DNA from: an uncultured Azospirillaceae bacterium
GTDB taxonomy: Bacteria; Pseudomonadota; Alphaproteobacteria; RF32; CAG-239
Length of the DNA stretch: 64,000 bases
Reading direction: 5' to 3'
NCBI GenBank assembly: GCA_964655915.1
Contig: CAZZNV010000001.1
Location: forward strand, 10,012 to 74,011
Shown: positions 1 through 64,000 of the stretch, piece after piece
How positions within the stretch are numbered: position 1 is the first letter of the stretch
Layout: each line of letters opens with the position of its first letter
The notes under the pieces: model-generated
Told to the model about the DNA's origin: nothing
The model's database searches: none
The model's input: only the letters and a program-made list of their open reading frames with translations
Program-made: the position numbers and the translations under genes

Positions 1-1
1 T

Positions 2-1027
2 ATGGATAAACTGCTGAAAACCATTCAAGCCATTACAAACAAAGCCTCTGACACAATGATTTTGGGTGATGCGATTATGTGTTACGCTACTCTGGATAAA
101 GGTGGAGCTTGGCATGTTTGGACTTGGCACTTTACAAACGGTATTATGTGGATAGAAGGCGCTATCATCTGGCTTTTCAGTTTTATGTTTGTTTTGGCCG
201 TGGCTTATTACCTTTTGGACATCTGTTTCAAGCTCGGGTTTGCGGCTATCGCCCTTCCGATTGTGGTTGGATTGTGGCCCTTTAAGTTAACCTCCAAAAG
301 GTTGGCCGCCTGTGTGAGCATTATCCTTAAATCAGCGGCATTGCTCGTGTTCTTAGCCATCGGCGTGTCTTACGGGGTGAAAATGATAGACGTGGTCTTA
401 GAAGGCAAAGACGGAGTTCAAAACGAAGCAAGGAAGCAAGACAACAGCAGGACCCAAAATAAAGGCGGAATAAAGGAGTTGCTGGATAGAATGAACCCCG
501 TATTCTCTTCATCTACCAAAGATATAGAGATTCTTACTGAGAAAGAATATGAGGATCGGAAAAAGAGCGAAAAAGAACGTATGATGCGAGAAGTCGGAGC
601 GACAAATGATGAAGATCTTGATGAAAAATTAGGTGAAAATCTGGCCTATGTAGAAGCAAGGTTGCAGTTGTTTGGCATCAACTTTACTTTAATTGTCTTT
701 GCATTTTTGTACGCCTTCAAGCTCGTGCAACAAACGGCGAATGATATCGTCAATAAATTCTTTAGTGATGAGGCTTTCGGCGACCAGAATCCTATGCACC
801 ACTCAGCAACGGCTGCCACCGATTTGGTAACAAAACCTGTACGCAGCGCGGCAAAGTGGGCGGGTGACGTTGCTGTAAATTACGGCTCAAAAGCCGCCGG
901 AAAAACAGCCCGATGGGCGGGAAAAACAGCGGTCGGCGTTGTGGCACACCCCATACGCTCTGCCACACGAGCGGTCTCCGGTGCTAAAAATGTTGTTAAG
1001 AATATTTCATCACGACTGAGTAAGTAA
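2..1027 (+). CDS. VirB6/TrbL-like polytopic membrane protein, likely 5'-truncated by window edge
   Basis: Frame is open to position 2. Several hydrophobic helices with conserved Trp (WHVWTWHF, IIWLFSFMFVLAVAYYLLD, IALPIVVGLWPF) then a hydrophilic tail. A second VirB6-like gene follows in tandem. Confidence 0.45.
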   Translation: MDKLLKTIQAITNKASDTMILGDAIMCYATLDKGGAWHVWTWHFTNGIMWIEGAIIWLFSFMFVLAVAYYLLDICFKLGFAAIALPIVVGLWPFKLTSKRLAACVSIILKSAALLVFLAIGVSYGVKMIDVVLEGKDGVQNEARKQDNSRTQNKGGIKELLDRMNPVFSSSTKDIEILTEKEYEDRKKSEKERMMREVGATNDEDLDEKLGENLAYVEARLQLFGINFTLIVFAFLYAFKLVQQTANDIVNKFFSDEAFGDQNPMHHSATAATDLVTKPVRSAAKWAGDVAVNYGSKAAGKTARWAGKTAVGVVAHPIRSATRAVSGAKNVVKNISSRLSK

Positions 1028-1062
1028 AGACTGGCGAACAAGAAATATTAAGGATTATAAAG

Positions 1063-3723
1063 ATGAAAAAGGTACTTGACATATTTAAGATACACAAAAG
1101 ATATAATCTTTTTATATTCTTGTTTGTTCTGTTTGCTGTCGGAATGCAAAATAGTGTCGTTTGGGGAATTGATGGCAGCGAAGCATATATTATGGTGGAA
1201 AAACCTAGTGGTGGAGTTCAGGCCGGCTCAAATGTTGCAGCTGAAGGAATGGCCAGAGCTGCTGGAGCCGATGAGTTAGCTGATAAAATTAAGGAAAACA
1301 CAACAATAGAATATGAATCTAATCCTATGTTGGAGCAAATACCCTGCACACCTCTGAAATATTACAAAAATCTTAAGGGATGTTGGCTTTGCAGCTTATT
1401 TGGAATTGTGTTTGATACATCCAGTAAGGTCACCAATCTTGCTATCAGCAGACTTTCCGGTTCTGTTTTTACCGCGGTTTTGGTTGCCTTTGCCGCATGG
1501 CTGTCTCTGCAAGTCTTGATGTTTGTTTCCTCCATTGAAAAACGAGACATCAAAGACTTATTTAAGGCTATCTTTAAGCAAAGTTTTATCGTGGCTATTG
1601 TCACTATTTTGCTGAACACTAATCTTTCCTCCTTTTTCAAAACAGCTTTAGAGCCCATCTTTTCCACCAGCGTTAATGTTGCTCAGGCGGCAATAAGTAT
1701 TTCCGGCACGAAAGATGTCGCCCAACCCCAGTCCTGCTCAAAATCCGGAGGAAACGCAAAGGCTGATTTTTCAACCGGCGCCCTTCCTGAATCAATGAAA
1801 AACGGTATTCTTTGCGTTATGGAAATGGTGCAAAATCAAGCGGCTGCCGTAACGGCTTTAGGCTCAGCATCTATATGTCAATCTTTTGAAGAATGGGCTT
1901 GGTTCGTTCCGCATTTGGGATATTTACTTGTCGGGCTCGGACTATGGATTGGCGGAATGGTTCTGATTATTGCCGTGCCTTTTGTTATGATTGACTATGT
2001 AGCAGAATTGGCTATTGCGGGAGGATTGTTACCTGTCGCAGTGGGTGCTTTTGCCTTCAAACCAACCAGAGGATACTCCATCAAAATCTGGCAAACTTTC
2101 TTGCATTCGGCGTTTTCCTTTATGTTTGTCGCTGTTCTGGTGCTGATGTTGACCACGGCATATATTCAGGTGCTTGACTCTTCTTATAAACCGGCAAACG
2201 GAGCAAAACTCAGCTCTCTTATTTTAAGCGCTGATTTTAATATTGCCGCCTTTACATCGCAAATGCATTGGTGGTCTTCCGCCTTTTTGAAAGTTGTGTT
2301 TGCGCTTATGTTGGCTTGGACCATGATGGGAAAAGCCGGTGAACTGGCCGGAGATTTCTCCGGTGGCAAGATTGGAACGGAGGGCATAGGCTCTTCTATC
2401 GGGGCTATGGGCGCTTCTGCCGCTAAAGGGGCCGCGGGTAAAGTGGGAAAGCTCTCATGGAGTGCCGCAAAATCAGTTGGAACAGAAGTTGGACAAGCCG
2501 GACGGCGAGCTGTATTTAACAGGCAAGTAGCCAAGGCTCAAAGATTAGGAACGGCAACAAGAAATGCTGACGGGTCGACCACTTACACACGAACCAGCCG
2601 CACCCTTTTGGGGCGAACAAAGACAACTAACGTTACTATTGGTGCTGACGGAACGGCTAGCCTGAAAAGCGTAAAATCTTCTAAAAGCGGTAAAAAACAA
2701 TGGGTTAAAGAAAAAGACAAGAACATCAGCGTTTCACATAAAGAACGTAAGGGCAAAGATGGAACAATGCACAGAGTGGGCAGTGAGACTGTGCGTTTTA
2801 ACAGCAACGCAGTTAATAAACTTGTGAAAAAAGACGGAACGATAAACACGGCTGCATTTAATCAAATGATGACTAGTAGCACCGGAGACGCACAAAAAAT
2901 GGCTATTATGAAAAATGTTATGGAGCGTCAGGTTCCCGGTAGCGGAGGAAGAATCTCTAATCAGGCACTTCTTAAAGATGCTAGCGGCAAGGTTGTCGGA
3001 TATCGTGCGACAATGAAAGACGGCAGTATTCAGGAGATGGGTTTCTCGACTAAACAAGTCATTGGCAAAAATGGAAAAGTTTCCGATAAAACAATGCTTA
3101 ACTTTACAACTTTGGATAAAAACGGGAAAAAGGCTCAGACAATAACAACAGACGGAATTATACGCAAAACGGAAACATTTGATGCATCAAGATCTTCTGA
3201 TGGAAGCATTTCCATTAATGGTCCGGCAAAGAAAACTTCTTACATCTTAAATGGGGCAAATCAGAAATATATGGAAGATCGACGTTTTCATAAAATTTCT
3301 CTGAGTGATTCCGCCTTTTCAAGTGAAGAACGCAGTGCTGCTATTGCCTTCGTTACCAAGGGGCGTGGTTTCGCCGCCAGAAAAATCTTACAAAATGACG
3401 CCAACAGGAGTTCTTTACTTCAACAAAATGCCGCTCCAGCTCTTTCTCAGAAGCAATCTGCGGCTCCTGTTGCTGTCACTAAACAGCAAGCTCTCAACCT
3501 TTTGACCGGGGCGAAGCAGATGTCTAAAGGAGAATTCAGAAAGCTTCAGGAAACTAACGAATTCAAAGCTTTAGATAAAGACCGCAGAGACATACTGACC
3601 AATATAAACAGATATAAAAACCAAATCGGCGGAAACACTTCAAAATCCAAGGCAAGCGATCTCAATGCCCGCATTATAAATCAGGATAATAAATTCAGAC
3701 ATCTGACTAATAACAACGATTAA
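1063..3723 (+). CDS. VirB6/TrbL-family inner-membrane protein with long hydrophilic C-terminal extension (886 aa)
   Basis: RBS AAGGA 9 nt upstream of ATG. At least 6 TM segments in the N-terminal 450 aa (e.g. WFVPHLGYLLVGLGLWIGGMVLIIAVPFVMIDY, MHWWSSAFLKVVFALMLAW) as in TrbL/VirB6. A roughly 450-aa K/T/S-rich tail follows, as in Rickettsiales VirB6 paralogs. Confidence 0.6.
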   Translation: MKKVLDIFKIHKRYNLFIFLFVLFAVGMQNSVVWGIDGSEAYIMVEKPSGGVQAGSNVAAEGMARAAGADELADKIKENTTIEYESNPMLEQIPCTPLKYYKNLKGCWLCSLFGIVFDTSSKVTNLAISRLSGSVFTAVLVAFAAWLSLQVLMFVSSIEKRDIKDLFKAIFKQSFIVAIVTILLNTNLSSFFKTALEPIFSTSVNVAQAAISISGTKDVAQPQSCSKSGGNAKADFSTGALPESMKNGILCVMEMVQNQAAAVTALGSASICQSFEEWAWFVPHLGYLLVGLGLWIGGMVLIIAVPFVMIDYVAELAIAGGLLPVAVGAFAFKPTRGYSIKIWQTFLHSAFSFMFVAVLVLMLTTAYIQVLDSSYKPANGAKLSSLILSADFNIAAFTSQMHWWSSAFLKVVFALMLAWTMMGKAGELAGDFSGGKIGTEGIGSSIGAMGASAAKGAAGKVGKLSWSAAKSVGTEVGQAGRRAVFNRQVAKAQRLGTATRNADGSTTYTRTSRTLLGRTKTTNVTIGADGTASLKSVKSSKSGKKQWVKEKDKNISVSHKERKGKDGTMHRVGSETVRFNSNAVNKLVKKDGTINTAAFNQMMTSSTGDAQKMAIMKNVMERQVPGSGGRISNQALLKDASGKVVGYRATMKDGSIQEMGFSTKQVIGKNGKVSDKTMLNFTTLDKNGKKAQTITTDGIIRKTETFDASRSSDGSISINGPAKKTSYILNGANQKYMEDRRFHKISLSDSAFSSEERSAAIAFVTKGRGFAARKILQNDANRSSLLQQNAAPALSQKQSAAPVAVTKQQALNLLTGAKQMSKGEFRKLQETNEFKALDKDRRDILTNINRYKNQIGGNTSKSKASDLNARIINQDNKFRHLTNNND

Positions 3724-3886
3724 ATATTTTGACATAATTTTTTCGGAATCTGTTGTTTTGCCGTGATTGTTTTTTGAATATTTGTACACAAATCGTCTTT
3801 TTTTGTACTATTTTCTTGATTAATATTTTGCATCTATTAATATGCAGATAATTAATTGGTGTTCTAATTTTTATGAGGTTTATAAT

Positions 3887-4858
3887 ATGGAAGAGATTAT
3901 TTTCCCCAACCAGATAAGAATGTATCGCCGCCTGAGAGGTCGTTCCATGCAGGAGTTGGCTGACCATTTGAACGTTAGTTTGTCAGCTATTTCCAAAATT
4001 GAAAAAGGCTATCGTCGTGTGGATCAAGAACAGTTGGTGCGTGTTGCCGAGTTTTTGGATTGTCCTTTGCAGGAACTTTTTGTCAATGAACAAAACTCTC
4101 AACAAGAAATTGTTCAAGCTTGGCGCAGAGAGCAGGAACGCCGCAATAAAATTAATGAAAAAACAGGTCTTAAGACGCTTGGCGCCGGTCTACGGCAAAT
4201 TCGTAATGAAAAGAATTTGACCTTGATTGAGGTCGCCGAGAGCGCCGACATGACTCTTTCCGTATATCACCGTATTGAAATGGGACAGAGGGAAGTTTCC
4301 GATAAGGAATTTAAAAATATTGCTAAAGCTTTGAAAATTAGCTCCGAAGAGTTGCGTGACGAGATTAAGAGCCTTGATGAGAAAGGCATGTTGGAAGAAA
4401 TTATCCAGCGCAATGATGCTAAGTACAAGCTATTATCTAATCCTCGGGGGGCTATTGCTTCCTTTGGAAACGCTTCTCCTGACGGAATGAAAATTTCTGT
4501 TTACGGGACTGCCGGAAAAGACGGTAATATTGAGCTTGATTTTGAAGAGGAAATCAAAAAAGTTCAACGTCCGATTCAACTTTACAATAAAAAAGATGCC
4601 TATGCCGTTAATTTGTGCACACGTCGCTTGGGCTCTTTGCTTCCGACTCGCTCTATTTTGTATGTTGACCCGCAAGATGTTGTCAGCATTGGTGATATTG
4701 CTCTGTTCTATGTCAATGAGCATGAGGCAAAGATTGTCAGCATTAGAGAAGATGATGACGGCAATTTGTATGGCATTCGTTGGAATCCTGATGAAAAGAT
4801 TGTTTTGACGGATAATGATTTGCCTCAAATACATAAAGTTGTTCTGATAAGTTTGTAA
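3887..4858 (+). CDS. XRE-family transcriptional regulator with two HTH domains and a C-terminal S24/LexA-like (apparently non-catalytic) domain
   Basis: Two Cro/C1-type HTH segments (MQELADHLNVSLSAISKIEKG; LTLIEVAESADMTLSVYHRIEMG). The C-terminus (GDIALFYVNEHEAKIVSI...NLYGIRWNP) resembles the S24 beta domain. GAGG RBS 9 nt before ATG 3887; the ORF track's in-frame ATG at 3842 is an alternative start. Confidence 0.65.
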   Translation: MEEIIFPNQIRMYRRLRGRSMQELADHLNVSLSAISKIEKGYRRVDQEQLVRVAEFLDCPLQELFVNEQNSQQEIVQAWRREQERRNKINEKTGLKTLGAGLRQIRNEKNLTLIEVAESADMTLSVYHRIEMGQREVSDKEFKNIAKALKISSEELRDEIKSLDEKGMLEEIIQRNDAKYKLLSNPRGAIASFGNASPDGMKISVYGTAGKDGNIELDFEEEIKKVQRPIQLYNKKDAYAVNLCTRRLGSLLPTRSILYVDPQDVVSIGDIALFYVNEHEAKIVSIREDDDGNLYGIRWNPDEKIVLTDNDLPQIHKVVLISL

Positions 4859-4876
4859 AATTTTTGCTTTTTCTTA

Positions 4877-4903
4877 AACCGCCTGACAGGGCGGTTTTTT
4901 TTG
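4877..4903 (+). terminator. Rho-independent terminator
   Basis: GC-rich hairpin CCGCCTG-A-CAGGGCGG followed by T8. Confidence 0.6.
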
Positions 4904-4983
4904 TTGCTTAGGCTTTGTTAACCGGAAATTTACAACATTGAGCATAGAATTAGTAGTATGGGTGATTTGTGCCCTGATTTGAT

Positions 4984-7329
4984 GTGCGGAGATTTGTTTT
5001 GCTAGATGAAAAATTAGCAAAAGAACTTAGAAAAACGAAAAAACAACGAGAAGGTGAAGAAGATCCGGTTCTCGTTGCACAACGTTTTTTAAATATATAC
5101 AGGCAACTGCATATCTTTGACGAATCAAAAAAAGTTTCTTTCAACCAGATGCTTATGGAACTTCGCCCGGAGATTAAAGCTCTGTTTTCGACTTTGCCCG
5201 GGGGAATTGTTCTTCAGGATTATATTGAGGAGTTAGAAGGAAATCCTAAAGATGAGCAGATTGTATCAGACGATGCATCGTCTGAAAGAAACCCTTCAGA
5301 CACTACTATTTTAGCAACGGCTTTGGCGGAAACACAAAAACAAGATTCTCCTGCGGTTCAACCACAAATTGTTCAACCCGTTGTTCAGACCATTCCTCAA
5401 TCGGCGACCATATCTTCTAAAGTTGAACTTGGGGCATCTTTTGCGCAGGAACTCGCCAGTGCCCTGAAAGACAATGCGACAACGCAACAAAAAGAGCTTC
5501 AGGCCGTTATTCAGACGCTTGAAAAAACACAGATGGAAATGATTAAGACACTGCAAACAGAAAGTAACGGGCGAAAAGAAGAAACTCAAGCATTGCTTCA
5601 ATTATTTTTGGACGCTCAAAAAAAACTTACCGAATCCGTGCAAAATCGTCCTGTCACTGTCGAGACAACAGCACAAGGGCAAACCTTTCAATCAACAGAT
5701 AATTCGGAATTACTTAATCAATTGGCTGCTTCGCAAGTTCAACTGTCCGAAACCCTGAACAAACGTTTTGGGGCGGAAAAAAGTTCCTCCGGCGAGAATG
5801 TTGAACAATTGGCACAATTGCTAAAACTCATAGCCGCATCACAGCAACAGATGTCGAAAATGCTTTACGCCTTGGGAGACGGCAACAAAAACAACCAACA
5901 ACAGACAGCTCTTTTATTTGAAACCGCTCAAAAACAATTTAACACGGCTCTTGATCAATTCAGTCAAGAAAGAAAGCAAAGTCATACAGAACTGGCCCAA
6001 ATGTTCAGCGCCTCGCAAAAAGAACTGGCTCAGATATTGCTGCAAAACAATAATTCATCTACGGCAACCAATCAAACAGCAAATAATATTCAAGTAAACA
6101 CCGTAGACTATTCGGCTCAGCTCAATCTTATTGCGGAACGCTTGGCTAATCTCCATCCCGCTGTTTCGGCACCGACTCTTCACCAGGCTCCTATTGTTTT
6201 GGAAGAGCATTCTTCAACACCAACCCCGGAAAACGGGCAACGCTACGAGCAACTTTTGGAGAACGGTGTCGAGCAAATACTGAAAGCTCAATCAGACCTC
6301 TATCGAGAAACAGTGCTCTTACAGACAAAAGAACTGGGTGCGACCATCAGCCAAGCCCTAAAAGAAAGCCAACAATTGTCGACTGAACAATTTTTGACCG
6401 CTCTAGAACGTATTCTTAAAACGACAACTTTTATACCGACAGAATCTCTCTCCAATCAAACCTTTATGGAGCAACCCCTTGAAAACTATCAAGCTCCGAT
6501 TGCTTTCAATAATGAGGAAATGAGTTTACCAGAACAGCCCGTTGTTATGGAAACTTACGTTGACACATCTTCAGAACCGGAAAATGTCGCCGCAGAGGAA
6601 GCCGTTGTTCCTGATATAGCGCCTTTTGAAGAAGAACCTTCGTCTACAAAGAAAAAGAAAAAAAAGAAGAGGAAAAAAAAGGATAACCACGAAAACGTTG
6701 AACCACAGACAATGCCTGAAGCGGACGATTTCGGGTTAGGATTAGAAGACACCCCCCTCTCTTCTCTGACTGAAACTCCTGTATTTGATGATGTTTGGTC
6801 GGACGTTCCACCTGCGGAGGAAGTCTTTGAAAAAGAAGAAATCTTTGCGGAAGAAGAACCTGAGGATTTTCAGATGGCACCTTCTCCAACGGAAGATTTT
6901 TTTGTTGAAGAGGATAACGCTTCTGACTCGGGAGAAGATTTTGATGATCCGGCGCTTTGGGGATTTAAAACGGAAGATGAGCCTTCCGAAAAACAAGTTT
7001 CCGCACCGTCAGACACCAACGACTGGGAATGGGAATATGTTGAAGAAGAAGAAGAAAAAGAAGGCGAAGGAGATGGCGACACACAAGATTGGGAATGGGA
7101 ATATGTTGAAGACGAATCGACTTCCAGCAATGAAACTCTGAAACCTATCAACAATAATTCCGCTATTTACAGCGGAGATCTTTATTTTCATAAATCTACG
7201 AGAACAAATACTTCTCTTCCGCAAACGGACAGCTTGCCGGAGATTGAGCCCCGAAACATTGCGATTAAAGATTCTCTTACGAGTGAAAAGAAGGAAGACC
7301 CCTATCAAAATAGTCATCCCAAACATTAA
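4984..7329 (+). CDS. Hypothetical acidic, Q/E-rich low-complexity protein with lysine tract and duplicated DWEWEYVE motif
   Basis: Long ORF with GTG as first in-frame start; the true start is uncertain. Contains KKKKKKKRKKK (encoded by A-rich runs near 6650-6690) and two copies of TxDWEWEYVE(E/D). Predicted coiled-coil, Q-rich centre. No recognisable enzymatic motif. Confidence 0.4.
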   Translation: MRRFVLLDEKLAKELRKTKKQREGEEDPVLVAQRFLNIYRQLHIFDESKKVSFNQMLMELRPEIKALFSTLPGGIVLQDYIEELEGNPKDEQIVSDDASSERNPSDTTILATALAETQKQDSPAVQPQIVQPVVQTIPQSATISSKVELGASFAQELASALKDNATTQQKELQAVIQTLEKTQMEMIKTLQTESNGRKEETQALLQLFLDAQKKLTESVQNRPVTVETTAQGQTFQSTDNSELLNQLAASQVQLSETLNKRFGAEKSSSGENVEQLAQLLKLIAASQQQMSKMLYALGDGNKNNQQQTALLFETAQKQFNTALDQFSQERKQSHTELAQMFSASQKELAQILLQNNNSSTATNQTANNIQVNTVDYSAQLNLIAERLANLHPAVSAPTLHQAPIVLEEHSSTPTPENGQRYEQLLENGVEQILKAQSDLYRETVLLQTKELGATISQALKESQQLSTEQFLTALERILKTTTFIPTESLSNQTFMEQPLENYQAPIAFNNEEMSLPEQPVVMETYVDTSSEPENVAAEEAVVPDIAPFEEEPSSTKKKKKKKRKKKDNHENVEPQTMPEADDFGLGLEDTPLSSLTETPVFDDVWSDVPPAEEVFEKEEIFAEEEPEDFQMAPSPTEDFFVEEDNASDSGEDFDDPALWGFKTEDEPSEKQVSAPSDTNDWEWEYVEEEEEKEGEGDGDTQDWEWEYVEDESTSSNETLKPINNNSAIYSGDLYFHKSTRTNTSLPQTDSLPEIEPRNIAIKDSLTSEKKEDPYQNSHPKH

Positions 7330-7391
7330 AATAATAATTTACAAAGCACTTAAGCTAAACTAAATTATAAGTATTGGTTAAGGAGCAAGAT

Positions 7392-8123
7392 ATGGAAGAA
7401 AACGAAAAATTCAGCGACGGCAGCAATTACCCTTCTGGCGAGAAGTTGTGGTATGTTGATAATTATATTTTGCTAAAAGACTATTATGACAGGACTATAT
7501 CTCGCGTTTCCGCTCGCTGCATTCGTACGGGAAATATTCCGATTGAAGACTACGAACATTATGGGTACATCCTTGATGTCCTTGAAGAAATCTCGGATAC
7601 AGGCACTTATATTGTCGAACACCCCGAGTTACACGATTATGTTGAGAAAAAAATAGCTGGCGGCATGGGAAATTTGAGAAAGACACTGAAGGAATTTAAA
7701 ACAGAGCTTCGAAACAATGCTACTCCGGAGATGATTAAGCCGGATAAAAATGAATTGGATAAAATGAAAGAAGCGCTTAAGGTTGAAGATAAGGCCGTAG
7801 ATCCTACGGTTGGTGCCGGAATGTCTATGGATGAGGTTATTAATAAGTTGATGAACCAAAATCAATCCGCGTCGCAGCCTGAAGCTCAATCGGCTTCTCA
7901 AACTTCGCAGGCAAATCAGCTTCAGGCTCAACAACCTGTTGCTCAACCGACCCAAGCTCAACAAAAACCAGCTCCTCAGCAACAGCGTCCACAACCACAG
8001 TCCGGACAGCAACCTCAGGTACAATCGACATCTCCCAACAATCCGGGTGCCATGAAACCGCCGGCTTTTCAACAAGTAAATACCGCAAATTCCACTCCTG
8101 TTAAAAATGAGGATAACCAATAA
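7392..8123 (+). CDS. Hypothetical protein with Q/P/A-rich C-terminus
   Basis: AAGGAG RBS 6 nt upstream of ATG 7392; the ORF track begins at 7374. Globular N-terminal 150 aa, then poly-Q/P low complexity. Confidence 0.4.
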   Translation: MEENEKFSDGSNYPSGEKLWYVDNYILLKDYYDRTISRVSARCIRTGNIPIEDYEHYGYILDVLEEISDTGTYIVEHPELHDYVEKKIAGGMGNLRKTLKEFKTELRNNATPEMIKPDKNELDKMKEALKVEDKAVDPTVGAGMSMDEVINKLMNQNQSASQPEAQSASQTSQANQLQAQQPVAQPTQAQQKPAPQQQRPQPQSGQQPQVQSTSPNNPGAMKPPAFQQVNTANSTPVKNEDNQ

Positions 8124-8127
8124 AACG

Positions 8128-9384
8128 ATGACTAAAGCTTCGCTGTTCAAAAAAGTTTGTATATGTTCTTTCCTTTGGACACTTTTAGGATGTTCTTGGA
8201 ATGATGAGCAGGAAATCGTCGTTCCGCAGGAGCCTGTTTATTCCGCTGAAGTGAAAAAGCTTGAATATCCTTCTATTCGAACACCTAAAGGAGCCAGCAG
8301 TCTTGATTTGGAAACACCTTTGCGTTGTTTTGTAAACTGGAAATCGCAACAAATGATTTCCAGCATTCCCTACAATATTAAGGCATTTAACCTCGTCCGT
8401 AACGGTCCTAATGATATTTTGCCTCGTTTTGAAGTAACGGGTTTCTCATTCGGAACAATGCCGGCAGAAAAAGCACTACTTAAGCTCACTAAAGAGGCTG
8501 ATATAAAATTGGTTGCCAAAGATGCTCCTTATGCCAGTATTTCTGCGGATAATTTGCGCGGAGAGCTTTCTGAAGTTGTCGATATGATTACCGAAGCGGC
8601 TGAAATTTATTACACATATAATGCAAACAACAAAACTTTACGGATTAGTCGAAAGGCGAACTTTAGTCTGTATGTTCCGCAATCCCGCCCTATTTTGTTG
8701 GCTATTTTAGACGTTCTTCGCGGAGCCGGAATCACTGATTTTACGGCTGACTTTGATGACTATTCCATCACCTTTGACGCTGATTACGAGTTGAAAAACC
8801 AAATATTGAATCTTATTAATTATTTCGAGGAAAATCCGATATTGGTAGCTTTTGATGTCAAAGTTTTTACGATTTATCCTTACAACGGACAAGATGTTGA
8901 ATGGCAGCAAATGTTCAATGTCTTTGATTATGGGGTTATAAAAAGCGCCAAGACAGGTGTTCTTGGACGGATATTAACGACATCGAGCGATATAAATGTT
9001 GATACTCTGAGAGGCTTTATCGGCGGACAGGCACGAGTAGATTCTATTGCCGAAGGGAAGTTTGTTGTCCCTAACTTGTGGTTTTCCAGATTTGACATCG
9101 GGAAATGTGCTCAAAGAACATCCATGGAGGCGGGACTTTCTATTTTGGCGAAAGCATCTTTTGAACAGAATGATAAAATATTCAGCAATATTACTTTAGA
9201 AGCTCAAAACGGAGAAATTACTCAATTTGATATTCGAAGTCGTCTTGGCGAAAACTTCTTAATCATTGGTATTCCTAACGAAATTTTTGGAGTTAAGACA
9301 CCAAAATCGGAGACTGTTGTTTTCATGGTGCCTCGCATTATCAGGACACTGAAAACATCGAAACATCTTGAAAAGCATTTATAA
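8128..9384 (+). CDS. Hypothetical lipoprotein
   Basis: Signal peptide with lipobox (FLWTLLGCSW). An in-frame ATG at 8107 overlapping the upstream stop is an alternative start. No recognised domain. Confidence 0.4.
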   Translation: MTKASLFKKVCICSFLWTLLGCSWNDEQEIVVPQEPVYSAEVKKLEYPSIRTPKGASSLDLETPLRCFVNWKSQQMISSIPYNIKAFNLVRNGPNDILPRFEVTGFSFGTMPAEKALLKLTKEADIKLVAKDAPYASISADNLRGELSEVVDMITEAAEIYYTYNANNKTLRISRKANFSLYVPQSRPILLAILDVLRGAGITDFTADFDDYSITFDADYELKNQILNLINYFEENPILVAFDVKVFTIYPYNGQDVEWQQMFNVFDYGVIKSAKTGVLGRILTTSSDINVDTLRGFIGGQARVDSIAEGKFVVPNLWFSRFDIGKCAQRTSMEAGLSILAKASFEQNDKIFSNITLEAQNGEITQFDIRSRLGENFLIIGIPNEIFGVKTPKSETVVFMVPRIIRTLKTSKHLEKHL

Positions 9385-9392
9385 TTTTTAGT

Positions 9393-10184
9393 ATGGTGAT
9401 TGTAATGGATATGCAAAATACGGATAACTCTAATTCTTCTGCCGGTCGCCCTCTTTTAAGAAAGGTTAAGCGTCCTATCAATAAGATGCAACCTATGAGT
9501 TCTGCATCAGCACCATCTCAGCCTTCTCAGGGGTTTGAGCGTTCGGAAACACCGTCTTTTAATACCCAAGAGCAGTATGTTGAACAACCGGCTTCGGCGC
9601 CTTCATCCAAACCAATGATGCCAACGAACAACCCTTTTGTTCAACAGATGACATCTCAATCCGATAGTGCGCCGACTTTTGATGTTAACAGCTTTCTTGA
9701 TGAAGAAATAAATCTTCCCGCTAATTATTCGAACACGAAGACTTCCTCTCAAGAGCAACTACGCTTCATTAATGAAGAAGAATATGAAAAAGAAATTTCA
9801 GGAGATACACAATCTCCGTTACCGGAATTTTTGAATAAAAAAGTATTAGTTTTAATGGGTGTGGTTCTGTTTTTCTTGGGATTTGTAACTTCTAAAGTTT
9901 TCTTTAGCGAGGCAAAGGTTGTCAGAAACGGTTTGCAAGGGGTTGTTATTAATCCCGAAGTTCCTAAGGGACGGCCGCGCTGTGGTGTTGCCGAAAAAAT
10001 GCAAGGCTGTGTTTTGTATATGATGAATCCGCAACGGCAGGAACTTAACGCCAGAGATTTTTATGATTTGGCTTCACAATTAACCGGTCGCCAGCGTTTT
10101 ATTATTGAAACGGGAAACATGCGTTATTCTAATACTAAGATACGGCCGGGAGATATTGTTCAATTAAATATACCGCCTTTGTGA
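9393..10184 (+). CDS. Hypothetical single-pass membrane protein
   Basis: ORF with one TM helix (VLVLMGVVLFFLGFVTSKVFF), S/P/Q-rich N-terminal half, and a bidirectional terminator downstream. Confidence 0.35.
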   Translation: MVIVMDMQNTDNSNSSAGRPLLRKVKRPINKMQPMSSASAPSQPSQGFERSETPSFNTQEQYVEQPASAPSSKPMMPTNNPFVQQMTSQSDSAPTFDVNSFLDEEINLPANYSNTKTSSQEQLRFINEEEYEKEISGDTQSPLPEFLNKKVLVLMGVVLFFLGFVTSKVFFSEAKVVRNGLQGVVINPEVPKGRPRCGVAEKMQGCVLYMMNPQRQELNARDFYDLASQLTGRQRFIIETGNMRYSNTKIRPGDIVQLNIPPL

Positions 10185-10189
10185 TAAAG

Positions 10190-10220
10190 TAAAAAGCTGG
10201 ATTTCTCCAGCTTTTTATTT
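10190..10220. terminator. Bidirectional Rho-independent terminator between convergent genes
   Basis: Perfect hairpin AGCTGGA-TTTC-TCCAGCT flanked by an A-run (left) and a T-run (right). Confidence 0.65.
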
Positions 10221-11191
10221 TATGTAACTTCGGTAACGGCGCGTAGGTTTCCATCTCGATTAATTTGGACAACCCTTAACTTCTTACGCATCTCTTCAAT
10301 CGTTTTATAACGATCCATTGACGGGTTTGTATGCAGAATACGATCAACAAAAGCCTGATATGCGGCTTCGGAGCTTTCGGCGTGGATGGTCGCAAAACAG
10401 TTATCGTGACCTGACCCCATCAATTCCCAAATAGTTCCGGCATTGTCTGTTGAAATCTCTCCCCCTAAAATAGCGTCCGGTGTAAAACGAACAACCAAGT
10501 TAATAACTCCGGCGTAGTCCATTTTGTTCGTTTGCTCCGTACGAGATAACACCAAGTGAACACGATTGGGGTGAGGAACAATCAATTCTCTGGCATCTTC
10601 AATCGTTAATATGCGCTTGTGAATGTCCAATATCTTCAACAGATTGTTCAAAAAAGTTGTTTTACCCGTTGCCGTAGCGCCTGAAACAAGTATGTGGTCA
10701 CCTCGTTTAATACTTAACAGCAAGCGCTCATAAGGATCTTCCGGATCTTTTATATCTTTTAGAGGGTTGATTTTATGCAACGTTTGACCTTGTGCCAAAC
10801 CATAATCACCCAAACCAAAAGCCACATCATCCGCATGGACACGAATGGTCAGCGCTATTCCGCCTCGTTGAGCATCTTCCGAATCATACTCAACATTACG
10901 TCCACAAATAGCAGAAAAACGGTGCCCGCCCGGCAATGTTGCGTATAAGGTCGGATTCCCCAATAACGGATCAAACGGCAGTTCGTAAACATTGGAAATA
11001 ATATAAAACAAATTCGTCAGATATTCCTTGGACAGCTTCTCATCTTCGTGCATAACCCACGGATAAGCCCGTTTACCGCGCAAACGCAGCCATACCTGCC
11101 CTGCGTGATTGATTGCGACTTCTTCTATATTTTCCTGATTATACCAATAAGATAAAGGACGTAAAACAGATTCAAGAATTGTAAATGCCAT
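10220..11191 (-). CDS. virB11: VirB11-family T4SS ATPase
   Basis: Walker A (VSGATATGKTTFLN), Asp box (RILTIEDARE) and His box (GHDNCFATIHAES); about 323 aa. It is the last gene of the minus-strand vir operon. Confidence 0.85.
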   Translation of the reverse strand: MAFTILESVLRPLSYWYNQENIEEVAINHAGQVWLRLRGKRAYPWVMHEDEKLSKEYLTNLFYIISNVYELPFDPLLGNPTLYATLPGGHRFSAICGRNVEYDSEDAQRGGIALTIRVHADDVAFGLGDYGLAQGQTLHKINPLKDIKDPEDPYERLLLSIKRGDHILVSGATATGKTTFLNNLLKILDIHKRILTIEDARELIVPHPNRVHLVLSRTEQTNKMDYAGVINLVVRFTPDAILGGEISTDNAGTIWELMGSGHDNCFATIHAESSEAAYQAFVDRILHTNPSMDRYKTIEEMRKKLRVVQINRDGNLRAVTEVT

Positions 11192-11202
11192 TTTTATCTC
11201 CT

Positions 11203-14200
11203 TTAAAACAATGCCGGAACATTACTGTCTGATTGCGTTTGTGCTCCTGTCGGGGCGCCCATTCCTGCTGACGAAGAGGATGGCGGAGGCGGCGGAGCGA
11301 TAAAGTTAGTTCCCGCGGACGAGTTATCTGATTTTGATTTTCCACCATCAATAAGAGGTGTCGATTTTACAGCGTTAACATCTTCACCTTCGGCATCATA
11401 CACAACATCCCCGGCAGTTCCAGCGCTTTGGTATTTTTTTATTTCAGCCTGTTTTCTTTCCGCGGCCTTTTCCTCATCATCTATCAAGACACCACCCTTA
11501 GCTAATTCGCCCTGTACTCTAGCTTCTTCATCGTTATCAATGGTACGCAACCACAAGTCAGACATCGGGTAAACGATAATTCTTGTTCCGGCCGGGATAT
11601 AGGTCATAGGACGAATATTGGATTTATCCGCCAAAATCTCATCAAACACCTTATTCATTTCATTTAAGAAGTTTTGACGCGCATCATTCGCCGCTTCCTG
11701 ACGAGGCGTTTCCGTGCTACTGTCACTGTCTTTTTTAGGCGCCATAAAATAGGAGGTGGCGCTGGTTAAGGTTGTTGTCATAACCGGTAAAGTATATTTT
11801 TTGAATAATTGCTGATCTACATATCCTAAGGCACCGGCTCGACCTTGGGCGTCTGCGGTCAAACCGTTTAACATAAACAATGAGCCATCCGGACGAATTA
11901 GTCTTTCCCATGAAATTTGAACACGAGCCGACTCAGAAGTTGCTTCGGCACTGGCAGACAAACCGCCTAAACTTCCCATTAAACGGCTTCCCGCGGGAAT
12001 AATTACGTTACGACCTTCTTCGGCGTAAACATTCCGCTCAACAAACGCTGTAATGGGAGCAGGGTTATTACTGTCAATAGCGCGGGCAATAACCGCCGGA
12101 ATTGGTTTATCCGCAAAAATCATTGAGCTTAAGTCAACTCTCCATGAAGAAATAACCTTATTAACCCCTTGTTCGCTCCAATCCTTTTGCATTCCGTCAA
12201 AAGCTTCTTTACGGGTTCCGTTACTTATCTTACCGACACTCATATTTTTTCTACGTTCACCCATAGCGGTATTCAGAGCAGCTTGTCTTACGGGGTCATA
12301 CCTCTCTCCGGGACCAAAACCGCCTCCCGGCCCCAAATTCCCCGTAGGACCGGCACCTGTTCCATAAGCGCCACCGTTACCGAAAGTTCCAGGAGGAACA
12401 AACATGCCACTGGTGTCTGCTTTTTTAACCTCTTCAATACCGATCAAGCTTCCTTCATCATCAATAATCAAACCATCGGGCATTTTTCGTCCGAGATAAT
12501 TACCGTTTTCATCAACAACGGTTCCGTCTTCTAATATCTCACCTAAATAATCACCATCCGGCGTCAGCGCAATTCCCAATGACTTACGATATTCGCCATT
12601 CTCCAAAAACTCCAAAGCGGGGGATATATCTTCTTCATCCTCAAGAGGTTCCGGCTGAGGAGCTTTTTCATACCAATTAGAGCCTATTCCGCCAATAATA
12701 TTTCCATTTGCATCAACGGCATCACCATTTTCGCCTATTCGCCCAATAACGTTACCGTCTTTATCCAAAACCGTACCATTGTCTGTGGCATAACCGATAA
12801 GATTTCCGTCTTTATCGTATATTTCTTTTTTATTAAGTGAATCGCCTAAAACATTGCCTTTACCATCTACAAAATTTCCGTTTTCGTCCACACTGCCAAT
12901 GATATTTCCATCTTTATCAACAACATTCCCGTTCTCATCCAAATAACCAACTAAGTTTCCATCTTTATCAAATATCATTTTGCGTTTTGCCTGCGGAGAA
13001 ATGCGGCTGTAATACTGCAACGGCGAAGCCTGAGCAATCCACTCTCCATTTGAATTTTTAACTCTTCCGTCCTCACCTAAATCGCCGACTTTAGCCCCTT
13101 TAGAATCTATAACCACACCATCAAAGGACAACCATCCGATAACAACATTGTCCTTATCCCTAATATTATAATCTCTGTTTCCTCTGGCTAAAACGTTCAA
13201 CTTTTTATCTACCAAAAAGCCTCTATCCAAAGTGCCCATATTTTGGTTATTAAAGTTAACGACATCGCCTTTTCTGCTAATGATACCGATAGCCTTACCT
13301 TCTGCATCATACATATAGAAATCGTAAAGCGCGTACCCTATTTTTCGGCTACCATCGGCAACATAACCGTCGTAATCAACATTACCCAGCTTACGGTTAT
13401 CCGAGGACATAACGGAGCCATCATCCATAACGCGTCCGATAAATTTATTTTCTAAATCAAACGCTATTTTATACTTAAACAGATTACCTATCGGCTTTCC
13501 GACTTCAGAGTTAACGTTACCGTTCGGTTGCTGATACCCGATAACATCACTATCCTCATCAACAACCACACCATCTAACACCGTTCGTCCGATAATTTTC
13601 CCTTTGAAGTCTATTACCGGTGTATAATTAACCGTTGCACCGACAACAACGCCGTCATTATTTTTTACTTCTCCAAAACGGTTTACGCACCCCAACTGGC
13701 GATTTTCGAAATCACGAACTTTACCGTCGGCATTTACAAAACCTATAACTTTCCCATTATAATCAATTATGGGGAGTGTTTGAACAGAAAAACCGATTAT
13801 ACTTCCGCTATCACTCAGGGCTTGTCCGTTTGCCAACAGCCGCCCTAAATATATACCCCGATAATTTTGAACATTACCTTGCGGTCCAATCACACCTATT
13901 ATCTCACAACCATCATTACTTACTGTGCCAAATCCTTGTAAATGACCATTCAAAATATTGTTATTATCCACAGACCAACCATGTTCAGCGATACGTCCTA
14001 TTTTCGCACCACTTAAATCTTTGACATCACCGTTTACATCAGCATAACCAAGGAGATTCCCGTTTAATGAATTAACAATATTGGAGGCATATCCCCAGCC
14101 ATTAACAGGCATAAACCCTTGACTATTGGGCTTATTCGTTTTGTATATGGACATATCAGGAAGAATTTTTCCTACGGTATTCATACTTTTATCAACAACA

Positions 14201-15738
14201 AGATTTTGTTGTGTTAAGTGCCCGAGATTTCCGCCTTTATCTGCAATTGCCAAAAAAGCTTTTATTAATCCGCCTGTCAAAACTCCCGGATCAGACACCA
14301 TGTAACCGGAAGCCAAAACTCGACCGATAACATTACCTGCTCCGGCTTGCACCATTCCCTCAAAATCAAGTCTGCCCAAGGGATTGCCGTATGCATTGTA
14401 TAGAGCGGCCAATGCAAACGAACTCCCCGAAACGTTCCCATCTAAATCAAAAACATATCCGAACGGAGAAACAACCCTTTTTCCGCCATTGTCAGAGAAA
14501 TTACTGCCTATTCCTGTTATTCCCAAAACATTATTTTGATTCCCATAGGCAATAAAACTATCCATCACGGCCCCAATAATGCGACCGGACAGATCATAAG
14601 CATAGTTACTAATCATGTATCCGATAGGAGTGCCCGACAAGGCTATCACCGTACCGTTTGGTAAAGCGTGACCGCGTAAACTTCCTTTATAATCGAAGAC
14701 AGGACCGGAACGACTCAATTGTCCGATAACGCTCCCATTAGCAGAAACGATGACGCCACGAGCCCCCACCAGAGCCGTTATCTCTTTTGCGCGCGCCAAG
14801 TTCCCTTCCGGCATCAGGCGGCCGATATATTTTCCTTCCAGATTTGTTGCTGTTGCGGATATTTCTTCACCATATCCTATTATCTCACCATCTAAAGAAA
14901 CAATGGCACCATCAGCCCGCATATGACCTATCAGATTTTCATTTTCAATAACTTCGCCATTATACGTCACAAACCCCATATAATAGCCGTCATTATCAAA
15001 AGCGTATCCCGATTTAACAATTCTTCCGATAACTTTATTTTGGCTGTCATAAGCATAACCGTTCGCCTTGATATGCCCGATAATCTGAGAATCGAAATCC
15101 GAAACGCTTCCTCCCGGAACAACACTTCCGATAAAATCCCCATCAAGTGATACAACCATCTTTGATGAAATCAGACGGCCGTCTAAAATATATTCATTTC
15201 CCACATTGCGATAAGCGTATCCGTCAGGGGTTACCACACCTATCGACTGCCCCTGAAGGTTTGTGTAATTTCCGTCACCCGTTACACGACCGACCGTACT
15301 TCCGTCATCTGAATAAACCAAACCGGGGAACAACACAGCACCGATAATATCAAAATAGTCGTTTACCACCAAACCATTAGGCAAAACCTTACCGACAACT
15401 TGTCCGGACGCCAGACGAACAGAACCGTCATTATTCACCTTACCTAAAAGTTTTGCATCATTACCGATTGCAACACCCTGAGGAATAACACCACCTATAA
15501 GCTTTCCGTCAAAATTAACGATTAAGCTGTCCGCCGTCACGTTTCCGATTAACTGGTTATCAAACCCGACAACTTTACCGTCCGGGATTACTTTTCCGAG
15601 TAAATCACCATTAAAATCAATAGCTGTAATTTCTTGCGCGAATACTTGAGTAGAGGTTAGAACAGCCATCATTCCGACAGCCCACCTCAATACACTTACT
15701 TTTCGCAAAAATTTTCGGCAGCTATACCAAAATTTCAA
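11203..15738 (-). CDS. virB10: Giant VirB10/TrbI homolog: N-terminal signal-like segment, roughly 1100 aa of tandem ~17-aa repeats, C-terminal VirB10 beta-barrel domain with S/P-rich tail
   Basis: C-terminal region (NVIIPAGSRLMGSLGG...ARVQISWERLIRPDGSLFML...GALGYVDQQL...TYIPAGTRIIVYP) matches the conserved VirB10/TrbI domain. Upstream are dozens of repeats of the type DGKVVGFDNQLIGNV / VVDKDGNIIGSVDENGNFVDGKGNVLG. Confidence 0.75.
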   Translation of the reverse strand: MKFWYSCRKFLRKVSVLRWAVGMMAVLTSTQVFAQEITAIDFNGDLLGKVIPDGKVVGFDNQLIGNVTADSLIVNFDGKLIGGVIPQGVAIGNDAKLLGKVNNDGSVRLASGQVVGKVLPNGLVVNDYFDIIGAVLFPGLVYSDDGSTVGRVTGDGNYTNLQGQSIGVVTPDGYAYRNVGNEYILDGRLISSKMVVSLDGDFIGSVVPGGSVSDFDSQIIGHIKANGYAYDSQNKVIGRIVKSGYAFDNDGYYMGFVTYNGEVIENENLIGHMRADGAIVSLDGEIIGYGEEISATATNLEGKYIGRLMPEGNLARAKEITALVGARGVIVSANGSVIGQLSRSGPVFDYKGSLRGHALPNGTVIALSGTPIGYMISNYAYDLSGRIIGAVMDSFIAYGNQNNVLGITGIGSNFSDNGGKRVVSPFGYVFDLDGNVSGSSFALAALYNAYGNPLGRLDFEGMVQAGAGNVIGRVLASGYMVSDPGVLTGGLIKAFLAIADKGGNLGHLTQQNLVVDKSMNTVGKILPDMSIYKTNKPNSQGFMPVNGWGYASNIVNSLNGNLLGYADVNGDVKDLSGAKIGRIAEHGWSVDNNNILNGHLQGFGTVSNDGCEIIGVIGPQGNVQNYRGIYLGRLLANGQALSDSGSIIGFSVQTLPIIDYNGKVIGFVNADGKVRDFENRQLGCVNRFGEVKNNDGVVVGATVNYTPVIDFKGKIIGRTVLDGVVVDEDSDVIGYQQPNGNVNSEVGKPIGNLFKYKIAFDLENKFIGRVMDDGSVMSSDNRKLGNVDYDGYVADGSRKIGYALYDFYMYDAEGKAIGIISRKGDVVNFNNQNMGTLDRGFLVDKKLNVLARGNRDYNIRDKDNVVIGWLSFDGVVIDSKGAKVGDLGEDGRVKNSNGEWIAQASPLQYYSRISPQAKRKMIFDKDGNLVGYLDENGNVVDKDGNIIGSVDENGNFVDGKGNVLGDSLNKKEIYDKDGNLIGYATDNGTVLDKDGNVIGRIGENGDAVDANGNIIGGIGSNWYEKAPQPEPLEDEEDISPALEFLENGEYRKSLGIALTPDGDYLGEILEDGTVVDENGNYLGRKMPDGLIIDDEGSLIGIEEVKKADTSGMFVPPGTFGNGGAYGTGAGPTGNLGPGGGFGPGERYDPVRQAALNTAMGERRKNMSVGKISNGTRKEAFDGMQKDWSEQGVNKVISSWRVDLSSMIFADKPIPAVIARAIDSNNPAPITAFVERNVYAEEGRNVIIPAGSRLMGSLGGLSASAEATSESARVQISWERLIRPDGSLFMLNGLTADAQGRAGALGYVDQQLFKKYTLPVMTTTLTSATSYFMAPKKDSDSSTETPRQEAANDARQNFLNEMNKVFDEILADKSNIRPMTYIPAGTRIIVYPMSDLWLRTIDNDEEARVQGELAKGGVLIDDEEKAAERKQAEIKKYQSAGTAGDVVYDAEGEDVNAVKSTPLIDGGKSKSDNSSAGTNFIAPPPPPSSSSAGMGAPTGAQTQSDSNVPALF

Positions 15739-15740
15739 CT

Positions 15741-18700
15741 TTAATTCCTCCGGTTCTTTGCAACTTCCTGCAAAACATAACCCGCAATCTTTCTATCCAA
15801 ATCAACGAATATACCGTTGCTTTTAATTCGTCCGACCATTGTTCCACCGGCATCAACGACACTCCCGTCAGACAACAGTCTTCCTTTGTACTGCCCGTCA
15901 TTCCCGAGTATGGTGCTACCAATTTTAAAGACTTTTCCTAATATCTTATCGTTAGAATCAACAGCCAAACCGCCTGACAAGCTCTTTCCTATGATACTAC
16001 CATCAATGCCCATGATTTTTCCATCAAAATTTACATAACCCACAACTTTATCTGTGTTATCGATAACAATATCTCCGCCAGCAATTTCACCGATTAATTT
16101 TCCGCCCAGGCTCAAGACTTTTCCGTCAGATAAAACTCTACCGATGACAACGTTAGCGTTATTTATAACGCTCCCGTTTGGCAAAACAGCACCTATAACA
16201 TTACCTCCAAAGTCTATAACACCACCTCTGTGCAGCAAACTCATATTCATATCTGTCGCCCCGCCGGGTAAGACGGCCGTTACAGTATCGCCTTTCAGAT
16301 CAACAACATCACCGAGAGAATTCAGATGTCCCCTGTAATTCCCCCAAATATCAATCATAATGTCTTCGGGCAAAATATCACCGACCACTTGATTATCTTT
16401 ATTAATCGCCTTTCCATCAAAGCTGCTGTTTCCGACAATCGCTCCTTCCAAATCAACCAAGCGTCCGTTAGATGTGGCATATCCGATGAATGAACCATCA
16501 TAACCAATTGCCGGCCCGGTTTTAATTACCGCCCCGCCATAAGCACCTTTTCGGTCAATATACACTCCTTTAGCGTTTAATTTTCCAAGTTGATCACCGT
16601 AGCGACTGAAAATGCTGCCGTCATAATCAGCAACACCTATAATATCCCCCGTTGTGCTGACCACTTCGCCACGGGGTGCCAAATGCCCCAAAACGTTTCC
16701 GTAAAAACTTAAACCGTCTCCCTTCAGCTGTCCCTGGCTGATACCTTGAGTGTTATAAACATGCCCGTCTGGGAAAACCGTTCCGATTAAATTTCCCGAA
16801 GAATCGACAATTGTTGATTTGGCATCCAGTGCAACACCTATTATTTCATTTTTTTCATTAACCAACAAATTATTCGCGGTTAATCGTGCTGAAGGCTTAC
16901 CATAGATTTTAACTTCTGCTTTATTATCAACCTGATTCAAATAATTACCATTTAAATCAAAAGCATATTTCGAACCAACCGCACGACCAATATACACACC
17001 CTTATTGTTAAAAACGTCACCCCAAATACTAACGCAACCCACAGGAAGCTTAGCATCATTTACCACGAGATTATCATCATTGATTTTACCAATGTAATCA
17101 CCGTCAAAATCAACGGCGACACCGCTCTTTTGCACAGCACCGATTAAATCGCCTTTTTCATCGAGAACCGTTCCATCCGGATTAACACACCCCACATACC
17201 TGTTGGACTTGTCTTTAACAATTCCGTTATTGTCTGCTGTTCCTAAAAAACGGCAGTTATTATCAAAAACGCGACCTGATTTTACAATTTCTCCGATATA
17301 TTTTCCTTCATTATCCGTTACAACGCCTTCATAGTTGATACGATAAGAAGTCTCCTCGTTGCCTTTTTTTATTTTTCCGTCTCTGTCTAAATAGCCGATT
17401 TGCTTGCAACCGTAGCCAACAACAAAGCCTCCCGGAACGAGCTTGGCCACGATTTTTGCTCCGTTAGGTTCACGAACCAAACCGCTTGACGTGACGCGTC
17501 CCACAATTTGATGCATGTTATTTTCTATCGAACCATCATTTTGCAGTGTTCCCAATAAATTCCCCGAAGGCGTAATCGGCAGACGGCTTACAGCAACAAT
17601 AGAACCTAAAACATTACCGTCACGGTCATAAACATTGCCGTTTTCATCGACATACCCTATAACATTGCCGTTAAAATCGTAAACCTTGCCGTCTTTATCG
17701 ACATATCCCAGTATTTTTCCGTTCTTGTCCAGTGCTAAATTTACATAATCTCCGGCTTTCCCTATAACATTACCGCTCAAATCGACAATAGAACCATCTT
17801 CTTGCATCTTTCCGATGACATTACCGTCAAAATCGCGAACATTGCCGCTTTCATCAACATAACCGATAACATTGCCGTTTTCATCATACGCCAAACGAAC
17901 CTTTTGCCCAGTACTTCCGATAGCGCCTTTAGTAATAACATTGCCATTTTCATCAATATAACCAATGATATTGCCATTACTATCAACAACACTGCCGTCA
18001 GGCATTGTCACACCGAGAACATTACCGTTTTCATCAACCGCAACACGTCCCGGTTGGGTAACCGAACCGATAACATTACCGTTTGCATCGACAACCGTGC
18101 CATCAGCCAAAACTCGGCCGATAACATTACCGTTTGCATCGACAACCGTTCCGTCGGGCATAATCTTACCGATGATATTACCATCTTTGTCGTAAACAAA
18201 ACCCGTTTCTACCGCTTTACCTATAACATTGCCGTTTGCATCAACAACAGTACCATCCGGCAACACATGTCCGACAACCTTACCATCTTTATCTACAACC
18301 GTACCGTCCGGATTCACGTAGCCTATCAGATTTCCAAATTCATCGTATACCGCTCGACGATTTTCAGCAACACCGATAACATTGCCTTCATCATCAACAA
18401 TCAGCCCGTTCTCACCGACACGCCCTATAATATTTCCACTGGCATCTCGAACAAAACCGTCTTCATCAATAACCCCGATAACCTTACCATCAGGACCTAT
18501 TGCATACCTGAGCGCTTTAGCATCTTTGTCTGCACCGCCGGAAGCAATAGCACCTTCACAAATTTTACAATCATCTTTAACGTAAGCTGTTCCCGTAACG
18601 GGTATTTTGGCTGATTTAGAGTTTTCTTGCCCCAGATTTAATTCATGCCACGATATAACGAAATTATTCTGAACATTTCCGGCAATAACCGGCGTCCATC

Positions 18701-19154
18701 CCATTGAAATATGGCATGTTCCTTCACCATTAAGCGTCTTTCCCGAACAACCGTCTTCAAAAGAAAAACCATCTGCCGGCGGCTCTGCTAACTCAACCTT
18801 TAATATACGAACGGAAGCTTTTCCGTTTGTTCCTAAGGTTAGAACATTTTTGGCATCTGTACCTAAAACAACCTGCCCCATCTCCACCGGATCAGGTGTC
18901 GCCGTTAGAGGAATTTCACCTTCCATAGTGCTAAATTCAATATTTCTGGTTAAAGGCGCTTCCGTTACCTCGCCTAAAACATCGGCATTATCCGTAAACA
19001 CAGGATCTTCAAACTCATTATCCTGATTATTACTCTTTATAAGCAGAACAACACCGGCAATAAAGATAATCATCGAGGCAATACCAATCGCCAGAATTAT
19101 GCGATTGGTTTTTTTTACATATTTTTCGGAACGTGTTAAATTATCTTTAGCCAT
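15741..19154 (-). CDS. Bitopic membrane protein (1137 aa) composed almost entirely of the same ~17-aa DGxVVDxxGNVIG repeats; no VirB homology detected outside the repeats
   Basis: N-terminal cytoplasmic stretch, one TM (IILAIGIASMIIFIAGVVLLI), then repeats such as LPDGTVVDANGNVIGKAVETGFVYDKDGNIIGKIMPDGTVVDANGNVIGRV. Lies between virB9 and virB10 with 3- and 7-nt intergenic gaps. Confidence 0.5.
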   Translation of the reverse strand: MAKDNLTRSEKYVKKTNRIILAIGIASMIIFIAGVVLLIKSNNQDNEFEDPVFTDNADVLGEVTEAPLTRNIEFSTMEGEIPLTATPDPVEMGQVVLGTDAKNVLTLGTNGKASVRILKVELAEPPADGFSFEDGCSGKTLNGEGTCHISMGWTPVIAGNVQNNFVISWHELNLGQENSKSAKIPVTGTAYVKDDCKICEGAIASGGADKDAKALRYAIGPDGKVIGVIDEDGFVRDASGNIIGRVGENGLIVDDEGNVIGVAENRRAVYDEFGNLIGYVNPDGTVVDKDGKVVGHVLPDGTVVDANGNVIGKAVETGFVYDKDGNIIGKIMPDGTVVDANGNVIGRVLADGTVVDANGNVIGSVTQPGRVAVDENGNVLGVTMPDGSVVDSNGNIIGYIDENGNVITKGAIGSTGQKVRLAYDENGNVIGYVDESGNVRDFDGNVIGKMQEDGSIVDLSGNVIGKAGDYVNLALDKNGKILGYVDKDGKVYDFNGNVIGYVDENGNVYDRDGNVLGSIVAVSRLPITPSGNLLGTLQNDGSIENNMHQIVGRVTSSGLVREPNGAKIVAKLVPGGFVVGYGCKQIGYLDRDGKIKKGNEETSYRINYEGVVTDNEGKYIGEIVKSGRVFDNNCRFLGTADNNGIVKDKSNRYVGCVNPDGTVLDEKGDLIGAVQKSGVAVDFDGDYIGKINDDNLVVNDAKLPVGCVSIWGDVFNNKGVYIGRAVGSKYAFDLNGNYLNQVDNKAEVKIYGKPSARLTANNLLVNEKNEIIGVALDAKSTIVDSSGNLIGTVFPDGHVYNTQGISQGQLKGDGLSFYGNVLGHLAPRGEVVSTTGDIIGVADYDGSIFSRYGDQLGKLNAKGVYIDRKGAYGGAVIKTGPAIGYDGSFIGYATSNGRLVDLEGAIVGNSSFDGKAINKDNQVVGDILPEDIMIDIWGNYRGHLNSLGDVVDLKGDTVTAVLPGGATDMNMSLLHRGGVIDFGGNVIGAVLPNGSVINNANVVIGRVLSDGKVLSLGGKLIGEIAGGDIVIDNTDKVVGYVNFDGKIMGIDGSIIGKSLSGGLAVDSNDKILGKVFKIGSTILGNDGQYKGRLLSDGSVVDAGGTMVGRIKSNGIFVDLDRKIAGYVLQEVAKNRRN

Positions 19155-19160
19155 TGCCTC

Positions 19161-20840
19161 TTACTGCGTCCTGACTACACTGCAAAATACGCCGTTACGA
19201 CCGAGGAGACCACAAGTTTTATCCCCTTCATCCAAACTTCTAATCGGACCGACACGCAAATGGAACAGTTCCTTTCCTTGACCATCGGCCGGCGCATCAA
19301 CCGAGAAAAACGGCTCATAACGCCCAAGGTCTGCCTTATATTTGCGTGACAGAGTATCCCACAAATCCTCCAAGTTGCTTACATTGCTATCTGTGCCCAA
19401 CTCAATAGATATGTTGGCGCTTCCGCCGTCAGAGAAACCCGTGCCGTAACTATATTGTTGAGCATACGGATTGGCCGAGGCCGAACCGCCTTGATTATTA
19501 CTTATCCGTTGCATTTTGCTGTAATCAAAATTGGCACCGGCATTTTGCATGCTATTCATTCCGCCTTGCGGCATCATAGACATTCCGACGCCGCCGTTGC
19601 CTTGCTGGTACTGTGGGACAACAATCTGGCTTTGTCCGACTTGAACATCATACTGACCACGGACAGCATCATTTCCGATTCCGGCGCCACCCCAACTGCC
19701 TCCGGCACCCGTTCCAGCACCTGCACCATACGGAGATGCTGCACTACCTTGGGTTCTTTGCTGCTCCGGAAGAGGTGCCGGAACCTCCCATTGCGGCGGC
19801 AGATAGTCAGCAGAATCAATCGCAAATTCGAGCCCGCTCTCATCTGAACGGCGCAGTTTTATACAAATGATACGTTTGCCGTTTCTTAAAACCATGTCAC
19901 CGACACCTTCAACGATAATCAAACGATTATCGGGTCCCTTTGTACGGAAACCAACCGGAACCTCCACACGCTCAACAATCATACTGACAACAGGGCGTTG
20001 TAACATGTTCAGGGATTTTTTGCCCAAATCAATATATGTAAAGATGTCATCTCTCCAAACACGTTCAGGAGCAATCACAACATCATCAGGGTTAGGTACA
20101 TAAACCTCCAAATCAAACCGAAACTTCGAAGGATCCAAAGGAATTTCTTTCAACCAATCGCTCTTTTGAAAACGTCGCGTATATGTCGAATCCACAGATT
20201 TTCCGCCAGACGTCGCACCGCCACCGGCGCCACCTCCGCGGAGCGATCCGAAGCTTCCGCCGCCGTTTCCGCCTTCTTGCCCCCCAATGACGTCAATATC
20301 AATAATGGAATTCGTCAGACGCTCCGTATTAACGGCCTCACTCTTTACATAAAAGACATAACGGTTTCCCGAGCGCCCAAAAACAATGATGTTTGTGTCA
20401 ACACCGACATTTGCCCCTTTGCGCGGATACAAAAGTAAACTGCTCGGCCCGGAAATCTGTCCATCAAAAGTGGCACTGTCGCCGATAAAGACGTCCTCAA
20501 TCATTTCCCATGTCGGAAAATTCACCAATGTAATCATTCCTTCACGCAGACGTATCGGCAAAATCAAATCCGGTGACCAATAATAACGAGAATATGCCGG
20601 ACGGCTCTGACCTTCGCCTAAATTTTGCAAAGGATCAAGCCACGCCTCTTGCGTCATACCCAACGAGTTGAAACCCGCATAACCGATATTCATCGGCTGA
20701 TAATTACCCTGAGCTTGTTCCGCGCTGGCGTCCAGCATTCCCTGATCAACCTGCGCATATACGTGAACACCTCCCGTCACACCGAAAAGTAAAGCCAAGA
20801 ATAAAAATTTTACTAGTTTGCGAGTCATCAATTTACCCAC
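19161..20840 (-). CDS. virB9: VirB9/TrbG/CagX-family T4SS outer-membrane core protein with internal Gly-rich insertion
   Basis: Signal peptide. N-terminal domain motif typical of VirB9 (ITLVNFPTWEMIEDVFIGDSATFD...LLLYPRKGANVGVDTNIIVFGRSGNRYVFYVKSE). Sits between virB8 and virB10. Confidence 0.65.
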   Translation of the reverse strand: MGKLMTRKLVKFLFLALLFGVTGGVHVYAQVDQGMLDASAEQAQGNYQPMNIGYAGFNSLGMTQEAWLDPLQNLGEGQSRPAYSRYYWSPDLILPIRLREGMITLVNFPTWEMIEDVFIGDSATFDGQISGPSSLLLYPRKGANVGVDTNIIVFGRSGNRYVFYVKSEAVNTERLTNSIIDIDVIGGQEGGNGGGSFGSLRGGGAGGGATSGGKSVDSTYTRRFQKSDWLKEIPLDPSKFRFDLEVYVPNPDDVVIAPERVWRDDIFTYIDLGKKSLNMLQRPVVSMIVERVEVPVGFRTKGPDNRLIIVEGVGDMVLRNGKRIICIKLRRSDESGLEFAIDSADYLPPQWEVPAPLPEQQRTQGSAASPYGAGAGTGAGGSWGGAGIGNDAVRGQYDVQVGQSQIVVPQYQQGNGGVGMSMMPQGGMNSMQNAGANFDYSKMQRISNNQGGSASANPYAQQYSYGTGFSDGGSANISIELGTDSNVSNLEDLWDTLSRKYKADLGRYEPFFSVDAPADGQGKELFHLRVGPIRSLDEGDKTCGLLGRNGVFCSVVRTQ

Positions 20841-20843
20841 CCA

Positions 20844-21578
20844 TCACGATTTGTTCAAAGTCAAAGAATATTTGTTTACCGTAAACCCGGTAGGATTTGT
20901 AAGCCTATCCCCATATTTTACGATTTTTTTACGAAAATTCACACCTAAAGAAGCTGTCCAATAATTAATAGACGGCTGATCAGATTCCGGATACATATCC
21001 GTCGTTTCATATTCCACCTGCCAAATACCATCAGCCAATTCATTTACCGAAAGTATCTTAACATTACGAACCAGACCTCTGTTCCGGATAATAGTAAGCG
21101 CTTTGTTAGCCGTGTTATCCAAGAAATCCTGATAAACATCTCCGGCAGACATCTCCTGAATCGGACCACCCGGCATCCACCTGGCTTCCATTTCAGGAAT
21201 ATCCGTGCTGAATGTACTCCGCAGCAACACATATTCCCTGACAAAGACCTCTATAACTGATTTTATATTCTGCAAACCGTCTTTAACCGGCTGAATATCA
21301 TAAACCTGCTCCGATCTGTTTTGAAAAGTCAGCAGATACGGCTCTACCCGATAGAGCGGCATCACTTGGTAAACCGCCAAAATCAAAACAATATTACAGC
21401 AAATACTCAAGGCGCTGATGATAGCAAAGGCACGCGCCGTCCACAGATAACGCTTTTCTCCGGCATTAGACACCATCATGCTATTTTTTTGCGAAACCGA
21501 GGAAGACGCCGGACGCTGTCCCATTCCTTCCCCCAACAAGCGTCGCCCGCCGGAATTTCCCTCTATTCTTTCAGCCAT
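20844..21578 (-). CDS. virB8: VirB8-family protein (copy 1)
   Basis: N-terminal cytoplasmic region, one TM (AFAIISALSICCNIVLILAVYQV), and periplasmic NTF2-like domain with VirB8 signatures (EVFVREYVLLRSTF; NPTGFTVNKYS). Confidence 0.8.
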   Translation of the reverse strand: MAERIEGNSGGRRLLGEGMGQRPASSSVSQKNSMMVSNAGEKRYLWTARAFAIISALSICCNIVLILAVYQVMPLYRVEPYLLTFQNRSEQVYDIQPVKDGLQNIKSVIEVFVREYVLLRSTFSTDIPEMEARWMPGGPIQEMSAGDVYQDFLDNTANKALTIIRNRGLVRNVKILSVNELADGIWQVEYETTDMYPESDQPSINYWTASLGVNFRKKIVKYGDRLTNPTGFTVNKYSLTLNKS

Positions 21579-21592
21579 TACCTATTCCGCCT

Positions 21593-21811
21593 CTAAATTG
21601 TCGCAACAAACCAATCCGGCAAATTCTTCGGAAGCTCTATTTCCATACATGCGCAGGGCGACAACTTCAGCTCATCGCTCCCTTTACCGATACCAACCGG
21701 CTCAGGCTCGTAATACGAACCAAAACAACCTGAAAGCAACAAAACACCCAAAACAGCTACGACTTTCAAACACTTATTCATCCACGAACCTTTCGTCAGA
21801 TTTAAATACAA
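21593..21811 (-). CDS. Small lipoprotein, VirB7-like
   Basis: 72 aa. Signal peptide plus lipobox (LLLSGCFGS). It is placed between two virB8 genes, and size and context fit VirB7, but there is no sequence-level proof. Confidence 0.45.
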   Translation of the reverse strand: MYLNLTKGSWMNKCLKVVAVLGVLLLSGCFGSYYEPEPVGIGKGSDELKLSPCACMEIELPKNLPDWFVATI

Positions 21812-21880
21812 CTTCAGTTATTATGAAGTTAAACTCTTTTCGTTTAAAAGTCTAACAGCTTGAATATACTTATCAACAAA

Positions 21881-22624
21881 TTAGAGAATATCAACCTCTG
21901 TTTGGGAATAGCGCGTTACGGTAAAGCCCAGAGGATTTAATAAACGGCGCCCAAAAAATTGACGCTCCTTGATAAAACGTGCGGAAAGCGAAGCCGTCCA
22001 ATAACGTGTCCTTAACACGGCTTGACCATTACTGTCGTTATACAGATCATATGTTTTAAAATCCACTTTCCAAATAGGGCTTTTTGCACCGCCTTGTCGA
22101 TTGACCGAAATAATCTCCACTTCTCGCACAAGAACCTGATTAATCATATCCACCCATCCTTTATGGACAGTTTCCTCAAAAGGTTCGTATACTTCTAACG
22201 AAGACATAAAGCTTACAATTCCACCGTACCACCAACGAGATTTCATCTCGCTTTGGTCATTTATAACCGTATTGCGATAAATAACATACTGCTTAATAAA
22301 GGTTTTCATCAGCTTTTCTTTAGAAGCCATAGTCTCGGTGATGGGTTCGTTACGCACGATACCCTCAGAACTGTCTTGTTTGATTATTAAAAACGGTTCG
22401 ACTCTAACCATTGGCGCCAAAGAAAACAGCGCTAAAGAAGAGCTAATCATCACCAATAAAGAAACGCACGCCACAAAAATGAAAAAACGAGACATCCAGA
22501 TATAGTAAAAATAACGCAGACCCTCTTTCTCATTTTCTACATGTTCTATAAACGCGTAGTTTTCCGCGCCGTCGGTTCCTATGGCTATTCGAGCGTTTTC
22601 ACTTCCTATTTGTCTGTTATCCAT
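21881..22624 (-). CDS. virB8: VirB8-family protein (copy 2)
   Basis: One TM (FFIFVACVSLLVMISSSLALFSLAP). VirB8 motifs (KQYVIYRNTV; NPLGFTVTRYS). Confidence 0.8.
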   Translation of the reverse strand: MDNRQIGSENARIAIGTDGAENYAFIEHVENEKEGLRYFYYIWMSRFFIFVACVSLLVMISSSLALFSLAPMVRVEPFLIIKQDSSEGIVRNEPITETMASKEKLMKTFIKQYVIYRNTVINDQSEMKSRWWYGGIVSFMSSLEVYEPFEETVHKGWVDMINQVLVREVEIISVNRQGGAKSPIWKVDFKTYDLYNDSNGQAVLRTRYWTASLSARFIKERQFFGRRLLNPLGFTVTRYSQTEVDIL

Positions 22625-22634
22625 CGGTTTCCTT

Positions 22635-25600
22635 CTAATACCTTACGTAATAGGGCATTGCTTTAAAGTTACTTTTAGCACCTAATTCTTCAAGATGCTT
22701 ACTATATTTATCAACAACTTCATCATTAACTTTTGCAGTTTTTATGTCTGCATCAAGGTTATTGTTATCCACAACGGCTGCGGTTACGGGGGTGAGCTCA
22801 TCTTTATCCTTTTGCAGCCCTCTGACGATGTTTTTGTAATAATCAACACGTTCGGCAGCAACCTCATTTTCCTTAATCTGAATATTATCCATTTTTTTCA
22901 ATGATTCCGCCACTTTGGTATTTTTCAATCGCTCTAGCTTGCCACGAACTTTTTCATAATCACTGTCTTTGGCCATATCCAAATTTCCAGATATTGCTAA
23001 GCCGTGCTTTGCCAAAACTTCTTTCAGTGTCTTCATTAACTCATCATACTCTTTTTGAACCTCTTCTTTGTGTCTGCGAGCATTTTGCTCATTTTCCACA
23101 AATTGCAGATATTCACCAATTTTATTTCGAGTCATAACCGCGTTATCATATGCTTTTTTCAACGGAGGCTGATCTTTGTTGCTGTCTCCTGAAACATCTT
23201 CCGCCTGCCTTGCGATAAGGTTTTGAAAAGCGTCATAAGTTTCTTGCCTGAAAAAGATTGTTCCGTTCGAATCGGCATCTAACAATGTGCCCAGCTCACT
23301 ATAAACGCAATTTTCCGACACAGGTTTTGCATCATCTTTATTCCACAAAGTTGGTTTTAAGAACGAAATCTCGGCAGAACGAAGGACATCATATACCTTG
23401 CCTTTTCTAATCTCCAAATACGGACATTCTCGCAAATCTTTTACCGTGGAATTTCCTTCAATGAAATCACCCTTGGCATTTACATCAACCACAACAGATG
23501 AATTTTTAACCTTACAAGGCATATACCCGCCTCGGAACAATGCCACCGTCGGACACTCCCCCTCTGATTTCAAAAGTTCTTTCAGATTAATATCCGTTTC
23601 GACAAAAGCTCTTTCTTTCAAAAGCATCTGCCATATAGCGGGAATCTCCTGACCATAATTCAAAAAGTCATTCCGTGTAATCGGTTCACTGTCTTTCCTG
23701 TCTTTATCATATGGTTTGATATTCTGAAAATCAACATCATCAAAACGTACAATTTCACGCAATGGAGGCAACTTCAAACCAGGAACAACCATCGGCGCCT
23801 TTAAATCTCTGGTTTTTGCGGGATTTCCCACAAAGTAATCCTCCCCCTCAGGAGAAACATCGGCAGAAAGCATTGTCTCATATAAAAGAATATCTAAAGC
23901 AACCTTCATGCCGCCATGCTTAACCACTAACGGCATCTTCTTTATGTCATCAATCATCTGCTGGTGAATCTGCACGACTTGTCCGTGATAATCGGGATCA
24001 TACAAATTATCTCCCATTCCTTTCAACTGGCTTTGAGCCATATCTATTCTGGCATCAACCAAAGTGTATAAATCAGATAAAGCTTTTTCAATAGCCGCGT
24101 TTAATCCACCCAGTAATGATGCCTTCAGCCCCACAGGATCTTCCACATCAACAAGCTTGGACACCATGTTGGAAGCTATAACACTAAGCCCCTGATTGAC
24201 ATCTTTAGAGAATTTCTCCTCATATTCCGACTTCGCCTTTTTTATTTGTTCTATGGCTGAAGCGCTCTTCTGAACCAACGAGGCATTAATGTTGGCACTG
24301 CCTTTTTGCGAATTTAACTTTTCTCTGGCAACCTGAGCATCTAAAGCTGACAGTTTTGCTTTCAGCTCTGATATTTTTTTATCCGCCTCAGAACTCTTTT
24401 GCTGAAGAACCTTGACATCTGATGTTCTTTTATCTCTTTTGATTGCTGAAGAAATATCCGCTTTTAACGCCTTCCCCCCGTCACTCTTCAAATATGCCAT
24501 TGCCAACGAGAATCCTGATTTGATTTTCATTGCATAATATGAACCTCCGGCGGCCGGAAGTACCGTGGCTCTAACCTCTTGAAAGACATCAGGAAACTCT
24601 TCTTTATATAACAAATTCTTTTCTATCTTCTTTATTGAATCTGTTCTGATTTCTTCTCTGGTGTCATATATTTCATCATTGAGATTCTTGAAGGTTTCAG
24701 AGGCTTTTTCAAGTTCTTCCGCCACTTGAGCGCGTTGCTTCTGCAAAGATGTTTCTGTCCTTTTTATCTCTTGTGCATGCTCTTTGTGCTTGGCATCGTA
24801 TTCTTCTTGGTATTTTATACGGCTTTTGTTAAGCTCTCCATCCAAACGAGAGAATTCTTGCTGTTTTAACGTGTCTGACGGAGAATTCTTCTTCCCCTGT
24901 AAATGAGCAACCACAACGGCCTTTACATCGTTTACGGAAAAGCCATGCAAAACAGTGCGAATATTTTTATATTTTCCATCCAGATATTGGTCATAAAACT
25001 TTTTAGTATCGTTCCATATTGGGAATTTTTGTTTAACAATTCCCCACTCTTGCGGTGCGGCCGCCATCATTTTTGATACTTCGGCACCGATTGTCCACGG
25101 TATCATGATTGTTGCCCGATTTTCCTCCGCAATTGCCTCTTCTTTTGACGGGCTCCCTATTGATGTTGAACGCTTAGAAATATTGTCCGCAATCTCGTTC
25201 TTTTCTATCTGCCCCGCATAATTATCGTTATTGCTGTCAAAATCCGTTTCCACATCGGCCATAACAATATCTCCGGTAACGTCTGTGGTCGCCTGCGCGG
25301 CTTTAGCGGCCTCAAACGCTGCCACAGCCCAACCACCGAGCCCTTTCATCTGATCATATGCCGTGATGTCTGTCGGCGGTGTCTGCCCTTGCATAACTTT
25401 TAACGGGTTATCGTAACGACGTCCTAAAAATTCTAAAACACTTTGTTGTTCCGATTTTAATTCTTCAATTGTTTTTTCATGCCTTTTTATGACTTCCTGA
25501 AGTCTTTGAGCGGCTTTTTTATATGACGGCAAACCATTTATTGTATTATGCGCTGATGATGCATCATCAACCTCAGCCGCTAAATCATCTACTTTGTTCA

Positions 25601-26786
25601 GCTCATTCATTTTTTCTTCGGCGGCAACATACGGATGCATTATTCCCGATGCCGGAGCCGTTGAATAGCTGACCCCTTTGGTTCTGAAAAATGCTTGAAC
25701 TTTAACTGCGGGAGATAAATCTTCAACATCTTTTTCGCTCAACTCTACTTTTGTTGATTTGTTTTGCAGCTCTTTAGCCTGAAACTCTAAGGTATCCTTT
25801 ATCCTGGCCGAGCGCTCCATCGTCTTTAAGACGGCATCTTTAGAGGCTCCGTCCGCCGTCATATTTATAAATTGCCCTGTGGCACTGTCTTTTATTTTGG
25901 CAACGGCTTTCTGAAGTTCTCGCTTTTCTTTCAGTTGTGCAAAAGCCAGAGGCGTTTTTCCTGAAATGCTATGCGTATTGGGAATTTCAAACAAAAAGGC
26001 CTCATCATGCGTTTCAGACTTATTCTCCTTACCGTCAAAGCGACTGTCAAATTTGAGAGGTTCTATTGTATTCATGGCTTTAACGGCGGCCAACTGTGCC
26101 CGCAAAGCTGTTGCGTTTTGAAGAACTTTCAACGCGTCATCCAAGGCGTCCAAAGCTTTTGTGCGGTCACAGATTGCTCCCTGAGTTCCATTACTCTCAA
26201 GAGAGCTCTTTGTTTTTTCTATGGCGGGTTTTATCTCACTTTCCATTTTACTTTGGAGCATATCAACTGCCGTATAAATTTCCGTAATGCTATCGGCTTG
26301 AAAACGATTGACATTGTTCTCAAAATCATATCGAAGATCAAATTCCGGTCTGGTCATAATTACGGCATATACGCCCTCTGCCACCGTTTCTTTTTGAGAG
26401 ACATCTACTTTTATCGTGTTGCCGTTTTTATCTTTAATTTGGCAAGTCTGAAATGCTGATGAAGCGAGCTTATTTACAAAAGCCAGAGGATTAGAAAGAT
26501 CATTTATGGCACCTTTTACGGTACCCACCGCTTTTTGAATACCGGAAAGACTGTCGTTTAATATATTTTGAGCTGTGCCGGCCGTTTCTGTTAAGCTATT
26601 AAAGGTTTCTTGCCCAACTCGAAAACCATTCATCGGAGCTTGTATCGGATCCATTTCAGGGAAAACTCCCGCAGGACTGGGAACTATCACCAATTCCACG
26701 GGGTCTATTGCATTTCCTTCAGGAGCGAATGAAACTGCCACACTCAAAAAAGCTATAAGACTGAATAAACTTTTACGCTTTTTCAT
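22635..26786 (-). CDS. Secreted giant coiled-coil protein (1383 aa), hypothetical
   Basis: Sec-type signal peptide (LFSLIAFLSVAVSFAPEGNA), then long K/E/A/Q-rich helical heptad-like sequence. Its start overlaps the stop of the upstream gene (shared coordinate 26786), implying translational coupling. Confidence 0.5.
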   Translation of the reverse strand: MKKRKSLFSLIAFLSVAVSFAPEGNAIDPVELVIVPSPAGVFPEMDPIQAPMNGFRVGQETFNSLTETAGTAQNILNDSLSGIQKAVGTVKGAINDLSNPLAFVNKLASSAFQTCQIKDKNGNTIKVDVSQKETVAEGVYAVIMTRPEFDLRYDFENNVNRFQADSITEIYTAVDMLQSKMESEIKPAIEKTKSSLESNGTQGAICDRTKALDALDDALKVLQNATALRAQLAAVKAMNTIEPLKFDSRFDGKENKSETHDEAFLFEIPNTHSISGKTPLAFAQLKEKRELQKAVAKIKDSATGQFINMTADGASKDAVLKTMERSARIKDTLEFQAKELQNKSTKVELSEKDVEDLSPAVKVQAFFRTKGVSYSTAPASGIMHPYVAAEEKMNELNKVDDLAAEVDDASSAHNTINGLPSYKKAAQRLQEVIKRHEKTIEELKSEQQSVLEFLGRRYDNPLKVMQGQTPPTDITAYDQMKGLGGWAVAAFEAAKAAQATTDVTGDIVMADVETDFDSNNDNYAGQIEKNEIADNISKRSTSIGSPSKEEAIAEENRATIMIPWTIGAEVSKMMAAAPQEWGIVKQKFPIWNDTKKFYDQYLDGKYKNIRTVLHGFSVNDVKAVVVAHLQGKKNSPSDTLKQQEFSRLDGELNKSRIKYQEEYDAKHKEHAQEIKRTETSLQKQRAQVAEELEKASETFKNLNDEIYDTREEIRTDSIKKIEKNLLYKEEFPDVFQEVRATVLPAAGGSYYAMKIKSGFSLAMAYLKSDGGKALKADISSAIKRDKRTSDVKVLQQKSSEADKKISELKAKLSALDAQVAREKLNSQKGSANINASLVQKSASAIEQIKKAKSEYEEKFSKDVNQGLSVIASNMVSKLVDVEDPVGLKASLLGGLNAAIEKALSDLYTLVDARIDMAQSQLKGMGDNLYDPDYHGQVVQIHQQMIDDIKKMPLVVKHGGMKVALDILLYETMLSADVSPEGEDYFVGNPAKTRDLKAPMVVPGLKLPPLREIVRFDDVDFQNIKPYDKDRKDSEPITRNDFLNYGQEIPAIWQMLLKERAFVETDINLKELLKSEGECPTVALFRGGYMPCKVKNSSVVVDVNAKGDFIEGNSTVKDLRECPYLEIRKGKVYDVLRSAEISFLKPTLWNKDDAKPVSENCVYSELGTLLDADSNGTIFFRQETYDAFQNLIARQAEDVSGDSNKDQPPLKKAYDNAVMTRNKIGEYLQFVENEQNARRHKEEVQKEYDELMKTLKEVLAKHGLAISGNLDMAKDSDYEKVRGKLERLKNTKVAESLKKMDNIQIKENEVAAERVDYYKNIVRGLQKDKDELTPVTAAVVDNNNLDADIKTAKVNDEVVDKYSKHLEELGAKSNFKAMPYYVRY

Positions 26787-28915
26787 TATCCCATTCCTCC
26801 TATTACGTCAACTTCAGGCTCCGGAACTTCTTCGGGAACACTCTCTTCTTCCGGTATCTCTGTTGAACTCGAATCATCCTCTGTTTCTTGCGCCGGTGTC
26901 GAATTACCTCCGGTTGCATTGGATAAGCCCGGAAGATTCTGAGCTGCACTGTTGACTTGGCCTATACCCTCTTGGACAGTAGACATACCCTCGCCGACTG
27001 CCGCAGCCATATCTCCTCCTAAATTCTGCAAATCACCCAAAATATCTTTTGGCTTCTGGGTTGCATAAGCACATAAATCAAAATTTGTTAAATCTACGGG
27101 AGTGTTTTTAATTGCTTTTAACTGAGAGGCCTCTACCGCTGCCGCCATTTTTAAATCAGCCAGCACTAAATCTATATAACGAACAAAAGCGTCTATTTCC
27201 TTGGTTGAGCCTTCTGTTTGGACAACCGTGGCATCGGACTCTCCCGAGGCGGTTCCCGCCAAATTGTTTGTCAAATCAATATCACTCCGAGGTTCTTTTA
27301 TATAGAATCTGCTGCTTACAGCTAATTTATACGCCTCATAAATAGCCTCTCGACGAACACCGTATCGGGACTGTTGTGTTGCCTCTACATTTGAAGATGT
27401 TTCTTCAGCATCCTGATCCAAGAAAAATGCGGCCTGCGTTTCTTCCACAGCCTCTTGAGGTTTTTCCTCCTTCTTTTTATCTTTTCCTAGAAGTTTTTTC
27501 GTTTTTTGGGTAATTTGAGTTATTTTTTTAACAAGATTTTTAATTGCTCCTTCTACCGCTTTTATGTTTTCTTCGTTTATCGTTTTTTCTATATCCTCTT
27601 CACTCATTCCCAAAAAGGCAAACATCAATTCTTCTTTCCCGCCAATACGAGAAGAACTTTTCAAACTGTTTTCTTTAATTTTTTTCGATAAATCTTTAAT
27701 TTTCAGGGATTCTACTTTACTTTTTTGCCCCCGGCGAACAGCTTGCACTTTATCCTTCGGGGTTATCGTTTCAACCTTGCTCACACTTTGCAGATTTGTC
27801 TTTAATTCTGAGCGATTAAGCTGTTTAGAATTATTTAAAATCCTGCTTGGATTATTTTCTTTTATATTTTTCAGCTTCTGAAGAGAAATTTTATCATCCG
27901 AAACCATGTCCTCTTCGCCAATCTTTAAAGCCTCTTCAACAGCCGGTTCCTCTTCCGCATTCGGCAAAGACAGCTTTTCAGAAACATCTAAAGACATTTT
28001 TGAGGCCAACTCACCTTTGGTCGCAACCAAATTTGTCTTAACATCAGCAATTGCCTGTTTTGCAGCCACCGCCTGCATCATATCCTCACTCAAGACAACA
28101 TCTTTTACGGCTATTCCTCTGGAAGCACCTAATTTCAAAGCTTTTGCTTTTTCTTCCCTTAGCGCTTTTGTGTTAGCCAGAGCCGTTTTGCGAATTTCCT
28201 CGCTCTCACGTTCTTTAAGAACCCACTCATCCAAAGACGTTCCTGTTTGAGCCAGTTGCGCTTCACTTTCCTCTAAAAATTCTTCATTTGCGGTTACATT
28301 CTCATTCATCTGAGCTTTATAGCTCTCAACAGTCCTTGCCAAATCTGCTTTAACCGCTTGGATTTGATTTTGGTATTGCGCTATTACTTTCTGTTGCGAG
28401 GCATCACTAACAGCTAAAAATTTGGCATTATTTATGTTGTTTTCCAAAGCTTTAACCTTGGAATCTGCCTCACTTTCCGCCAGCTCTATTTTTTCATTGT
28501 ATGAAGCTTTGAGATTTTCCTTAACCTCCTGCAAGCGGCTGACTTCGTCCTTCAGCGCGACAACTTCTTTACCTAATTTAGCCGCCTGAACAGCCGGACT
28601 GTTTAAAACATCATCTTTAATCTTCATCCCTTGGTTGTAGACGTTCATTATTCTCTCTTGAGCTTTTCCGGCATATTCCATACCCTTAGCCATGCCGTCT
28701 CGGGCATATCCTTGAGCTTTTTCCGCCATCACCTTCAGCTTTGTCAGTTTGCTGACCTGCTGTGCATCTTCTGATGCAGAAGTCGTAATATCAGACACAC
28801 CTCCGGCTGTTTGCGCCCCATCAAGTGTCACCGCCTTAACCTCAAAAGACAAGATAAAAGCGATCAAGCAACTTATTGTTACAAATGCTATGGAGAAAAG
28901 CTTCTTTTTCATCAA
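26786..28915 (-). CDS. Secreted coiled-coil protein (709 aa), hypothetical
   Basis: Signal peptide (LFSIAFVTISCLIAFILSFEVKA), coiled-coil-rich body, acidic C-terminal tail. Overlaps its neighbours by 1-4 nt. Confidence 0.5.
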   Translation of the reverse strand: MMKKKLFSIAFVTISCLIAFILSFEVKAVTLDGAQTAGGVSDITTSASEDAQQVSKLTKLKVMAEKAQGYARDGMAKGMEYAGKAQERIMNVYNQGMKIKDDVLNSPAVQAAKLGKEVVALKDEVSRLQEVKENLKASYNEKIELAESEADSKVKALENNINNAKFLAVSDASQQKVIAQYQNQIQAVKADLARTVESYKAQMNENVTANEEFLEESEAQLAQTGTSLDEWVLKERESEEIRKTALANTKALREEKAKALKLGASRGIAVKDVVLSEDMMQAVAAKQAIADVKTNLVATKGELASKMSLDVSEKLSLPNAEEEPAVEEALKIGEEDMVSDDKISLQKLKNIKENNPSRILNNSKQLNRSELKTNLQSVSKVETITPKDKVQAVRRGQKSKVESLKIKDLSKKIKENSLKSSSRIGGKEELMFAFLGMSEEDIEKTINEENIKAVEGAIKNLVKKITQITQKTKKLLGKDKKKEEKPQEAVEETQAAFFLDQDAEETSSNVEATQQSRYGVRREAIYEAYKLAVSSRFYIKEPRSDIDLTNNLAGTASGESDATVVQTEGSTKEIDAFVRYIDLVLADLKMAAAVEASQLKAIKNTPVDLTNFDLCAYATQKPKDILGDLQNLGGDMAAAVGEGMSTVQEGIGQVNSAAQNLPGLSNATGGNSTPAQETEDDSSSTEIPEEESVPEEVPEPEVDVIGGMG

Positions 28916-29436
28916 TTTTTCTCCTCTGAACTACAACGGTTTAAGACATCACTTTCCCCTTTAGGAATACTCTTAAACATTTGAGTTCCTTCCAGGGAGG
29001 CTATCCCCGCTTCTAATGCGGCAATTGACTGTAATCTGCGCGCTATACTTATCAATAAAGGTCTTGTGGCTTTAGTCATAATTTCCTTTTGTTCTTCAGC
29101 TTCTCCATTTCCTTTGTCCGCACACAAACTGTCCAAATCAAACTCTCTGTCTTTTTCATTCATCAGAACCACACGGGTACTTATCGCTTCTGCATATACT
29201 TTTGAGGCCAAATCACGAAGTAATTCATTTTCTTTTGAAGCTTCCGCTTCCGCCTCCGTTGAGTTAACAGCCTCAGAACTCAACGCTTTTATAATCGGAC
29301 ATATATTATCTGCAACATTAATCGGTTTACCATTCTTGCTGACGATGTAATCCGGAATTTCTAGTGCAAGCGTTGATGTCGGAGTACAACAAACAGCCGC
29401 TAAAAACAAAATAGAAAAATGTTTGAGCTTATTCAT
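28912..29436 (-). CDS. Small secreted helical protein (174 aa), hypothetical
   Basis: Signal peptide (FSILFLAAVCCTPTSTLALE). Size and helical character are compatible with a VirB5-like minor pilus protein, but there is no motif-level support. Confidence 0.4.
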   Translation of the reverse strand: MNKLKHFSILFLAAVCCTPTSTLALEIPDYIVSKNGKPINVADNICPIIKALSSEAVNSTEAEAEASKENELLRDLASKVYAEAISTRVVLMNEKDREFDLDSLCADKGNGEAEEQKEIMTKATRPLLISIARRLQSIAALEAGIASLEGTQMFKSIPKGESDVLNRCSSEEKN

Positions 29437-30778
29437 TGTTATCTCCCTTTGCCCTTATTTGGCGTTTAGCCTGCGCAATATTTTTCTTAAAACTTTGGCG
29501 TTCAGTTTTTACTTGGTTTATTTTAGCCTTTTTATCTGCTTTGACAGGAAGTTTCGCAAATTTCTCCTTATTTGCGCCTGTTTTTTCAGTAATTTGCCTA
29601 ATCTTTGCCGATACGGCATCCATTTTCTCCGGTAACGCGGCTTTGGCCTCAACATCTTGAAAAACAGCCTTTTCACCTTGATATGGCAAAACAGCATTTG
29701 AGGCATCCATTTTCGCTTTGACCTCTGCAACATCTTTCGTAAAAGACCTTTTTGCTTTGAGTATCGGTCGGGCATCTTGAGTTTCATCTAACACTGCCGG
29801 ATTTTCAACCGTAGTATCCGAAATATCATCAGAAGAAATCAACTGCTCCTCAACCGGCACCAAACTTCGCTGAACTTGTTCTTGAGAGGCGACAGCCTGA
29901 ACCGTCATCGGCGATGTTAATCCCTGTTTAAACTCTTCTGCTGAAAGCTGTGGCAGCTGTTTTAGCACTGTAACTTCCGGCATTTGAGGTAAAGCGGTAT
30001 TTAAGTTGGTAATACCTGTTGTCAACTGTCCCAAACGATCAAACGCGACAGCTTCTTCGCTCGCTTTGGGCAGCATTGTCATTTGTGGTTGAGCTGTGGC
30101 TGAAGAGATTAGTGCTCCATCTTGCGCCATAGCAGGTAATTCGTATTTTATAAACTGATTCTGCACAACCGCCGGACGAACAATAACGGTTTCTTCTTGC
30201 AATATTTCCATTTGCATGTCCCCTTCGGCAAGGGATAAGTCAGCATCTCCGACAATCAATTCCAAGTCTTCAGAAGCCGTGTCCGTGTTTTGATTTGCTT
30301 CCTTATTTATGAACATGCCTTTGGCTTCTTCCAATTGTTGCTTTTTATCTTTCACTTGTTCACTGATTTTATTAATTTTTTCTCTTTCTTTATTTATTCG
30401 TTCTCGGAGCCCCGAAACTTGTTCAGAATACTCTTTTAATTTTCCTAAGTTGTTATCTTTAAACTCCTGAACTTTAGCAACTTTTTTTTCTAACGATTCT
30501 TTTTCCTTTTGTAAGCGCTCCATCGCTTTTTGGGCTTGTTCAATTTTTTTGGTTGCTTTTTCTATCATAGACACATCGCCCAAAGAACCAATTTTTCCTG
30601 AACGGAGCTGGGTATATTGGTTTACATAATCTTCTTGAAAAGTTCCTATTTTTTTCTCTTGTACCTGAATATTTTTCAAAACATTATTAACAGGGTCGGT
30701 AATAAGCGCCCACGAAAGAACCGGCCGGAAAACAATCCCCGCCAAAACAAGAAAATATGTCATTACCCGTTTTGTCAT
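29429..30778 (-). CDS. Secreted coiled-coil protein (about 449 aa), hypothetical
   Basis: Start taken at ATG (MTKRVMTYFLVLAGIVFRPVLSWA), 1 nt after the upstream stop; the ORF track begins 11 codons earlier. Signal peptide then K/E-rich coiled coil and a Q/P-rich tail. Confidence 0.45.
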   Translation of the reverse strand: MTKRVMTYFLVLAGIVFRPVLSWALITDPVNNVLKNIQVQEKKIGTFQEDYVNQYTQLRSGKIGSLGDVSMIEKATKKIEQAQKAMERLQKEKESLEKKVAKVQEFKDNNLGKLKEYSEQVSGLRERINKEREKINKISEQVKDKKQQLEEAKGMFINKEANQNTDTASEDLELIVGDADLSLAEGDMQMEILQEETVIVRPAVVQNQFIKYELPAMAQDGALISSATAQPQMTMLPKASEEAVAFDRLGQLTTGITNLNTALPQMPEVTVLKQLPQLSAEEFKQGLTSPMTVQAVASQEQVQRSLVPVEEQLISSDDISDTTVENPAVLDETQDARPILKAKRSFTKDVAEVKAKMDASNAVLPYQGEKAVFQDVEAKAALPEKMDAVSAKIRQITEKTGANKEKFAKLPVKADKKAKINQVKTERQSFKKNIAQAKRQIRAKGDNNE

Positions 30779-30779
30779 A

Positions 30780-31364
30780 TTACTCAACGTCCTCCACCGG
30801 AGCAGAATCATTGGAAAATTCGTATAAATTCATATTTTCCATTGCATTTAACGACATTTGTACCGATAAAATCTCAATCACATTTAACATATCTTCTGCG
30901 GCTTTTTTGGTAAGACTTGAGCTTTGTTCCTGTTTTTTATGAATATTATCATCCGCACTAAAGCTCGCTCCCAAGAGAGAACTTTCCCCTACCGCGTCGT
31001 CTATTTCATTTTCTGCATCTCCGGCCAATGATTTTTTTTGCGCAGACACATCCAGCGCATCAGCACTTAATTGCCATAAAACTTTGTGCATATGCTCCTG
31101 ATAAGGAACTTTATCCCTTTGTGAACCTGTTTTTAATGCTAATGTCTTATTCAAGCAATCCTCAATTTTCTGTCCTTCATTCGCATCATGAGAGCTGATT
31201 TCACAAAACATTGCCATTTGTTTTGGAAATATCAAAGAACCATCTGTTGCCGTTCCACTATCCAACGAAAGAGCTTTGCTTTCCACAGGAGCAAGCAGAA
31301 TCAAACCGGTTATCATTAAGACTGTAATATATTTTTCCGCGCAACAAATCATTCTCAACCTCAC
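30780..31364 (-). CDS. Small secreted helical protein (194 aa), hypothetical; C-terminal motif shared with upstream 627-aa protein
   Basis: Signal peptide (VLMITGLILLAPVESKA). C-terminus (IEILSVQMSLNAMENMNLYEF) resembles the C-terminus of the 31361..33244 product (NNLAMLQSSRLALNAYNNYGVYKF). Confidence 0.45.
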   Translation of the reverse strand: MRLRMICCAEKYITVLMITGLILLAPVESKALSLDSGTATDGSLIFPKQMAMFCEISSHDANEGQKIEDCLNKTLALKTGSQRDKVPYQEHMHKVLWQLSADALDVSAQKKSLAGDAENEIDDAVGESSLLGASFSADDNIHKKQEQSSSLTKKAAEDMLNVIEILSVQMSLNAMENMNLYEFSNDSAPVEDVE

Positions 31365-33244
31365 TCATCTTCTTCCGGCGTTGAGAATTTATACACACCG
31401 TAATTGTTGTAGGCATTGAGCGCCAGACGAGAACTTTGCAACATCGCCAAATTATTTATAACCTTAGCAATGGCCTTGTCGGTCTCAACAATATTCCCGT
31501 AAAGGCTCTGGACATCAACATCGGCGGCTGTTTCCAAAGGGTCAATTTCTTTCTCAATAAAATCTTCCATCTCTTTTTGGTTCTTATATCCGGTGGCTAT
31601 GTAAGCGGCAATTAGCTCCTTTTTCCCCTGATGATAGACCGCAGCCGCCTCCACCACCTCCGTGGCTTGAGCCCTTTTTGCTGAAGCATTTAAATCCGAA
31701 AGGCATTTATTTAAAGCGTCTTGCTTCAATGCCTTGGAGGAGCTTAATTCACAAATCAACCCTATGGTCGGAGGAACAATAACCGTGCCGTTTTCATTTG
31801 TTCCGTTATCCCCAAGCCCCAGCAACGATGCAAACATTAACGGCTCATTCCCGCTCATTTTAGCTGAACTTTTAAAGGCGGCATCTTGTAGCTTTTGGGG
31901 CTGAACCTCAATGCTTGGCGCATTTACTTTGCCTCGATTAAAACTCTTACGAAGAGGGGAAATCGAGCGTTGCCTATCCTGCGGAAGTTGTTTCTTTACC
32001 ACCGTGTTAAGCTTGTCTTGCACAGACAATACCTTGCTCTTAACGGCGTTATCAGAGACAATATTTCTTTGAATTTCATCCTTATCACCGACCTTTTGAG
32101 CAGATACCGCCTCAGAAGCCACCGCTCTCTTGAGTTTAGCCCCTTCCAATTTTACGGCTGAAATATCTTTAGCGAGCGAAACTTTTTCAACCGCATCAGA
32201 GGCTTGCAAGATTTCTTTTCTTTGGGCATCAACAACGGCATTTTTAGCCTCTTTTGCCAAAGCAACCGTTGAGGGGTTCATTGTTGATACTTTCTCAACA
32301 CTACCGACACTTGTCGCTACTGCCGCTTTATTATATTGGTTTTCTATTTTTGCAGCAGATACTTTTTCTTGTACAGCTTTCGTTGCTTGCGCCGCTTGCT
32401 CTATTCTCGCTCTCTCGACTTGTTCTAATTGAGCTTTCTCTAACTCCATTGCTCTTGTGTTGAGTTTAGCCTTTTCCAATCGAACTTGTGTTGCGGCTGT
32501 TGCCATATTCGCATTCGCCCCGAGAGCAGCATTTTGCATCTGCATTTGCGTATCCGCCCTTAGAGCGGCTTTATTCTGGCCGATGTCTCTGATTTTTGCC
32601 GCTGTGGCCAAATTTTCACTTCGAAAAGCTCGTCTGCTTGAACTTATTAATTCCTCCCGAGAATACTCATCATCATTTTCTTCAGCTAAAGACATCTCTT
32701 CGTCGTACAAAGCCGCTCCATCATCTGTTAACAAGGCGTCAGAACTTCCCTCTGAATTTCCGACCAATCCTCTCACATTTACTCCGGAAACTGAGGATAT
32801 TTTATCTTGCACGGCGCCCTTTAATCCGGCTCCGGCATCTTTCACGCCGGAGGCTATACCTTTAGCATCTCCATATGCATCCGTTATGGCCTTCTTCTTT
32901 TGTTCAACAAACTCTTTATATTCTTTGAGGTCTTTCTGATATTTTTCAACGTCGCTCTTATATTTATTTACCTTTTCCATGCCTTCAGCCACTTTTTCTT
33001 TAGCATTGGCCGCAAACTCCGTAACGGTCTTGGTATATGTTCCAACCGTTGACATCGTTTTATTAAGAAATGTTGTAGAATCTGTAATGAACTTAGACTG
33101 CTTTACGGTATCCGTAACTTTCTGAACCGTACTGGAAACAGAACCCGGGTCTATGGAGGGAATTTGTGCCCAAGCAGAACCGGAGGCAAAACCGAATGCG
33201 ACAACTCCGGCCGCAATCCACTTGCAATAATTTGCTTTTTCCAT
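31361..33244 (-). CDS. Secreted A/K/E-rich coiled-coil protein (about 627 aa), hypothetical
   Basis: GGGAGG RBS 5 nt before ATG (MEKANYCKWIAAGVVAFGFASGSAWAQ signal peptide); the ORF track begins 11 codons earlier. First gene after virB4. Confidence 0.5.
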   Translation of the reverse strand: MEKANYCKWIAAGVVAFGFASGSAWAQIPSIDPGSVSSTVQKVTDTVKQSKFITDSTTFLNKTMSTVGTYTKTVTEFAANAKEKVAEGMEKVNKYKSDVEKYQKDLKEYKEFVEQKKKAITDAYGDAKGIASGVKDAGAGLKGAVQDKISSVSGVNVRGLVGNSEGSSDALLTDDGAALYDEEMSLAEENDDEYSREELISSSRRAFRSENLATAAKIRDIGQNKAALRADTQMQMQNAALGANANMATAATQVRLEKAKLNTRAMELEKAQLEQVERARIEQAAQATKAVQEKVSAAKIENQYNKAAVATSVGSVEKVSTMNPSTVALAKEAKNAVVDAQRKEILQASDAVEKVSLAKDISAVKLEGAKLKRAVASEAVSAQKVGDKDEIQRNIVSDNAVKSKVLSVQDKLNTVVKKQLPQDRQRSISPLRKSFNRGKVNAPSIEVQPQKLQDAAFKSSAKMSGNEPLMFASLLGLGDNGTNENGTVIVPPTIGLICELSSSKALKQDALNKCLSDLNASAKRAQATEVVEAAAVYHQGKKELIAAYIATGYKNQKEMEDFIEKEIDPLETAADVDVQSLYGNIVETDKAIAKVINNLAMLQSSRLALNAYNNYGVYKFSTPEEDE

Positions 33245-33323
33245 AATAACCTCCCGTCCTGTCTTCTGCCGCTTCATTTATTATAACAGATTTTTCCTTC
33301 ATAATAAACGAAATTGACGCTTT

Positions 33324-35756
33324 CTACTTAAGATTTAAATATTTTGTAACAAAGTTTTCTTCGCCGTATTCCTTGATTAATTGCTCAACTAAAAGCACAT
33401 TCTTACGACTTGAATTGTACAGCCGCAAATAAGGCCCTAATCCGCCTAAATTAACATCCATAATTACAGATTCACCCGTTGCCGGACGAGATAATAAAAT
33501 TGCATACGGAAAATCACGATATGTTTTACCGGCAATAAAATCCAACTCTGCGTTTGTAAGATTCCAGTTTGCATAGTCTTCCGGAGTTGATTGAGGGTTT
33601 CTGAAAAACAGAACTGTTTGACATTGACCGCGAATAGTTTCACCCACGCCCAATTTATCAACAATATCCGGCTGTTGGAACGCACACAAAAACGCTTGAC
33701 GTTTTTTACGTCCTTCACGCAAACCTATTTCAAAGAACTTTCGGAACATCGGGTGTTTCAACATTGGCGCCGTTTCATCAATCATAATCAGTGACGGAGC
33801 GCCCGTTTCATCCGTTTCGGCTTCAATACGGTGCATGATGTAGCTGATTACGGCCGGAGCTAAAACTTCGTCATCAAAAATATGTGTAAAGTCAAAAGCC
33901 ATGAAACGTTTGGATTTTAAATCCAAGTCATCATTTGTTGCGTTAAAAATATTACCGTATTGATCCGGTGAAACCCAACGAGTGAGCTCACTGCGAACTT
34001 TTCCTGTCGGAGAAAAGCAACTGGTGTGCAAATTACGCAGAATACGCTCGTCCGGACGCAAATACTCAAACGCCGTGGTGATGGCTCGTGAAATTTCAGT
34101 TCCGGAGGCTTCGTCCGTTGCCATGGTAATAGCGCGTAACCACGTTTGCAAAAATGTTCTGTTAAACTTAGTATCGCTGCAGTCAAACGGATTTAACGAC
34201 ACATTTTTTTCATCACCATCAAACCCGACATACGCACCGCCGATGGCACGCGTAAAAATCTCGGCACCGCGGAAACGGTCGAAGAAAAACACTTTCAAAT
34301 CTCTGTGCCGCATAGCTTGTCCGGCCAAAAAAGTAAATAAAGTTGTTTTTCCTTGTCCGGTCGGACCGATAATACAACAGTGTGCCACCGCGGCATCTTC
34401 TGCCGAAACGTGAAACTGGAAACGATAGGCCGAACCCGAAGTCGTTTTGAATATACTTATGGCTCCCTGCCCCCAGTCACTCTTTGAAAAGCCGTCGGAG
34501 GGCCTGTCAAACGAAATCGCCGTAGCCACCACCCTTGACAAATAACGATAGGTTCTGGGTAAAGATTCGTAGCCGGGAAACTGATTGAAGAACGTTGCCT
34601 GAGTCACCCATCCTTCACGCACAGGAGTGACGCCAAATGTACGGCAAACACGTTGAACTTCACTTTCTCCGAACTCTATTTCTTCTTTTGTCGCTCCCTG
34701 CAAAATAATGGCCATGGCATATTCTGTCAAAGACTGGTGATTTACGTCACTATCTTCAATAGAGGACAACGCTTCACTATATTGTTCTACAATATCCGGA
34801 GAAAAGCTGGTTACACCGGCCATTCTCCTTTGTTGCATTAATACCGTTCTCGCCTCAGCCCTATAAATAGGACGAATGTTGTGCAACAAAATCAGTTCAC
34901 AATCTATCGTCAGCAAAGAAGCCACCATAGCCTCGTCCATATAATCACCGGACGAACGAATCCCCATACAAATTTCATACATTTCTTTTTCACCGGAGAA
35001 GAAACGAATCAGCCCGTCTTCTCCCGTAAAATGTATATGATCAGCGGTTAAAAGTTCATTGAGATGAGCACCTTCTGCACCATTAATCTTAGGCATCGGC
35101 TTAGAAACAGGGCTGCATATTTTCGAATATACAGACAAGGGGCTGTCTTCCGCAGGGCTTTTTTCGGTCTCATACAAGACTGTTACCCCATATTCACTCA
35201 ATGTTGCAACCAGCGACTGCGAAGCATAGTTTAAATCTTTAAGAGCGTCTGAGCGGTCGACAACCGTCAAAACTATGTAGTGCGCGTTACTATACACCCG
35301 ATCCAACGTATCATGCCAAATATGAGATACCGTTTCCAAAATGGGAACACCAAAATCACCGACATCGGCTTCCAAGGCCATCCGCTCACGCAAAGTAATG
35401 ACGCGACAGATAACCTGCAAATCCGACATATCGTCTATCCACTTTTTCCGCGCTTCCAGCATAGAAGCCACTTTTTCATCCGTTACAAAAGCCAAATCGA
35501 CGCCGGTTACTCTGAACACCCGAACCAAAGACCCGTTTGTACAACGAATCGTCATTCCGTCTGAGAGAAGTTTATTAAAAGGCAAAAAGTCAGACACCCG
35601 AGACTCTCTCGGCTGCGGCAAAACATAGTGTCCAAATTTAGTTACCCAGAATCCGGCAAAGGCTGCGGCCGATATAAAGCCAATGACCGCAACAGCGACT
35701 TCCATTGAGGAAAGCCCCTGCACGAATATACTGTAAAAGTCAAAATCAGGGCGCAA
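33324..35756 (-). CDS. virB4: VirB4/TrbE/CagE-family T4SS ATPase
   Basis: 810 aa. Walker A (CIIGPTGQGKTTLF), conserved VirB4 C-terminal ATPase region, and overlaps virB3 by 11 nt. Confidence 0.9.
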   Translation of the reverse strand: MRPDFDFYSIFVQGLSSMEVAVAVIGFISAAAFAGFWVTKFGHYVLPQPRESRVSDFLPFNKLLSDGMTIRCTNGSLVRVFRVTGVDLAFVTDEKVASMLEARKKWIDDMSDLQVICRVITLRERMALEADVGDFGVPILETVSHIWHDTLDRVYSNAHYIVLTVVDRSDALKDLNYASQSLVATLSEYGVTVLYETEKSPAEDSPLSVYSKICSPVSKPMPKINGAEGAHLNELLTADHIHFTGEDGLIRFFSGEKEMYEICMGIRSSGDYMDEAMVASLLTIDCELILLHNIRPIYRAEARTVLMQQRRMAGVTSFSPDIVEQYSEALSSIEDSDVNHQSLTEYAMAIILQGATKEEIEFGESEVQRVCRTFGVTPVREGWVTQATFFNQFPGYESLPRTYRYLSRVVATAISFDRPSDGFSKSDWGQGAISIFKTTSGSAYRFQFHVSAEDAAVAHCCIIGPTGQGKTTLFTFLAGQAMRHRDLKVFFFDRFRGAEIFTRAIGGAYVGFDGDEKNVSLNPFDCSDTKFNRTFLQTWLRAITMATDEASGTEISRAITTAFEYLRPDERILRNLHTSCFSPTGKVRSELTRWVSPDQYGNIFNATNDDLDLKSKRFMAFDFTHIFDDEVLAPAVISYIMHRIEAETDETGAPSLIMIDETAPMLKHPMFRKFFEIGLREGRKKRQAFLCAFQQPDIVDKLGVGETIRGQCQTVLFFRNPQSTPEDYANWNLTNAELDFIAGKTYRDFPYAILLSRPATGESVIMDVNLGGLGPYLRLYNSSRKNVLLVEQLIKEYGEENFVTKYLNLK

Positions 35757-36048
35757 ATTTATTACCTTTCTGCTTATAAAGATTGTGAGATGTTACGGCT
35801 GTTTGCCCATATGCCTGAAGCATTGCCGAAGCGTGAGGTTCTTTCACCCCAATATATACACAAACAATATGGCCGATAGCAATACTTATCAAGAAAAGCA
35901 ACGGATTGATGTCAAAAGTTCCGATGAACATAAACATCAGAGGAAACTGCACGCCGATGTTTAACATCGTGGGGAGAAACGGCCCCCACAAAATTCTGGG
36001 CGGATTTGCAACGGCTTTTAAGATAACTTCCTGCATTTTCAATCTCAA
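35746..36048 (-). CDS. virB3: VirB3-like small inner-membrane protein
   Basis: 100 aa, two hydrophobic segments (FPLMFMFIGTF...LLFLISIAIGHIVCVYIGV), immediately upstream of and overlapping virB4. Confidence 0.55.
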   Translation of the reverse strand: MRLKMQEVILKAVANPPRILWGPFLPTMLNIGVQFPLMFMFIGTFDINPLLFLISIAIGHIVCVYIGVKEPHASAMLQAYGQTAVTSHNLYKQKGNKFAP

Positions 36049-36120
36049 AAATTCTACATTTTGATGATACCTCTTATTTTCTTTTACGCAAGAGAATAGC
36101 TTTGGTTATTCATCTATCCC

Positions 36121-36166
36121 CCCAAAAAAAAGAGATACCCTTTTGTAAAGAGTACCTCTTTTTTAT
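36121..36166 (-). terminator. Candidate intra-operon attenuator/terminator between virB2 paralogs and virB3
   Basis: On the minus strand, an imperfect hairpin (AGAGGTACTCT...AGGGTATCTCT, 9/11 paired) is followed by T8 (the A8 run at 36124-36131 on the plus strand). Confidence 0.35.
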
Positions 36167-36223
36167 GAATAATGAGTTAATTTTTATTACTCAACTTTGG
36201 TTGAGGCTCTAAGCTTTCTAATC

Positions 36224-39200
36224 TTAGAGTTCGTCAACACCGCTGAGAACTTCTCCATTTTCATCCAAGATCAGCTCAATTTCATCACCAGCCGTGGCGA
36301 CAATCTCACCGTCTTTGTTGATAACAGTTCCGTCTTCCATCAAATCACCTAAGAATCTTCCTTTAAGGTCTTTGACTTTGCTGTCTTCATCAACATAACC
36401 CACGATTTTACCGTCTGCATTTACACAGCTGATTGTCTTGATGCTGATGCCTTGGACAACATCACCTTCATTAGCCTGAACCGCAGGCTCGTCAGCCGTC
36501 ATGCTGTTAACCGCCTCTTGTTGCTGGAGCAAAGCTTCTTGTCTGGCGCGGAACGCCGCAGCTCTACCCTCTGATGACGGTCTGGCTCCGCCTGTACTTA
36601 CAGCACCGTTATTACCCTTAGCCGCATAAGACGAGCTGCCGCGATATCCAAATCCACCTGTCGTTCCTCTGTATGAATGAACTGCTCTGGAAGCGGATCT
36701 TGTGCCACTGCTTCTATGGCCGGATGAACCGGATACGCTAGGCAACCTCCAACCACTGTCAGAGTTATTGCCTGAAGCTGTTACACCAGTCTCTTCGACA
36801 TTATCAGATGTCTCCGTAGTAGTGGCAGTATCAGCACTGGCAATCCACGAACTTTTATCTATTGACGACGTTGTCGTTTTTTTATTTGAATCTGATGTTG
36901 CACCACCGTTATTATTCGTTGTATTGCTTCCTGTCTTCGTTTCATTGCCACCGGTAGATGACCCTGAATATACTGAAGAGCGAGAAGAACCTGTCTGTGG
37001 GGCATTTCCAGCCACCGGAGGTGTTACGCTTCCACCGTTTGTATTGTTTCCGGTATTTGCATTATTGCCACCGCTTCTGGTATTTGAATTACCGCTTCCC
37101 GAATTACCGGAACCATTGCCGTTTCCTGAACTACTGGAACCATCGTTTTTGCCTGTGTTATCATTATTATTGCTTCCAGAATTCGTATTGTCGTCACCGC
37201 CGCCTCTGGTGTCAGAACCACTGTTCTTATTCCCATTATCGTCGGATCCGTTGTTTTTTCCGGAGTCATTGTCGTTTCCGCCTTGATTATTGTCACCGGA
37301 ACCTTTTCCGTCTCCGGATTTATTCCCGTTTCCACCTTGGTTGTTACCTCCGGAACCTTTTCCGTCTCCGGATTTATCATCTTTATTACCGGTTCCACCT
37401 TTTGAAGCACTATCATCTGTCAGACCGGCTTTTTCATTTTGCTTTTCTATCATATAGATATAGGCATTGTCTCTTCTGTTTTCTGATTCTGTTTTATGTT
37501 TTTTCTCGTCTTCAAGCTTCCTTTGCTGTTGTTTATACTCATCTTCCGCATCTTTCAGAGCCTTTTCCGCGGCTTGAGCAGCAAGAATATCTTTCTTATT
37601 ACCACTTTCTTTAGCCTTCTTAACAGCTTCGTCATAAGCCTTCTGAGCCTCATCTCTGGCTGACTCTTTTTGGTTCAGCTCTGTGGTATAAGCTTCAATA
37701 TTTTTATCAGCCTCATCAACAGCCTCTTGTGCTTTTTTCCGAGCCTCATCAGCGGCTTCAATAGAAGCATCCAAAGCTTTCGACTTCGCCTCCTTAACTC
37801 GCTCATCGTAATTATTACTGTCATAGTTACTTTTGGCCTCGTTATAAGCTTTATCTGCCTGATTTTTCTTCGTTTCTGCCTGATTGGCTTCTGCTCTGGC
37901 TTTTTTAGCTTGAGCTTCAGCAAGATCTGCTTTGCGCTTATCCTCCTCAGACCCTGTACGATTTGCTTCATCTCGCGCTTTTCTGGCTTCATCTTCCAGA
38001 TTACTCGCTTTTTGATTTTTTGCGTCGTAGTCTTTTTCAGCAGCATCTTTAGCTTTTTCTTTATTGTCCATATCTGATTTTGCATTTCTAGCCTCATTCT
38101 CCAAAGCATTGGCATCGCTGACCAGCTGTCTGGCCTCATCTTGTTTCGGAGTGTTTCTGGCTGCCGCTTCATCAGCCGCTTTCCGCTCTTTTTCCTGTTG
38201 TTTTTCCCAGTCGTCAAGCTGCTTTTGCTCTTCACGTTCTTTCTTGCGCTTTTCTTGCTGTTTCTGCTGGATATTACCATTTATGGTTTCGTTATTCTTA
38301 CCCAGCCCCAGACTTGCCAGCGAAGTGTTACCAATCGTTCCCGCAATATCGGCACCTGTATTCATTCCATCCTGAAGCATGCCGTTAACCGTACTGACTT
38401 CCTTTTTAATATTTTTAGTTTCATTAACAACATCACCAACTACTCCTTTAGTCATAAAGTCTACCACTTTATTTCCTGAGCTTGCTTTATCAGCTTCTTC
38501 TTTAGCCTTTGTACAAGCATCAGATTTAGGATCTGCATTGCAGATACGTCTAGCTCTATCTTGAGCCGCTTTAGCTTCCTCTCGCTGTTTATTCATTTCT
38601 TTGATTTGCTCCTCAGTTTTACCCATATTTTGGATATTCTGAGCCGCATCTATGATATTATTTTGCGTGGTGGTAATAATGTTGCCCGTAGTGCCCACGA
38701 TATTATTAAGGTTGCTACCAATACTACCCACGGCATTAAATACACTCTCCAAGCTGTTAATATTCTTAAATGCGTTACCTATATTTTGTGCCGAATTCTT
38801 AATAGTTTCCACACCATTTTTAATTGTTTGAGCGGTGTTTTTAACATCTCTTAGTGTCTTGGCTGCCGATTTACCTGTCTTTATGATATCTTTAACGCAA
38901 CTGGCAAAACCGCTACCAGCAATCCCTTTTTCTTTGGTCTTTGCATCTTTTTTGCAAAAGCCTCTTGTGTCATTTCCACCTCCACTTCCATTTCCATTTC
39001 CATTTCCACTTCCATTTCCACTTCCTTCTTTATTTTTACCACCTGGATTTATATTGCTCAGACACTTGTTTCGCTCCGACTCTTCCAACTTTTGACATTC
39101 TGCTTTTTGTATTTCTCTTATTTTGTCATCGATCCTCTCTTCTATATCTTTAGGTAATTGAGTGCACTCCTTTGTAGGTTTTCCATCCTTATCTGTTTTT

Positions 39201-47702: not shown

Positions 47703-49364
47703 ATGGCAAATGAAGAGGAAGAAGAGTTAGAAGAGGTTACTGAAGCGGCACCTGAGAAAGATGCCGCTTCTGGTGCGTCTGATAAAGAAGATGATTCGAT
47801 TACGGGGCTTTATTTCTCTAACGGGAACAAACTCCTTACTCTTCCGGGTTCGACAACATTAGTTATTAATGATGACACCAGACGTTTGCTCGCGTTGTTT
47901 TCTGACGGGCGTTTTCTGGTTGTTGAGAAACATCAATACGATGGACGTGTTCTCAGCTTTATAACCCTTGCCAATAGAAAAAAACTCAATATCAAACAAC
48001 CCACCTATGTTTCACAGAATGAATTAAACGCCATCTATGCCATCGGCGAACGTATTCAAGCGGCCGCAGAGATTAATGAAGACCACGATCTTGATCAATT
48101 GCAGATGCAAAAAGACTTTGTTAAGTTGGTGGAAGTGGCAGCCGCCAAGCATGTGTCTGACGTGCACGTTGTTGTGGCAAATAACACGCAGATTATCTTT
48201 CGCGTTAACGGTATGATGGCGATTGAGCAAGAATATAACAAAGAATGGGGCGAATTGTTTGTTCGCGCGGTGTTTGCTTCCGCTGATATTTCCGATTCAA
48301 ACTATGCTCAAAACGAGTTTCAGGGAGCGCAAAAATCCGGTGATACGCCCTTGCGAGGTTCTAAAGGAAAGCTCATGCTTCCGCATAATGTGCGCGCTAT
48401 CCGCTTGCAATTTAACCCTATTGCTTTCGGTTCGCAATATTTGGTTATGCGTTTGTTGTACGCTGATGAAAACCCTGACGGAAACGGAGATTTGGGCGCT
48501 CTGGGCTTTAATGAATATGAACAGGACTTGTTTTATCGTCTGCGCGCAGTTCCGGTCGGGTTGAGCATTGTTTCGGGGCCGACGGGTTCCGGAAAATCCA
48601 CCACGCTGCAACGTAATATGATTAAACTGCTCATGGAGAAGAACTCTGAGCTGAATTTGCTGACAGTGGAAGACCCTCCTGAATATCCTATCCCAGGGGC
48701 AAGGCAAATGCCGGTTACCAACGCCAATACGGAAGAGAAAAAAGCTGAAGAATTTACCAAAGCGCTTTCGGCGGCATTGCGTTCTGACCCTGATGTTATT
48801 ATGGTGGGTGAGATTCGTGCTTTGGCGGCCGCACAACTAACATTCCAAGGAGCATTGTCCGGACACGGTATGTGGTCAACCCTACACGCCAACTCGGCTC
48901 CGGCCATTCTTAACCGTTTTCGCGACATGGGGGTTGAAACGTTTAAACTGCTTGATCCTGAGCTTATTAAGGGGTTGATTGCGCAGCGTCTGTTTAGAAA
49001 AATTTGCCCGCACTGCCGTGTTCCGGTTAAAGAAAGGCAAAAAGACGCTTCTTTCCAGCGGCTCCGTTCTGCTCTGGGGGATTTTGGCGTGGAAAAAACT
49101 TATATTCGCGGCCCCGGTTGCCCCTATTGCGGCGGAACAGGAGTTAAAGGACGTATGTGCGTACCTGAAATTATTCTGCCTGATGCAACATTCTTAAAAC
49201 TAATGATTGACGGGGAAACTCGTAAGGCTATTGATTACTGGACAAGTGATTTGAACGGACGAACATTGAAAGAGGCGGCTATTGAGCGAATGCTTCAGGG
49301 GCTTATTGACCTGGACGAGGTTGAACGTTGGTGCGGCCTGCTTGATCAAAGACCTGCATACTAG
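47703..49364 (+). CDS. GspE/PilB-family secretion ATPase (type IVb PilQ-like assembly ATPase)
   Basis: Walker A (VSGPTGSGKSTTL), Asp box (LLTVEDPPEYP), Walker B/His box (IMVGEIRALA...GHGMWSTLHANSA), tetracysteine motif (CPHC...CPYC). Confidence 0.85.
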   Translation: MANEEEEELEEVTEAAPEKDAASGASDKEDDSITGLYFSNGNKLLTLPGSTTLVINDDTRRLLALFSDGRFLVVEKHQYDGRVLSFITLANRKKLNIKQPTYVSQNELNAIYAIGERIQAAAEINEDHDLDQLQMQKDFVKLVEVAAAKHVSDVHVVVANNTQIIFRVNGMMAIEQEYNKEWGELFVRAVFASADISDSNYAQNEFQGAQKSGDTPLRGSKGKLMLPHNVRAIRLQFNPIAFGSQYLVMRLLYADENPDGNGDLGALGFNEYEQDLFYRLRAVPVGLSIVSGPTGSGKSTTLQRNMIKLLMEKNSELNLLTVEDPPEYPIPGARQMPVTNANTEEKKAEEFTKALSAALRSDPDVIMVGEIRALAAAQLTFQGALSGHGMWSTLHANSAPAILNRFRDMGVETFKLLDPELIKGLIAQRLFRKICPHCRVPVKERQKDASFQRLRSALGDFGVEKTYIRGPGCPYCGGTGVKGRMCVPEIILPDATFLKLMIDGETRKAIDYWTSDLNGRTLKEAAIERMLQGLIDLDEVERWCGLLDQRPAY

Positions 49365-49383
49365 AACCGAAGGATAGAAAGAA

Positions 49384-50508
49384 ATGGTTGATGAAGTAAA
49401 CAAGAGAAAACAATCTATTCAAAAAGCGATGAACAAGTTTAACGCTGTTGAGGAATATTATGCCAAAATGATAATGATATTTTCCAACAAAACGCGTTTG
49501 AAAATTTATAGAAAGATTGCCTCTTTGATGAAAAACCGCTTTTCCTTAATGGATGCCTTAGACATGTTGCATGATGGTGCAAGCAACGGCGGTAAAAACC
49601 CCAGTGAACCGTTAGCTATTGCGATTGCCGCATGGGCGATGGCATTAAACAACGGTTTACCTTTTTCCGATGCTTTAAAGGGGTGGGCACCTGACCGCGA
49701 AAGGCTGATGCTTTCCGTGGGTGACGTTTCTGACTTGGAAAGCGCCTTGCTAAACCTGATTAAAGTTACGGAAGGCTCAACTAAGATGGTTCGTCCGATT
49801 ATTGGCGCCGTTACCTATCCGTCATTTTTGATTATGATGTCTGTTTTGATTATTTATGCTATCGGTGTTTACATGGTGCCACCCATGATTGATGCTGCGC
49901 CAAACGTTGTTTGGCACGGAATGGCTGCCGACTTGGTGGGTTTATCGGCTTGGATTAAAGATAACTGGCTGGTGGCTTTTGCCTCTTTGCCCATAACCAT
50001 GGCTATTATTTACTTCACCATCGGAATTTGGACCGGCTCTATTCGCGCTTTTTTTGACCATATGCCCCCTTGGTCACTTTATAAAATCTTTACAGGTATC
50101 AGCTGGTTGTTGGCTCTTTCGGCACTGGTTAAGGGAGGCACCCCAGTTTCCACGGCGCTGAGAGCTTTGCGGCGCGATGCCAGTAAATATTTGAAAGAGC
50201 GAATTGACAAGACCCTTGTCTATATTAATAACGGTGACAACTTGGGACAGGCTCTGGCTAAAACGAAATTGGATTTTCCTGATAAAGAAATTATCGGTGA
50301 TTTGAAGATTTATTCCGAATTGGATAATTTTGAAGAGGCTTTGGATAATTTGGCTAATGAATGGCTGGAAGAATCCGTCTATATGATTGAGGAGAGAGCC
50401 GGCATTTTGAACATGGTCGCCCTACTCAGTATCGGTGCCGTTATTGCTTGGGCAGTTATGGGAACTTTTGAAATGCAAGATCAAATCACCAGCGGTATGG
50501 GAGGTTAA
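49384..50508 (+). CDS. GspF/PilC-family inner-membrane platform protein (PilR-like)
   Basis: 374 aa with three TM helices and GspF-type cytoplasmic domains. Immediately follows the ATPase. Confidence 0.75.
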   Translation: MVDEVNKRKQSIQKAMNKFNAVEEYYAKMIMIFSNKTRLKIYRKIASLMKNRFSLMDALDMLHDGASNGGKNPSEPLAIAIAAWAMALNNGLPFSDALKGWAPDRERLMLSVGDVSDLESALLNLIKVTEGSTKMVRPIIGAVTYPSFLIMMSVLIIYAIGVYMVPPMIDAAPNVVWHGMAADLVGLSAWIKDNWLVAFASLPITMAIIYFTIGIWTGSIRAFFDHMPPWSLYKIFTGISWLLALSALVKGGTPVSTALRALRRDASKYLKERIDKTLVYINNGDNLGQALAKTKLDFPDKEIIGDLKIYSELDNFEEALDNLANEWLEESVYMIEERAGILNMVALLSIGAVIAWAVMGTFEMQDQITSGMGG

Positions 50509-50509
50509 G

Positions 50510-51154
50510 ATGAAAGATTGGCAAGAAAAATTGAAAAATGAATACGGCTTGGCGATAAAAAGAAAGCTGACCGACTTTGAGGTTATGCTGATTAAGCGGT
50601 TTTGCCTGACAAAAAAGGAGAAAAAAACGGCATTCCTGTTGCTTGGTGCAGGCTTAATCGGAATTGTCGCCACGATTATCCTCGCACGTCTTGGCTCGGT
50701 TTCCGGTTTAACAGAAACAGCACAAGAAGTGCAGCAATTATCAGCAAACATTCGGCACTATTATCAAAATCGCCCTGACTTTTGGGGTCTGGATACGCAA
50801 ACGGTTGTGGAAAAGGGTATTTCTCCTAAAAGTATGTCTCATCAAAAGGGGCTGCAAGGATTTTGGGGCAATCCGGTTTCCGTCGGGAATGGATCAGAAG
50901 GTACAATGCTTATGCCCGGAAGTCGGACGTTTGACATTGTTTATAAAAATTTGGATCGCAAACAATGTATGGCTTTGGCGCCCTACAAGTTTGATGAGAC
51001 GTTTTTTATGGGATTGTCTTATATGATACTTATCAAGGATAATACTCAAGAAACGTTTTCTTGGGACAATCCGGTGAAAAAACTTCCGATTACGGCGGCG
51101 ATGGCTAAAGAATTTTGCGGTACAAACAATAATATTTTATGGCATTTTGAATAG
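50510..51154 (+). CDS. Hypothetical single-TM membrane protein in pilus cluster
   Basis: GGAGG RBS then ATG 2 nt after the platform gene's stop; the ORF track begins at 50435, overlapping the upstream gene. TM (TAFLLLGAGLIGIVATIILA). Confidence 0.35.
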   Translation: MKDWQEKLKNEYGLAIKRKLTDFEVMLIKRFCLTKKEKKTAFLLLGAGLIGIVATIILARLGSVSGLTETAQEVQQLSANIRHYYQNRPDFWGLDTQTVVEKGISPKSMSHQKGLQGFWGNPVSVGNGSEGTMLMPGSRTFDIVYKNLDRKQCMALAPYKFDETFFMGLSYMILIKDNTQETFSWDNPVKKLPITAAMAKEFCGTNNNILWHFE

Positions 51155-51415
51155 AAAGTTCCTTTACTTTTACTGTTGGATTGTTTTGTAAAAATATTTG
51201 CTTTTTGTTAATTATTTTTCTATAAAAATGTTTAGAAATGGAGTGGTGCTTGAGGGCATACTCTGATAATTGTCCCTGGAAGGGTGTTGGTTATAGCTAA
51301 AGTTATAACGGATATATCGAATGAGCAATGAAATATGACCAAGGATAAGATTGTTCATTATTTGTTAATCTGTTATATTTATACTATGAGCAACAGATAA
51401 ATGAGGAGAATTAAA

Positions 51416-52069
51416 ATGAGTACTTTATATAAAAATGAGCAGGCCGGCCGTTCGATGGTTGAAATGCTCGGTGTTTTAGCGATTATCGGGGTATTGTCTA
51501 TCGGTGGTATTTCCGGATATTCTAAAGCGATGGCTAAGTTCAGAGTTAACAAAACGATGGATCAGATTTCAATGTTGGTTATGAACATCCGTACATTGTA
51601 TTCGGGTAACGTTAACTATGATGGGTTGAATGATAAAGTGGCTATTCAGATGGGTATTATTCCGAGAGACATGCTCCCTTCAGGAACAACTGAGGCAACG
51701 GCATCTAAGATTATTAATGCGTATCAGGGAGAGGTTAAGGTCGGAGCGGCAAATGTTGGCGGCGCTAATCGTTCTTTCTTTGTTACCTATTCCGGTTTAA
51801 CCCGTGAAGCTTGCGTAGCTATTGCAACGGCAGATTGGGGTTCTCAAGCTGGTTCAGGCTTGCAAGCTATTCAAATTAAGGGAACAGCAAGTAACAAGGA
51901 CAAGACAGTGACTTTATCTACTGCTGAGGTTTGTGGTTCGGCGGATAGTAGTGCGGCTGGCGCTGGTTGCCATCCTATTGATGCATTGCCAGTTTCCTTG
52001 GCCAAAGCGGCTGTTGAGTGTCAAAATACAGCGGATGGAGGTAATGAGGTTCGCTGGGACTACTACTAA
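51416..52069 (+). CDS. Type IVb prepilin (PilS-like major pilin)
   Basis: GAGGAG RBS 7 nt before ATG. Leader MSTLYKNEQAG, then a mature N-terminus RSMVEMLGVLAIIGVLSIGG with Glu at +5 and a hydrophobic alpha1 helix. C-terminal Cys pair (ACVAIA...VCGS...GCHP...ECQ). ORF track start 51401 is 5 codons upstream. Confidence 0.7.
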   Translation: MSTLYKNEQAGRSMVEMLGVLAIIGVLSIGGISGYSKAMAKFRVNKTMDQISMLVMNIRTLYSGNVNYDGLNDKVAIQMGIIPRDMLPSGTTEATASKIINAYQGEVKVGAANVGGANRSFFVTYSGLTREACVAIATADWGSQAGSGLQAIQIKGTASNKDKTVTLSTAEVCGSADSSAAGAGCHPIDALPVSLAKAAVECQNTADGGNEVRWDYY

Positions 52070-52090
52070 TCTCAAGGAAATATTCTTCTC

Positions 52091-52122
52091 AAAAAAGGCT
52101 ATGGAAACATAGCCTTTTTTAT
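52091..52122 (+). terminator. Rho-independent terminator after pilin gene
   Basis: Hairpin AGGCTATGGAAACATAGCCT followed by T6. Confidence 0.6.
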
Positions 52123-52452
52123 TGTGGCATCAGCGCATCAGAACAAAGCACCGGTTTCCTAAACATCACAGGTAAAAAACAGGGATAATATTTACATTTT
52201 CCGTCAGCGGCAGATGAGTTTGCGCCAAACAAACAACCGCCCCTTCTCCTACTTGAAGTCCGGCTTTTTCAATAGTTTTTTTGAATATACATCTGCAAAC
52301 CCCGACTATTTTATCATTTAATGCTAAAACAGTCGAAAATCATTTAAAGTCAAGCCACATTTACTCGGGTTTATATTGGTTTCGGCAATCTTAAATCTAT
52401 TAAAAAAACATCTTGCTTTTTGTTGCGTTTAACGTTAATTCATAGATAGGCC

Positions 52453-52529
52453 GTCGGCGTAGCTCATCAGGATAGAGCAACAGTTTCCTAAACTGTGGGT
52501 AGTGGGTTCGAGTCCCGCCGCTGACGCCA
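52453..52529 (+). tRNA. tRNA-Arg (anticodon CCU)
   Basis: Hand-folded cloverleaf. Acceptor GTCGGCG/CGCTGAC (one G-U pair). D-arm GCTC-ATCAGGATA-GAGC. Anticodon arm ACAGT-TTCCTAA-ACTGT. T-arm GTGGG-TTCGAGT-CCCGC. Discriminator G plus encoded CCA. Confidence 0.8.
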
Positions 52530-52533
52530 AAAT

Positions 52534-52563
52534 AAAAAAACACCCCAATTAGGGTGTTTTTTT
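52534..52563. terminator. Bidirectional terminator shared by tRNA-Arg and the convergent sulfatase-family gene
   Basis: A-run, hairpin ACACCCC-AATTA-GGGTGT, T-run. Confidence 0.55.
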
Positions 52564-52606
52564 CGTGAGTAATAAGCTATTGAACTCGTGATACTGAGAT
52601 GTTTAG

Positions 52607-54088
52607 CTACCTCATCGCCCGCTCAACAATACCATGGACAAAGCCTGTTATCTGAGGAAATGATATTCTTCCCTCGTGCGCTAAATTTTTATTTTTATCA
52701 TAAACTAATAACAGCGTCTCATTTGTTCGCGGCCCCAATCCCTGTTTCTTTCCTTCTTCCGAGAACAAAAAGCCCGTTTCGCTCGGATGATCCGAATAAA
52801 TGATAAATAAACTGTCTTTGGGCGATTGTTCAATCAACTTTTGCAATGCCTTATCCACATAATTAATTGAATTGACATATTTTTCTTCTATGTTTTTCGG
52901 ATTTTCAAACGGATACCTGTTTTTTTCACCTATCTGATAATAGACATGAGAACTGAGCGTGATGAAGAAATTAAACTGTTTGGGTGCATTAACTTTTTTG
53001 TTTTGCGCCAACATAAAATCAACAACATCCTCGTCATCTATTCCCATCTCACCCTGATTAATATCTTTCGGCATATTCTCTAGAAAAAACACTTCGGAAA
53101 AGGGGAATTGTCGGTAAGCATCTCCTCGGTGGTAAAAATTTCTGATATAACCGTGGAAAAAAGAAGTATGGTATCCAAGTTTATTAAATTTCTCAGGAAG
53201 AGAAACAAATTTCTTGAAGAACGAATTGGGTAAAACAATATACATTGCCGCGAACAAATCCTCATTATTGGTTAATTTGCTCATTAATGAAAAATCGGCA
53301 TTTGCCGAACAGTAATGTGACAACGGCTTAACCTGATAAACAGCACTTTGCGGCGCAATGGACTGTAAAAACGGCATTATCTTTTTGCCTTTTACTTCTC
53401 CCGTAAAAGCGGCATAATCCAGACTTTCAACCTGAATCAGGTAAACATTATCGGGAAGTGACACCTTTGCCAGCTCTTTAGGAAGCGGTAGGGTCGGCAG
53501 ATTAATGTTATCCAGCGTTTCTTTGGCAATGCGTTTTCTGTCATAACTGGTCATGCCCTCATATATCCATCCTTGCATATACCCCAGTGTTTTGGTATAG
53601 GCATTAAAATCCATTTGGAGAAAAGGCTGGTTATTAAATGTTTTGAACGTTATTCCTAACAGCACCAGTAACGGAATATAAAATATTGACCGCCAACGCC
53701 AATCTTTTTGTGTTTTCACCCCTCCTAAAAGCCATAATTGCACAATAAAAAAGAGCAAGGCAATCACCTGTTCAGATTCAAGTATCTGTAATCCTGAATT
53801 TTTAACAAACTCAAATCCTTCTTTGTATTGCAATACTCCCATCATGATGGAAAAAGGACTCTCAAAATGCGAATGCCAAATAAGTAGTAAAGAATTGACA
53901 AGCCATTGCAAAGTCAGCATGCCGGCCATTATCCAACGCGGCAGAGTCATGATTGCACCCCAGAAACAAAAGCTCATCAAAAGAAGTATTATATCTCCAA
54001 GAAATACAAGTTCACTAGAGAAGAACAGCCTCTGCATGATAACTGCTTCTATACTGCAAAAAAATAAAAATAACAGATTTTTTATCAT
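52607..54088 (-). CDS. Sulfatase/alkaline-phosphatase-superfamily membrane transferase (LtaS/MdoB/EptA-like: phosphoglycerol or phosphoethanolamine transferase)
   Basis: Five N-terminal TM helices, then a sulfatase domain (YLIQVESLDYAAF; GYHTSFFHG; NYVDKAL; FIIYSDHPSETG). Confidence 0.65.
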   Translation of the reverse strand: MIKNLLFLFFCSIEAVIMQRLFFSSELVFLGDIILLLMSFCFWGAIMTLPRWIMAGMLTLQWLVNSLLLIWHSHFESPFSIMMGVLQYKEGFEFVKNSGLQILESEQVIALLFFIVQLWLLGGVKTQKDWRWRSIFYIPLLVLLGITFKTFNNQPFLQMDFNAYTKTLGYMQGWIYEGMTSYDRKRIAKETLDNINLPTLPLPKELAKVSLPDNVYLIQVESLDYAAFTGEVKGKKIMPFLQSIAPQSAVYQVKPLSHYCSANADFSLMSKLTNNEDLFAAMYIVLPNSFFKKFVSLPEKFNKLGYHTSFFHGYIRNFYHRGDAYRQFPFSEVFFLENMPKDINQGEMGIDDEDVVDFMLAQNKKVNAPKQFNFFITLSSHVYYQIGEKNRYPFENPKNIEEKYVNSINYVDKALQKLIEQSPKDSLFIIYSDHPSETGFLFSEEGKKQGLGPRTNETLLLVYDKNKNLAHEGRISFPQITGFVHGIVERAMR

Positions 54089-54186
54089 GTTCTCCCCCTA
54101 AGCAGTTGTTTAGCATAACTTACTTTATTATTTATTAAGATATTTGAGGTAGAGTTTGGGGAAGAGATTTATAAAGAGGTTTAAAA

Positions 54187-55149
54187 ATGGCGACAATTAC
54201 AGAAACAAAATTTTCAGATATTTACATTGCACCGGATAAAACGGCTTATATTCCGGACGGCACCACCAGTAGCGGATTGATGGAATTTCACCCTGATGAC
54301 TTTGAAGAGTTTTTTCAATTGATTGAAAAAGGCTGGCCGGGAGATAATCCCAGTTATTCAGTCATCTATCACAATATTTTTTATCGTGTGGAGCGAACGG
54401 AGGCTTTATACGGCATTCAATATTGCGCCAGAAAGATGCCCGAGCAAACACCTCCTTTTAGAACTCTTGGCTTTGGACATGAGTTGGAAACTTATATGCT
54501 GCGGCTGGCTAAAACATCGGGATTAATCTTGTGGTCCGGTCCGACCGGAGCCGGCAAAACGACTTCTATTTCGGCTTTGTTGCGTGAATATTTGCTCATG
54601 GAAGGTGGTTTTGCCTATACAATTGAAGATCCGACAGAACAACCGCTGGACGGTGTTTACAAATCTGTTACCGGCAGTCTCGGTTTGTGCAAGCAAACTA
54701 TTCCGCACAATGGTGATTGGGGCGCTTCGCTGAAATCTGCTTTGCGCTCAAAACCTCGTTTTATTTTGGTTGGTGAGATTCGTACTCCGGAAACAGCCAG
54801 CGAAGTGCTACGCGCGGCAACTTCAGGACACTTGGTTCTTTCAACCATTCACGCTAATAATGTTACTGATGCTATCAGTTCTGTTGTTAAATACGCTTCT
54901 GCTGCGAATATGTCTGAAGAATTGGCTTATGACCTGTTCTCTCGCAGTATGCTGGCCGTTTTGCACCAGACAATGACAGGAACCAGCGTTAAAAGACCTA
55001 AGACAACTTACTTGTTTGCCAACCCCAACACATCAAAAGGTGACCAAGTGCGCGGAATCATTAAAAGCGGAAAACTTAATTTGGGTACAGCTATCGAAAC
55101 GCAAATGATTCGTATGGCTCAGGGAATGCCGTTATTCACAGATGAATAA
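54187..55149 (+). CDS. PilT-family secretion/retraction ATPase
   Basis: 320 aa. Walker A (WSGPTGAGKTTSI), Asp box (AYTIEDPTEQ), Walker B/His box (ILVGEIRTPETASEVLRAATSGHLVLSTIHANN). Confidence 0.7.
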   Translation: MATITETKFSDIYIAPDKTAYIPDGTTSSGLMEFHPDDFEEFFQLIEKGWPGDNPSYSVIYHNIFYRVERTEALYGIQYCARKMPEQTPPFRTLGFGHELETYMLRLAKTSGLILWSGPTGAGKTTSISALLREYLLMEGGFAYTIEDPTEQPLDGVYKSVTGSLGLCKQTIPHNGDWGASLKSALRSKPRFILVGEIRTPETASEVLRAATSGHLVLSTIHANNVTDAISSVVKYASAANMSEELAYDLFSRSMLAVLHQTMTGTSVKRPKTTYLFANPNTSKGDQVRGIIKSGKLNLGTAIETQMIRMAQGMPLFTDE

Positions 55150-55152
55150 CTG

Positions 55153-55587
55153 TTATTCTATATCCCAAGGAAAGACAATCCATTCATCAGGAAGAGCGCG
55201 GGCGAAAATGTCCGCCTCTTTTTTACCCTGAGGTTTAGCATAGACAGATGCCAAGCAAGCCGACGGAAACATTTTGCGCAAAAGCTGAAAACTCCGCCCT
55301 GTATCGGACAAGTCATCGATAATCAGAGTTTGAGAATCGGCTTTCTGCACATCGCTTTCAATTTTGACGTCTTTATCTCCCAATCTGCCGTTTTCGTCAT
55401 AACTCACCATGTTAACCGTTTCACAATGTCGAATGCCCAGCTCATAGGCGACAATACCCGCCGGAATCAACCCTCCGCGGCTTATGGCAATGATACGGTT
55501 AAACTCCCCTTTCTTTTTAATCTCTTTGACCAAATTTTTTACATCTTGATGAAATTCATTCCACGTCAGGTACAGTTTATTAGTCAT
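55153..55587 (-). CDS. gpt: Xanthine-guanine/hypoxanthine phosphoribosyltransferase
   Basis: PRTase fold motif (TLIIDDLSDTGRS) and RGGLIPAGIVAYELGIRH. Start taken at MTNKLYLTWNEF (about 145 aa); the ORF track begins 35 codons upstream, inside the next gene. Confidence 0.65.
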   Translation of the reverse strand: MTNKLYLTWNEFHQDVKNLVKEIKKKGEFNRIIAISRGGLIPAGIVAYELGIRHCETVNMVSYDENGRLGDKDVKIESDVQKADSQTLIIDDLSDTGRSFQLLRKMFPSACLASVYAKPQGKKEADIFARALPDEWIVFPWDIE

Positions 55588-56131
55588 TTTCCGGCATTCC
55601 TTCTCCATGTTGGGATTTGATTTTATAAATATATTCAATGACGTCTTCATTATCCCATTGAGCAGAACCGCGAATCCGTCCAATCTCTTCACCCTTTTTG
55701 TTTATAATAACCGTATGCGGTGAAGAAAAAATTCCAAAGTCCTCTGTTAATTTTCCTTTTTTATCAACGTAAAATTCTAAATCTTGCCCTTTAAACTTTT
55801 TCAAAAAACGTTCTTGCTCTTCCATATTGTTCCATTCTTCCGCTTTGGATACGAGAATCGTCCTGATGCCGTTTGAGCGGGTTTTGTTTGAAAACTCATT
55901 CAGGCTTTGCAGCTCTTTAATGCATGGAATACAATGTTTTGACCAGAAGTTTACCAACAAAAATTCGCCCTTAAACTTATCAAATGTTACACCATGGCCA
56001 AATGAATCATAAAACTCGCGCTGCGGCGCTTTCCGCGGGTAAGCGAATATGTTTAAGCCTTTTGAACTCACTGATGTCGCTGGAAAAAGCATTACGCCGA
56101 ACAAAACAAGAATCCCGATTTTTTTTAACAT
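55580..56131 (-). CDS. TlpA/ResA-like periplasmic thiol:disulfide oxidoreductase (thioredoxin fold)
   Basis: Signal peptide. WSKHCIPC CxxC active site inside a thioredoxin-like fold. Confidence 0.7.
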   Translation of the reverse strand: MLKKIGILVLFGVMLFPATSVSSKGLNIFAYPRKAPQREFYDSFGHGVTFDKFKGEFLLVNFWSKHCIPCIKELQSLNEFSNKTRSNGIRTILVSKAEEWNNMEEQERFLKKFKGQDLEFYVDKKGKLTEDFGIFSSPHTVIINKKGEEIGRIRGSAQWDNEDVIEYIYKIKSQHGEGMPEND

Positions 56132-56215
56132 TTTCCCTCTGTATAAACTTAAATTTTACTTAACCCTTGCCGGATATAGTTATACTATATTCATCAACAA
56201 GTAAAGGAATGGTAT

Positions 56216-56338
56216 ATGAAAAAATTTTTTCTTCTGGTTACGTTGTTTGCTCTTTTAGGCGTTTGCGCCTGCGGCAAACTTTCCGCTCCCGAACCCTATC
56301 CCGACAGTGGGTATCCCCACTCTTACCCTAGAAAATAA
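56216..56338 (+). CDS. Small lipoprotein (40 aa), hypothetical
   Basis: AAGGA RBS 10 nt upstream. MKKFFLLVTLFALLGVCACGKLSAPEPYPDSGYPHSYPRK. Below the ORF-track size cutoff, so speculative. Confidence 0.3.
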   Translation: MKKFFLLVTLFALLGVCACGKLSAPEPYPDSGYPHSYPRK

Positions 56339-56358
56339 TCTGTTTTTGGAGATTTGGA

Positions 56359-57045
56359 ATGATTGCGGATAAAGATTTTGGAAATGAGATGATTCCCTAT
56401 GTGGAATTTGCAGATAATGCAAACGAGCGCACACCTTGCGTTTTGGTTTTAGATTGTTCAGGCTCTATGCGAGGAGAACCCATAAAACAGCTTAATGCCG
56501 GATTAAAGGCTTTGGAACGTGAGCTAAAAGAGGACATTGATGCCAGTTCGCGCGTGCAACTCCTTATTATTAAGGCTTTTGGAAAAGATGAAGCGGTTGT
56601 CTCTTCCGACTGGATTGATGCCATGAACTTTACGGCTCCGACAATGGAGGCCGGCGGCTTAACCCCCTTGGGCAAAGCGATGGAACTGGCTTTGAAGAAA
56701 ATTGAGGACCAGAAATGTTTGTATGACAGTTGCGGTATTACGTCTAAACGCCCTTGGATTTTCCTTATAAGCGATGGAGAACCCACGGATTATGATTGGG
56801 AGATTATTGCAGAAAAGTGCCGTTATGCTCAACAAAACAAAAAGGTTGTGGTACACGCGGTCGGTACGCAAGATGCTAATTTGGAAAAGCTGGCAAAATT
56901 TTCGCTTATGTCCCCCAAGCGTTTAACCGGTCTTAAATTTACGGAATTTTTCTTGTGGCTGAGCCGCAGTGTTTCTTGCATTTCGAAGGCTGCACCCAAC
57001 ATTCCGGATCTTTTGGAAGATATTGGCGAGTGGAATGAAGATTAA
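56359..57045 (+). CDS. von Willebrand factor A (vWA) domain protein, TerY-like
   Basis: MIDAS motif (VLVLDCSGSMRGEP), followed by later T and D positions (ISDGEPTD). About 228 aa, typical of TerY-type vWA proteins. Confidence 0.7.
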   Translation: MIADKDFGNEMIPYVEFADNANERTPCVLVLDCSGSMRGEPIKQLNAGLKALERELKEDIDASSRVQLLIIKAFGKDEAVVSSDWIDAMNFTAPTMEAGGLTPLGKAMELALKKIEDQKCLYDSCGITSKRPWIFLISDGEPTDYDWEIIAEKCRYAQQNKKVVVHAVGTQDANLEKLAKFSLMSPKRLTGLKFTEFFLWLSRSVSCISKAAPNIPDLLEDIGEWNED

Positions 57046-57787
57046 ACGGCAAAATATTAAAGTTGTGGCAGCCAGTGTAACCGGTGCTTTGCACCGACAC
57101 AAGGAATTACCGTGTCAGGATTTTTTTCAGCACACCTTCGGGCGTAACTTTGTGGCTGTGGTGTCTGACGGAGCCGGTTCCGCAAAATATGGGAAAATCG
57201 GCGCACGAACAATCTGTTCAACTTTATGCGATTTGCTAAAAAACGCCGCTTTTCAAAATGTGGAACACGTTGTACCTCAGGCTATTGACGTGGCTCGCAG
57301 GAAGTTGATGCGCCACCGCCTTAACAAAACAAAAGACGAAAAAGGTTTGGCGGATTTCGCAGCGACGATTGTCGGACTGGTTCATTATAAAAAACGCGGT
57401 ATCTTCTTCCATATTGGTGATGGAGCCGCTATTGCCTTAGAAGGTATTACGGGGAAGAATTTTACAGCTTCTCGACCGGCAAACGGTTCTTTTTCGTGTG
57501 AAACATTTTTCTTTACGCAAAGTGATTGGCGCAAAAATCTGCGCTTTACGGCTTTTGAAAACGCCAACACCGTTTTTTTGATGAGCGACGGATTAACAAC
57601 ATTTTCCTTTGCGAATGATTATCGCGATATTGAAAAAAACTTTGTTTTACCGATTAATGACTTTTTAAAAGAAGAAAAACTTAAAACAAAAGCTGAGCGG
57701 GCTCTGATTAACACCTTAAACATGCCCAAAGCACAAAAAATAAATTCTGATGACAAAACATTGGTTTGGGCGGAGGTTTGGCCGTGA
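57035..57787 (+). CDS. PP2C-family Ser/Thr protein phosphatase
   Basis: Paired metal-binding Asp-Gly motifs (VVSDGAGSAKYG; FLMSDGLTTF). Start chosen at MKIKRQNIKV, overlapping the vWA stop; the ORF track starts 22 codons earlier. Confidence 0.65.
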   Translation: MKIKRQNIKVVAASVTGALHRHKELPCQDFFQHTFGRNFVAVVSDGAGSAKYGKIGARTICSTLCDLLKNAAFQNVEHVVPQAIDVARRKLMRHRLNKTKDEKGLADFAATIVGLVHYKKRGIFFHIGDGAAIALEGITGKNFTASRPANGSFSCETFFFTQSDWRKNLRFTAFENANTVFLMSDGLTTFSFANDYRDIEKNFVLPINDFLKEEKLKTKAERALINTLNMPKAQKINSDDKTLVWAEVWP

Positions 57788-59244
57788 CCGACACATTGGA
57801 AAATTCGGTGTATAATGCCGTCTATGCCGACGGCTCTGCTGACAAAATTGTTCTCGGAGAACTCATTAACAGAGGCGGAGCTTCAGGAAAAATATATTTG
57901 GTTGGCAACAAACCCGGTTTTGTGGCAAAGATTTTTCATAACCTGAATAAAAGCAAAACCAATCGTAAAAAACTGGAAGCCATGCTTTTGAACAAACCCA
58001 ATTTTGAACCGGTTGAAAGCAACGGTACAAAGTATATTCAAATCGCTTGGCCGGAGGCTATTTTAGAAGATGAAAAAGGGTTTTGCACGGGGTATTTGAT
58101 GCCCCTCATCAAAATGGAAGAAGCCGTATCTTTGGACCATTTGATGCAAAAAGCCATTCGGCAAAAACTGTATTTGCCGGAAAAATACGCTTATCGCATT
58201 TTTGCAGCTTATAATCTGGCCTCTATGGTAACATCATTGCACAAATGCGGACACTATATTGTTGACCTGAAACCTTCAAATGTATCCGTTTATAAAGAAA
58301 ATATGCTTATTGCCATGGTAGATTGTGACGGATTTTCCATTTGCGGTGAAAATGCCCGATATCCGGCGGAATTTGTCAGCGAAGAATATATCTATCCCGA
58401 AGGTATGGATAAATCATGTGAAGAAATGGGAGAAGAGCAGGATAAATTTGCTCTTGCCGTTATTATCTTTAAGCTCTTAAACAACGGAATACATCCTTTT
58501 TCCGGAATGCCTCGCAAAAATGACGGGGAACGGCTGACTATTCAGAACAGAATCGAAAAACATCATTATGCCTATGGCTTGTGGCCCGATAATTATCAAT
58601 CCCCTCACCCTTACAGTATTCATGAATACTTTGATAAAGAAACTCTGGAACTTTTTGAGCGTTCGTTTGCACAAGAGGGGAATCGCCCAACGGCCTATGA
58701 ATGGCAAGAACATTTGTGGAAACTTATGCACCATTTGCGCCAGTGTAAAAAAGATGCAAACCATGTGTATTTCACATCTAAGGGGTGCGGTCTTTGCGTG
58801 AGCGAAGACAGATTTTTGGCTGATATGAAAGAACGAAAAAGCAAGTTCTATAAGCCTGAAAAAATTCGAGGTATTGAAGTCAGCGAACTTTCTGCTGAAA
58901 AAAATGAACAAAATAAAAAGGTTCAATTAGCACATGATACCAAAATGCAAAAAATCGGAATTGCGGTTCTGGCAGCCTTTGTCTTGTTTTTTGCTTTCCT
59001 CTTCAAGCTTTTACAGTATTTTTCCACAACCATTATCCAAACAGGTGTTGGTTTTCAGGCTTTTTTGATTACATTGACCTTGTTTGGCATTCACAAGGGT
59101 TTTCAATGCGCTGAAGATAAATTAACTCTTTTTAAGAACAAAACATTAACCAATATGTTGTTGGTTTATGCTTTTTTCTGCGTGTTTATCGCCTTAATTT
59201 CCATTAATGATATTCCACAGAATCTTCTTGATTTGGCGCAATAA
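57766..59244 (+). CDS. Hanks-type Ser/Thr protein kinase with C-terminal membrane segments
   Basis: Gly-rich loop plus VAK Lys (RGGASGKIYLV...GFVAKIF), catalytic loop (HYIVDLKPSNV) and a DFG-equivalent (MVDCDGFS). Two C-terminal TM helices. TTG (57766) or GTG (57784, overlapping the PP2C stop) start. Confidence 0.65.
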   Translation: MGGGLAVTDTLENSVYNAVYADGSADKIVLGELINRGGASGKIYLVGNKPGFVAKIFHNLNKSKTNRKKLEAMLLNKPNFEPVESNGTKYIQIAWPEAILEDEKGFCTGYLMPLIKMEEAVSLDHLMQKAIRQKLYLPEKYAYRIFAAYNLASMVTSLHKCGHYIVDLKPSNVSVYKENMLIAMVDCDGFSICGENARYPAEFVSEEYIYPEGMDKSCEEMGEEQDKFALAVIIFKLLNNGIHPFSGMPRKNDGERLTIQNRIEKHHYAYGLWPDNYQSPHPYSIHEYFDKETLELFERSFAQEGNRPTAYEWQEHLWKLMHHLRQCKKDANHVYFTSKGCGLCVSEDRFLADMKERKSKFYKPEKIRGIEVSELSAEKNEQNKKVQLAHDTKMQKIGIAVLAAFVLFFAFLFKLLQYFSTTIIQTGVGFQAFLITLTLFGIHKGFQCAEDKLTLFKNKTLTNMLLVYAFFCVFIALISINDIPQNLLDLAQ

Positions 59245-59294
59245 TCCTGATATAAATTTTTTGTTTTTAACTATGTTTTATAAGGAACAAACTC

Positions 59295-60683
59295 GTGAAA
59301 AAACTTAATCCGATTATGATTTCGGGAAAAGAAGTTTACCCTCTTATTGAAGGCGGCAAAGGCATTAATGCCAGTGATGGTCGCAGCAGCGGTGCTTGGG
59401 CACACGAAGACTGTGTGGGTACTTTTTCCGGTGTTAGTCCGGACTACTATGACAGCCTAGGCAATGTCATTTTGGAAAAATATTTTAACAGAGACCGTAA
59501 AGAACGCCACATGGAAATGATAGAGCAATCTATTAAAGGCGGGGTTGCTCAGGCACAGATTGCACACGAAATATCCGGCGGGAAGGGACGTATTCATATG
59601 AATATGCTCTGGGAACTTGCCGGTTCAGAGCAGATACTTAATGGCGTTTTGGAGCGTGCCAAGGGTTTGATTAACGGTATTACTTGTGGTGCCGGAATGC
59701 CTTATCGTTTGGGTGAATTAGCCTCTAAGTTCGGCGTTTATTACTACCCTATCGTATCGTCTGCCAGAGCTTTCCAAATTTTGTGGAAGCGCGCATATAA
59801 TCGCTTTGTTGATTTTTTGGGCGGCGTTGTTTATGAAGACCCTTGGTTGGCCGGCGGACACAACGGGTTGTCCAATGCGGAAGACCCCACACAGCCCCAA
59901 ACGCCGTATTTGCGCGTTGTTGCCCTTCGCAAGGCAATGAATGAGCTCGGGCTGAACAATTTGCCGATTATTCTGGCCGGTGGCGTGTGGAGCTTGAAAG
60001 AATGGGACGAATATATTGATAATCCTGATGTTGGGAAAGTGGCTTTCCAATTTGGGACAAGACCTATGATTACAAAGGAAAGTCCTGTTAGCGATGCTTG
60101 GAAGCGTCTTATGCTTCAACTCAAAAAGGGCGATGTTATTTTACAGCGATTTAGCCCCACAGGGTTCTTTTCTTCAGCAATTAAGAATACCTTTTTGGAA
60201 AATTTAATGCGTAGAAAACAAGGCGAGGTAGCCTTTAAGGTTGAAGCTGACGATGTTTTTTGCCACCCGCTGAATGTTTCAAAAACAAAAATGATTTTCA
60301 TCAAACAGGAAGACGCCGAGAAAGCTGTTAATCAAATTAACGCCGGTTATACAGAGATTAAAGAAACCCCTGATGAAACCGTTGTTTTCTTGTCTCCCGA
60401 AGAATGGAAACAAATGAAAGAAGACCGCAAGAATTGTGTCGGTTGCTTGTCGCAATGTCAGTTTTCTTCATGGTCTCAGGCAAAAGGGCATTCCGGACGC
60501 TTACCTGATCCGCGTTCTTACTGCATTCACAAAACGCTTTATGATGTTAGTCACAATGGTAATATTAAAGATAATTTGCTGTTTGCCGGACATCAGGTTT
60601 ATCGTTTTGCGACAGATCCTCTTTACAGAAACGGGATTCCTTCTGTTAAGGAGCTTATAGATCGTATAAAATCAGGTGATTAG
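59295..60683 (+). CDS. NMO-like (nitronate monooxygenase/enoyl-reductase-type TIM-barrel) flavoprotein with Cys-rich C-terminal extension; tentative
   Basis: GTG start 7 nt after an AAGGA RBS. N-terminal PLIEGGKG and later LPIILAGGVWS resemble NMO FMN-binding motifs. Low confidence. Confidence 0.35.
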   Translation: MKKLNPIMISGKEVYPLIEGGKGINASDGRSSGAWAHEDCVGTFSGVSPDYYDSLGNVILEKYFNRDRKERHMEMIEQSIKGGVAQAQIAHEISGGKGRIHMNMLWELAGSEQILNGVLERAKGLINGITCGAGMPYRLGELASKFGVYYYPIVSSARAFQILWKRAYNRFVDFLGGVVYEDPWLAGGHNGLSNAEDPTQPQTPYLRVVALRKAMNELGLNNLPIILAGGVWSLKEWDEYIDNPDVGKVAFQFGTRPMITKESPVSDAWKRLMLQLKKGDVILQRFSPTGFFSSAIKNTFLENLMRRKQGEVAFKVEADDVFCHPLNVSKTKMIFIKQEDAEKAVNQINAGYTEIKETPDETVVFLSPEEWKQMKEDRKNCVGCLSQCQFSSWSQAKGHSGRLPDPRSYCIHKTLYDVSHNGNIKDNLLFAGHQVYRFATDPLYRNGIPSVKELIDRIKSGD

Positions 60684-60687
60684 TCAG

Positions 60688-60711
60688 AAAGGGGCTTAAA
60701 GCCCCTTTTTC
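60688..60711 (+). terminator. Rho-independent terminator
   Basis: GGGGCTT-AAA-GCCCC hairpin followed by T5. Confidence 0.6.
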
Positions 60712-60793
60712 ATATGCTTATTAACTATACAGATTGCCCCTTAAAATAAAGCTTGCAAAAAATTTTTTTTGATATATGAATACTTTCGTAAAT

Positions 60794-60884
60794 GGATAGA
60801 TGGCCGAGTGGTCGAAGGCGCACGATTGGAAATCGTGTATACCTCCAAAGGGTATCCAGGGTTCGAATCCCTGTCTATCCGCCA
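60794..60884 (+). tRNA. tRNA-Ser (anticodon GGA)
   Basis: Hand-folded. Acceptor GGATAGA/TCTATCC. D-arm GCC-GAGTGGTCGAA-GGC. Anticodon arm CACGA-TTGGAAA-TCGTG. Long variable arm typical of class II. T-arm CAGGG-TTCGAAT-CCCTG. Discriminator G and CCA encoded. Confidence 0.8.
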
Positions 60885-60892
60885 TTAACAAA

Positions 60893-60918
60893 AGAGCACC
60901 CTTGCGGTGCTTTTTTTG
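60893..60918 (+). terminator. Rho-independent terminator after tRNA-Ser
   Basis: GCACC-CTTGC-GGTGC hairpin plus T7. Confidence 0.55.
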
Positions 60919-60986
60919 TTGATGATGAGAGCGTTAAGATTTTGCCATGAGAAAGAAGGCGATTTTGCATAAAACAAAGGGGGATT

Positions 60987-61583
60987 TTATCCCGCCTTCG
61001 TTTTTAGGTATGTATATAATGTTTTATAATCCACTTTTAGCATACAAGCTATCTTTGTTTTAGGTATATTTTGTAACAACATTTTATCAATCAACGCCTC
61101 TTTTCCAGATAGCTTGGTGACTTTATTTTTTCTTCCTTTCGGCCTTCCGATAGGTTTGTTTTCGGCTTTTAATCTGGCCAAACTTTGTTTGGTGCGCTGA
61201 GATATTAAGTTGCGTTCTATTTCTGCAGACAAACCAAAGGCAAACGCCAAAACTTTACTTTGAATATCTGAACCTAATTTATAATTATCTTTAATTGTCC
61301 ATACCTGACAATTTATGTTCATGCAATAATGTAAAATGCTCATTACTTGTAAGAGATTGCGCCCCAGTCGGCTTAATTCACTTGCAATAACAATATCATC
61401 CGGTTTTAATTTTTTTAATAGTTTGCCTAATTTTCTATCTTTCAAATCTTTTTTTGATGAAATTGTTTCCTCAATCCATTGGCTAACACAAATATTATTT
61501 TCTCTGGCAAAATTTTCTATTTCAAATTTTTGATTTTCTTGATGCTGTAAATCGGTTGATATTCTAATATAACCATAAATCAT
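60987..61583 (-). mobile_element. Small serine recombinase (resolvase/Hin-Gin invertase family) gene
   Basis: AAGGAG RBS 5 nt before ATG. N-terminal catalytic motif (MIYGYIRISTDLQHQENQ), with the catalytic Ser near residue 10. C-terminal HTH (KTKIACMLKVDYKTLYTYL). About 198 aa. Adjacent to tRNA-Ser and to perfect inverted repeats. Confidence 0.8.
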
Positions 61584-61652
61584 GACTACTCCTTTCCATT
61601 TGTTTGCTAAAAAGGGTAGGCTAAAAAGATATATAACATATTGAAAATAAAT

Positions 61653-61787
61653 GAACAATTCTTTTCCATAGTATCTTGTATATCCTAAAAGTCAATAAAG
61701 TTTTCATCTATCAATGCTAATGTGCCAGGCGCGCGTATCTCGTTTGATTTTAAAAACAAGTTATAATACTATGGAAAAGAATTGTTC
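61653..61787. repeat. Perfect 22-bp inverted repeats (61653-61674 GAACAATTCTTTTCCATAGTAT and 61766-61787 ATACTATGGAAAAGAATTGTTC) flanking a 91-bp segment: candidate invertible DNA switch
   Basis: The two 22-mers are exact reverse complements. They lie between the recombinase gene and the OMP gene. The enclosed segment ends in a consensus TATAAT. Confidence 0.6.
61739..61767 (+). promoter_or_regulatory. Candidate sigma70-type promoter (-10 TATAAT at 61762-61767, weak -35) inside the inverted-repeat-bounded segment, oriented toward the OMP gene
   Basis: Perfect TATAAT 87 nt upstream of ATG 61854. The -35 region is poor (TCGTTT). Confidence 0.3.
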
Positions 61788-61853
61788 GGTTTTCCGCATA
61801 TAGGGTAAATAGAGCAATTTGTGTCTTAAAACTTTTTATAAAAGGAAATACTT

Positions 61854-62528
61854 ATGAATAAAGCTTTATTGTTAGCCGGTGTTGCCACAGTATTATTTGC
61901 TGCCAATGCCAACGCAATTGAATATACTCCTTATGTTTCAGCAAAGGTAAGTTATGCAAAAACTGATGTAGATTATTCACAAATGCATGGCAAAACATAC
62001 CGTTCATCAGATTTAGATGATAAAGTTTGGGGTGCTAAACTTGCTGTCGGCGTTGCAACTCCTGTTCCACATGGTGCTGTAAGAACCGAATTGGAATATG
62101 CTTTCTCTCAAACATTTAAAGCTGATTTTACAGATGCTGAAACAGCAAAGGCCGGCGGTAGAGCTAAGATGAAAGGCGATATTAATACATATATGTTGAA
62201 CGCCTATTATGATATTGACACAGGAACTAAATTTACTCCTTATGTTGGAGCCGGTATGGGTGTTGCTCGCCTTAAAGCCAGAGGAAATGTTGATTTCGAC
62301 GGTGAAAGAGTTTCTGACTTCAGCAAATCTAAAAACAATTTTGCTTGGCAACTCGGTGCCGGTGCCGCTTATGCTTTGACGGACAACGTATCTGTTGATG
62401 TCGGATACAGATATACAGATGCAGGAAAAGTAAATGGCACAGCTTCCTTCACAGGAGATGACAAACCCAGCATCAAAACAGAAACTACTATGCATGAATT
62501 CCTACTCGGTGCAAGATATAGCTTCTAA
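61854..62528 (+). CDS. Outer-membrane beta-barrel protein (OmpA-like/Omp25/Opa/OmpX-type small porin family)
   Basis: AAGGA RBS. Signal peptide MNKALLLAGVATVLFAANANA. Alternating amphipathic beta-strands with aromatic girdle residues. C-terminal RYSF with terminal Phe. 224 aa. Confidence 0.7.
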   Translation: MNKALLLAGVATVLFAANANAIEYTPYVSAKVSYAKTDVDYSQMHGKTYRSSDLDDKVWGAKLAVGVATPVPHGAVRTELEYAFSQTFKADFTDAETAKAGGRAKMKGDINTYMLNAYYDIDTGTKFTPYVGAGMGVARLKARGNVDFDGERVSDFSKSKNNFAWQLGAGAAYALTDNVSVDVGYRYTDAGKVNGTASFTGDDKPSIKTETTMHEFLLGARYSF

Positions 62529-62566
62529 TTTTATTTATTGAAGCAAGTAGTTTTTTTCATGAGAAT

Positions 62567-62601
62567 AGGCTGTATAAGAAATTATACAGCCTATGTTTTT
62601 A
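62567..62601 (+). terminator. Rho-independent terminator after OMP gene
   Basis: Hairpin AGGCTGTATA-AGAAAT-TATACAGCCT followed by a T-rich run. Confidence 0.55.
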
Positions 62602-62648
62602 TCAAGATACAATGTTACAACAACGCTGGTTTGTTGTGGCAAGATATT

Positions 62649-64000
62649 TTATTGCCTTTGCCGTTTCAACCCCTGAAGGATAGAAATTATCATTTGATTC
62701 TTATCCTGATTCCGTTGTTTATACAGCTCATTTTGCCGCATATAACCTTTTCCGAAGACATAATCATAACAAGCCTCAATAACCGGGCGCCACTCCGGAT
62801 TTAGGCGAGTTTTACCTTCATCTACAATCAGTGGCGGTGTGTCGGTATCGGTTATTCCACTCAAACGAAACAGTTGGCAACCGTTATCCACCTTATCGCC
62901 CACTTTCCAATCCCCACCGGAAATCTTAACAACAACACGGTCTTCTCTGGGGTTTGTAGCGTAGGGTGTTTGGCTGTTCAGACTCTTGTAGGAAGAGAAG
63001 TCAAGCTTCCACTCCCCGCTTTCTTGTTTCTTAATCTCGTAAAAACCGGGTTTTAGATTTCTCTGAATCTCAGCTTTATGCCCCTTAGCCTGAGTTGAGT
63101 GAACCTTGAGGTAAAACTCACCGGAATTGAAAGCATAAGCCCTATGAATATCCGCAGACTTTTCACGCAACCGGCGGAAAACGTTTTGTACCTCCGTATC
63201 ATTAAAATCTGCATAACTGCTTAACAATGATATTTTTAACAACGAAGGTATTCCGCTGTTTTCAGCATCTTTAGACATTTGAGCGGTTGGACCTTGTTGG
63301 CGATCATTGATTTCATTTATCCATATTTTTCCGTTTTTATCTATCATTAAATCGGCACCGGCCAGTCCTACATGGCCGGCTAATGCCAATGTTTTTGACA
63401 ATTTAAAGCCTATTTCCGATATTTGTTGCTGAATATCCTCAGGGTAAACATATCCGACATCATTCCCGACACCATTACTCTTGCTGCTGGTCAAATGCTC
63501 GTCACCGACAGCTTTAAGCGTTCCTCTGCCGACGACCGTGACAATATTTTCTTCGTTAATGCCTTGGGCGGCCGCTTTCGCCGTCAACACGTCCAACGTT
63601 TGCGGGTCAAACGCATTCATCTCAGGAGATAAGTCTATTTTTTTAGCGCCTAAAATATTTTCCGCCGCTAACAGATTGCCGGCAAAAAACGACAAGTTAC
63701 TTTCATAACCGCTGATGTATTTAGCAACTTTTCTTTTGGTTCCGGTTTCTTTTATATTTTTTACAAAACTGGCGCAATCCTCAAAAAACAAAGTACCCTT
63801 GCCGGCCGTATTGCCGTTTTCAGAACAGCAATCCTGAACAACAACGCGCCCCTTTTCATCTTTGAGACGATCATAAACATCAACCAATTCATCTATGGAA
63901 GTTTTTCCGTCAACCCTTTCTACCGGTATTTTGTAGGCTGAAAGGCCGGCTTTATCCAAAATATAGCTCAAATTTCCTTTTTCTTCAAAATAGCCGCGCT
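62649..64000 (-). CDS. ATP-grasp superfamily ligase-like protein, 5' end outside window
   Basis: The reading frame stays open upstream of the track's TTG at 63971 to the window edge. ATP-grasp C-terminal signature (GHVGLAGADLMIDKNGKIWINEINDRQQGP) followed by an additional roughly 200-aa C-terminal domain. Confidence 0.45.
   Translation of the reverse strand, partial: RGYFEEKGNLSYILDKAGLSAYKIPVERVDGKTSIDELVDVYDRLKDEKGRVVVQDCCSENGNTAGKGTLFFEDCASFVKNIKETGTKRKVAKYISGYESNLSFFAGNLLAAENILGAKKIDLSPEMNAFDPQTLDVLTAKAAAQGINEENIVTVVGRGTLKAVGDEHLTSSKSNGVGNDVGYVYPEDIQQQISEIGFKLSKTLALAGHVGLAGADLMIDKNGKIWINEINDRQQGPTAQMSKDAENSGIPSLLKISLLSSYADFNDTEVQNVFRRLREKSADIHRAYAFNSGEFYLKVHSTQAKGHKAEIQRNLKPGFYEIKKQESGEWKLDFSSYKSLNSQTPYATNPREDRVVVKISGGDWKVGDKVDNGCQLFRLSGITDTDTPPLIVDEGKTRLNPEWRPVIEACYDYVFGKGYMRQNELYKQRNQDKNQMIISILQGLKRQRQ

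Follow-up and report, generated by a model that had tools for sequence, protein, structure and literature searches.

Gene order and the junction between A and B

The window analyzed here is the whole stretch of 64,000 nucleotides from an uncultured Azospirillaceae bacterium (GCA_964655915.1, CAZZNV010000001.1:10012-74011), and all positions are counted from its first letter. It carries two long, nearly contiguous genes, hereafter named A and B, in the operon slot of virB10 in a type IV secretion system (T4SS) gene cluster. The genes of this region and the A-B junction are the following:

10220-11191, minus strand: virB11 ATPase homolog, 323 aa, directly downstream of B (NCBIfam VirB11, E=7e-41)
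11203-15738, minus strand: gene B, 1511 aa, TTG start; putative C-terminal part of a split VirB10 with the outer-membrane barrel, predicted from its sequence to be exported by Sec
15739-15751, minus strand: A-B junction, read directly from the sequence
15741-19154, minus strand: gene A, 1137 aa, ATG start; putative inner-membrane-anchored N-terminal part of a split VirB10
19161-20840, minus strand: virB9/cagX homolog, 559 aa, directly upstream of A (Pfam CagX, E=2e-10)
20844-21578, minus strand: virB8 (Pfam VirB8)
21593-21781, minus strand: VirB7-like lipoprotein, from the translation of a small ORF with the lipobox LLSGC
21881-22624, minus strand: second virB8 (Pfam VirB8)

The order virB8, lipoprotein, virB8, virB9, A, B, virB11, which keeps the operon slot of VirB10, is found in the window and in 71 related loci. 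The virB9/cagX and virB11 homologs hold the same positions in every locus examined, and the trio of virB8, small lipoprotein and virB8 is also present in locus L001 and in the unsplit locus L084. T4SS genes recognized in the window include virB7-like, virB9, virB4 and virB11 genes; no VirD4 coupling protein was recognized within it. Another ORF of the same cluster, VirB2-like and 1128 aa long, has a beta-flower-like unit at its end.

The two ORFs and their junction, read from the sequence, agree with the initial annotation, which had placed proteins of 1137 and 1511 aa here with a gap of 2 nt. A ends with TAA at 15743-15741 and B starts with TTG at 15738-15736, leaving a spacer of two nucleotides (15740-15739). 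Spaced 8 nt ahead of this TTG, and still within the end of A, lies a GGAGG Shine-Dalgarno sequence (15751-15747), and the two genes appear to be translationally coupled. The ORFs are in different frames in the window. Among 70 orthologous pairs, 69 have gaps between -4 and +4 nt, and the gap is again 2 nt in a locus whose B protein is only 46% identical. The relative frame of B to A differs between species, with 0, +1 and +2 all common.

Such a tight juxtaposition could also be expected if A and B were fused by programmed recoding, through ribosomal frameshifting or stop-codon readthrough at the junction. We consider this highly improbable, because the gap of -4 to +4 nt and the varying frame of B imply no conserved slippery site. 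Moreover, in a fused product a segment resembling a signal peptide would end up deep inside a periplasmic protein, and the conservation of an AxA↓Q site in B (see below) would be left unexplained.

Membrane anchor, signal peptide and barrel

Protein A comprises the following segments:

19101-19154, minus strand: A aa 1-18, basic cytoplasmic tail with the motif LTxS(E/D)(K/R)Y(V/I)(K/R)KTNR
19038-19100, minus strand: A aa 19-39, single transmembrane (TM) helix, N-in/C-out
18582-18908, minus strand: A aa 83-191, membrane-proximal periplasmic ASH/PapD-like (choice-of-anchor-D-like) beta-sandwich with invariant Cys136 and Cys147
15765-18509, minus strand: A aa 216-1130, beta-flower repeat array of 17-aa hairpin units (Pfam PF21785, PF21784)

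The initial annotation had described A as a protein with a charged cytoplasmic start and one TM segment but no VirB10 C-terminal domain, and this description holds. The TM segment reaches a Kyte-Doolittle maximum of 2.95 after a basic N-terminus, an AF2 helix is predicted over aa 8-41, and no Pfam match to the TrbI/VirB10 domain was found in A. Exactly one N-terminal TM segment is present in all 70 A orthologs, with a median net charge of +2 on its N side and -6 on its C side. The motif of the cytoplasmic tail is kept in A orthologs and in the single-chain relatives described below, in P0164 and P0209 and, as SSSEQYVKKSNR, in P0266, P0284, P0316 and others. Sequence similarity of this motif to the N-termini of characterized VirB10s was undetectable; its equivalence to the VirB10 N-terminus rests on its position and on the single-chain relatives.

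The sandwich following the TM helix was modeled with an AF2 pLDDT of about 90 and has the ASH/PapD-like fold, its top Foldseek matches in the PDB being the PapD-like domains of CEP192 and HYDIN (E values of 5e-7 to 2e-6). NCBIfam choice_anch_D matches it weakly (9.5e-6, below the cut-off), and many multi-repeat proteins matched this segment in an exhaustive search. Within the array, a landmark of four Cys (aa 583/634/656/707) has a 51/22/51 spacing that recurs in the single-chain protein P0316. The A ortholog of locus L001 is 55% identical over its full length, and the C-terminal 140 aa of A are more conserved than the middle of its array.

Protein B comprises the following segments:

15634-15738, minus strand: B aa 1-35, Sec-type signal peptide with the predicted signal peptidase I site VFA↓QE
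15154-15633, minus strand: B aa 36-195, N-terminal module of mature B, the most conserved part of the B array
12424-15633, minus strand: B aa 36-1105, beta-flower repeat array (Pfam PF21785, PF21784)
12289-12423, minus strand: B aa 1106-1150, Gly/Pro-rich linker, predicted disordered (AF2 pLDDT below 50)
11527-12150, minus strand: B aa 1197-1404, VirB10/TrbI C-terminal beta-barrel with a two-helix antenna
11206-11526, minus strand: B aa 1405-1511, charged Ser/Pro-rich C-terminal tail ending in PPPPP...VPALF, predicted disordered (AF2 pLDDT below 50)

The signal-like N-terminus that had been ascribed to B is present, but it is not the 14-residue segment MMAVLTSTQVFAQE, which stems from the database start of a 1489-aa version (P0001). 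Counted from the TTG, the likely signal peptide has 35 aa (MKFWYSCRKFLRKVSVLRWAVGMMAVLTSTQVFA↓QE), and its length and AxA↓Q site agree with those of orthologs. The database start of B is mis-annotated and truncates the signal peptide. B matches more than 1000 homologs; the top 120 are all 1470-1770 aa long, and each of these 120 has a variable N-terminus ending in AxA followed by an invariant QEITAI(D/N)FNG. Across 70 loci, the signal peptide is 28-35 aa long with a basic n-region, carries A (64 loci) or S (6 loci) at -1 and A, V, S, T or L at -3, and obeys the -3/-1 rule in every case, with the tripartite organization of a Sec/signal peptidase I substrate.

The hydrophobic N-terminus of B could alternatively be an uncleaved signal anchor. 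In that case B would have kept the bitopic topology of VirB10, and A would be an additional, paralogous protein of the inner membrane. The fairly long pre-sequence (28-35 aa) and the uncharged run before the cleavage site, which reaches 25 residues in some orthologs, are in line with such an anchor. We nevertheless regard it as unlikely. With a median of 17 residues, the uncharged run does not reach the length of the TM segment of A; in the window protein, the Kyte-Doolittle score over 12 residues peaks at only 1.8, and no TM segment was detected in B by this scale. In addition, small residues at -1 and -3 are kept in 70/70 loci while the rest varies freely, which is the pattern of a cleaved peptide, and B lacks the cytoplasmic motif that A and all single-chain forms keep.

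The first 160 aa of mature B are conserved like the barrel, with column identities among 70 orthologs of 0.76-0.87 for aa 36-195 and 0.81-0.86 for the barrel, compared with 0.28-0.5 in the middle of the array. This module, a candidate docking surface, aligns gap-free with aa 359-492 of the single-chain protein P0341 at 45% identity. The Gly/Pro-rich linker is kept in orthologs, as is the P..LF end of the tail (P413, L415 and F416 in a 12-sequence alignment, in at least 90% of sequences).

B possesses a VirB10/TrbI barrel domain. Pfam TrbI (PF03743) matches aa 1207-1397 with E=1.2e-35 over profile positions 2-188 of 188, and the NCBIfam models T4SS_VirB10 (2.5e-30) and ComB10 (8e-34) match below their equivalog cut-offs. 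Sequence matches in the PDB were ComB10 (1e-18), TrwE, TraF and Xanthomonas VirB10. The barrel core was modeled with an AF2 pLDDT of 75-87, with helices at model residues 214-236 and 250-277, and the 25 best Foldseek matches in the PDB were all C-terminal domains of the VirB10 family. A bitopic anchor and a barrel are not combined on B itself; they are found in A and B jointly and in the single-chain relatives. Instead of a Pro-rich linker between TM segment and barrel, there are beta-flower arrays and a short Gly/Pro segment before the barrel.

As the initial annotation had noticed, A and B carry the same repeats, with Bflower_2, Bflower and DUF3659 matches in both proteins. PF21785 matches A with 1e-71 and B with 2.2e-59, and PF21784 with 5.5e-27 and 1.1e-20, respectively, all above the gathering thresholds. 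The units recur every 17 aa (51 nt), the [DNEQ]xxG motif of the hairpin tips is visible in both sequences, and by sequence the arrays belong to the beta-flower family. BLASTP aligned A with B over about 1000 aa at 27% identity (E=3e-68). No recent DNA-level tandem repeats were found in the arrays.

Conservation of the split and single-chain relatives

A relative is encoded in 418 species-level genomes. We took the best 80 loci, of which 71 include the upstream region, and in all 71 of these species-representative loci the order is virB9-A-B-virB11. Chance can be dismissed as the source of the A-B arrangement, because all related species-level loci examined share it. The carriers are uncultured Alphaproteobacteria of the gut (CAG:495, 'Candidatus Scatocola' and related MAGs), with humans, ruminants, chickens and rabbits as hosts.

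A fused ORF was sought in related genomes and found in related lineages, as ten single-chain giant VirB10s of 1498-2363 aa (P0164, P0209, P0266, P0284, P0288, P0316, P0325, P0333, P0341 and P0352). In one polypeptide without an internal signal peptide, they comprise the cytoplasmic motif, the TM helix, the ASH-like sandwich, 1300-1900 aa of beta-flower repeats, the Gly/Pro linker, the barrel and the tail. They share with A and B all modules from motif to barrel, the repeat type, the synteny and, in most cases, the ...P.LF C-terminus, whereas the window clade has two genes totaling 2648 aa. A matches the single-chain forms from residue 1 (A 1-1130 aligns with P0164 beginning at its residue 1) and B matches their C-termini. 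In the alignment of the N-terminal module, Y12, C136, C147, W153, P155, Q162, N164 and W169 are invariant. In the three loci examined (L002, L003 and L084), the single-chain VirB10 is the sole gene between virB9 and virB11. The proposal that VirB10 has been re-partitioned is thus borne out by related single polypeptides that join the N-terminal module of A to the barrel of B in the same virB9-virB11 slot, and A and B, whose modules are joined there, are not unrelated genes.

The existence of single-chain giants in other lineages, the gap of only 2 nt and the different frames of the ORFs could also suggest an artifact or a pseudogene, in which a single giant VirB10 gene was interrupted in this genome, either through a frameshift introduced during sequencing or assembly or through a mutation that inactivated it recently. 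This explanation, raised in the initial annotation as a frameshifted single giant gene, is rejected: the same split into two genes is present in 71/71 independent species-level loci from many studies and assemblers, and the relative frame of A and B varies between species. Furthermore, B opens with a conserved signal peptide behind a Shine-Dalgarno sequence, and A and B are each conserved over their full length.

In a neighbor-joining tree of the VirB10 domain, midpoint-rooted without outgroup or support values, the 87 split forms make up one monophyletic group, and the unsplit forms are paraphyletic. Together with the retention of the split in every species-level relative examined, this monophyly indicates that the split is derived and under selection.

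The initial annotation had listed a functional split and an ancestral duplication as separate explanations. One does not preclude the other: the split has been conserved and is functional, and for its origin we slightly favor a scenario in which a giant VirB10 was duplicated in tandem and the two copies were then truncated reciprocally. Alternatively, a single gene may have undergone plain fission inside the array. A and mature B together have 2613 aa, more than any single-chain form found (at most 2363 aa), and the block-wise mapping of the arrays has no unique solution.

A putative two-protein VirB10

VirB10 is described as the sole T4SS subunit that physically joins the inner-membrane complex to the outer-membrane core, and as a relay of ATP-dependent signals to the outer-membrane gate (PMC12857230). 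We propose, with a probability of about 0.75, that A and B jointly are the VirB10 of this chromosomal T4SS, encoded by two translationally coupled genes. To judge from its sequence, B would leave the cytoplasm by the Sec route and be cleaved at AxA↓Q. In the outer-membrane core complex, the barrel of B would assemble with VirB9 and with the VirB7-like lipoprotein, and its array would hang into the periplasm. A would stay in the inner membrane with its N-terminus inside, and its tail would contact the inner-membrane complex and the ATPases, which is the role of the VirB10 N-terminus in other systems. The arrays of the two proteins may associate non-covalently in the periplasm, an association in which the N-terminal module of mature B probably takes part and which would restore the inner-to-outer-membrane bridge normally given by a single VirB10 chain.

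Alternatively, B could be an outer-membrane-only VirB10 and A an independent periplasmic scaffold, for example one binding cell wall or lipids, with no bridge between them. The contact between A and B is itself deduced, the beta-flower family is broad with a suggested membrane or cell-wall association (PMC10584680), and the VirB2-like ORF also ends in a beta-flower-like unit, so that the repeats may bind other partners. This decoupled arrangement seems to us rather unlikely, though less so than an uncleaved anchor in B. A keeps the exact N-terminal module of the single-chain VirB10s, including the cytoplasmic motif, and was never found apart from B in 71 loci, with apparent translational coupling; the constraint on the mature N-terminus of B, as strong as that on the barrel, suggests a specific partner.

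The proposed A-B pair can be compared with characterized VirB10/TrbI proteins (Agrobacterium tumefaciens VirB10, pKM101 TraF, R388 TrwE, Xanthomonas VirB10 and Helicobacter pylori ComB10). They have in common with B the full-length barrel and two-helix antenna and with A the bitopic N-in topology, and the pair likewise lies between virB9 and virB11. The canonical protein is a single chain of about 380-450 aa, with cytoplasmic tail, TM segment, Pro-rich linker and barrel, whereas here anchor and barrel are on separate polypeptides, B has a signal peptide that is predicted to be cleaved off, and about 2000 aa of beta-flower repeats, distributed over A and B, take the place of the Pro-rich linker. 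Further additions are the ASH-like sandwich of A and the long C-terminal tail of B.

Expanded VirB10 homologs are known from H. pylori (the giant CagY of the Cag T4SS, with large repeat regions N-terminal to the barrel) and from Legionella (DotG/IcmE of the Dot/Icm T4BSS, with repeats between TM anchor and barrel). CagY is a single chain, and its repeats, unrelated in sequence to those of A and B, are DNA-level direct repeats that recombine. DotG, with repeats of the pentapeptide type, is likewise an unsplit single chain and lacks a signal peptide. CagY (6x6k, 6odi) is a structural match to the C-terminal domain of B, and the DotG dome matches the B barrel (9ngw, 7muq). In contrast to CagY, the repeats of A and B are beta-flower hairpins without recent DNA-level tandem repeats, and the protein is split.

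Beta-flower proteins (PF21784/PF21785, clan CL0395; Durairaj et al. 2023) share with A and B the strong profile match and the [DNEQ]xxG tip, and the family is broad and has been suggested to associate with the membrane or cell wall (PMC10584680). The members described so far consist of a small domain of about 100 aa that stands alone and has no known function, whereas A and B would place dozens of hairpin units inside a T4SS core subunit. Our literature search found no paper tying beta-flower repeats to VirB10 and no published description of a split VirB10. With about 2000 residues per A-B pair, the fold would get its first clear place in a molecular machine.

We give even odds to a more specific model, in which VirB10 is cut into an inner-membrane sensor and an outer-membrane gate that are linked only by non-covalent beta-flower arrays forming a giant periplasmic scaffold. 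If true, covalent continuity of VirB10 would be dispensable for coupling the inner-membrane ATPases to the outer-membrane channel, the scaffold would have no counterpart in the T4SS structures seen so far, and a widespread clade of human and animal gut Alphaproteobacteria would run an architecturally new, expanded T4SS. The clade with separate anchor and gate would offer a natural experiment on whether one continuous relay chain is needed or periplasmic protein-protein contacts are enough, and its close single-chain relatives allow a direct comparison with the split forms. These abundant uncultured gut bacteria carry a conserved, chromosomal, expanded T4SS. Proteins of the A and B types are labeled in databases as 'hypothetical', 'DUF3659' or '5-fold beta-flower protein', not as VirB10.

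Gene organization and domain architecture of A and B

The minus strand of the window carries a virB-type operon between 10.2 and 22.6 kb, composed of the following genes:

21881-22624, minus strand: first virB8, upstream of the lipoprotein gene
21593-21781, minus strand: lipoprotein (62 aa, lipobox LLSGC), between the two virB8 genes
20844-21578, minus strand: second virB8, between the lipoprotein gene and virB9/cagX
19161-20840, minus strand: virB9/cagX homologue (559 aa), directly upstream of A
15741-19154, minus strand: gene A (1137 aa), between virB9 and B
11203-15738, minus strand: gene B (1511 aa), between A and virB11
10220-11191, minus strand: virB11, downstream of B

The T4SS cluster also encodes three VirB2-like pilins, VirB3 and VirB4; no VirD4 or relaxase was recognised within the window. 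The TAA stop codon of A (15743-15741) is followed, after a 2-nt gap, by the TTG start codon of B (15738), with a GGAGG motif 8 nt 5' of this TTG. The neighbouring A and B genes and the 2-nt gap are as described in the initial annotation. The plus-strand GC skew ranges from -0.16 to -0.32 over the whole minus-strand T4SS cluster (12000-40000) and is most negative over A and B, in line with coding strands made rich in G by the Gly, Asp and Val codons of the repeats. Canonical VirB9 proteins are about half the length of the VirB9/CagX homologue, in which the CagX profile match is confined to aa 84-328. In L084, a related locus with an unsplit gene, the VirB9/CagX orthologue (8190-9917) has a weak SPOR (peptidoglycan-binding) match.

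The A protein is organized as follows:

aa 1-18: basic cytoplasmic tail
aa 19-39: TM helix
aa 43-77: linker, acidic and predicted to be disordered
aa 83-191: beta-sandwich with two invariant cysteines, modelled confidently (pLDDT ~90)
aa 216-1130: beta-flower array

A single strong TM segment was found behind the basic N-terminus, in agreement with the topology first proposed, and each of the 70 A orthologues has a single N-terminal TM segment whose charge pattern is positive-inside. ASH/PapD-like domains are the closest solved folds to the beta-sandwich; a PDB sequence search with A gave no match. As had been anticipated, the VirB10 domain is restricted to B, where Pfam detects a complete TrbI/VirB10 domain (E=1.2e-35, aa 1207-1397) that is absent from A, and both proteins carry the same repeats: PF21785, PF21784 and DUF3659 beta-flower repeats, built on a 17-aa (51-nt) hairpin unit, fill A and B alike. 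The exact 1137-aa sequence of A was not found in the protein collection, which suggests that the source record uses another start or lacks the annotation.

The B protein is organized as follows:

aa 1-35: signal peptide
aa 36-1105: beta-flower array
aa 1106-1150: linker rich in Gly and Pro, predicted to be disordered
aa ~1197-1404: VirB10 barrel
aa 1405-1511 (11206-11526, minus strand): charged, Ser-/Pro-rich tail, ending PPPPP...VPALF

Counted from the TTG start, the likely signal peptide of B is the 35-aa MKFWYSCRKFLRKVSVLRWAVGMMAVLTSTQVFA|QE, and a mature protein cleaved at this site would yield the semi-tryptic N-terminal peptide QEITAIDFNGDLLGK. A search for TM segments in B found none. 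The signal-like N-terminus noticed in the initial annotation is present; its reduction to a 14-residue stub results from the database start. In P0001 (1489 aa), the public entry matching B exactly, translation begins at an internal ATG (MMAVL...), so that the n-region of the signal peptide is cut off (15673-15738, minus strand). Disorder in the linker and tail explains the low mean pLDDT (55) of the AF2 model of the C-terminal 416 aa of B, of which only the core was used. This barrel core displays two long antenna-like helices, and its top 25 Foldseek matches in the PDB are all VirB10-family C-terminal domains, namely those of TrwE, CagY, Xanthomonas VirB10, ComB10, TraF, F TraB and DotG.

Conservation of the split and single-chain relatives

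The initial annotation had considered that A and B could be a frameshifted single giant gene. When full-length A was used in a word-indexed homologue search, matches to the repeats dominated and the closest A orthologues were missed; a locus census with one genome per species was used instead. Relatives were found in 418 species, and the best 80 loci were inspected. These all come from MAGs of gut Alphaproteobacteria of human, ruminant, rabbit and chicken origin, with titles such as 'Proteobacteria bacterium CAG:495', 'Candidatus Scatocola' or 'Azospirillum sp. UMGS63'. The gene order virB9, A, B, virB11 was observed in 71/71 of those loci that reach into the upstream region. B itself has more than 1000 homologues, the best 120 of which (45-71% identity) are all 1470-1770 aa long and share a variable basic-hydrophobic start ending in AxA, followed by a near-invariant QEITAI(D/N)FNG. 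Among 70 A-B pairs with a match to the mature-start motif, the A stop and the B start are separated by -4 to +4 nt in 69, most often by 2 nt. The B pre-sequence is 28-35 aa long in these pairs, with a median uncharged run of 17 residues ahead of the predicted cleavage site. Residue -1 is A in 64 pairs and S in 6, residue -3 is one of A/V/S/T/L, and Q occupies +1 in 63. A sequencing frameshift or a pseudogene is excluded by the constant order in the 71 loci together with the conservation of the B signal peptide. A conserved recoding mechanism is also excluded, since the A-B gap, and hence the relative frame, differs among species.

One locus among the 80 is irregular (L057, 1-6402, from the 'uncultured Azospirillaceae' MAG ERP123703_co5_20), with three repeat ORFs of 699+, 205 and 1194 aa. 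Either a repeat-rich gene was broken here by an error of assembly or of reading frame, or the locus is a true pseudogene.

Single ORFs with both parts, which the initial annotation proposed to look for, exist in related lineages. Two A homologues, P0164 (1930 aa) and P0209 (1507 aa), begin like A and carry a TrbI domain at the C-terminus, and an exhaustive search with the first 215 residues of A revealed 8 further single-chain proteins (1498-2363 aa), whose VirB10 domains were confirmed with a profile built from B-type domains. The other matches in this search were A-type proteins, fragments and unrelated multi-domain proteins with an ASH-like sandwich. In the single-chain proteins, A aligns from residue 1 and B at the C-terminus; all 10 have one N-terminal TM segment, and Y12, C136, C147, W153, P155, Q162, N164 and W169 are invariant between the N-terminal modules of A and the single-chain forms. 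In the three loci examined (L002, L003 and L084), a single giant gene stands alone between virB9 and virB11, and the virB8, lipoprotein, virB8 arrangement is common to L084 and the window. In a midpoint-rooted NJ tree of VirB10 domains, the 87 non-identical split forms are monophyletic, with the single-chain forms paraphyletic around them. Taken together, the single-chain relatives, the synteny and the tree indicate that A and B are one VirB10 encoded as two pieces; judged from these sequence comparisons, the split is derived, with a single origin in this sample, and has been kept across a large clade. B has the barrel of the VirB10 family and is not a bitopic, envelope-spanning single chain, a layout reached by the A-B pair only.

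The C-terminal extension of B past the barrel (~107 aa) comprises a charged stretch, PPPPP and a Ser-rich stretch. Tails of split forms end in (V/I)P(A/Q/E)LF and those of most single-chain forms are similar (P.LF, LF, MF or IF), with the exceptions of P0209 and P0333, ending in PPPPPGY, and P0352, with a Lys-rich end. The aromatic last residue of B recalls, by analogy, outer-membrane-protein C-terminal signals.

Origin of the split and a possible A-B bridge

In whole-protein BLAST, A and B tile the single-chain proteins from opposite ends with an overlap of 300-600 aa, and A plus mature B amount to 2613 aa versus at most 2363 aa for a single chain. The four-cysteine landmark of A (583/634/656/707, spacing 51/22/51) recurs with identical spacing in the single-chain P0316 (517/568/590/641). 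The mature N-terminal module of B (aa 40-173) aligns without gaps to aa 359-492 of another single-chain form, P0341, with 45% identity, above its best match within A (at most 37%). Blocks of 150 aa from the arrays map non-uniquely onto single-chain forms, because the hairpin units all resemble each other. Clean fission of a single-chain gene is the less favoured putative origin: A and B each contain segments whose counterparts lie in the N-proximal third of single-chain arrays, which slightly favours a tandem duplication followed by reciprocal truncation as the origin. After such a duplication, the upstream copy would have lost the barrel to become A, and B would derive from the downstream copy, minus its anchor and with a cleavable signal peptide that was either gained or remodelled.

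CagY and DotG are known giant, repeat-containing VirB10 homologues; unlike A and B, they are single chains, and their repeats are unrelated to beta-flower repeats. TRF found no tandem repeats, and the 51-nt units are only 60-80% identical, so that DNA-level repeat recombination of the CagY type is unsupported. A and B differ from CagY in this absence of recent DNA-level tandem repeats.

VirB10 is the only known subunit physically bridging the inner-membrane complex to the outer-membrane core complex (2025 review, PMC12857230). We propose that B would be exported by Sec and cleaved after AxA, and that its barrel would become part of the outer-membrane core complex together with VirB9 and the lipoprotein. 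A would remain in the inner membrane, with its conserved cytoplasmic motif toward the VirB4/VirB11 side, and the two arrays would meet in the periplasm, giving a non-covalent version of the usual one-chain bridge. Several sequence features indirectly support the reading that the A and B arrays probably re-form the inner-to-outer bridge. The two genes are strictly adjacent and appear translationally coupled, and A keeps exactly the N-terminal module of the single-chain forms. In addition, conservation over the N-terminal 160 residues of mature B (0.76-0.87) is as strong as in the barrel (0.81-0.86), versus 0.28-0.5 in the mid-array, and the last 140 residues of A are better conserved than its middle. 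The main rival explanation is that the bridge was not re-formed and that A now serves as a periplasmic scaffold of its own.

A 2023 paper (PMC10584680) described the beta-flower fold in small, stand-alone proteins whose function was unknown. A search of the open-access full-text literature found no description of a split VirB10 or of a VirB10 with a cleavable signal peptide, no link of beta-flower repeats to VirB10 or T4SS or of DUF3659 to VirB10, and no paper on a T4SS of RF32, CAG-495 or Scatocola gut Alphaproteobacteria.

Genes surrounding the operon

An ORF of 1128 aa (36224-39610, minus strand) has a VirB2/TrbC-pilin-like N-terminus with a signal peptide and two hydrophobic segments (sub-threshold Pfam TrbC match, E=0.002), a low-complexity middle of ~950 aa (Lys/Glu-rich and Gly/Asn/Ser-rich) and a terminal beta-flower-like unit of ~65 aa (VNADGKIVGYVDEDSKVKDLKGRFLGDLMEDGTVINKDGEIV; Pfam Bflower E=0.0014, weak). 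The repeat type common to this ORF and to A and B hints that it may dock on their arrays. Two VirB2-like ORFs of ordinary size lie directly upstream (39647-40039 and 40214-40555). Between virB4 and virB8 (22635-33277, minus strand), six consecutive ORFs of 638, 194, 460, 174, 709 and 1383 aa all have signal-peptide-like N-termini and lack Pfam matches, which makes them candidates for lineage-specific components of the T4SS (VirB5-/VirB1-like, core-complex accessories) or for its substrates.

On the strand opposite the main virB cluster, two VirB6/TrbL-like ORFs (2-3723, plus strand; 341 aa at the window edge, with a sub-threshold E=2.5e-4, and 886 aa, E=7.5e-8) are followed by a double-HTH regulator (3842-4858). 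Beside virB11, and convergent on it, is a block of four genes (4984-10184, plus strand; 781, 249, 425 and 263 aa) in which no Pfam match was found. In the related locus L001 (16118-21118), a block of like gene sizes (773, 202, 424 and 227 aa) runs in the same direction as virB11; this likeness, in gene size alone, suggests an inversion of the block between the two loci. Finally, a separate cluster (42701-50508, plus strand) encodes a TcpQ-like protein, a secretin, two unassigned ORFs, a T2SSE-type ATPase (E=3e-64) and a T2SSF platform protein, and resembles a pilus system of the type IVb/Tad-like kind or a T2SS-like one.

Follow-up and report, generated by a model that had tools for sequence, protein, structure and literature searches.

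VirB5 proteins (Pfam family PF07996) are the minor pilins, or stalk-tip proteins, of P-type T4SSs. In canonical systems, VirB5 is a component of the stalk and of the pilus tip, and TraC and CagL have a three-helix-bundle fold with a globular appendage. The rvh systems of Rickettsiales have duplicated virB8, virB9 and virB4, carry several large virB6 genes after virB4, and have no virB5. In Bartonella, trwJ (virB5), trwI, trwH and trwL are amplified in tandem, and the variant pilus components mediate host-specific adhesion (PMC2610397, PMC3406051); individual proteins of this Trw system are up to 80% identical to R388 components (PMC2610397). CagL, CagI and CagH of Helicobacter pylori are secreted, helical, T4SS-specific proteins encoded by adjacent genes; they have a common C-terminal motif, and pilus formation requires them. 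CagL is regarded as a VirB5 counterpart, and the T4SS is oversized, with a giant VirB10 (PMC3164655, PMC10194873).

We analyzed a T4SS operon in the 64-kb stretch of DNA whose first lines stand above (the window). The first-pass annotation had described six ORFs, here called D to I, filling the gap between virB4 and the first of two virB8 genes, with virB6-like genes elsewhere in the window. Both this arrangement and the identity of the flanking genes held:

33324–35756, minus strand: VirB4 ATPase of 810 aa, bounding the block upstream (Pfam CagE_TrbE_VirB and TIGR00929, E = 2e-112)
31361–33244, minus strand: D, 627 aa, first gene after virB4 (ORF and public gene call)
30780–31364, minus strand: E, 194 aa (ORF); a start at the next ATG gives 190 aa, as in the public gene call
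29429–30778, minus strand: F, 449 aa (ORF and public gene call)
28912–29436, minus strand: G, 174 aa (ORF and public gene call)
26786–28912, minus strand: H, 708 aa (ORF and public gene call)
22635–26786, minus strand: I, 1383 aa, last gene of the block (ORF and public gene call)
21881–22624, minus strand: first VirB8, 247 aa, bounding the block downstream (Pfam VirB8, E = 1.2e-17)
21593–21781, minus strand: 62-aa lipoprotein (lipobox LLSGC) encoded in the interval that separates the virB8 genes; its size and position are VirB7-like
20844–21578, minus strand: second VirB8, 244 aa (Pfam VirB8, E = 7e-23)
2–3723, plus strand: tandem pair of TrbL/VirB6-like ORFs (341 aa and 886 aa), away from the operon; their Pfam TrbL matches have E = 2.5e-4, short of the gathering score, and E = 7.5e-8, which exceeds it

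The six-gene block spans 10.6 kb. Public gene calls on the same contig give 627, 190, 449, 174, 708 and 1383 aa for D to I, and the starts at 33244 and 30778 agree both with these calls and with upstream Shine-Dalgarno-like sequences. The 62-aa lipoprotein gene is called in all related contigs. D and E overlap by 4 nt (or are separated by 8 nt with the 190-aa start of E), E and F are 1 nt apart, and the G/H and H/I pairs each overlap by 1 nt; the earlier description of neighbors lying within 1–4 nt of each other fits all junctions except F/G, where the overlap is 8 nt. From virB3 to virB11, gaps are ≤11 nt with two exceptions: 79 nt precede D, and the lipoprotein gene lies in an interval of 302 nt. 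Since the virB3–virB11 operon is equally compact, dense packing is no peculiarity of the six genes. Their translation may be coupled to that of the core machinery.

By inspection, all six products start with the Sec-signal-like sequence attributed to them (basic n-region, hydrophobic stretch and AxA-like site), the cleavage-like sites being SAWA↓QIP, SKA↓LS, SWA↓LIT, TLA↓LEIP, VKA↓VTL and GNA↓IDP. A Kyte-Doolittle scan added no hydrophobic segment to the N-terminal one, which bears out the claim that none is polytopic. The description of the products as K/E/A-rich coiled coil also stood: K, E, A and Q together make up 30–39% of the six compared to 17–21% of VirB4, VirB8, VirB9 and VirB10. Searches of Pfam, NCBIfam, PDB and phage families gave matches only to coiled-coil families (e.g., SMC, Rad50, EnvC and ApoA-I). 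The six are genuine genes embedded in a T4SS operon and, as first proposed, uncharacterized.

The layout VirB2-like/VirB3/VirB4/[3–7 ORFs]/VirB8/lipoprotein/VirB8/VirB9/VirB10 was found in 73 related loci from gut Alphaproteobacteria MAGs, out of 86 loci fetched, and synteny of the block is kept in four deep lineages. The window VirB4 is 74–81% identical in the 80 best related genomes. Identity to the window proteins was 76% for VirB4, 68% for VirB3, 55–58% for VirB8 and 70% for VirB9, compared to 28–31% for D to I. In eight close genome pairs, dN/dS was 0.003–0.02 for VirB4 and 0.04–0.23 for the block genes, whose dN was 5–40 times that of VirB4. Because its position is kept in 73 loci and dN/dS is well below 1, the block lies far beyond chance, and these data strongly indicate that its members are real coding genes under purifying selection. 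Calling the genes inserted, as the first-pass annotation did, is misleading: the synteny comparison shows the block, with three to seven genes depending on the lineage, throughout the related loci, and it is an ancestral, lineage-wide feature of this T4SS in gut Alphaproteobacteria.

The same data bear on whether the block could be a fragment of a prophage or other mobile element, such as a set of tape-measure-like genes, unrelated to the T4SS. Phage tape-measure homology, the warning sign named at the outset, was looked for and appeared only as weak matches of F residues 68–170 to two tape-measure PHROGs (E = 8.5e-6 and 4e-5); in addition, I gave a single faint match, to the small subunit of a terminase (E = 0.06). 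However, the F matches are confined to its K/E coiled coil, no PHROG matched any of the other five proteins, and the I model resembles no viral structure. GC content and skew run smoothly through the operon, and in 73 related loci the block keeps its position and has no phage genes for neighbors. We consider this origin extremely improbable and effectively refuted.

We compared the six products with a VirB5 profile of 35 sequences from one alphaproteobacterial subfamily; the seed was a PF07996-positive protein. Among plasmid systems, the clade closest by VirB4 (34–37% identity) encodes a PF07996 protein right after virB4 (30.3 bits, gathering score 24.7). D occupies the same place directly after virB4. 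It consists of a Sec signal peptide, a VirB5-type mature N-terminus (QIPSIDP...), a K/E-rich coiled-coil or low-complexity insert of ~400 aa, and a C-terminal domain of ~150 aa (residues 478–624) with two conserved Cys. The mature N-terminal motif, [IVW]-P-[VT]-x-D in 57 D-family members, matches that of R388 TrwJ (QGIPVFDG), and motifs of the I-P-V-x-D type also occur in VirB5 proteins of Erythrobacter, Sphingosinicella and Microvirga. In hhalign comparisons, the mature N-terminus of D matched the VirB5 profile at 94.5% (E = 8e-8). A profile of our own construction, in which the N- and C-terminal parts of D were spliced together, aligned with VirB5 end to end over 181 of 222 positions (85%, E = 5.9e-6). 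This strongly indicates, at the level of sequence profiles, that D is a VirB5 in which the coiled-coil insert lies between the N-terminal helix and the C-terminal body.

E is a small secreted helical protein and, by BLASTP and jackhmmer domain mapping, a paralogue of the D C-terminal domain. The C-terminal motif that D and E had been said to share is genuine: D 479–626 and E 35–192 are 29% identical (BLASTP E = 1e-6), and the motif, ...L-N-A-x-x-N-x-x-x-Y-x-F, is the end of a whole-domain match. G37, C54 and C70 are invariant in the E family alignment. Across the family, the first gene contains one or two copies of the E-like domain; in four-gene lineages the second copy stands there in tandem. 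The domain comparisons strongly suggest that E is a free-standing, split-off copy of the C-terminal body of D that is fused into the first gene elsewhere. The E domain also matched the G family (96.7%, E = 3e-10), another group of small secreted helical proteins (jackhmmer family, n = 57), encoded in related loci by the second of four genes or the fourth of six. G aligned with VirB5 residues 84–215 (76%, E = 2.2e-5; controls failed) and E with the C-terminal half of VirB5 (59%, E = 9e-5), the N-terminus of VirB5 being undetectable in both.

The mature N-terminus of H resembles that of D (75%, E = 2.5e-5) and is thereby linked to VirB5 via D, not directly. Its C-terminal region (residues ~492–596) resembles the C-terminal half of VirB5 (VirB5 109–214, 89%, E = 2.4e-6; controls failed). 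Direct comparison of this region with the E domain or the G family gave no match (5.7–8.5%), and the tie to these proteins runs through the VirB5 profile. Like D, H carries a long coiled-coil or low-complexity insert; the window copy has ~190–225 extra coiled-coil residues compared to the usual ~450 aa. F, used as an in-operon negative control, gave no signal against the VirB5 profile (0.2–0.8%).

The profile matches can be set against the possibility that the VirB5 resemblance is convergence, or an artefact of secreted helical proteins, and that the six are new families functionally replacing VirB5. By the PF07996 family model, none of the six scored above the gathering score or matched at E ≤ 0.1, and neither 24 E-family members, 40 D-family N-termini (E ≤ 1) nor nine insert-deleted D constructs gave a match; E and G reach only 59–76% with the VirB5 profile, and the AF2 model of E, built from a six-sequence alignment, is helical but of low confidence (pLDDT 50). 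However, the independent profiles of D, H, G and E all match the VirB5 half that they should, colinearly and in register, and one reversed and ten column-shuffled VirB5 profiles (five shuffles for spliced D) scored 6–16 (≤0.6%) compared to 33–49 for the real one. There is also agreement in the motif, in its site behind the signal peptide and in the placement of the gene next to virB4. We think convergence unlikely. Profile–profile comparison supports remote homology to VirB5 strongly for D and H and moderately for G and E, which strongly indicates that D, E, G and, through the VirB5 profile, H share one VirB5-related domain family. The first-pass annotation had placed the six genes in lieu of virB5; with D, H, G and E as divergent virB5 derivatives, virB5 would instead have been multiplied and elongated, not replaced.

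The remaining two proteins are different. In F, a motif near the N-terminus (TDP...KIGxxGD) is conserved, a K/E coiled coil spans residues ~70–160, the middle is poorly conserved and rich in Q, P and A, and the tail is K-rich; the protein was found only in lineages with five to seven genes, and apart from coiled-coil matches it had no detectable relatives. No gene of the block is better conserved than I, which every related locus encodes, with a length of 1200–1650 aa. Its product combines a long stalk of antiparallel coiled coil with an alpha/beta head that contains Cys (~950–1180) and a C-terminal helical bundle, and its family is closed, with 214 clusters at E ≤ 1e-3 and one architecture throughout. 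The AF2 model of residues 381–1383 (pLDDT 86.2, pTM 0.80) showed an antiparallel coiled coil of ~130 Å and the alpha/beta head. Compared with PDB and viral structures, the model gave no significant match except to coiled coils, the head having no solved counterpart there. The N-terminal region of I aligned weakly with the VirB5-like domain. The model thus strongly indicates that I is a new large protein with a ~130 Å coiled-coil stalk and a globular head.

Some of the products, especially I and F, might be Sec-dependent substrates or effectors released by the T4SS rather than parts of the machine, in the way that pertussis toxin is released by Ptl; we regard this as quite improbable. It is also possible, if doubtful, that the six are extra subunits of an enlarged periplasmic or outer-membrane core, their coiled coils acting as internal struts or spacers rather than as exposed parts of a tip or pilus. 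Core-complex comparators are Cag3, CagM and CagT in Helicobacter and the DotF/DotH-associated proteins in Legionella. The machine is indeed oversized, with a VirB9 of 559 aa, a VirB10 of 1511 aa with beta-flower repeats, an extra beta-flower protein of 1137 aa and a VirB2-like fusion of 1128 aa; moreover, all six products are Sec-exported from within the core operon, and I is both the most conserved and always present. Yet core structural subunits normally evolve slowly, which is at odds with the high dN of the block and its variable gene number, and the VirB5 relationship favors a stalk or tip over a ring.

The reading we prefer, at a probability of roughly 60%, is that the block is a Sec-exported periplasmic or extracellular module, forming a VirB5-like stalk or tip, of a lineage-specific, chromosomally fixed and enlarged T4SS of uncultured gut Alphaproteobacteria. 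A VirB5-like or pilus-associated role had been suggested for these genes, and with the profile links of D, H, G and E to VirB5 it is now the best reading of them, the block being most plausibly a surface stalk, tip or adhesin module; the roles also suggested as fibrils or effectors may apply. Neither a coupling protein (VirD4/TrwB) nor a relaxase turned up in the window or the 10-kb flanks of related loci, which fits a surface-structure role as for Bartonella Trw (PMC2610397). After Sec export, the VirB5-like paralogues would assemble on a VirB6/VirB2 base, and the coiled-coil inserts and I would lengthen or thicken the surface structure. Its exposed, quickly diverging surfaces might then contact a target such as host epithelium, mucus or another microbe. 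Analogy and evolutionary rate are what point to surface exposure, assembly on VirB6 and adhesion, but the quick divergence could equally reflect relaxed constraint on coiled coils.

The closest VirB4 relatives belong to the conjugative megaplasmid T4SSs of Microvirga, Erythrobacter and Sphingosinicella (34–37% identity), which have the same gene order, VirB2-VirB3-VirB4-VirB5-...-small lipoprotein-VirB8-VirB9-VirB10-VirB11. They differ in having a single VirB5 of ~250 aa and one secreted protein of ~430 aa where six genes stand here, VirB9 and VirB10 of normal size, and a VirD4 and a MobA/MobL relaxase, neither of which was found in the window. The two virB8 and two virB6-like genes are reminiscent of Rickettsiales rvh, but here virB6 does not follow virB4 and VirB5-like genes are present; the nearest VirB4 proteins are those of plasmid systems of free-living Alphaproteobacteria and of Paracaedimonas, which sets the locus apart from rvh-type T4SSs.

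With the VirB5/TraC/TrwJ/TrbJ proteins, the block shares a gene directly after virB4, Sec export, I-P-V-x-D followed by a long helix, an all-helical character, and profile similarity that is full-length for spliced D and covers the C-terminal half for H, G and E. In contrast to the single copy of those systems, there are four (possibly five) putative VirB5 paralogues here; D and H are three times the usual size through their coiled-coil inserts, and the E/D domain has a conserved Cys pair.

Bartonella Trw is likewise an alphaproteobacterial T4SS whose operon encodes several fast-diverging VirB5 variants, VirB5-like proteins in the present case. Trw lacks a coupling protein; here, the window and related flanks yielded none. 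However, Trw copies are recent and similar and include virB6, virB7 and virB2, whereas the present paralogues are ancient, barely recognizable and unlike in architecture. Here virB6 lies elsewhere, there is one VirB7-like and one VirB2-like gene, and the window VirB4 is ≤37.5% identical to any plasmid VirB4; the block is thus neither a Trw-type amplified module nor close kin of Bartonella or R388 Trw. In the Cag system, the C-terminal motif is a hexapeptide, unlike the one given above for D and E, the host lineage is another, and no CagA-like effector is in view here. The E, G and I family profiles and the single sequences of D and I gave no Cag match among all PDB sequences, which should include Cag entries. 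The likeness to CagL/CagI/CagH is one of description: side-by-side genes for secreted helical proteins, a common C-terminal motif, and an oversized T4SS with a giant VirB10. If assembled as proposed, the module would resemble an amplified TrwJ of Bartonella or the CagL/CagI/CagH set of Helicobacter.

Six minus-strand genes, which we call D to I in order of transcription, encode secreted proteins between virB4 and the first virB8 of the T4SS. Together they make up a block at window 22635–33244:

31361–33244, minus strand, D, 627 aa
30780–31364, minus strand, E, 194 aa (190 aa in the public gene call)
29429–30778, minus strand, F, 449 aa
28912–29436, minus strand, G, 174 aa
26786–28912, minus strand, H, 708 aa
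22635–26786, minus strand, I, 1383 aa

Five of the six products (D, F, G, H and I) were identical to records from a 311,621-bp NCBI contig, on which E starts 4 codons further in and is 190 aa long. D and E overlap by 4 nt, F and G by 8 nt, and G/H and H/I by 1 nt each, with a gap of 1 nt between E and F; such close packing is a property of the entire operon, not of the six block genes alone. Each product has a signal-peptide-like N-terminus with no second hydrophobic segment, and K+E+A+Q content was 30–39% in the six proteins compared to 17–21% in the core components (VirB4, VirB8, VirB9 and VirB10). The operon runs from a VirB2-like fusion through a VirB3-sized ORF, VirB4, D to I, VirB8, a lipoprotein, a second VirB8, VirB9 (559 aa) and a 1137-aa protein to VirB10 and VirB11. 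The first-pass annotation had described the flanks correctly, with VirB4 on the upstream side, a pair of VirB8 genes on the downstream side and, at window 2–3723, two TrbL/VirB6-like ORFs.

The lipoprotein gene between the two virB8 paralogues (window 21593–21781, minus strand; 62 aa, lipobox LLSGC) is VirB7-like in size and place, and is conserved in every related contig at ~62 aa, with one call of 52 aa; its product is likely the VirB7 equivalent. GC skew was strongly negative (–0.16 to –0.32) over window 12001–40000, across the whole minus-strand T4SS operon, and its sign flipped near 41–42 kb, where a plus-strand pilus operon begins. This pattern looks like a strand effect tied to transcription or to the coding strand, not a landmark of replication. 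A promoter and terminator scan was uninformative, terminator-like sites occurring at chance level.

A scan for VirB4 in one genome per GTDB species, with relatives confirmed by tblastn, identified relatives of the window protein in 257 species-level genomes. The best 80 of the 257 were 74–81% identical and belonged nearly all to uncultured Alphaproteobacteria of human, primate, ruminant, rodent and bird guts (sources include human, Hadza, roe-deer, chicken and mouse; 'Proteobacteria bacterium CAG:495' and Candidatus Scatocola are named examples). In the 73 loci with both genes, the interval from VirB4 to the first VirB8 measured 7.4–10.1 kb and held 3–7 ORFs, the last of which was always 1200–1650 aa. 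Median identity to the window proteins was 76% for VirB4, 68% for VirB3, 55–58% for VirB8 and 70% for VirB9, and 28–31% for D to I. In eight close genome pairs, dN/dS was 0.003–0.02 for VirB4 compared to 0.04–0.23 for the block genes. The conserved loci, the identity medians and the dN/dS values together indicate that the block is ancestral to this T4SS, and that its genes are real and under purifying selection, though far less constrained than the core. A less likely reading takes the block proteins as additional core-complex subunits; their place within the operon speaks for it, and this faster divergence against it.

Families were delimited by iterative searches inside the related loci. Four are universal among the loci: D is the first gene in every locus, G is second of four genes or fourth of six, H third of four or fifth of six, and I is the last gene in every locus. 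The two extras, E and F, were found only in lineages with 5–7 genes. The C-terminal 150 aa of D are homologous to E (BLASTP E 1e-6), and a C-terminal motif that had been noticed earlier in both products is borne out as the tail of this E-like domain, in which one Gly and two Cys are invariant. Where a lineage has 4 or 5 genes, the first gene carries the E-like domain in two tandem copies (L081 at 12715–14241, L076, L071 and L030; copies at residues 183–343 and 354–501 in one example), a record of gene fusion or fission involving D and E. From the D/E homology and these tandem copies it follows that E is a split-off, elsewhere fused, copy. The E domain is also homologous to the G family (profile-profile, 96.7%, E 3e-10). 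The window copy of H is ~250 aa longer than most orthologues (708 vs ~450 aa) owing to an extra K/E/A-rich coiled-coil segment (within H residues ~96–397), showing that insert length varies freely among lineages.

Pfam, NCBIfam and PHROGs returned nothing beyond coiled-coil noise for the six proteins. Searches of PDB sequences, by phmmer for D and I and by profile hmmsearch for the E, G and I families, returned only coiled coils of the SMC, Rad50, EnvC and ApoA-I type. F gave weak matches to tape-measure PHROGs, which a fragment of a prophage might be expected to give; they were confined to its K/E coiled coil, F was the one protein concerned, and the prophage reading of the block was dropped as effectively excluded. 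In Pfam scans of individual E- and D-family members, VirB5 matches were never recurrent.

A link to VirB5 emerged only with a proper VirB5 profile, which came by way of plasmid relatives of the T4SS. The nearest VirB4 proteins in the plasmid collection searched, from Microvirga, Sphingosinicella and Erythrobacter megaplasmids, were 34–37% identical to the window protein, followed by Paracaedimonas at 30%. The nearest plasmid operons start VirB2-VirB3-VirB4, followed by a secreted protein of ~250–270 aa and another of ~430 aa (the latter preceded, in Microvirga alone, by an additional 228-aa gene), and continue with a small lipoprotein, which carries an annotation in Microvirga and Erythrobacter, before VirB8 to VirB11. 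In Erythrobacter, the protein of 251 aa belongs to Pfam PF07996 (VirB5), scoring 30.3 bits where the gathering score is 24.7. The profile was built from 35 of its homologues, several of them flagged PF07996 and one named VirB5, and was compared by hhalign with queries stripped of their signal peptides.

hhalign matches of block proteins to the VirB5 profile
D, mature N-terminus 1–45, to VirB5 1–45: 94.5%, E 8e-8
H, region ~492–596, to VirB5 109–214: 89%, E 2.4e-6
G, 22–156, to VirB5 84–215: 76%, E 2.2e-5
E domain, 43–151, to VirB5 109–213: 59%, E 9e-5

With the insert between its N- and C-terminal parts removed, the D-family profile aligned with VirB5 colinearly and end to end over 181 columns (85%, E 5.9e-6; controlled with five shuffles). 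Control profiles (one reversed and ten column-shuffled VirB5 profiles) scored 6–16 compared to 33–49 for the real profile. The mature N-terminus of the D family reads [IVW]-P-[VT]-x-D, the same start as in R388 TrwJ (QGIPVFDG) and plasmid VirB5 proteins, and that of H resembles it (75%, E 2.5e-5). A direct comparison of the C-terminal region of H with the E domain and with the G family gave no match (5.7–8.5%), and in these profile comparisons VirB5 is the hub that joins H to both. F, a secreted helical protein of the same operon, tested negative as a VirB5 relative (0.2–0.8%). The N-terminal 130–240 residues of I aligned in register with the same domain, too weakly for a VirB5-like claim. When families E, G, H and I were aligned by hhalign with single proteins of the nearest plasmids, none of the matches was significant.

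None of the six proteins reached PF07996, nor did the insert-deleted D constructs, and the sole structure prediction of a VirB5-like candidate, an AF2 model of E from 6 sequences, had a pLDDT of 50. For these reasons we regard D and H as probable VirB5 homologues, while for G and E such homology is plausible. Convergence of secreted helical proteins on a VirB5-like sequence is a less likely alternative, with these limits in its favour and the control scores and shared N-terminus against it. The first-pass annotation had proposed that six genes replace virB5, which is not borne out given the VirB5-like matches of D, H, G and E. Judged from profile similarity, virB5 here appears instead to have been multiplied, split or fused, and lengthened.

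Protein I has no recognisable relative outside its family. A word-indexed search of a large protein database yielded only 3–4 homologues for I and E, and all three for I (33–41% identity) lay on metagenomic contigs with the same gene order. Residues 381–1383 were then searched exhaustively with HMMER against 1.84 billion representatives, giving 214 matches at E ≤ 1e-3, 171 of them at E ≤ 1e-10. Among the 150 matches listed, nearly all entries that were not short or apparently partial measured 1050–1850 aa and matched along the query length, and the family is therefore a closed one. The AF2 model of I (56-sequence alignment; pLDDT 86.2, pTM 0.80) has helices of 87 and 91 residues forming an antiparallel hairpin of ~130 Å whose distal loop is poorly predicted, as well as additional helical bundles and a C-terminal helical bundle. 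An alpha/beta region at ~950–1180 contains the motifs LPPLRE and SELGTLL and conserved cysteines (C1091 invariant, C1121 nearly so).

Neighbouring genes are also oversized. The first gene of the operon (window 36224–39610, minus strand; 1128 aa) weakly matches TrbC/VirB2 over its N-terminal 96 residues (E 0.002, below the gathering score), which include two hydrophobic segments, and continues for ~1000 residues with a faint beta-flower match at the C-terminus. Its orthologues in related contigs are 1404–1771 aa; a pilin with a giant fused extension would be unusual. Between virB9 and virB10, the 1137-aa membrane-anchored protein (window 15741–19154, minus strand) has multiple beta-flower repeats (Bflower_2, E 1e-71), DUF3659 and RHS repeats. 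In VirB10 (window 11203–15738, minus strand; 1511 aa), similar beta-flower/DUF3659 repeats precede the TrbI domain, with no RHS match. The beta-flower fold was first described from AlphaFold database mining (PMC10584680), and its occurrence within T4SS core components appears undescribed in the literature. Divergently transcribed from the T4SS operon and adjoining it is a type IVb pilus operon (window 42701–52069, plus strand), encoding a TcpQ-like protein, a secretin, a T2SSE ATPase, a T2SSF platform protein and two PilS/bundlin-type pilins. This pairing of a T4SS with a type IVb pilus recalls IncI plasmid R64.

The block most likely provides an enlarged T4SS with its Sec-exported stalk, tip or surface module, by a mechanism that we infer. 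A less likely reading makes some of the proteins, above all I and F, Sec-dependent secreted substrates. In its fullest form, to which we give roughly one chance in four, the surface-module reading holds that the block defines an undescribed class of enlarged non-conjugative T4SS, chromosomally fixed throughout an order-level lineage of Alphaproteobacteria from human and animal guts. Coiled-coil-extended VirB5 descendants and I would build a long surface fibre or needle for contact-dependent interaction with host cells or other microbes, and I, as a stalk-and-head protein (1200–1650 aa in the lineage), would be a new tip adhesin or translocator. Further parts would be the VirB2 fusion of 1128 aa, VirB10 with its beta-flower repeats and the additional beta-flower protein of 1137 aa.

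If the module is derived from VirB5, common unstudied commensals possess an apparatus dedicated to contact, with exposed parts that change rapidly, offering a handle on host or niche specificity, and VirB5 has been multiplied, split, fused and lengthened by coiled coil until standard family models miss it; T4SS in which annotation shows no VirB5 may in that case merit re-examination. Multi-copy VirB5 and system-specific pilus proteins are already known in principle; what is unusual here is that coiled-coil inserts make VirB5 descendants invisible to family models, and that the I family is without recognisable relatives. Wide presence in gut Alphaproteobacteria makes the system worth pursuing, and in the I family, for which the model is confident, structural and functional studies have a new and well-defined target. 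We looked for a paper on this T4SS and found none.

Neither Pfam nor tblastn detected a VirD4/TrwB coupling protein or a MobA/MobF relaxase in the 64-kb window or the 10-kb flanks of the related loci (L002–L086). Unlike the window, the nearest plasmid relatives have both, with VirD4 present in the fetched Microvirga and Erythrobacter stretches and a MobA/MobL relaxase carried by the plasmids. In Bartonella Trw, which lacks the coupling protein, the amplified variants of the pilus components TrwJ and TrwL confer host-specific adhesion (PMC2610397, PMC3406051), and Helicobacter CagL/CagI/CagH form a pilus module (PMC3164655). The system described here resembles Bartonella Trw and Cag in fast divergence, variable gene number and the absence of coupling protein and relaxase within the sequence searched, a likeness that we would read as functional analogy, not membership.

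Follow-up and report, generated by a model that had tools for sequence, protein, structure and literature searches.

A vertically inherited TerY-P/YegL-PphC-YegI-family locus as a probable core signalling module of an uncultured gut alphaproteobacterial lineage

Introduction

TerY-P modules are defined by a TerY-like MIDAS vWA protein, a PP2C phosphatase and a Ser/Thr kinase (STK) whose kinase domain is followed by a zinc-binding module, all encoded in one operon (PMC11090510). In E. coli, the trio YegL, PphC (YegK) and YegI is encoded at a chromosomal locus in the order vWA, PP2C, kinase. PphC is Mn-dependent, requires D46 and dephosphorylates YegI (bioRxiv 10.1101/303594). Strains of E. coli organise this locus differently: the phosphatase and kinase genes overlap by 4 nt in most strains, and yegJ interrupts the locus in K strains (YegI paper). 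The canonical TerY-P example lies on a Klebsiella ter plasmid, which carries TerY, a PP2C and a kinase.

Two other circuits bring the same types of protein together. In the PpkA/PppA/Fha1 threonine-phosphorylation pathway of the P. aeruginosa T6SS, a membrane Hanks kinase acts with a PP2C and a vWA domain is involved, which is fused to the kinase PpkA and lies in the periplasm. In Sulfolobus, the vWA protein ArnB is switched by Hanks-kinase phosphorylation and regulates archaellum expression (PMC6509490, PMC12852372). A literature search for newer mechanism papers on TerY-P or YegL returned nothing relevant beyond the CoCoNuT paper. Here we describe a vWA/PP2C/kinase locus in a 64,000-nucleotide stretch of DNA (the window) from an uncultured alphaproteobacterium, and compare it with these systems and with the corresponding loci of its relatives.

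A vWA, phosphatase and kinase triad of the TerY-P family

The sequence-only reading had placed a vWA/PP2C/Hanks-type kinase triad with TerY-P-like architecture at 56359-59244, and this part of it held up well: open reading frames, Pfam domains and residues all agree, each of the three profiles proposed as a check (PF00092, PF13672 and PF00069) matched, and the catalytic Lys and Asp are both present in the kinase alignment. The locus and its surroundings comprise the following features.

52453-52529, tRNA-Arg(CCT)
55580..56131, minus strand, TlpA/ResA-like periplasmic thiol:disulfide oxidoreductase with a CIPC motif (Pfam Redoxin/AhpC-TSA, NCBIfam TlpA)
56160..56208, plus strand, promoter-like element: -35 TTAACC (56160-56165), 17-nt spacer, -10 TACTAT (56183-56188), RBS AAAGGA (56203-56208)
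56216..56338, plus strand, small lipoprotein gene, first gene of the predicted operon: 40 aa, MKKFFLLVTLFALLGVCACGKLSAPEPYPDSGYPHSYPRK, with signal peptide and lipobox
56359..57045, plus strand, vWA gene: 228 aa, TerY/YegL-type, cytoplasmic, PF00092
57035..57787, plus strand, PP2C gene: 250 aa, PP2C_2-family Ser/Thr phosphatase, PF13672
57784..59244, plus strand, kinase gene: 486 aa, YegI-type membrane-anchored Ser/Thr kinase, PF00069
59295..60683, plus strand, NMO/FabK-like flavoenzyme: 462 aa, PF03060
60794-60884, tRNA-Ser(GGA)

The vWA, PP2C and STK genes are co-directional and adjacent, in an order that is also found in E. coli, on plasmids and in outgroup metagenome loci. The likeliest starts of the second and third gene differ slightly from those of the longest open reading frames. 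For PP2C this is the ATG at 57035, giving an 11-nt overlap with the end of the vWA gene, and for the kinase the GTG at 57784, which lies in a GTGA overlap with the PP2C gene, has a GGAGG 7 nt upstream and agrees with database protein P0001 (486 aa, 100% identical). Because the same layout recurs in about 70 species, the module is not a chance arrangement.

All three proteins have E. coli homologues, with 41% (vWA/YegL), 28% (PP2C/PphC) and 26% (kinase/YegI) identity at E-values of 1e-47, 5e-16 and 2e-28, respectively. The vWA protein is in addition 32-33% identical to TerY of enterobacterial ter plasmids, and shares both the MIDAS and a C-terminal W[LV]SxS motif with the canonical TerY of the Klebsiella ter plasmid. 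With its MIDAS vWA protein, PP2C, Hanks-type STK, predicted Zn knuckle and gene order, the module is by homology a member of the TerY-P/E. coli YegL-PphC-YegI family.

A conserved lipoprotein gene precedes the triad

Upstream of the vWA gene lies a conserved small lipoprotein gene that the sequence-only reading had overlooked. Its mature lipopeptide is about 22 aa long and follows the consensus CGK-x-[SA]-x-P-x-P-x3-SGYPH[ST]YP. In 71 of the 72 loci the gene lies ahead of the vWA gene, at a distance of -1 to 28 nt; these loci encode 64 distinct peptides, with a mean pN of 0.205 versus a pS of 0.752. This conservation was read directly from the loci, since the protein word-index search, in which short open reading frames are poorly represented, gave one protein. 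In relative L001 it is called as a 43-aa gene, and the outgroup triad L080 is encoded without it. NCBIfam matches of the peptide to LptM and PG1828 extend over no more than the signal peptide and fall below the cutoffs, and membership of the LptM family was rejected.

The promoter-like element sits in the 84-nt divergent intergenic region between the TlpA and lipoprotein genes. Although it scores below the threshold of a generic promoter scan, the TTAACC/TAnnAT/AAAGGA arrangement is kept upstream of the lipoprotein ATG across relatives, and the call rests on this conservation.

The vWA protein is exceptionally constrained

The PF00092 match of the vWA protein (E 1.3e-6) is above the cutoff, and its MIDAS residues D32-x-S34-x-S36, T102 and D139 show no variation among the 63 distinct sequences of the lineage. 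Across the lineage, 147 of 228 columns do not vary; identity between relatives is 84-94% for the vWA protein compared to 54-78% for the kinase, and median pN is 0.077 for vWA versus 0.22 for STK and 0.26 for PP2C. The vWA protein is thus under very strong purifying selection. Residues 197-209 form a conserved Ser-rich C-terminal motif, FFLWLSRSVSCIS. An AF2 model (pLDDT 76) matched vWA folds including archaeal ArnB, while searches of PDB sequences retrieved no solved structure for either the vWA profile or PP2C.

PP2C matches PF13672 PP2C_2 with an E-value of 2.8e-35. The motif-II Asp, equivalent to D46 of PphC, and the motifs SDGAGS, IGDGA, SDG and DDKT are invariant in the lineage, and a PP2C-type phosphatase with its catalytic Asp is predicted from these residues.

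In the kinase, the PF00069 match (E 2.2e-10) covers the C-lobe only, and the N-lobe is supported by alignment and by fold (AF2 pLDDT 74.7; Foldseek to PknB, TMt 0.70). K49, D161, N166, D180 and D182 never vary within the lineage; among 145 kinase family sequences, D161, D180 and D182 are present in all, N166 in 144 and K49 in 142. The kinase domain (about aa 18-318) is directly followed by a predicted Zn knuckle, C321/H327/C335/C338 (nt 58744-58797), whose four putative ligands align in 145/145 sequences including YegI and the plasmid kinases, and then by a charged linker, three TM helices (about aa 386-476, nt ~58939-59211) and a short conserved C-terminal tail, INDIPxNLLxLA. Beyond the linker and the helices, the Pfam search found no further domain in the C-terminus. 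A hydropathy scan detects two of the helices at its threshold and the AF2 model gives three long ones; as modelled, the kinase is anchored in the membrane by three C-terminal TM helices, has almost no periplasmic part and carries no sensor domain. Kinase homologues form 6,852 clusters at 50% identity, and in 117 of the 142 nearest kinase representatives the kinase-Zn module runs directly into a TM segment.

The locus is old and vertically inherited

The unit consisting of TlpA on the minus strand and lipoprotein-vWA-PP2C-STK on the plus strand sits at a constant position in about 70 species-level genomes (GTDB species representatives) of one uncultured gut alphaproteobacterial lineage (GTDB RF32/CAG-239-like), and was also found on 75 further metagenome contigs. 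Exact-sequence look-ups of the kinase and of P0001 matched no contig, and gene context in the relatives was taken from P0090 and from collection scans. TlpA is adjacent and divergent in 68/68 loci with enough upstream DNA, at an intergenic distance to the lipoprotein gene of 73-103 nt across relatives, and is the invariant neighbour; gpt and the NMO-like gene are no more than frequent ones. The NMO-like gene (74-89% identical across species) lies 3' of the kinase in 55 loci and is absent or relocated in others, and is probably not a member of the module. An Mpi invertase lies outside the unit, beyond tRNA-Ser.

From the position between tRNA-Arg and tRNA-Ser, the sequence-only reading had suggested acquired accessory DNA. 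This suggestion did not survive comparison with the relatives, as the unit is syntenic in all of them with enough flank. Housekeeping genes flank it, such as cmk and rpsA in L001 or those for RsmB, an M20 peptidase and an FeFe hydrogenase in L065, and its GC content (0.40-0.43 across the module) is the same as that of the surroundings. Synonymous sites are saturated in all genes (pS 0.74-0.80), and the divergence of the triad tracks that of neighbouring genes (Spearman 0.54-0.81). Moreover, many relatives lack the tRNAs or carry them in another place, and neither att-like repeats nor an integrase were found bracketing the unit. An island bounded by the two tRNAs was rejected on the variable tRNA positions and the lack of att-like repeats. 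Conservation of the three genes as core genes, named beforehand as an observation that would speak against acquisition, is essentially what we see, with core status based on positive matches, i.e. on the genomes that carry the locus. Together, these data indicate that the locus is old, vertically inherited and chromosomal, rather than recently acquired.

Comparison with related systems

The locus closely resembles that of E. coli. Features in common with YegI include the VAK Lys, the catalytic Asp, a D-x-D loop instead of DFG, the Zn knuckle and membrane anchoring. The two kinases differ in size and C-terminal architecture: YegI, at 648 aa, has two TM helices and continues into a long cytoplasmic C-terminal region, which gives a weak HhH match, whereas the kinase described here has 486 aa and three TM helices and lacks a C-terminal domain. 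They also differ in the catalytic loop, which is near-canonical here (IVDLKPSN) and reads VGDVNQNS in YegI, and in the D-x-D loop (D-C-D and D-S-D, respectively). In addition, the E. coli locus has neither the upstream lipoprotein nor the TlpA neighbour.

Compared to the TerY-P modules of ter clusters, of CoCoNuT/McrBC loci and of the Gao 2020 defence system, the locus has no ter genes, no nuclease, helicase or McrBC partners and no mobile context. It contains one vWA gene instead of two or three, its kinase ends in TM helices instead of an OB fold, and, unlike these modules, it appears to be fixed in a core genome and carries an extra lipoprotein gene. The vWA protein is a separate cytoplasmic protein, in contrast to the PpkA fusion, and no T6SS or FHA genes lie nearby.

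Likeness to the Sulfolobus ArnB/ArnA/ArnC/PP2A circuit lies in the proposed use of a cytoplasmic vWA protein as a phospho-switched adaptor between a Hanks kinase and a phosphatase, and may serve as an analogy for mechanism only. Foldseek aligned the vWA model with ArnB (8s05) at E 1.7e-8, rmsd 3.6 A and 20-22% identity, a fold-level match. However, ArnB contains beta-sandwich and helical domains in addition and partners with ArnA, an FHA protein with a Zn finger, the phosphatase is PP2A and not PP2C, and the genes do not form a triad operon.

Discussion

Our analyses point, with a probability of about 60%, to a predicted four-gene operon encoding a lipoprotein, a vWA protein, a PP2C_2 phosphatase and a YegI-type kinase that belongs to the TerY-P/YegL-PphC-YegI family, is chromosomally fixed and vertically inherited, and serves as a core signalling module of a gut alphaproteobacterial lineage rather than as a mobile defence island.

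Three other functions were weighed against this reading. That the triad is a TerY-P anti-phage defence system fixed in the lineage by chance, in which the kinase/vWA pair senses infection and replication is stopped by phosphorylating host or phage proteins, appears unlikely. The family does have such connections: on Azospirillum and Deinococcus plasmids, triads of the same family are surrounded by a GIY-YIG nuclease, methyltransferases and transposases; CoCoNuT/McrBC systems have TerY-P associated with them (PMC11090510); and stand-alone anti-phage defence by one TerY-P variant has been validated by experiment (Gao 2020, cited in PMC11090510 and PMC7699616). Moreover, the kinase weakly matches PD-T4-6 kinase models. 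PADLOC gave no match for vWA or PP2C, a negative that carries no information, since the E. coli YegL and PphC controls were also unmatched. However, all relatives whose flanks are long enough carry the unit at one site among housekeeping genes, and the very strong purifying selection, above all on vWA, is atypical of fast-evolving, patchy defence genes; no nuclease or other effector adjoins the module, and the kinase of the validated system has a C-terminal OB fold (PMC11090510), whereas the kinase described here ends in TM helices.

It is improbable that the triad regulates the neighbouring type IVb pilus or PilT-like ATPase through Ser/Thr phosphorylation. In about 43 of 72 loci a PilT-like ATPase and the PilS/bundlin pilin cluster are no more than a few kb away, and they are still adjacent after inversion of the gpt-to-NMO block, and the structural match to ArnB, itself a phospho-switched regulator of archaellum expression (PMC6509490, PMC12852372), would fit a role of this kind. 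Yet a local inversion keeps the neighbourhood trivially, a whole clade (e.g. L038-L047 and L065) has an intact TlpA|lipoprotein-vWA-PP2C-STK unit with no pilus gene within 8 kb, and no FHA partner analogous to ArnA was seen. A part in tellurite or metal-stress resistance, as in the canonical terZABCDE-TerY cluster, is very improbable despite the likeness to plasmid TerY in sequence, MIDAS and C-terminal motif and the PP2C and kinase that follow TerY there as well. Neither here nor in the relatives did we find TerA/TerC/TerD, TerY-C, linked TerZ/A/B/C/D/E or a ter-associated biosynthetic gene within about 10 kb. A link to the ter 'nucleoside metabolite' genes was considered and rejected: gpt encodes an ordinary, bona fide xanthine phosphoribosyltransferase that scores above the NCBIfam equivalog cutoff, and the ATP-grasp open reading frame at 62649-63971 is not conserved beside the triad, being syntenic in no relative.

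For the core signalling module, the likely function is a cytoplasmic phospho-switch that a sensor-less kinase drives and PP2C resets, and in which the vWA protein would act as an adaptor or a target. The kinase would be an inner-membrane protein whose catalytic domain and Zn knuckle face the cytoplasm, and may autophosphorylate around the D-x-D loop as in YegI, to be reset by the co-translated PP2C. If the vWA protein is itself phosphorylated, the Ser cluster W-L-S-x-S-x4-S that the family shares close to the C-terminus of this protein conceivably supplies candidate sites. The analogy with archaeal ArnB suggests that its MIDAS could bind a conserved partner in the cell in a metal-dependent manner. 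The ~22-aa lipopeptide might provide a periplasmic input by touching the TM bundle or the conserved C-terminal tail of the kinase. Because TlpA is an invariant and divergent neighbour, the switch may be tied to envelope or redox state.

A more far-reaching version, which we put forward with low confidence, is that a TerY-P-type module was domesticated into a core trans-envelope sensor. Here, the lipopeptide (CGK..P.P...SGYPHxYP) would be the periplasmic ligand or co-sensor of the sensor-less kinase, the hyper-conserved vWA protein a MIDAS-dependent phospho-reader or target coupling the switch to an essential, slowly evolving partner, and TlpA may provide a link to periplasmic thiol/redox status.

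Taken alone, the module is an ordinary family member from an uncultured organism. TerY-P/YegLKI triads are very widespread. A lineage that keeps the module fixed, in single copy and under strong constraint, together with a conserved lipopeptide and TlpA, offers useful comparative evidence, and nominates the vWA Ser cluster, the C-terminal tail of the kinase and the lipopeptide as candidates for tests. The locus argues against all TerY-P modules being mobile defence cassettes, and if the domesticated sensor is true, the YegL-PphC-YegI/TerY-P family would gain a defined input for the first time, as well as a physiological role other than defence that lends itself to study.

A triad of the TerY-P type related to YegL, PphC and YegI

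An ORF scan of the region revealed three co-directional ORFs on the + strand, and profile searches with the vWA, PP2C and kinase models each matched the expected product, locating the overlapping vWA, phosphatase and Ser/Thr kinase (STK) genes that the sequence-only reading had placed between two tRNA genes.

Triad genes, flanking tRNA genes and invertase gene
56359-57045, +, vWA gene (Pfam VWA PF00092, E 1.3e-6)
56969-57787 (longest ORF), +, PP2C gene (Pfam PP2C_2 PF13672, E 2.8e-35)
57766-59244 (longest ORF), +, kinase gene (Pfam Pkinase PF00069, E 2.2e-10, C-lobe only)
52453-52529, tRNA-Arg(CCT)
60794-60884, tRNA-Ser(GGA)
60987-61658, -, Mpi-family 'master DNA invertase' serine recombinase gene (NCBIfam NF009949, 294 bits)

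Translation of the phosphatase most likely starts at ATG 57035, giving a product of 250 aa (the orthologue in the lineage locus L001 is called at 249 aa), and that of the kinase most likely at GTG 57784, in agreement with a 100% identical database protein of 486 aa (P0001) and with GGAGG located 7 nt upstream. With these starts, the vWA and PP2C genes overlap by 11 nt, and the PP2C and STK genes by 4 nt (GTGA). Neighbours of the triad encode an LtaS/sulfatase-like protein, a PilT-like ATPase, gpt, a TlpA-like thioredoxin and an NMO-like flavoenzyme, with the invertase gene on the far side of tRNA-Ser.

Comparison with E. coli K-12 identified homologues encoded by yegL-pphC-(yegJ)-yegI: the vWA protein is 41% identical to YegL (E 1e-47), the phosphatase 28% identical to PphC (E 5e-16) and the kinase 26% identical to YegI over 328 residues (E 2e-28). 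In line with this, lineage vWA orthologues are annotated by JGI as 'uncharacterized protein YegL'. A TerY-P triad is defined as a TerY-like vWA protein, a PP2C and an STK with C-terminal zinc ribbon (PMC11090510); judged from the sequences, the window triad has all of these parts. Searching with the window vWA protein matched 2,301 plasmid records, mostly enterobacterial ter plasmids with 2-3 copies each at 32-33% identity; one Klebsiella example has the canonical ter cluster in the order TerA, TerD, ATP-grasp, PRTase, more genes, vWA, TerD, vWA, TerY-C, PP2C, kinase. A C-terminal motif, F-x-W-[LV]-S-x-S-x4-S, is common to the window vWA protein, YegL, plasmid triads and canonical TerY. Together with the YegL/PphC/YegI homology and a predicted zinc knuckle in the kinase, this motif bears out the TerY-P-type architecture suggested earlier; the triad is real, its parts are intact, and it belongs to the known TerY-P / YegL-PphC-YegI family. 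The closest outgroup triad from the metagenomes (L080, 1622-3036) has two tandem TerY-like vWA genes followed by PP2C and STK, and a small DnaJ-like CxxC zinc-finger ORF precedes the tandem genes.

Conserved features of the kinase, phosphatase and vWA protein

The kinase family comprises 6,852 clusters at E<1e-3 and 618 at E<1e-30. We aligned 145 sequences, namely the window kinase, E. coli YegI, two plasmid kinases and 141 representatives of 50% identity clusters. K49 is kept in 142 and N166 in 144 of these, and D161, D180 and D182 in all 145, as is the putative zinc knuckle C-x5-7-H-xn-C-x2-C (C321, H327, C335, C338). Among 28 aligned lineage kinases, the glycine loop G31/G32/G35, K49, D161, K163, N166, D180-C-D182-G-F and E206 are invariant. 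The kinase has therefore kept its catalytic Lys and Asp, whose loss would have spoken against the sequence-only reading. The AF2 model (pLDDT 74.7) resembles PknB and other Hanks kinases. The kinase+Zn module of the family is 40-46% identical to that of the window and the C-termini vary; because 117 of the 142 nearest representatives carry a TM segment directly C-terminal to this module, membrane anchoring is typical of the branch and no novelty. In the window kinase, a charged linker leads from the knuckle to three hydrophobic helices. The K-rich loop that joins helices 2 and 3 and the acidic tail are consistent, under the positive-inside rule, with an N-in/C-out topology, in which only a loop of some 10 residues and a conserved tail some 12 residues long would face the periplasm.

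The Mg-binding loop of the family reads D-x-D-G-F, not DFG (window 58321-58329, residues 180-182). Position 181 is Cys in 87/145 sequences, including the window lineage, Thr in 43/145 and Ser in 6/145. YegI is an active kinase that prefers Mn and requires K39 and D141; its D-S-D loop replaces DFG, and the Ser of this loop (Ser162, the counterpart of position 181) is autophosphorylated (YegI paper). That Cys181 might be redox-sensitive is speculation. PphC depends on Mn and removes phosphate from YegI (bioRxiv 10.1101/303594), and the window phosphatase retains the motifs SDGAGS, IGDGA, SDG and DDKT, including the PphC D46 equivalent.

No component of the locus is nearly as constrained as the vWA protein, whose MIDAS is complete and in which 147/228 columns are invariant among 63 distinct lineage sequences. 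Its predicted fold matches archaeal ArnB (8s05), and a conserved C-terminal Ser cluster (S202/S204/S209) adjoins the low-confidence tail of the AF2 model.

Conservation of the locus proteins (identity to window; median pN)
vWA: 84-94%; 0.077
NMO-like: 74-89%; 0.14
PilT-like: 66-84%; 0.20
STK: 54-78%; 0.22
PP2C: 52-70%; 0.26
gpt: 47-59%; 0.29
TlpA: 41-66%; 0.31

The NMO/FabK-like protein (59295-60683, 462 aa), 74-89% identical across the lineage, far exceeds the Pfam NMO model in length, and its C-terminus is extended by a Cys-rich stretch (CVGCLSQCQ...C); its FabK match is weak (E 2.8e-4).

A previously unnoticed lipoprotein gene precedes the triad

Separated from the downstream vWA gene by 20 nt, a 40-codon ORF (56216-56338) encodes a predicted lipoprotein precursor, MKKFFLLVTLFALLGVCACGKLSAPEPYPDSGYPHSYPRK. 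Of 72 loci, 71 have an equivalent ORF, placed -1 to 28 nt before the vWA gene; the single exception lacks the upstream DNA. All 64 distinct sequences have a conserved lipobox, and the mature lipopeptide comprises 21-23, rarely up to 29, residues with the consensus CGK-x-[SA]-x-P-x-P-x3-SGYPH[ST]YP. A mean pN of 0.205 versus a pS of 0.752 shows that the ORF is coding. On its 5' side we found a conserved promoter-like TTAACC-17 nt-TAnnAT and an RBS, AAAGGA, and the TlpA-lipoprotein intergenic region measures 73-103 nt in all. The mature lipopeptide had no match among curated families, and the gene was found neither in the outgroup triad L080 nor in E. coli.

The triad as a probable core locus

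A scan of one genome per GTDB species yielded 70 loci, all in uncultured gut or rumen MAGs with labels of the type 'Alphaproteobacteria bacterium', 'Proteobacteria bacterium CAG:495' or 'Azospirillum sp. 51_20'. In every locus with sufficient flank, the gene order was TlpA(-) | vWA-PP2C-STK(+), and a metagenome scan added 75 lineage contigs of identical order as well as five outgroup triads (vWA 52-58%, PP2C 35-39%, STK 40-45% identical). TlpA was present in 68/68 loci, vWA and PP2C in 71 loci, an NMO-like gene 3' of the triad in 55, and adjacent gpt and PilT-like ATPase genes in about 44.

The sequence-only reading had regarded the region as acquired accessory DNA. This is contradicted by the lineage synteny and by housekeeping flanks (cmk and rpsA at L001; RsmB, M20 peptidase, flagellin and FeFe hydrogenase, classed as housekeeping, at L065, another lineage locus). 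GC is flat across the triad region (0.40-0.43), and a search for att-like direct repeats bracketing it found none. tRNA placement is inconsistent between relatives: the tRNA-Ser 3' of the NMO-like gene is kept in the closest relatives only, and in several loci no tRNA of any kind lies within 8 kb. Synonymous sites are saturated in all genes of the locus (pS 0.74-0.80), and similarity therefore reflects selection rather than recent transfer. Pairwise divergence of the triad genes also correlates with that of neighbours (Spearman: STK-PilT 0.81, vWA-PilT 0.74, STK-TlpA 0.62; control pair NMO-PilT 0.66). In contrast, triads on Azospirillum and Deinococcus plasmids are set among GIY-YIG nuclease, DNA methyltransferases and transposases. 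The genes are thus essentially conserved core genes: the triad itself stands, the accessory reading does not, and, judged by the loci recovered, the region belongs to the core of the lineage and is not an island.

Other features of the window

A perfect 22-nt inverted repeat, GAACAATTCTTTTCCATAGTAT (61653-61674 and 61766-61787), flanks a 91-nt segment that separates the start of the invertase gene from an outer-membrane beta-barrel gene (61854-62528) and around which GC falls to 0.31. Just downstream of tRNA-Ser, the arrangement resembles a promoter for the OMP gene that can be switched by inversion. Upstream of tRNA-Arg(CCT), a 33-nt degenerate copy (52132-52164, 82% identity) of its 5' half (52461-52493) lies 329 nt before the tRNA gene, between the latter and a pilin gene and outside the tRNA-to-tRNA interval containing the triad, and possibly represents a fragment or remnant of a tRNA.

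A type IVb pilus cluster, including a PilS/bundlin-type pilin (51401-52069), and the short PilT-like ATPase (54187-55149) adjoin the gpt-to-NMO block (window 40944-55149; L001 13277-21458). The block is inverted relative to the pilus cluster between genome types, with adjacency kept. A type IV secretion gene set (1063-39610) encodes TrbL/VirB6, a TrbI domain, VirB4/TrbE and a TrbC-like N-terminus, interleaved with two giant proteins (1511 and 1137 aa) of seven 5-fold beta-flower repeats each plus RHS repeats, one of which carries the TrbI domain as a C-terminal fusion. Large ORFs of 1383, 781, 709 and 571 aa in this interval had no Pfam match.

A likely phosphorylation switch

Regulation of the nearby type IVb pilus or PilT-like ATPase by the triad is attractive, given the ArnB analogy and the frequent proximity of these genes, but a whole clade retains the triad unit without pilus genes nearby. 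An anti-phage TerY-P system fixed in the lineage is disfavoured, as the triad is universally present and strongly constrained and has neither effectors nor the OB fold reported for the validated TerY-P system. Metal resistance of the ter type is unlikely, as no ter genes were found within about 10 kb of the triad here or in relatives.

By homology with YegI, the kinase of this core triad would autophosphorylate around its D-x-D loop and, by homology with PphC, the PP2C would reset it. The most tentative step is how a kinase with no sensor domain receives its signal; the lipopeptide and the invariably present, divergent TlpA both hint at an input of envelope or redox origin. The vWA protein would be the adaptor or target of the kinase/PP2C switch. 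Sequential phosphorylation of ArnB, likewise a vWA protein, by the Hanks kinase ArnC switches ArnA binding (PMC6509490, PMC12852372), and the extreme constraint on the lineage vWA protein suggests that its MIDAS engages a conserved cellular partner.

Follow-up and report, generated by a model that had tools for sequence, protein, structure and literature searches.

Promoter inversion as a means of phase variation has been studied extensively in Bacteroidales and enterobacteria but, to our knowledge, is essentially undescribed in the uncultured gut Alphaproteobacteria considered here; a literature search for this alphaproteobacterial switch system found no description. Among the closest known systems, the invertases Hin, Gin, Cin and Pin (Din) act on an inverted pair of imperfect palindromes with a non-palindromic central dinucleotide, and the invertase gene lies alongside. 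The hix site is 26 bp long with AA as its central dinucleotide, and the segments inverted in the Hin and Gin systems span 1-4 kb and contain invertase or tail-fibre genes. Invertons of the fimS type, as collected in the PhaseFinder and DeepInverton surveys, are short repeat-bounded promoter segments between surface-protein and recombinase genes, and fimS uses tyrosine recombinases. In Bacteroides fragilis, the small serine invertase Mpi (Ssr2) is the master invertase of the capsular-polysaccharide promoters, with 13 dispersed regions as its targets in trans and the tyrosine recombinase gene tsr19 as the head-to-head neighbor of its own gene (PMC4747536). In a defined gut community that was surveyed for invertons, the neighboring invertases were generally not placed for control by the inverton promoter (PMC11892184).

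The locus described here lies in a 64-kb stretch of DNA from an uncultured alphaproteobacterium (the window). It resembles Mpi in that its recombinase belongs to the same protein family (the window protein passes the NF009949 profile) and in that a small serine invertase is combined, in a gut bacterium, with a short promoter-bearing segment of the sort that controls surface structures. It differs from Mpi in having a single site pair, adjacent to the invertase gene on its 5' side, in its alphaproteobacterial host and in that the promoter can face the invertase gene itself. The Hin/Gin design recurs as two inverted crossover sites, imperfect palindromes around an asymmetric 2-bp core, with an invertase gene alongside. 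However, the sites are ~32 bp rather than 26 bp, the segment is a ~129-bp, non-coding, promoter-only stretch rather than a kilobase-scale coding one, and the invertase gene lies outside it. As in fimS-type invertons, inverted repeats bound a short intergenic promoter segment between a surface-protein gene and a recombinase gene, although the enzyme here is a serine invertase. Unlike in the surveyed invertons, most assemblies have the conserved promoter directed at the invertase; such an arrangement, with an invertible promoter that can turn toward the gene of its invertase, is unusual. Overall, the behavior is more like that of a local Hin- or fimS-style switch than that of B. fragilis Mpi, even though the enzyme is of the Mpi family by sequence. 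We consider it likely that the locus is a self-contained phase-variation cassette in which, in the window, inversion would exchange a stronger and a weaker promoter.

Layout of the locus and its serine invertase

A sequence-only reading of this DNA had placed a tRNA-Ser gene upstream of a serine recombinase gene, and exact 22-bp inverted repeats between the recombinase gene and a gene for an outer-membrane protein (OMP). Both observations hold at the positions given in Table 1. The repeat, GAACAATTCTTTTCCATAGTAT, has arms 91 nt apart and ranks far above every other inverted repeat in the 64-kb window. A Logan assembly (L001, run SRR9335148) is identical to the window across the region and has the same orientation.

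Table 1. Coordinates of features at the switch locus (positions in the window).
Feature	Position	Strand	Description and basis
tRNA-Ser(GGA) gene	60794-60884	+	ARAGORN; context only, cassette start ~85 bp further downstream
Shared cassette	60970-62590		Recombinase, switch, OMP gene and OMP terminator; blastn against L089, L031, L028, L009, L020 and L039
Mpi-family small serine invertase gene	60987-61583	-	198 aa, catalytic Ser in YIRISTD; PF00239, NF009949, alignment with Gin 4m6f
Predicted recombinase leader hairpin	61586-61619	-	Pairs with Shine-Dalgarno GGAAAGGAG just 5' of AUG; fold -10.9 kcal/mol, z=-1.5
Recombinase-proximal crossover site	61639-61670		TATTGAAAATAAATG-AA-CAATTCTTTTCCATA; 32 bp, 12/15 dyad matches, central AA 61654-61655; matrix 38.5 bits
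22-bp repeat, left arm	61653-61674	+	Core, inner half-site and -10; exact inverted repeat
Predicted inverting DNA	61656-61784		~129 bp, between central AA and TT; from flip junctions of relatives and site anatomy
Family-conserved sigma-70-like promoter	61668-61695	-	TTGACT-16-TACTAT, toward recombinase; promoter scan and 26 related loci
Second, weaker promoter-like element	61744-61772	+	TTGATT-17-TACTAT, toward OMP gene; overlaps TATAAT 61762-61767; below scan threshold
22-bp repeat, right arm	61766-61787	+	Exact inverted repeat
OMP-proximal (distal) crossover site	61770-61801		Minus strand ATATGCGGAAAACCG-AA-CAATTCTTTTCCATA, central TT 61785-61786; matrix 27.8 bits
OMP beta-barrel gene	61854-62528	+	224 aa, signal-peptide-like N-terminus; cargo facing switch; PF13505
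Intrinsic terminator-like hairpin	62565-62594	+	3' of OMP gene, cassette end; 13-pair stem followed by T run

We take the ATG at 61583 as the true start of the invertase, which gives 198 aa as in all homologs; a longer open reading frame beginning with TTG was set aside. The protein has a resolvase-type catalytic domain with the nucleophilic serine (PF00239, E=1.7e-28) and a C-terminal DNA-binding helix-turn-helix. Its closest solved structure is the Gin invertase of phage Mu (4m6f, E=7.6e-13), in a near full-length alignment that pairs YIRISTD with Gin YVRVSTN and continues through the Gin C-terminal domain. Against NCBIfam NF009949 (PRK13413), named "master DNA invertase Mpi family serine-type recombinase", it scores 294.9 bits over profile positions 1-196 of 203, where the curated equivalog cut-off is 272 bits. 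NCBI applies this name also to several close homologs in uncultured gut Alphaproteobacteria. Identity to Bacteroidales relatives is 59-64%. The evidence nevertheless points to a local switch enzyme rather than a master invertase: in the examined sequence (the 64-kb window and 340 kb of related loci) site pairs occur singly, immediately 5' of the invertase gene.

The leader of the invertase transcript is predicted to fold into a hairpin in which a pyrimidine tract base-pairs with the Shine-Dalgarno sequence. When 12 family leaders were folded singly, a hairpin of this kind was the minimum-energy fold in 11, with z-scores down to -5.2; the stems vary by lineage and the pairing is kept. RNAalifold found no consensus structure for the recombinase leader. 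These folds are no more than suggestive of a translational brake by which the hairpin may limit invertase synthesis.

Crossover sites and inversion in relatives

The crossover site of the family is a ~32-bp imperfect palindrome, tATTGAAAAtAAAgG-AA-CanTTnnnTTCaATa. A weight matrix built from 46 sites at 23 loci, the window included, places both window sites (Table 1) above the lowest genuine site (22.0 bits) and the shuffle maximum (13.3 bits), and the outer half of the distal site fits the family consensus for that position, TGCGAAAAACYG. The matrix scan found no further crossover site in the 64-kb window, where the next-best distinct position scores 11.3 bits; the proximal site, being palindromic, also matches when read on the minus strand (14.6 bits at 61639). 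Exactly one inverted site pair is present at each of 36 related loci, directly upstream of the recombinase gene, and no site-like sequence was found away from that pair in 340 kb of related loci. The sites keep a fixed distance from the recombinase start, with the proximal GTTC ~73 nt upstream at these 36 loci from many species. The pair is absent from Bacteroidales homolog loci and from some alphaproteobacterial loci.

By its position within these sites, the 22-mer consists of the core and the inner half-site of a ~32-bp hix-like site, and it is for this reason not itself palindromic. The sequence-only reading had called the 22-mers non-palindromic and atypical for hix sites; this is right for the 22-mer taken alone, but the real site is an imperfect palindrome that straddles its outer edge. 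A search for exact or near-exact inverted repeats upstream of the recombinase gene in 29 genome loci found none, because in these relatives the two sites have unlike inner half-sites. Alignment of the intergenic regions shows that the whole recombinase-upstream region is homologous across the family, with both repeat positions conserved.

The segment inverts in relatives. Positions 4787-4931 of locus L026 are the reverse complement of 4931-4787 of locus L028 at 97% identity, while the flanks of the two loci are collinear (94.6% on the left, at 4756-4792, and 96.7% over 4 kb on the right). The junctions of this flip map to the palindrome centre, within GAACAG/CTGTTC. L007 differs from L016 and L017 by another, older flip, and the half-site order of L006 groups it with L007; the L007 and L016 segments are 75% identical when one is flipped and 59% identical when compared directly. 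Both orientations are thus present in the family, in L026 versus L028, L009 and L008, and in L007 versus L016 and L017. That the adjacent serine invertase serves a site-specific inversion switch, as the earlier reading proposed, is supported by these relatives caught in both orientations.

We infer that the switch is active in the strain of the window as well. Invertase dimers would bind and synapse the two sites and cleave them at the central AA/TT; rotation would then invert the ~129 bp between the two cores. A point against this is the small size of such a loop for synapsis by a serine invertase, which would probably require a DNA-bending protein. The flipped form would be recognizable by two junctions, in which GAACAATTCTTTTCCATAGTAT runs into TATAACTTGTTTTTAAAATC and GGATATACAAG into ATACTATGGAAAAGAATTGTTCGG. 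No flipped orientation was seen in the two assemblies of this strain (the window and L001, which are possibly not independent). With regard to orientation polymorphism within species, the abundant homolog clusters P0038, P0030 and P0004-P0007, in which near-identical places are collapsed, contained the majority orientation only. In nearly all assemblies the promoter faces the invertase, many of the loci not being independent.

A metagenome scan with GAACRRTTYWWTTCCATANTA gave 49 matches, none of them with a recombinase or OMP homolog; with GC contents from 26% to 70%, these were set aside as chance matches rather than relatives. A viral-contig scan with the non-inverting flank TGTTCMYTTATTTTCAAT likewise gave 49 matches, none relevant. 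Two further interpretations of the locus were rejected: an assembly chimera of the two orientations (the segment ends diverge past 22 bp, and L001 agrees with the window) and crossover sites that mark the ends of cassette excision (the sites are internal and inverted).

Putative promoters of the segment and the predicted effect of inversion

The promoter scan lists a single promoter within the switch, TTGACT-16-TACTAT, with its hexamers on the minus strand at 61695-61690 (TTGACT) and 61673-61668 (TACTAT). The element is conserved: TTGAC(T/A)-16/17-TAnnnT occurs in the window and in 26 related loci, 42-43 nt inside the recombinase-proximal end, with its -10 in the inner half-site and reading toward the recombinase gene. 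Two loci (L016 and L017) have TTGACA slightly further inside in the same direction, and in the flipped loci L026 and L007 the conserved element points to the divergent genes. In the standard design of the family, one promoter (TTGACT-16-TAnTAT, -10 in the inner half-site) would read out through the crossover site into the invertase gene or, when flipped, into the divergent cargo gene. No promoter-like site was found in the fixed DNA of the window between the switch and either start codon, and the OMP-side promoter match outside the switch falls within the OMP coding sequence. From these matches we infer that the segment promoters would be active and the sole promoters of both genes, and that the stronger of them would serve the invertase in the assembled orientation.

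The window differs from its relatives at the other end of the segment. Inner half-sites are dissimilar in all relatives and identical at both ends in the window. The OMP-facing end (61743-61787) is the inverted homolog of the promoter end of L028 (83% over 46 bp), the recombinase-facing end resembles the L031/L039 type, and self-complementarity of the segment is 71% in the window against 50-62% in relatives. The segment looks chimeric between two lineages, with apparent promoter ends at both extremities, and the perfect 22-bp repeat would arise because it carries a diverged promoter-end copy facing the OMP gene. The OMP-facing element matches the consensus at 8 of 12 positions, compared with 9 of 12 for the recombinase-facing promoter, and has no A/T-rich upstream tract. 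Inversion in the window would probably swap a stronger and a weaker promoter rather than shut off the OMP gene. OMP expression would go from low to high and invertase expression from high to low, without a clean ON/OFF transition; the size and even the direction of the change are uncertain because the promoters are predicted from consensus matches, with a margin between the two ends of only 9 versus 8 of 12 positions. Invertase output would probably be damped also by the leader hairpin, through occlusion of the ribosome-binding site, and invertase bound over its own -10 may damp it as well.

The earlier reading had the assembled orientation as OMP ON, driven from the TATAAT at 61762-61767, and inversion as turning the gene OFF in the manner of fim or hin. 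The hexamer is a perfect -10 and does lie 87 nt before the OMP ATG at 61854. Furthermore, the end that faces the OMP gene is a genuine promoter end of the family in diverged form, so some OMP transcription in the assembled orientation is plausible. We nevertheless consider this explanation unlikely given that: (i) TATAAT lacks a workable -35, there being none at 16-18 nt and TTGATT lying at a distance of 12 nt, and is missing from the output of the promoter scan; (ii) a flip would bring the better, conserved TTGACT-16-TACTAT to the OMP gene, so transcription should rise; and (iii) both arms carry TACTAT, which inversion does not move, so the OMP gene would keep a -10 rather than be stripped of it as had been suggested.

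It is also conceivable, if quite improbable, that the paired sites in this genome are mainly operators, with the invertase repressing itself at its own -10 and the segment hardly inverting. Resolvase autorepresses by binding at res, and the proximal site here overlaps both the -10 of the invertase promoter and the position where its transcripts probably start. The unusual symmetry of the segment, with promoter-like ends on both sides, would leave inversion with little effect, and the single orientation for this strain and the dominance of one orientation across assemblies fit this explanation too. However, both sites score well relative to the lowest genuine site, the invertase reading frame is intact with its catalytic serine, and the perfect 22-bp identity argues for recent or maintained sites. 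Relatives do invert, and autorepression and inversion are compatible.

The sequence-only reading had further offered a MITE-like remnant as an alternative and proposed a search for other copies of the 22-mer. Run on the 64-kb window, that search found two copies, the arms themselves, with up to three mismatches allowed, and no 22-mer match occurred in 100 dinucleotide-preserving shuffles. A MITE-like element or some other generic dispersed repeat that ends in the 22-mers and has nothing to do with the recombinase is extremely improbable: short terminal inverted repeats around ~90 bp do look MITE-like at first sight, but a dispersed repeat is at odds with this copy number, with metagenome and viral scans that returned no related match in a biological context and with the fixed position of the sites relative to the recombinase start.

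Our preferred explanation remains an inversion that exchanges a stronger and a weaker promoter, and the earlier interpretation is partly supported, as correct in kind and wrong in promoter polarity and site definition.

A cassette with exchangeable cargo

The OMP protein matches PF13505 (OMP_b-brl, E=1.2e-20) and also the Opacity and Surface_Ag_2 families. Its best NCBIfam match, to the Rickettsia Adr adhesin subfamily, reaches 83 bits, under the cut-off of 210. The pairing of the switch with an OMP beta-barrel gene, as first proposed from the window, recurs in relatives: OMP homologs 47-51% identical fill the same slot in L008, L009, L020 and L028, and the order recombinase-switch-OMP is found in L089-L093 as well.

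The 1.6-kb cassette recurs within integrase-bearing elements with interchangeable cargo. In P0038, a very widespread relative (indexed in 179 blocks of the collection), the OMP-switch-recombinase module lies inside an integrase element with genes for a tyrosine integrase (DUF6538 + PF00589), a DUF6626 protein and a second resolvase, and a RhuM-like gene. In the closest relatives, whose recombinases are 86-89% identical, the cargo consists of variable SHOCT, DUF805 or MORN proteins. No other gene of the integrase elements was found in the window and, judged by this gene content, the window copy is a minimal cassette beside a tRNA-Ser gene.

A broader model, which we put forward tentatively and at somewhat less than even chances, is that the 1.6-kb cassette is a portable toggle spread by integrase elements among gut Alphaproteobacteria. 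One invertible promoter would be the sole promoter for both the invertase and the cargo slot, and the window copy would be a derivative that relaxes this coupling. If this is true, invertase would be high when the cargo is OFF and low when it is ON, and asymmetric switching rates would be built in. The dominance of one orientation counts against such a model, and against our preferred explanation too, in that it is not obviously predicted by a switch that turns off its own invertase. If a flip takes away the only promoter of the invertase, cells should be trapped in the flipped state; the orientation bias would then mean that cargo-ON cells are selected against, that the reaction has a preferred direction or that some basal invertase expression comes from another source.

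The system, with a defined 32-bp recombination site, one enzyme and one site pair, is small enough for direct testing and, because the promoter of the flipping enzyme is itself what flips, predictions about switching bias are directly testable. Labeled automatically as "master DNA invertase Mpi family", these alphaproteobacterial proteins may have a smaller role than that name implies. The comparisons give evidence that the switch moves as a module with exchangeable cargo (OMP, SHOCT, DUF805 or MORN), and mobile elements may thereby confer phase-variable surface traits.

The invertase leader and the invertible segment

The hairpin directly 5' of the AUG of the window's Mpi-family serine invertase (see the table) pairs with the Shine-Dalgarno sequence, and equivalent leader hairpins were found in related loci L002, L007, L012, L014, L015, L016, L018, L020, L031 and L089. 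Of 12 invertase leaders, 11 have the Shine-Dalgarno-pairing hairpin as their minimum-energy fold (lowest z, -5.2); its stems vary among lineages, with the Shine-Dalgarno pairing kept. The leader hairpin probably restrains translation of the invertase.

A weak promoter-like match, TTTTCA-16/17-TAAAAT, recurs in the non-inverting leader (the ~71 nt from the proximal crossover site to the invertase ATG) of L006, L008, L011, L016 and L017. This match could provide orientation-independent basal invertase expression in these lineages; the window's own non-inverting invertase leader has no similar match. Midway through the window's predicted invertible segment, between both outward-facing promoter-like elements, lies a small GC-rich hairpin with a T-rich tail after it. 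The relatives' invertible segments lack this hairpin.

Features in and around the switch cassette, and at tRNA-Arg(CCT)
Feature	Window position	Strand
Invertase leader hairpin	61586-61619	-
Mid-segment GC-rich hairpin	61720-61736	+
Retained core of integrase-bearing element	60970-62590	
Weak direct repeats (82%)	60937-60953 / 62549-62565	
Weak direct repeats (80%)	60987-61006 / 62582-62601	
21-nt inverted repeat	52115-52135 / 52519-52539	
tRNA-Arg(CCT)	52453-52529	

Carrier element and cargo slot

In relatives L089-L093, L031-L039 and L145-L148, the switch and invertase module is carried within an integrase-bearing element that encodes a tyrosine integrase with DUF6538, a DUF6626 protein, a second resolvase and a RhuM-like gene. 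The window retains its 1.6-kb core alone. The module's cargo slot is exchangeable, holding either the outer-membrane beta-barrel gene or SHOCT, DUF805 or MORN proteins.

The weak direct repeats flanking the cassette could be remnants of insertion boundaries or simply chance. Elsewhere in the window there is a 21-nt inverted repeat with two mismatches and 383 nt between its arms, the right one of which overlaps the tRNA-Arg(CCT) 3' end. This repeat is possibly an integration-site relic.

Site pairs in relatives

Mpi-family homologs of the P0030 lineage (L013, L019, L094, L095) lack a cis site pair. Their target sites, if any, must be elsewhere; a 654-aa autotransporter gene lies ~400 bp downstream of these homologs.

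Position 1 of Logan contig SRR36242686_195933 (L149) falls 65 nt upstream of the invertase's ATG and lies a few nucleotides clear of the proximal crossover site. In a sample containing both orientations, the assembly graph would branch at this contig start.
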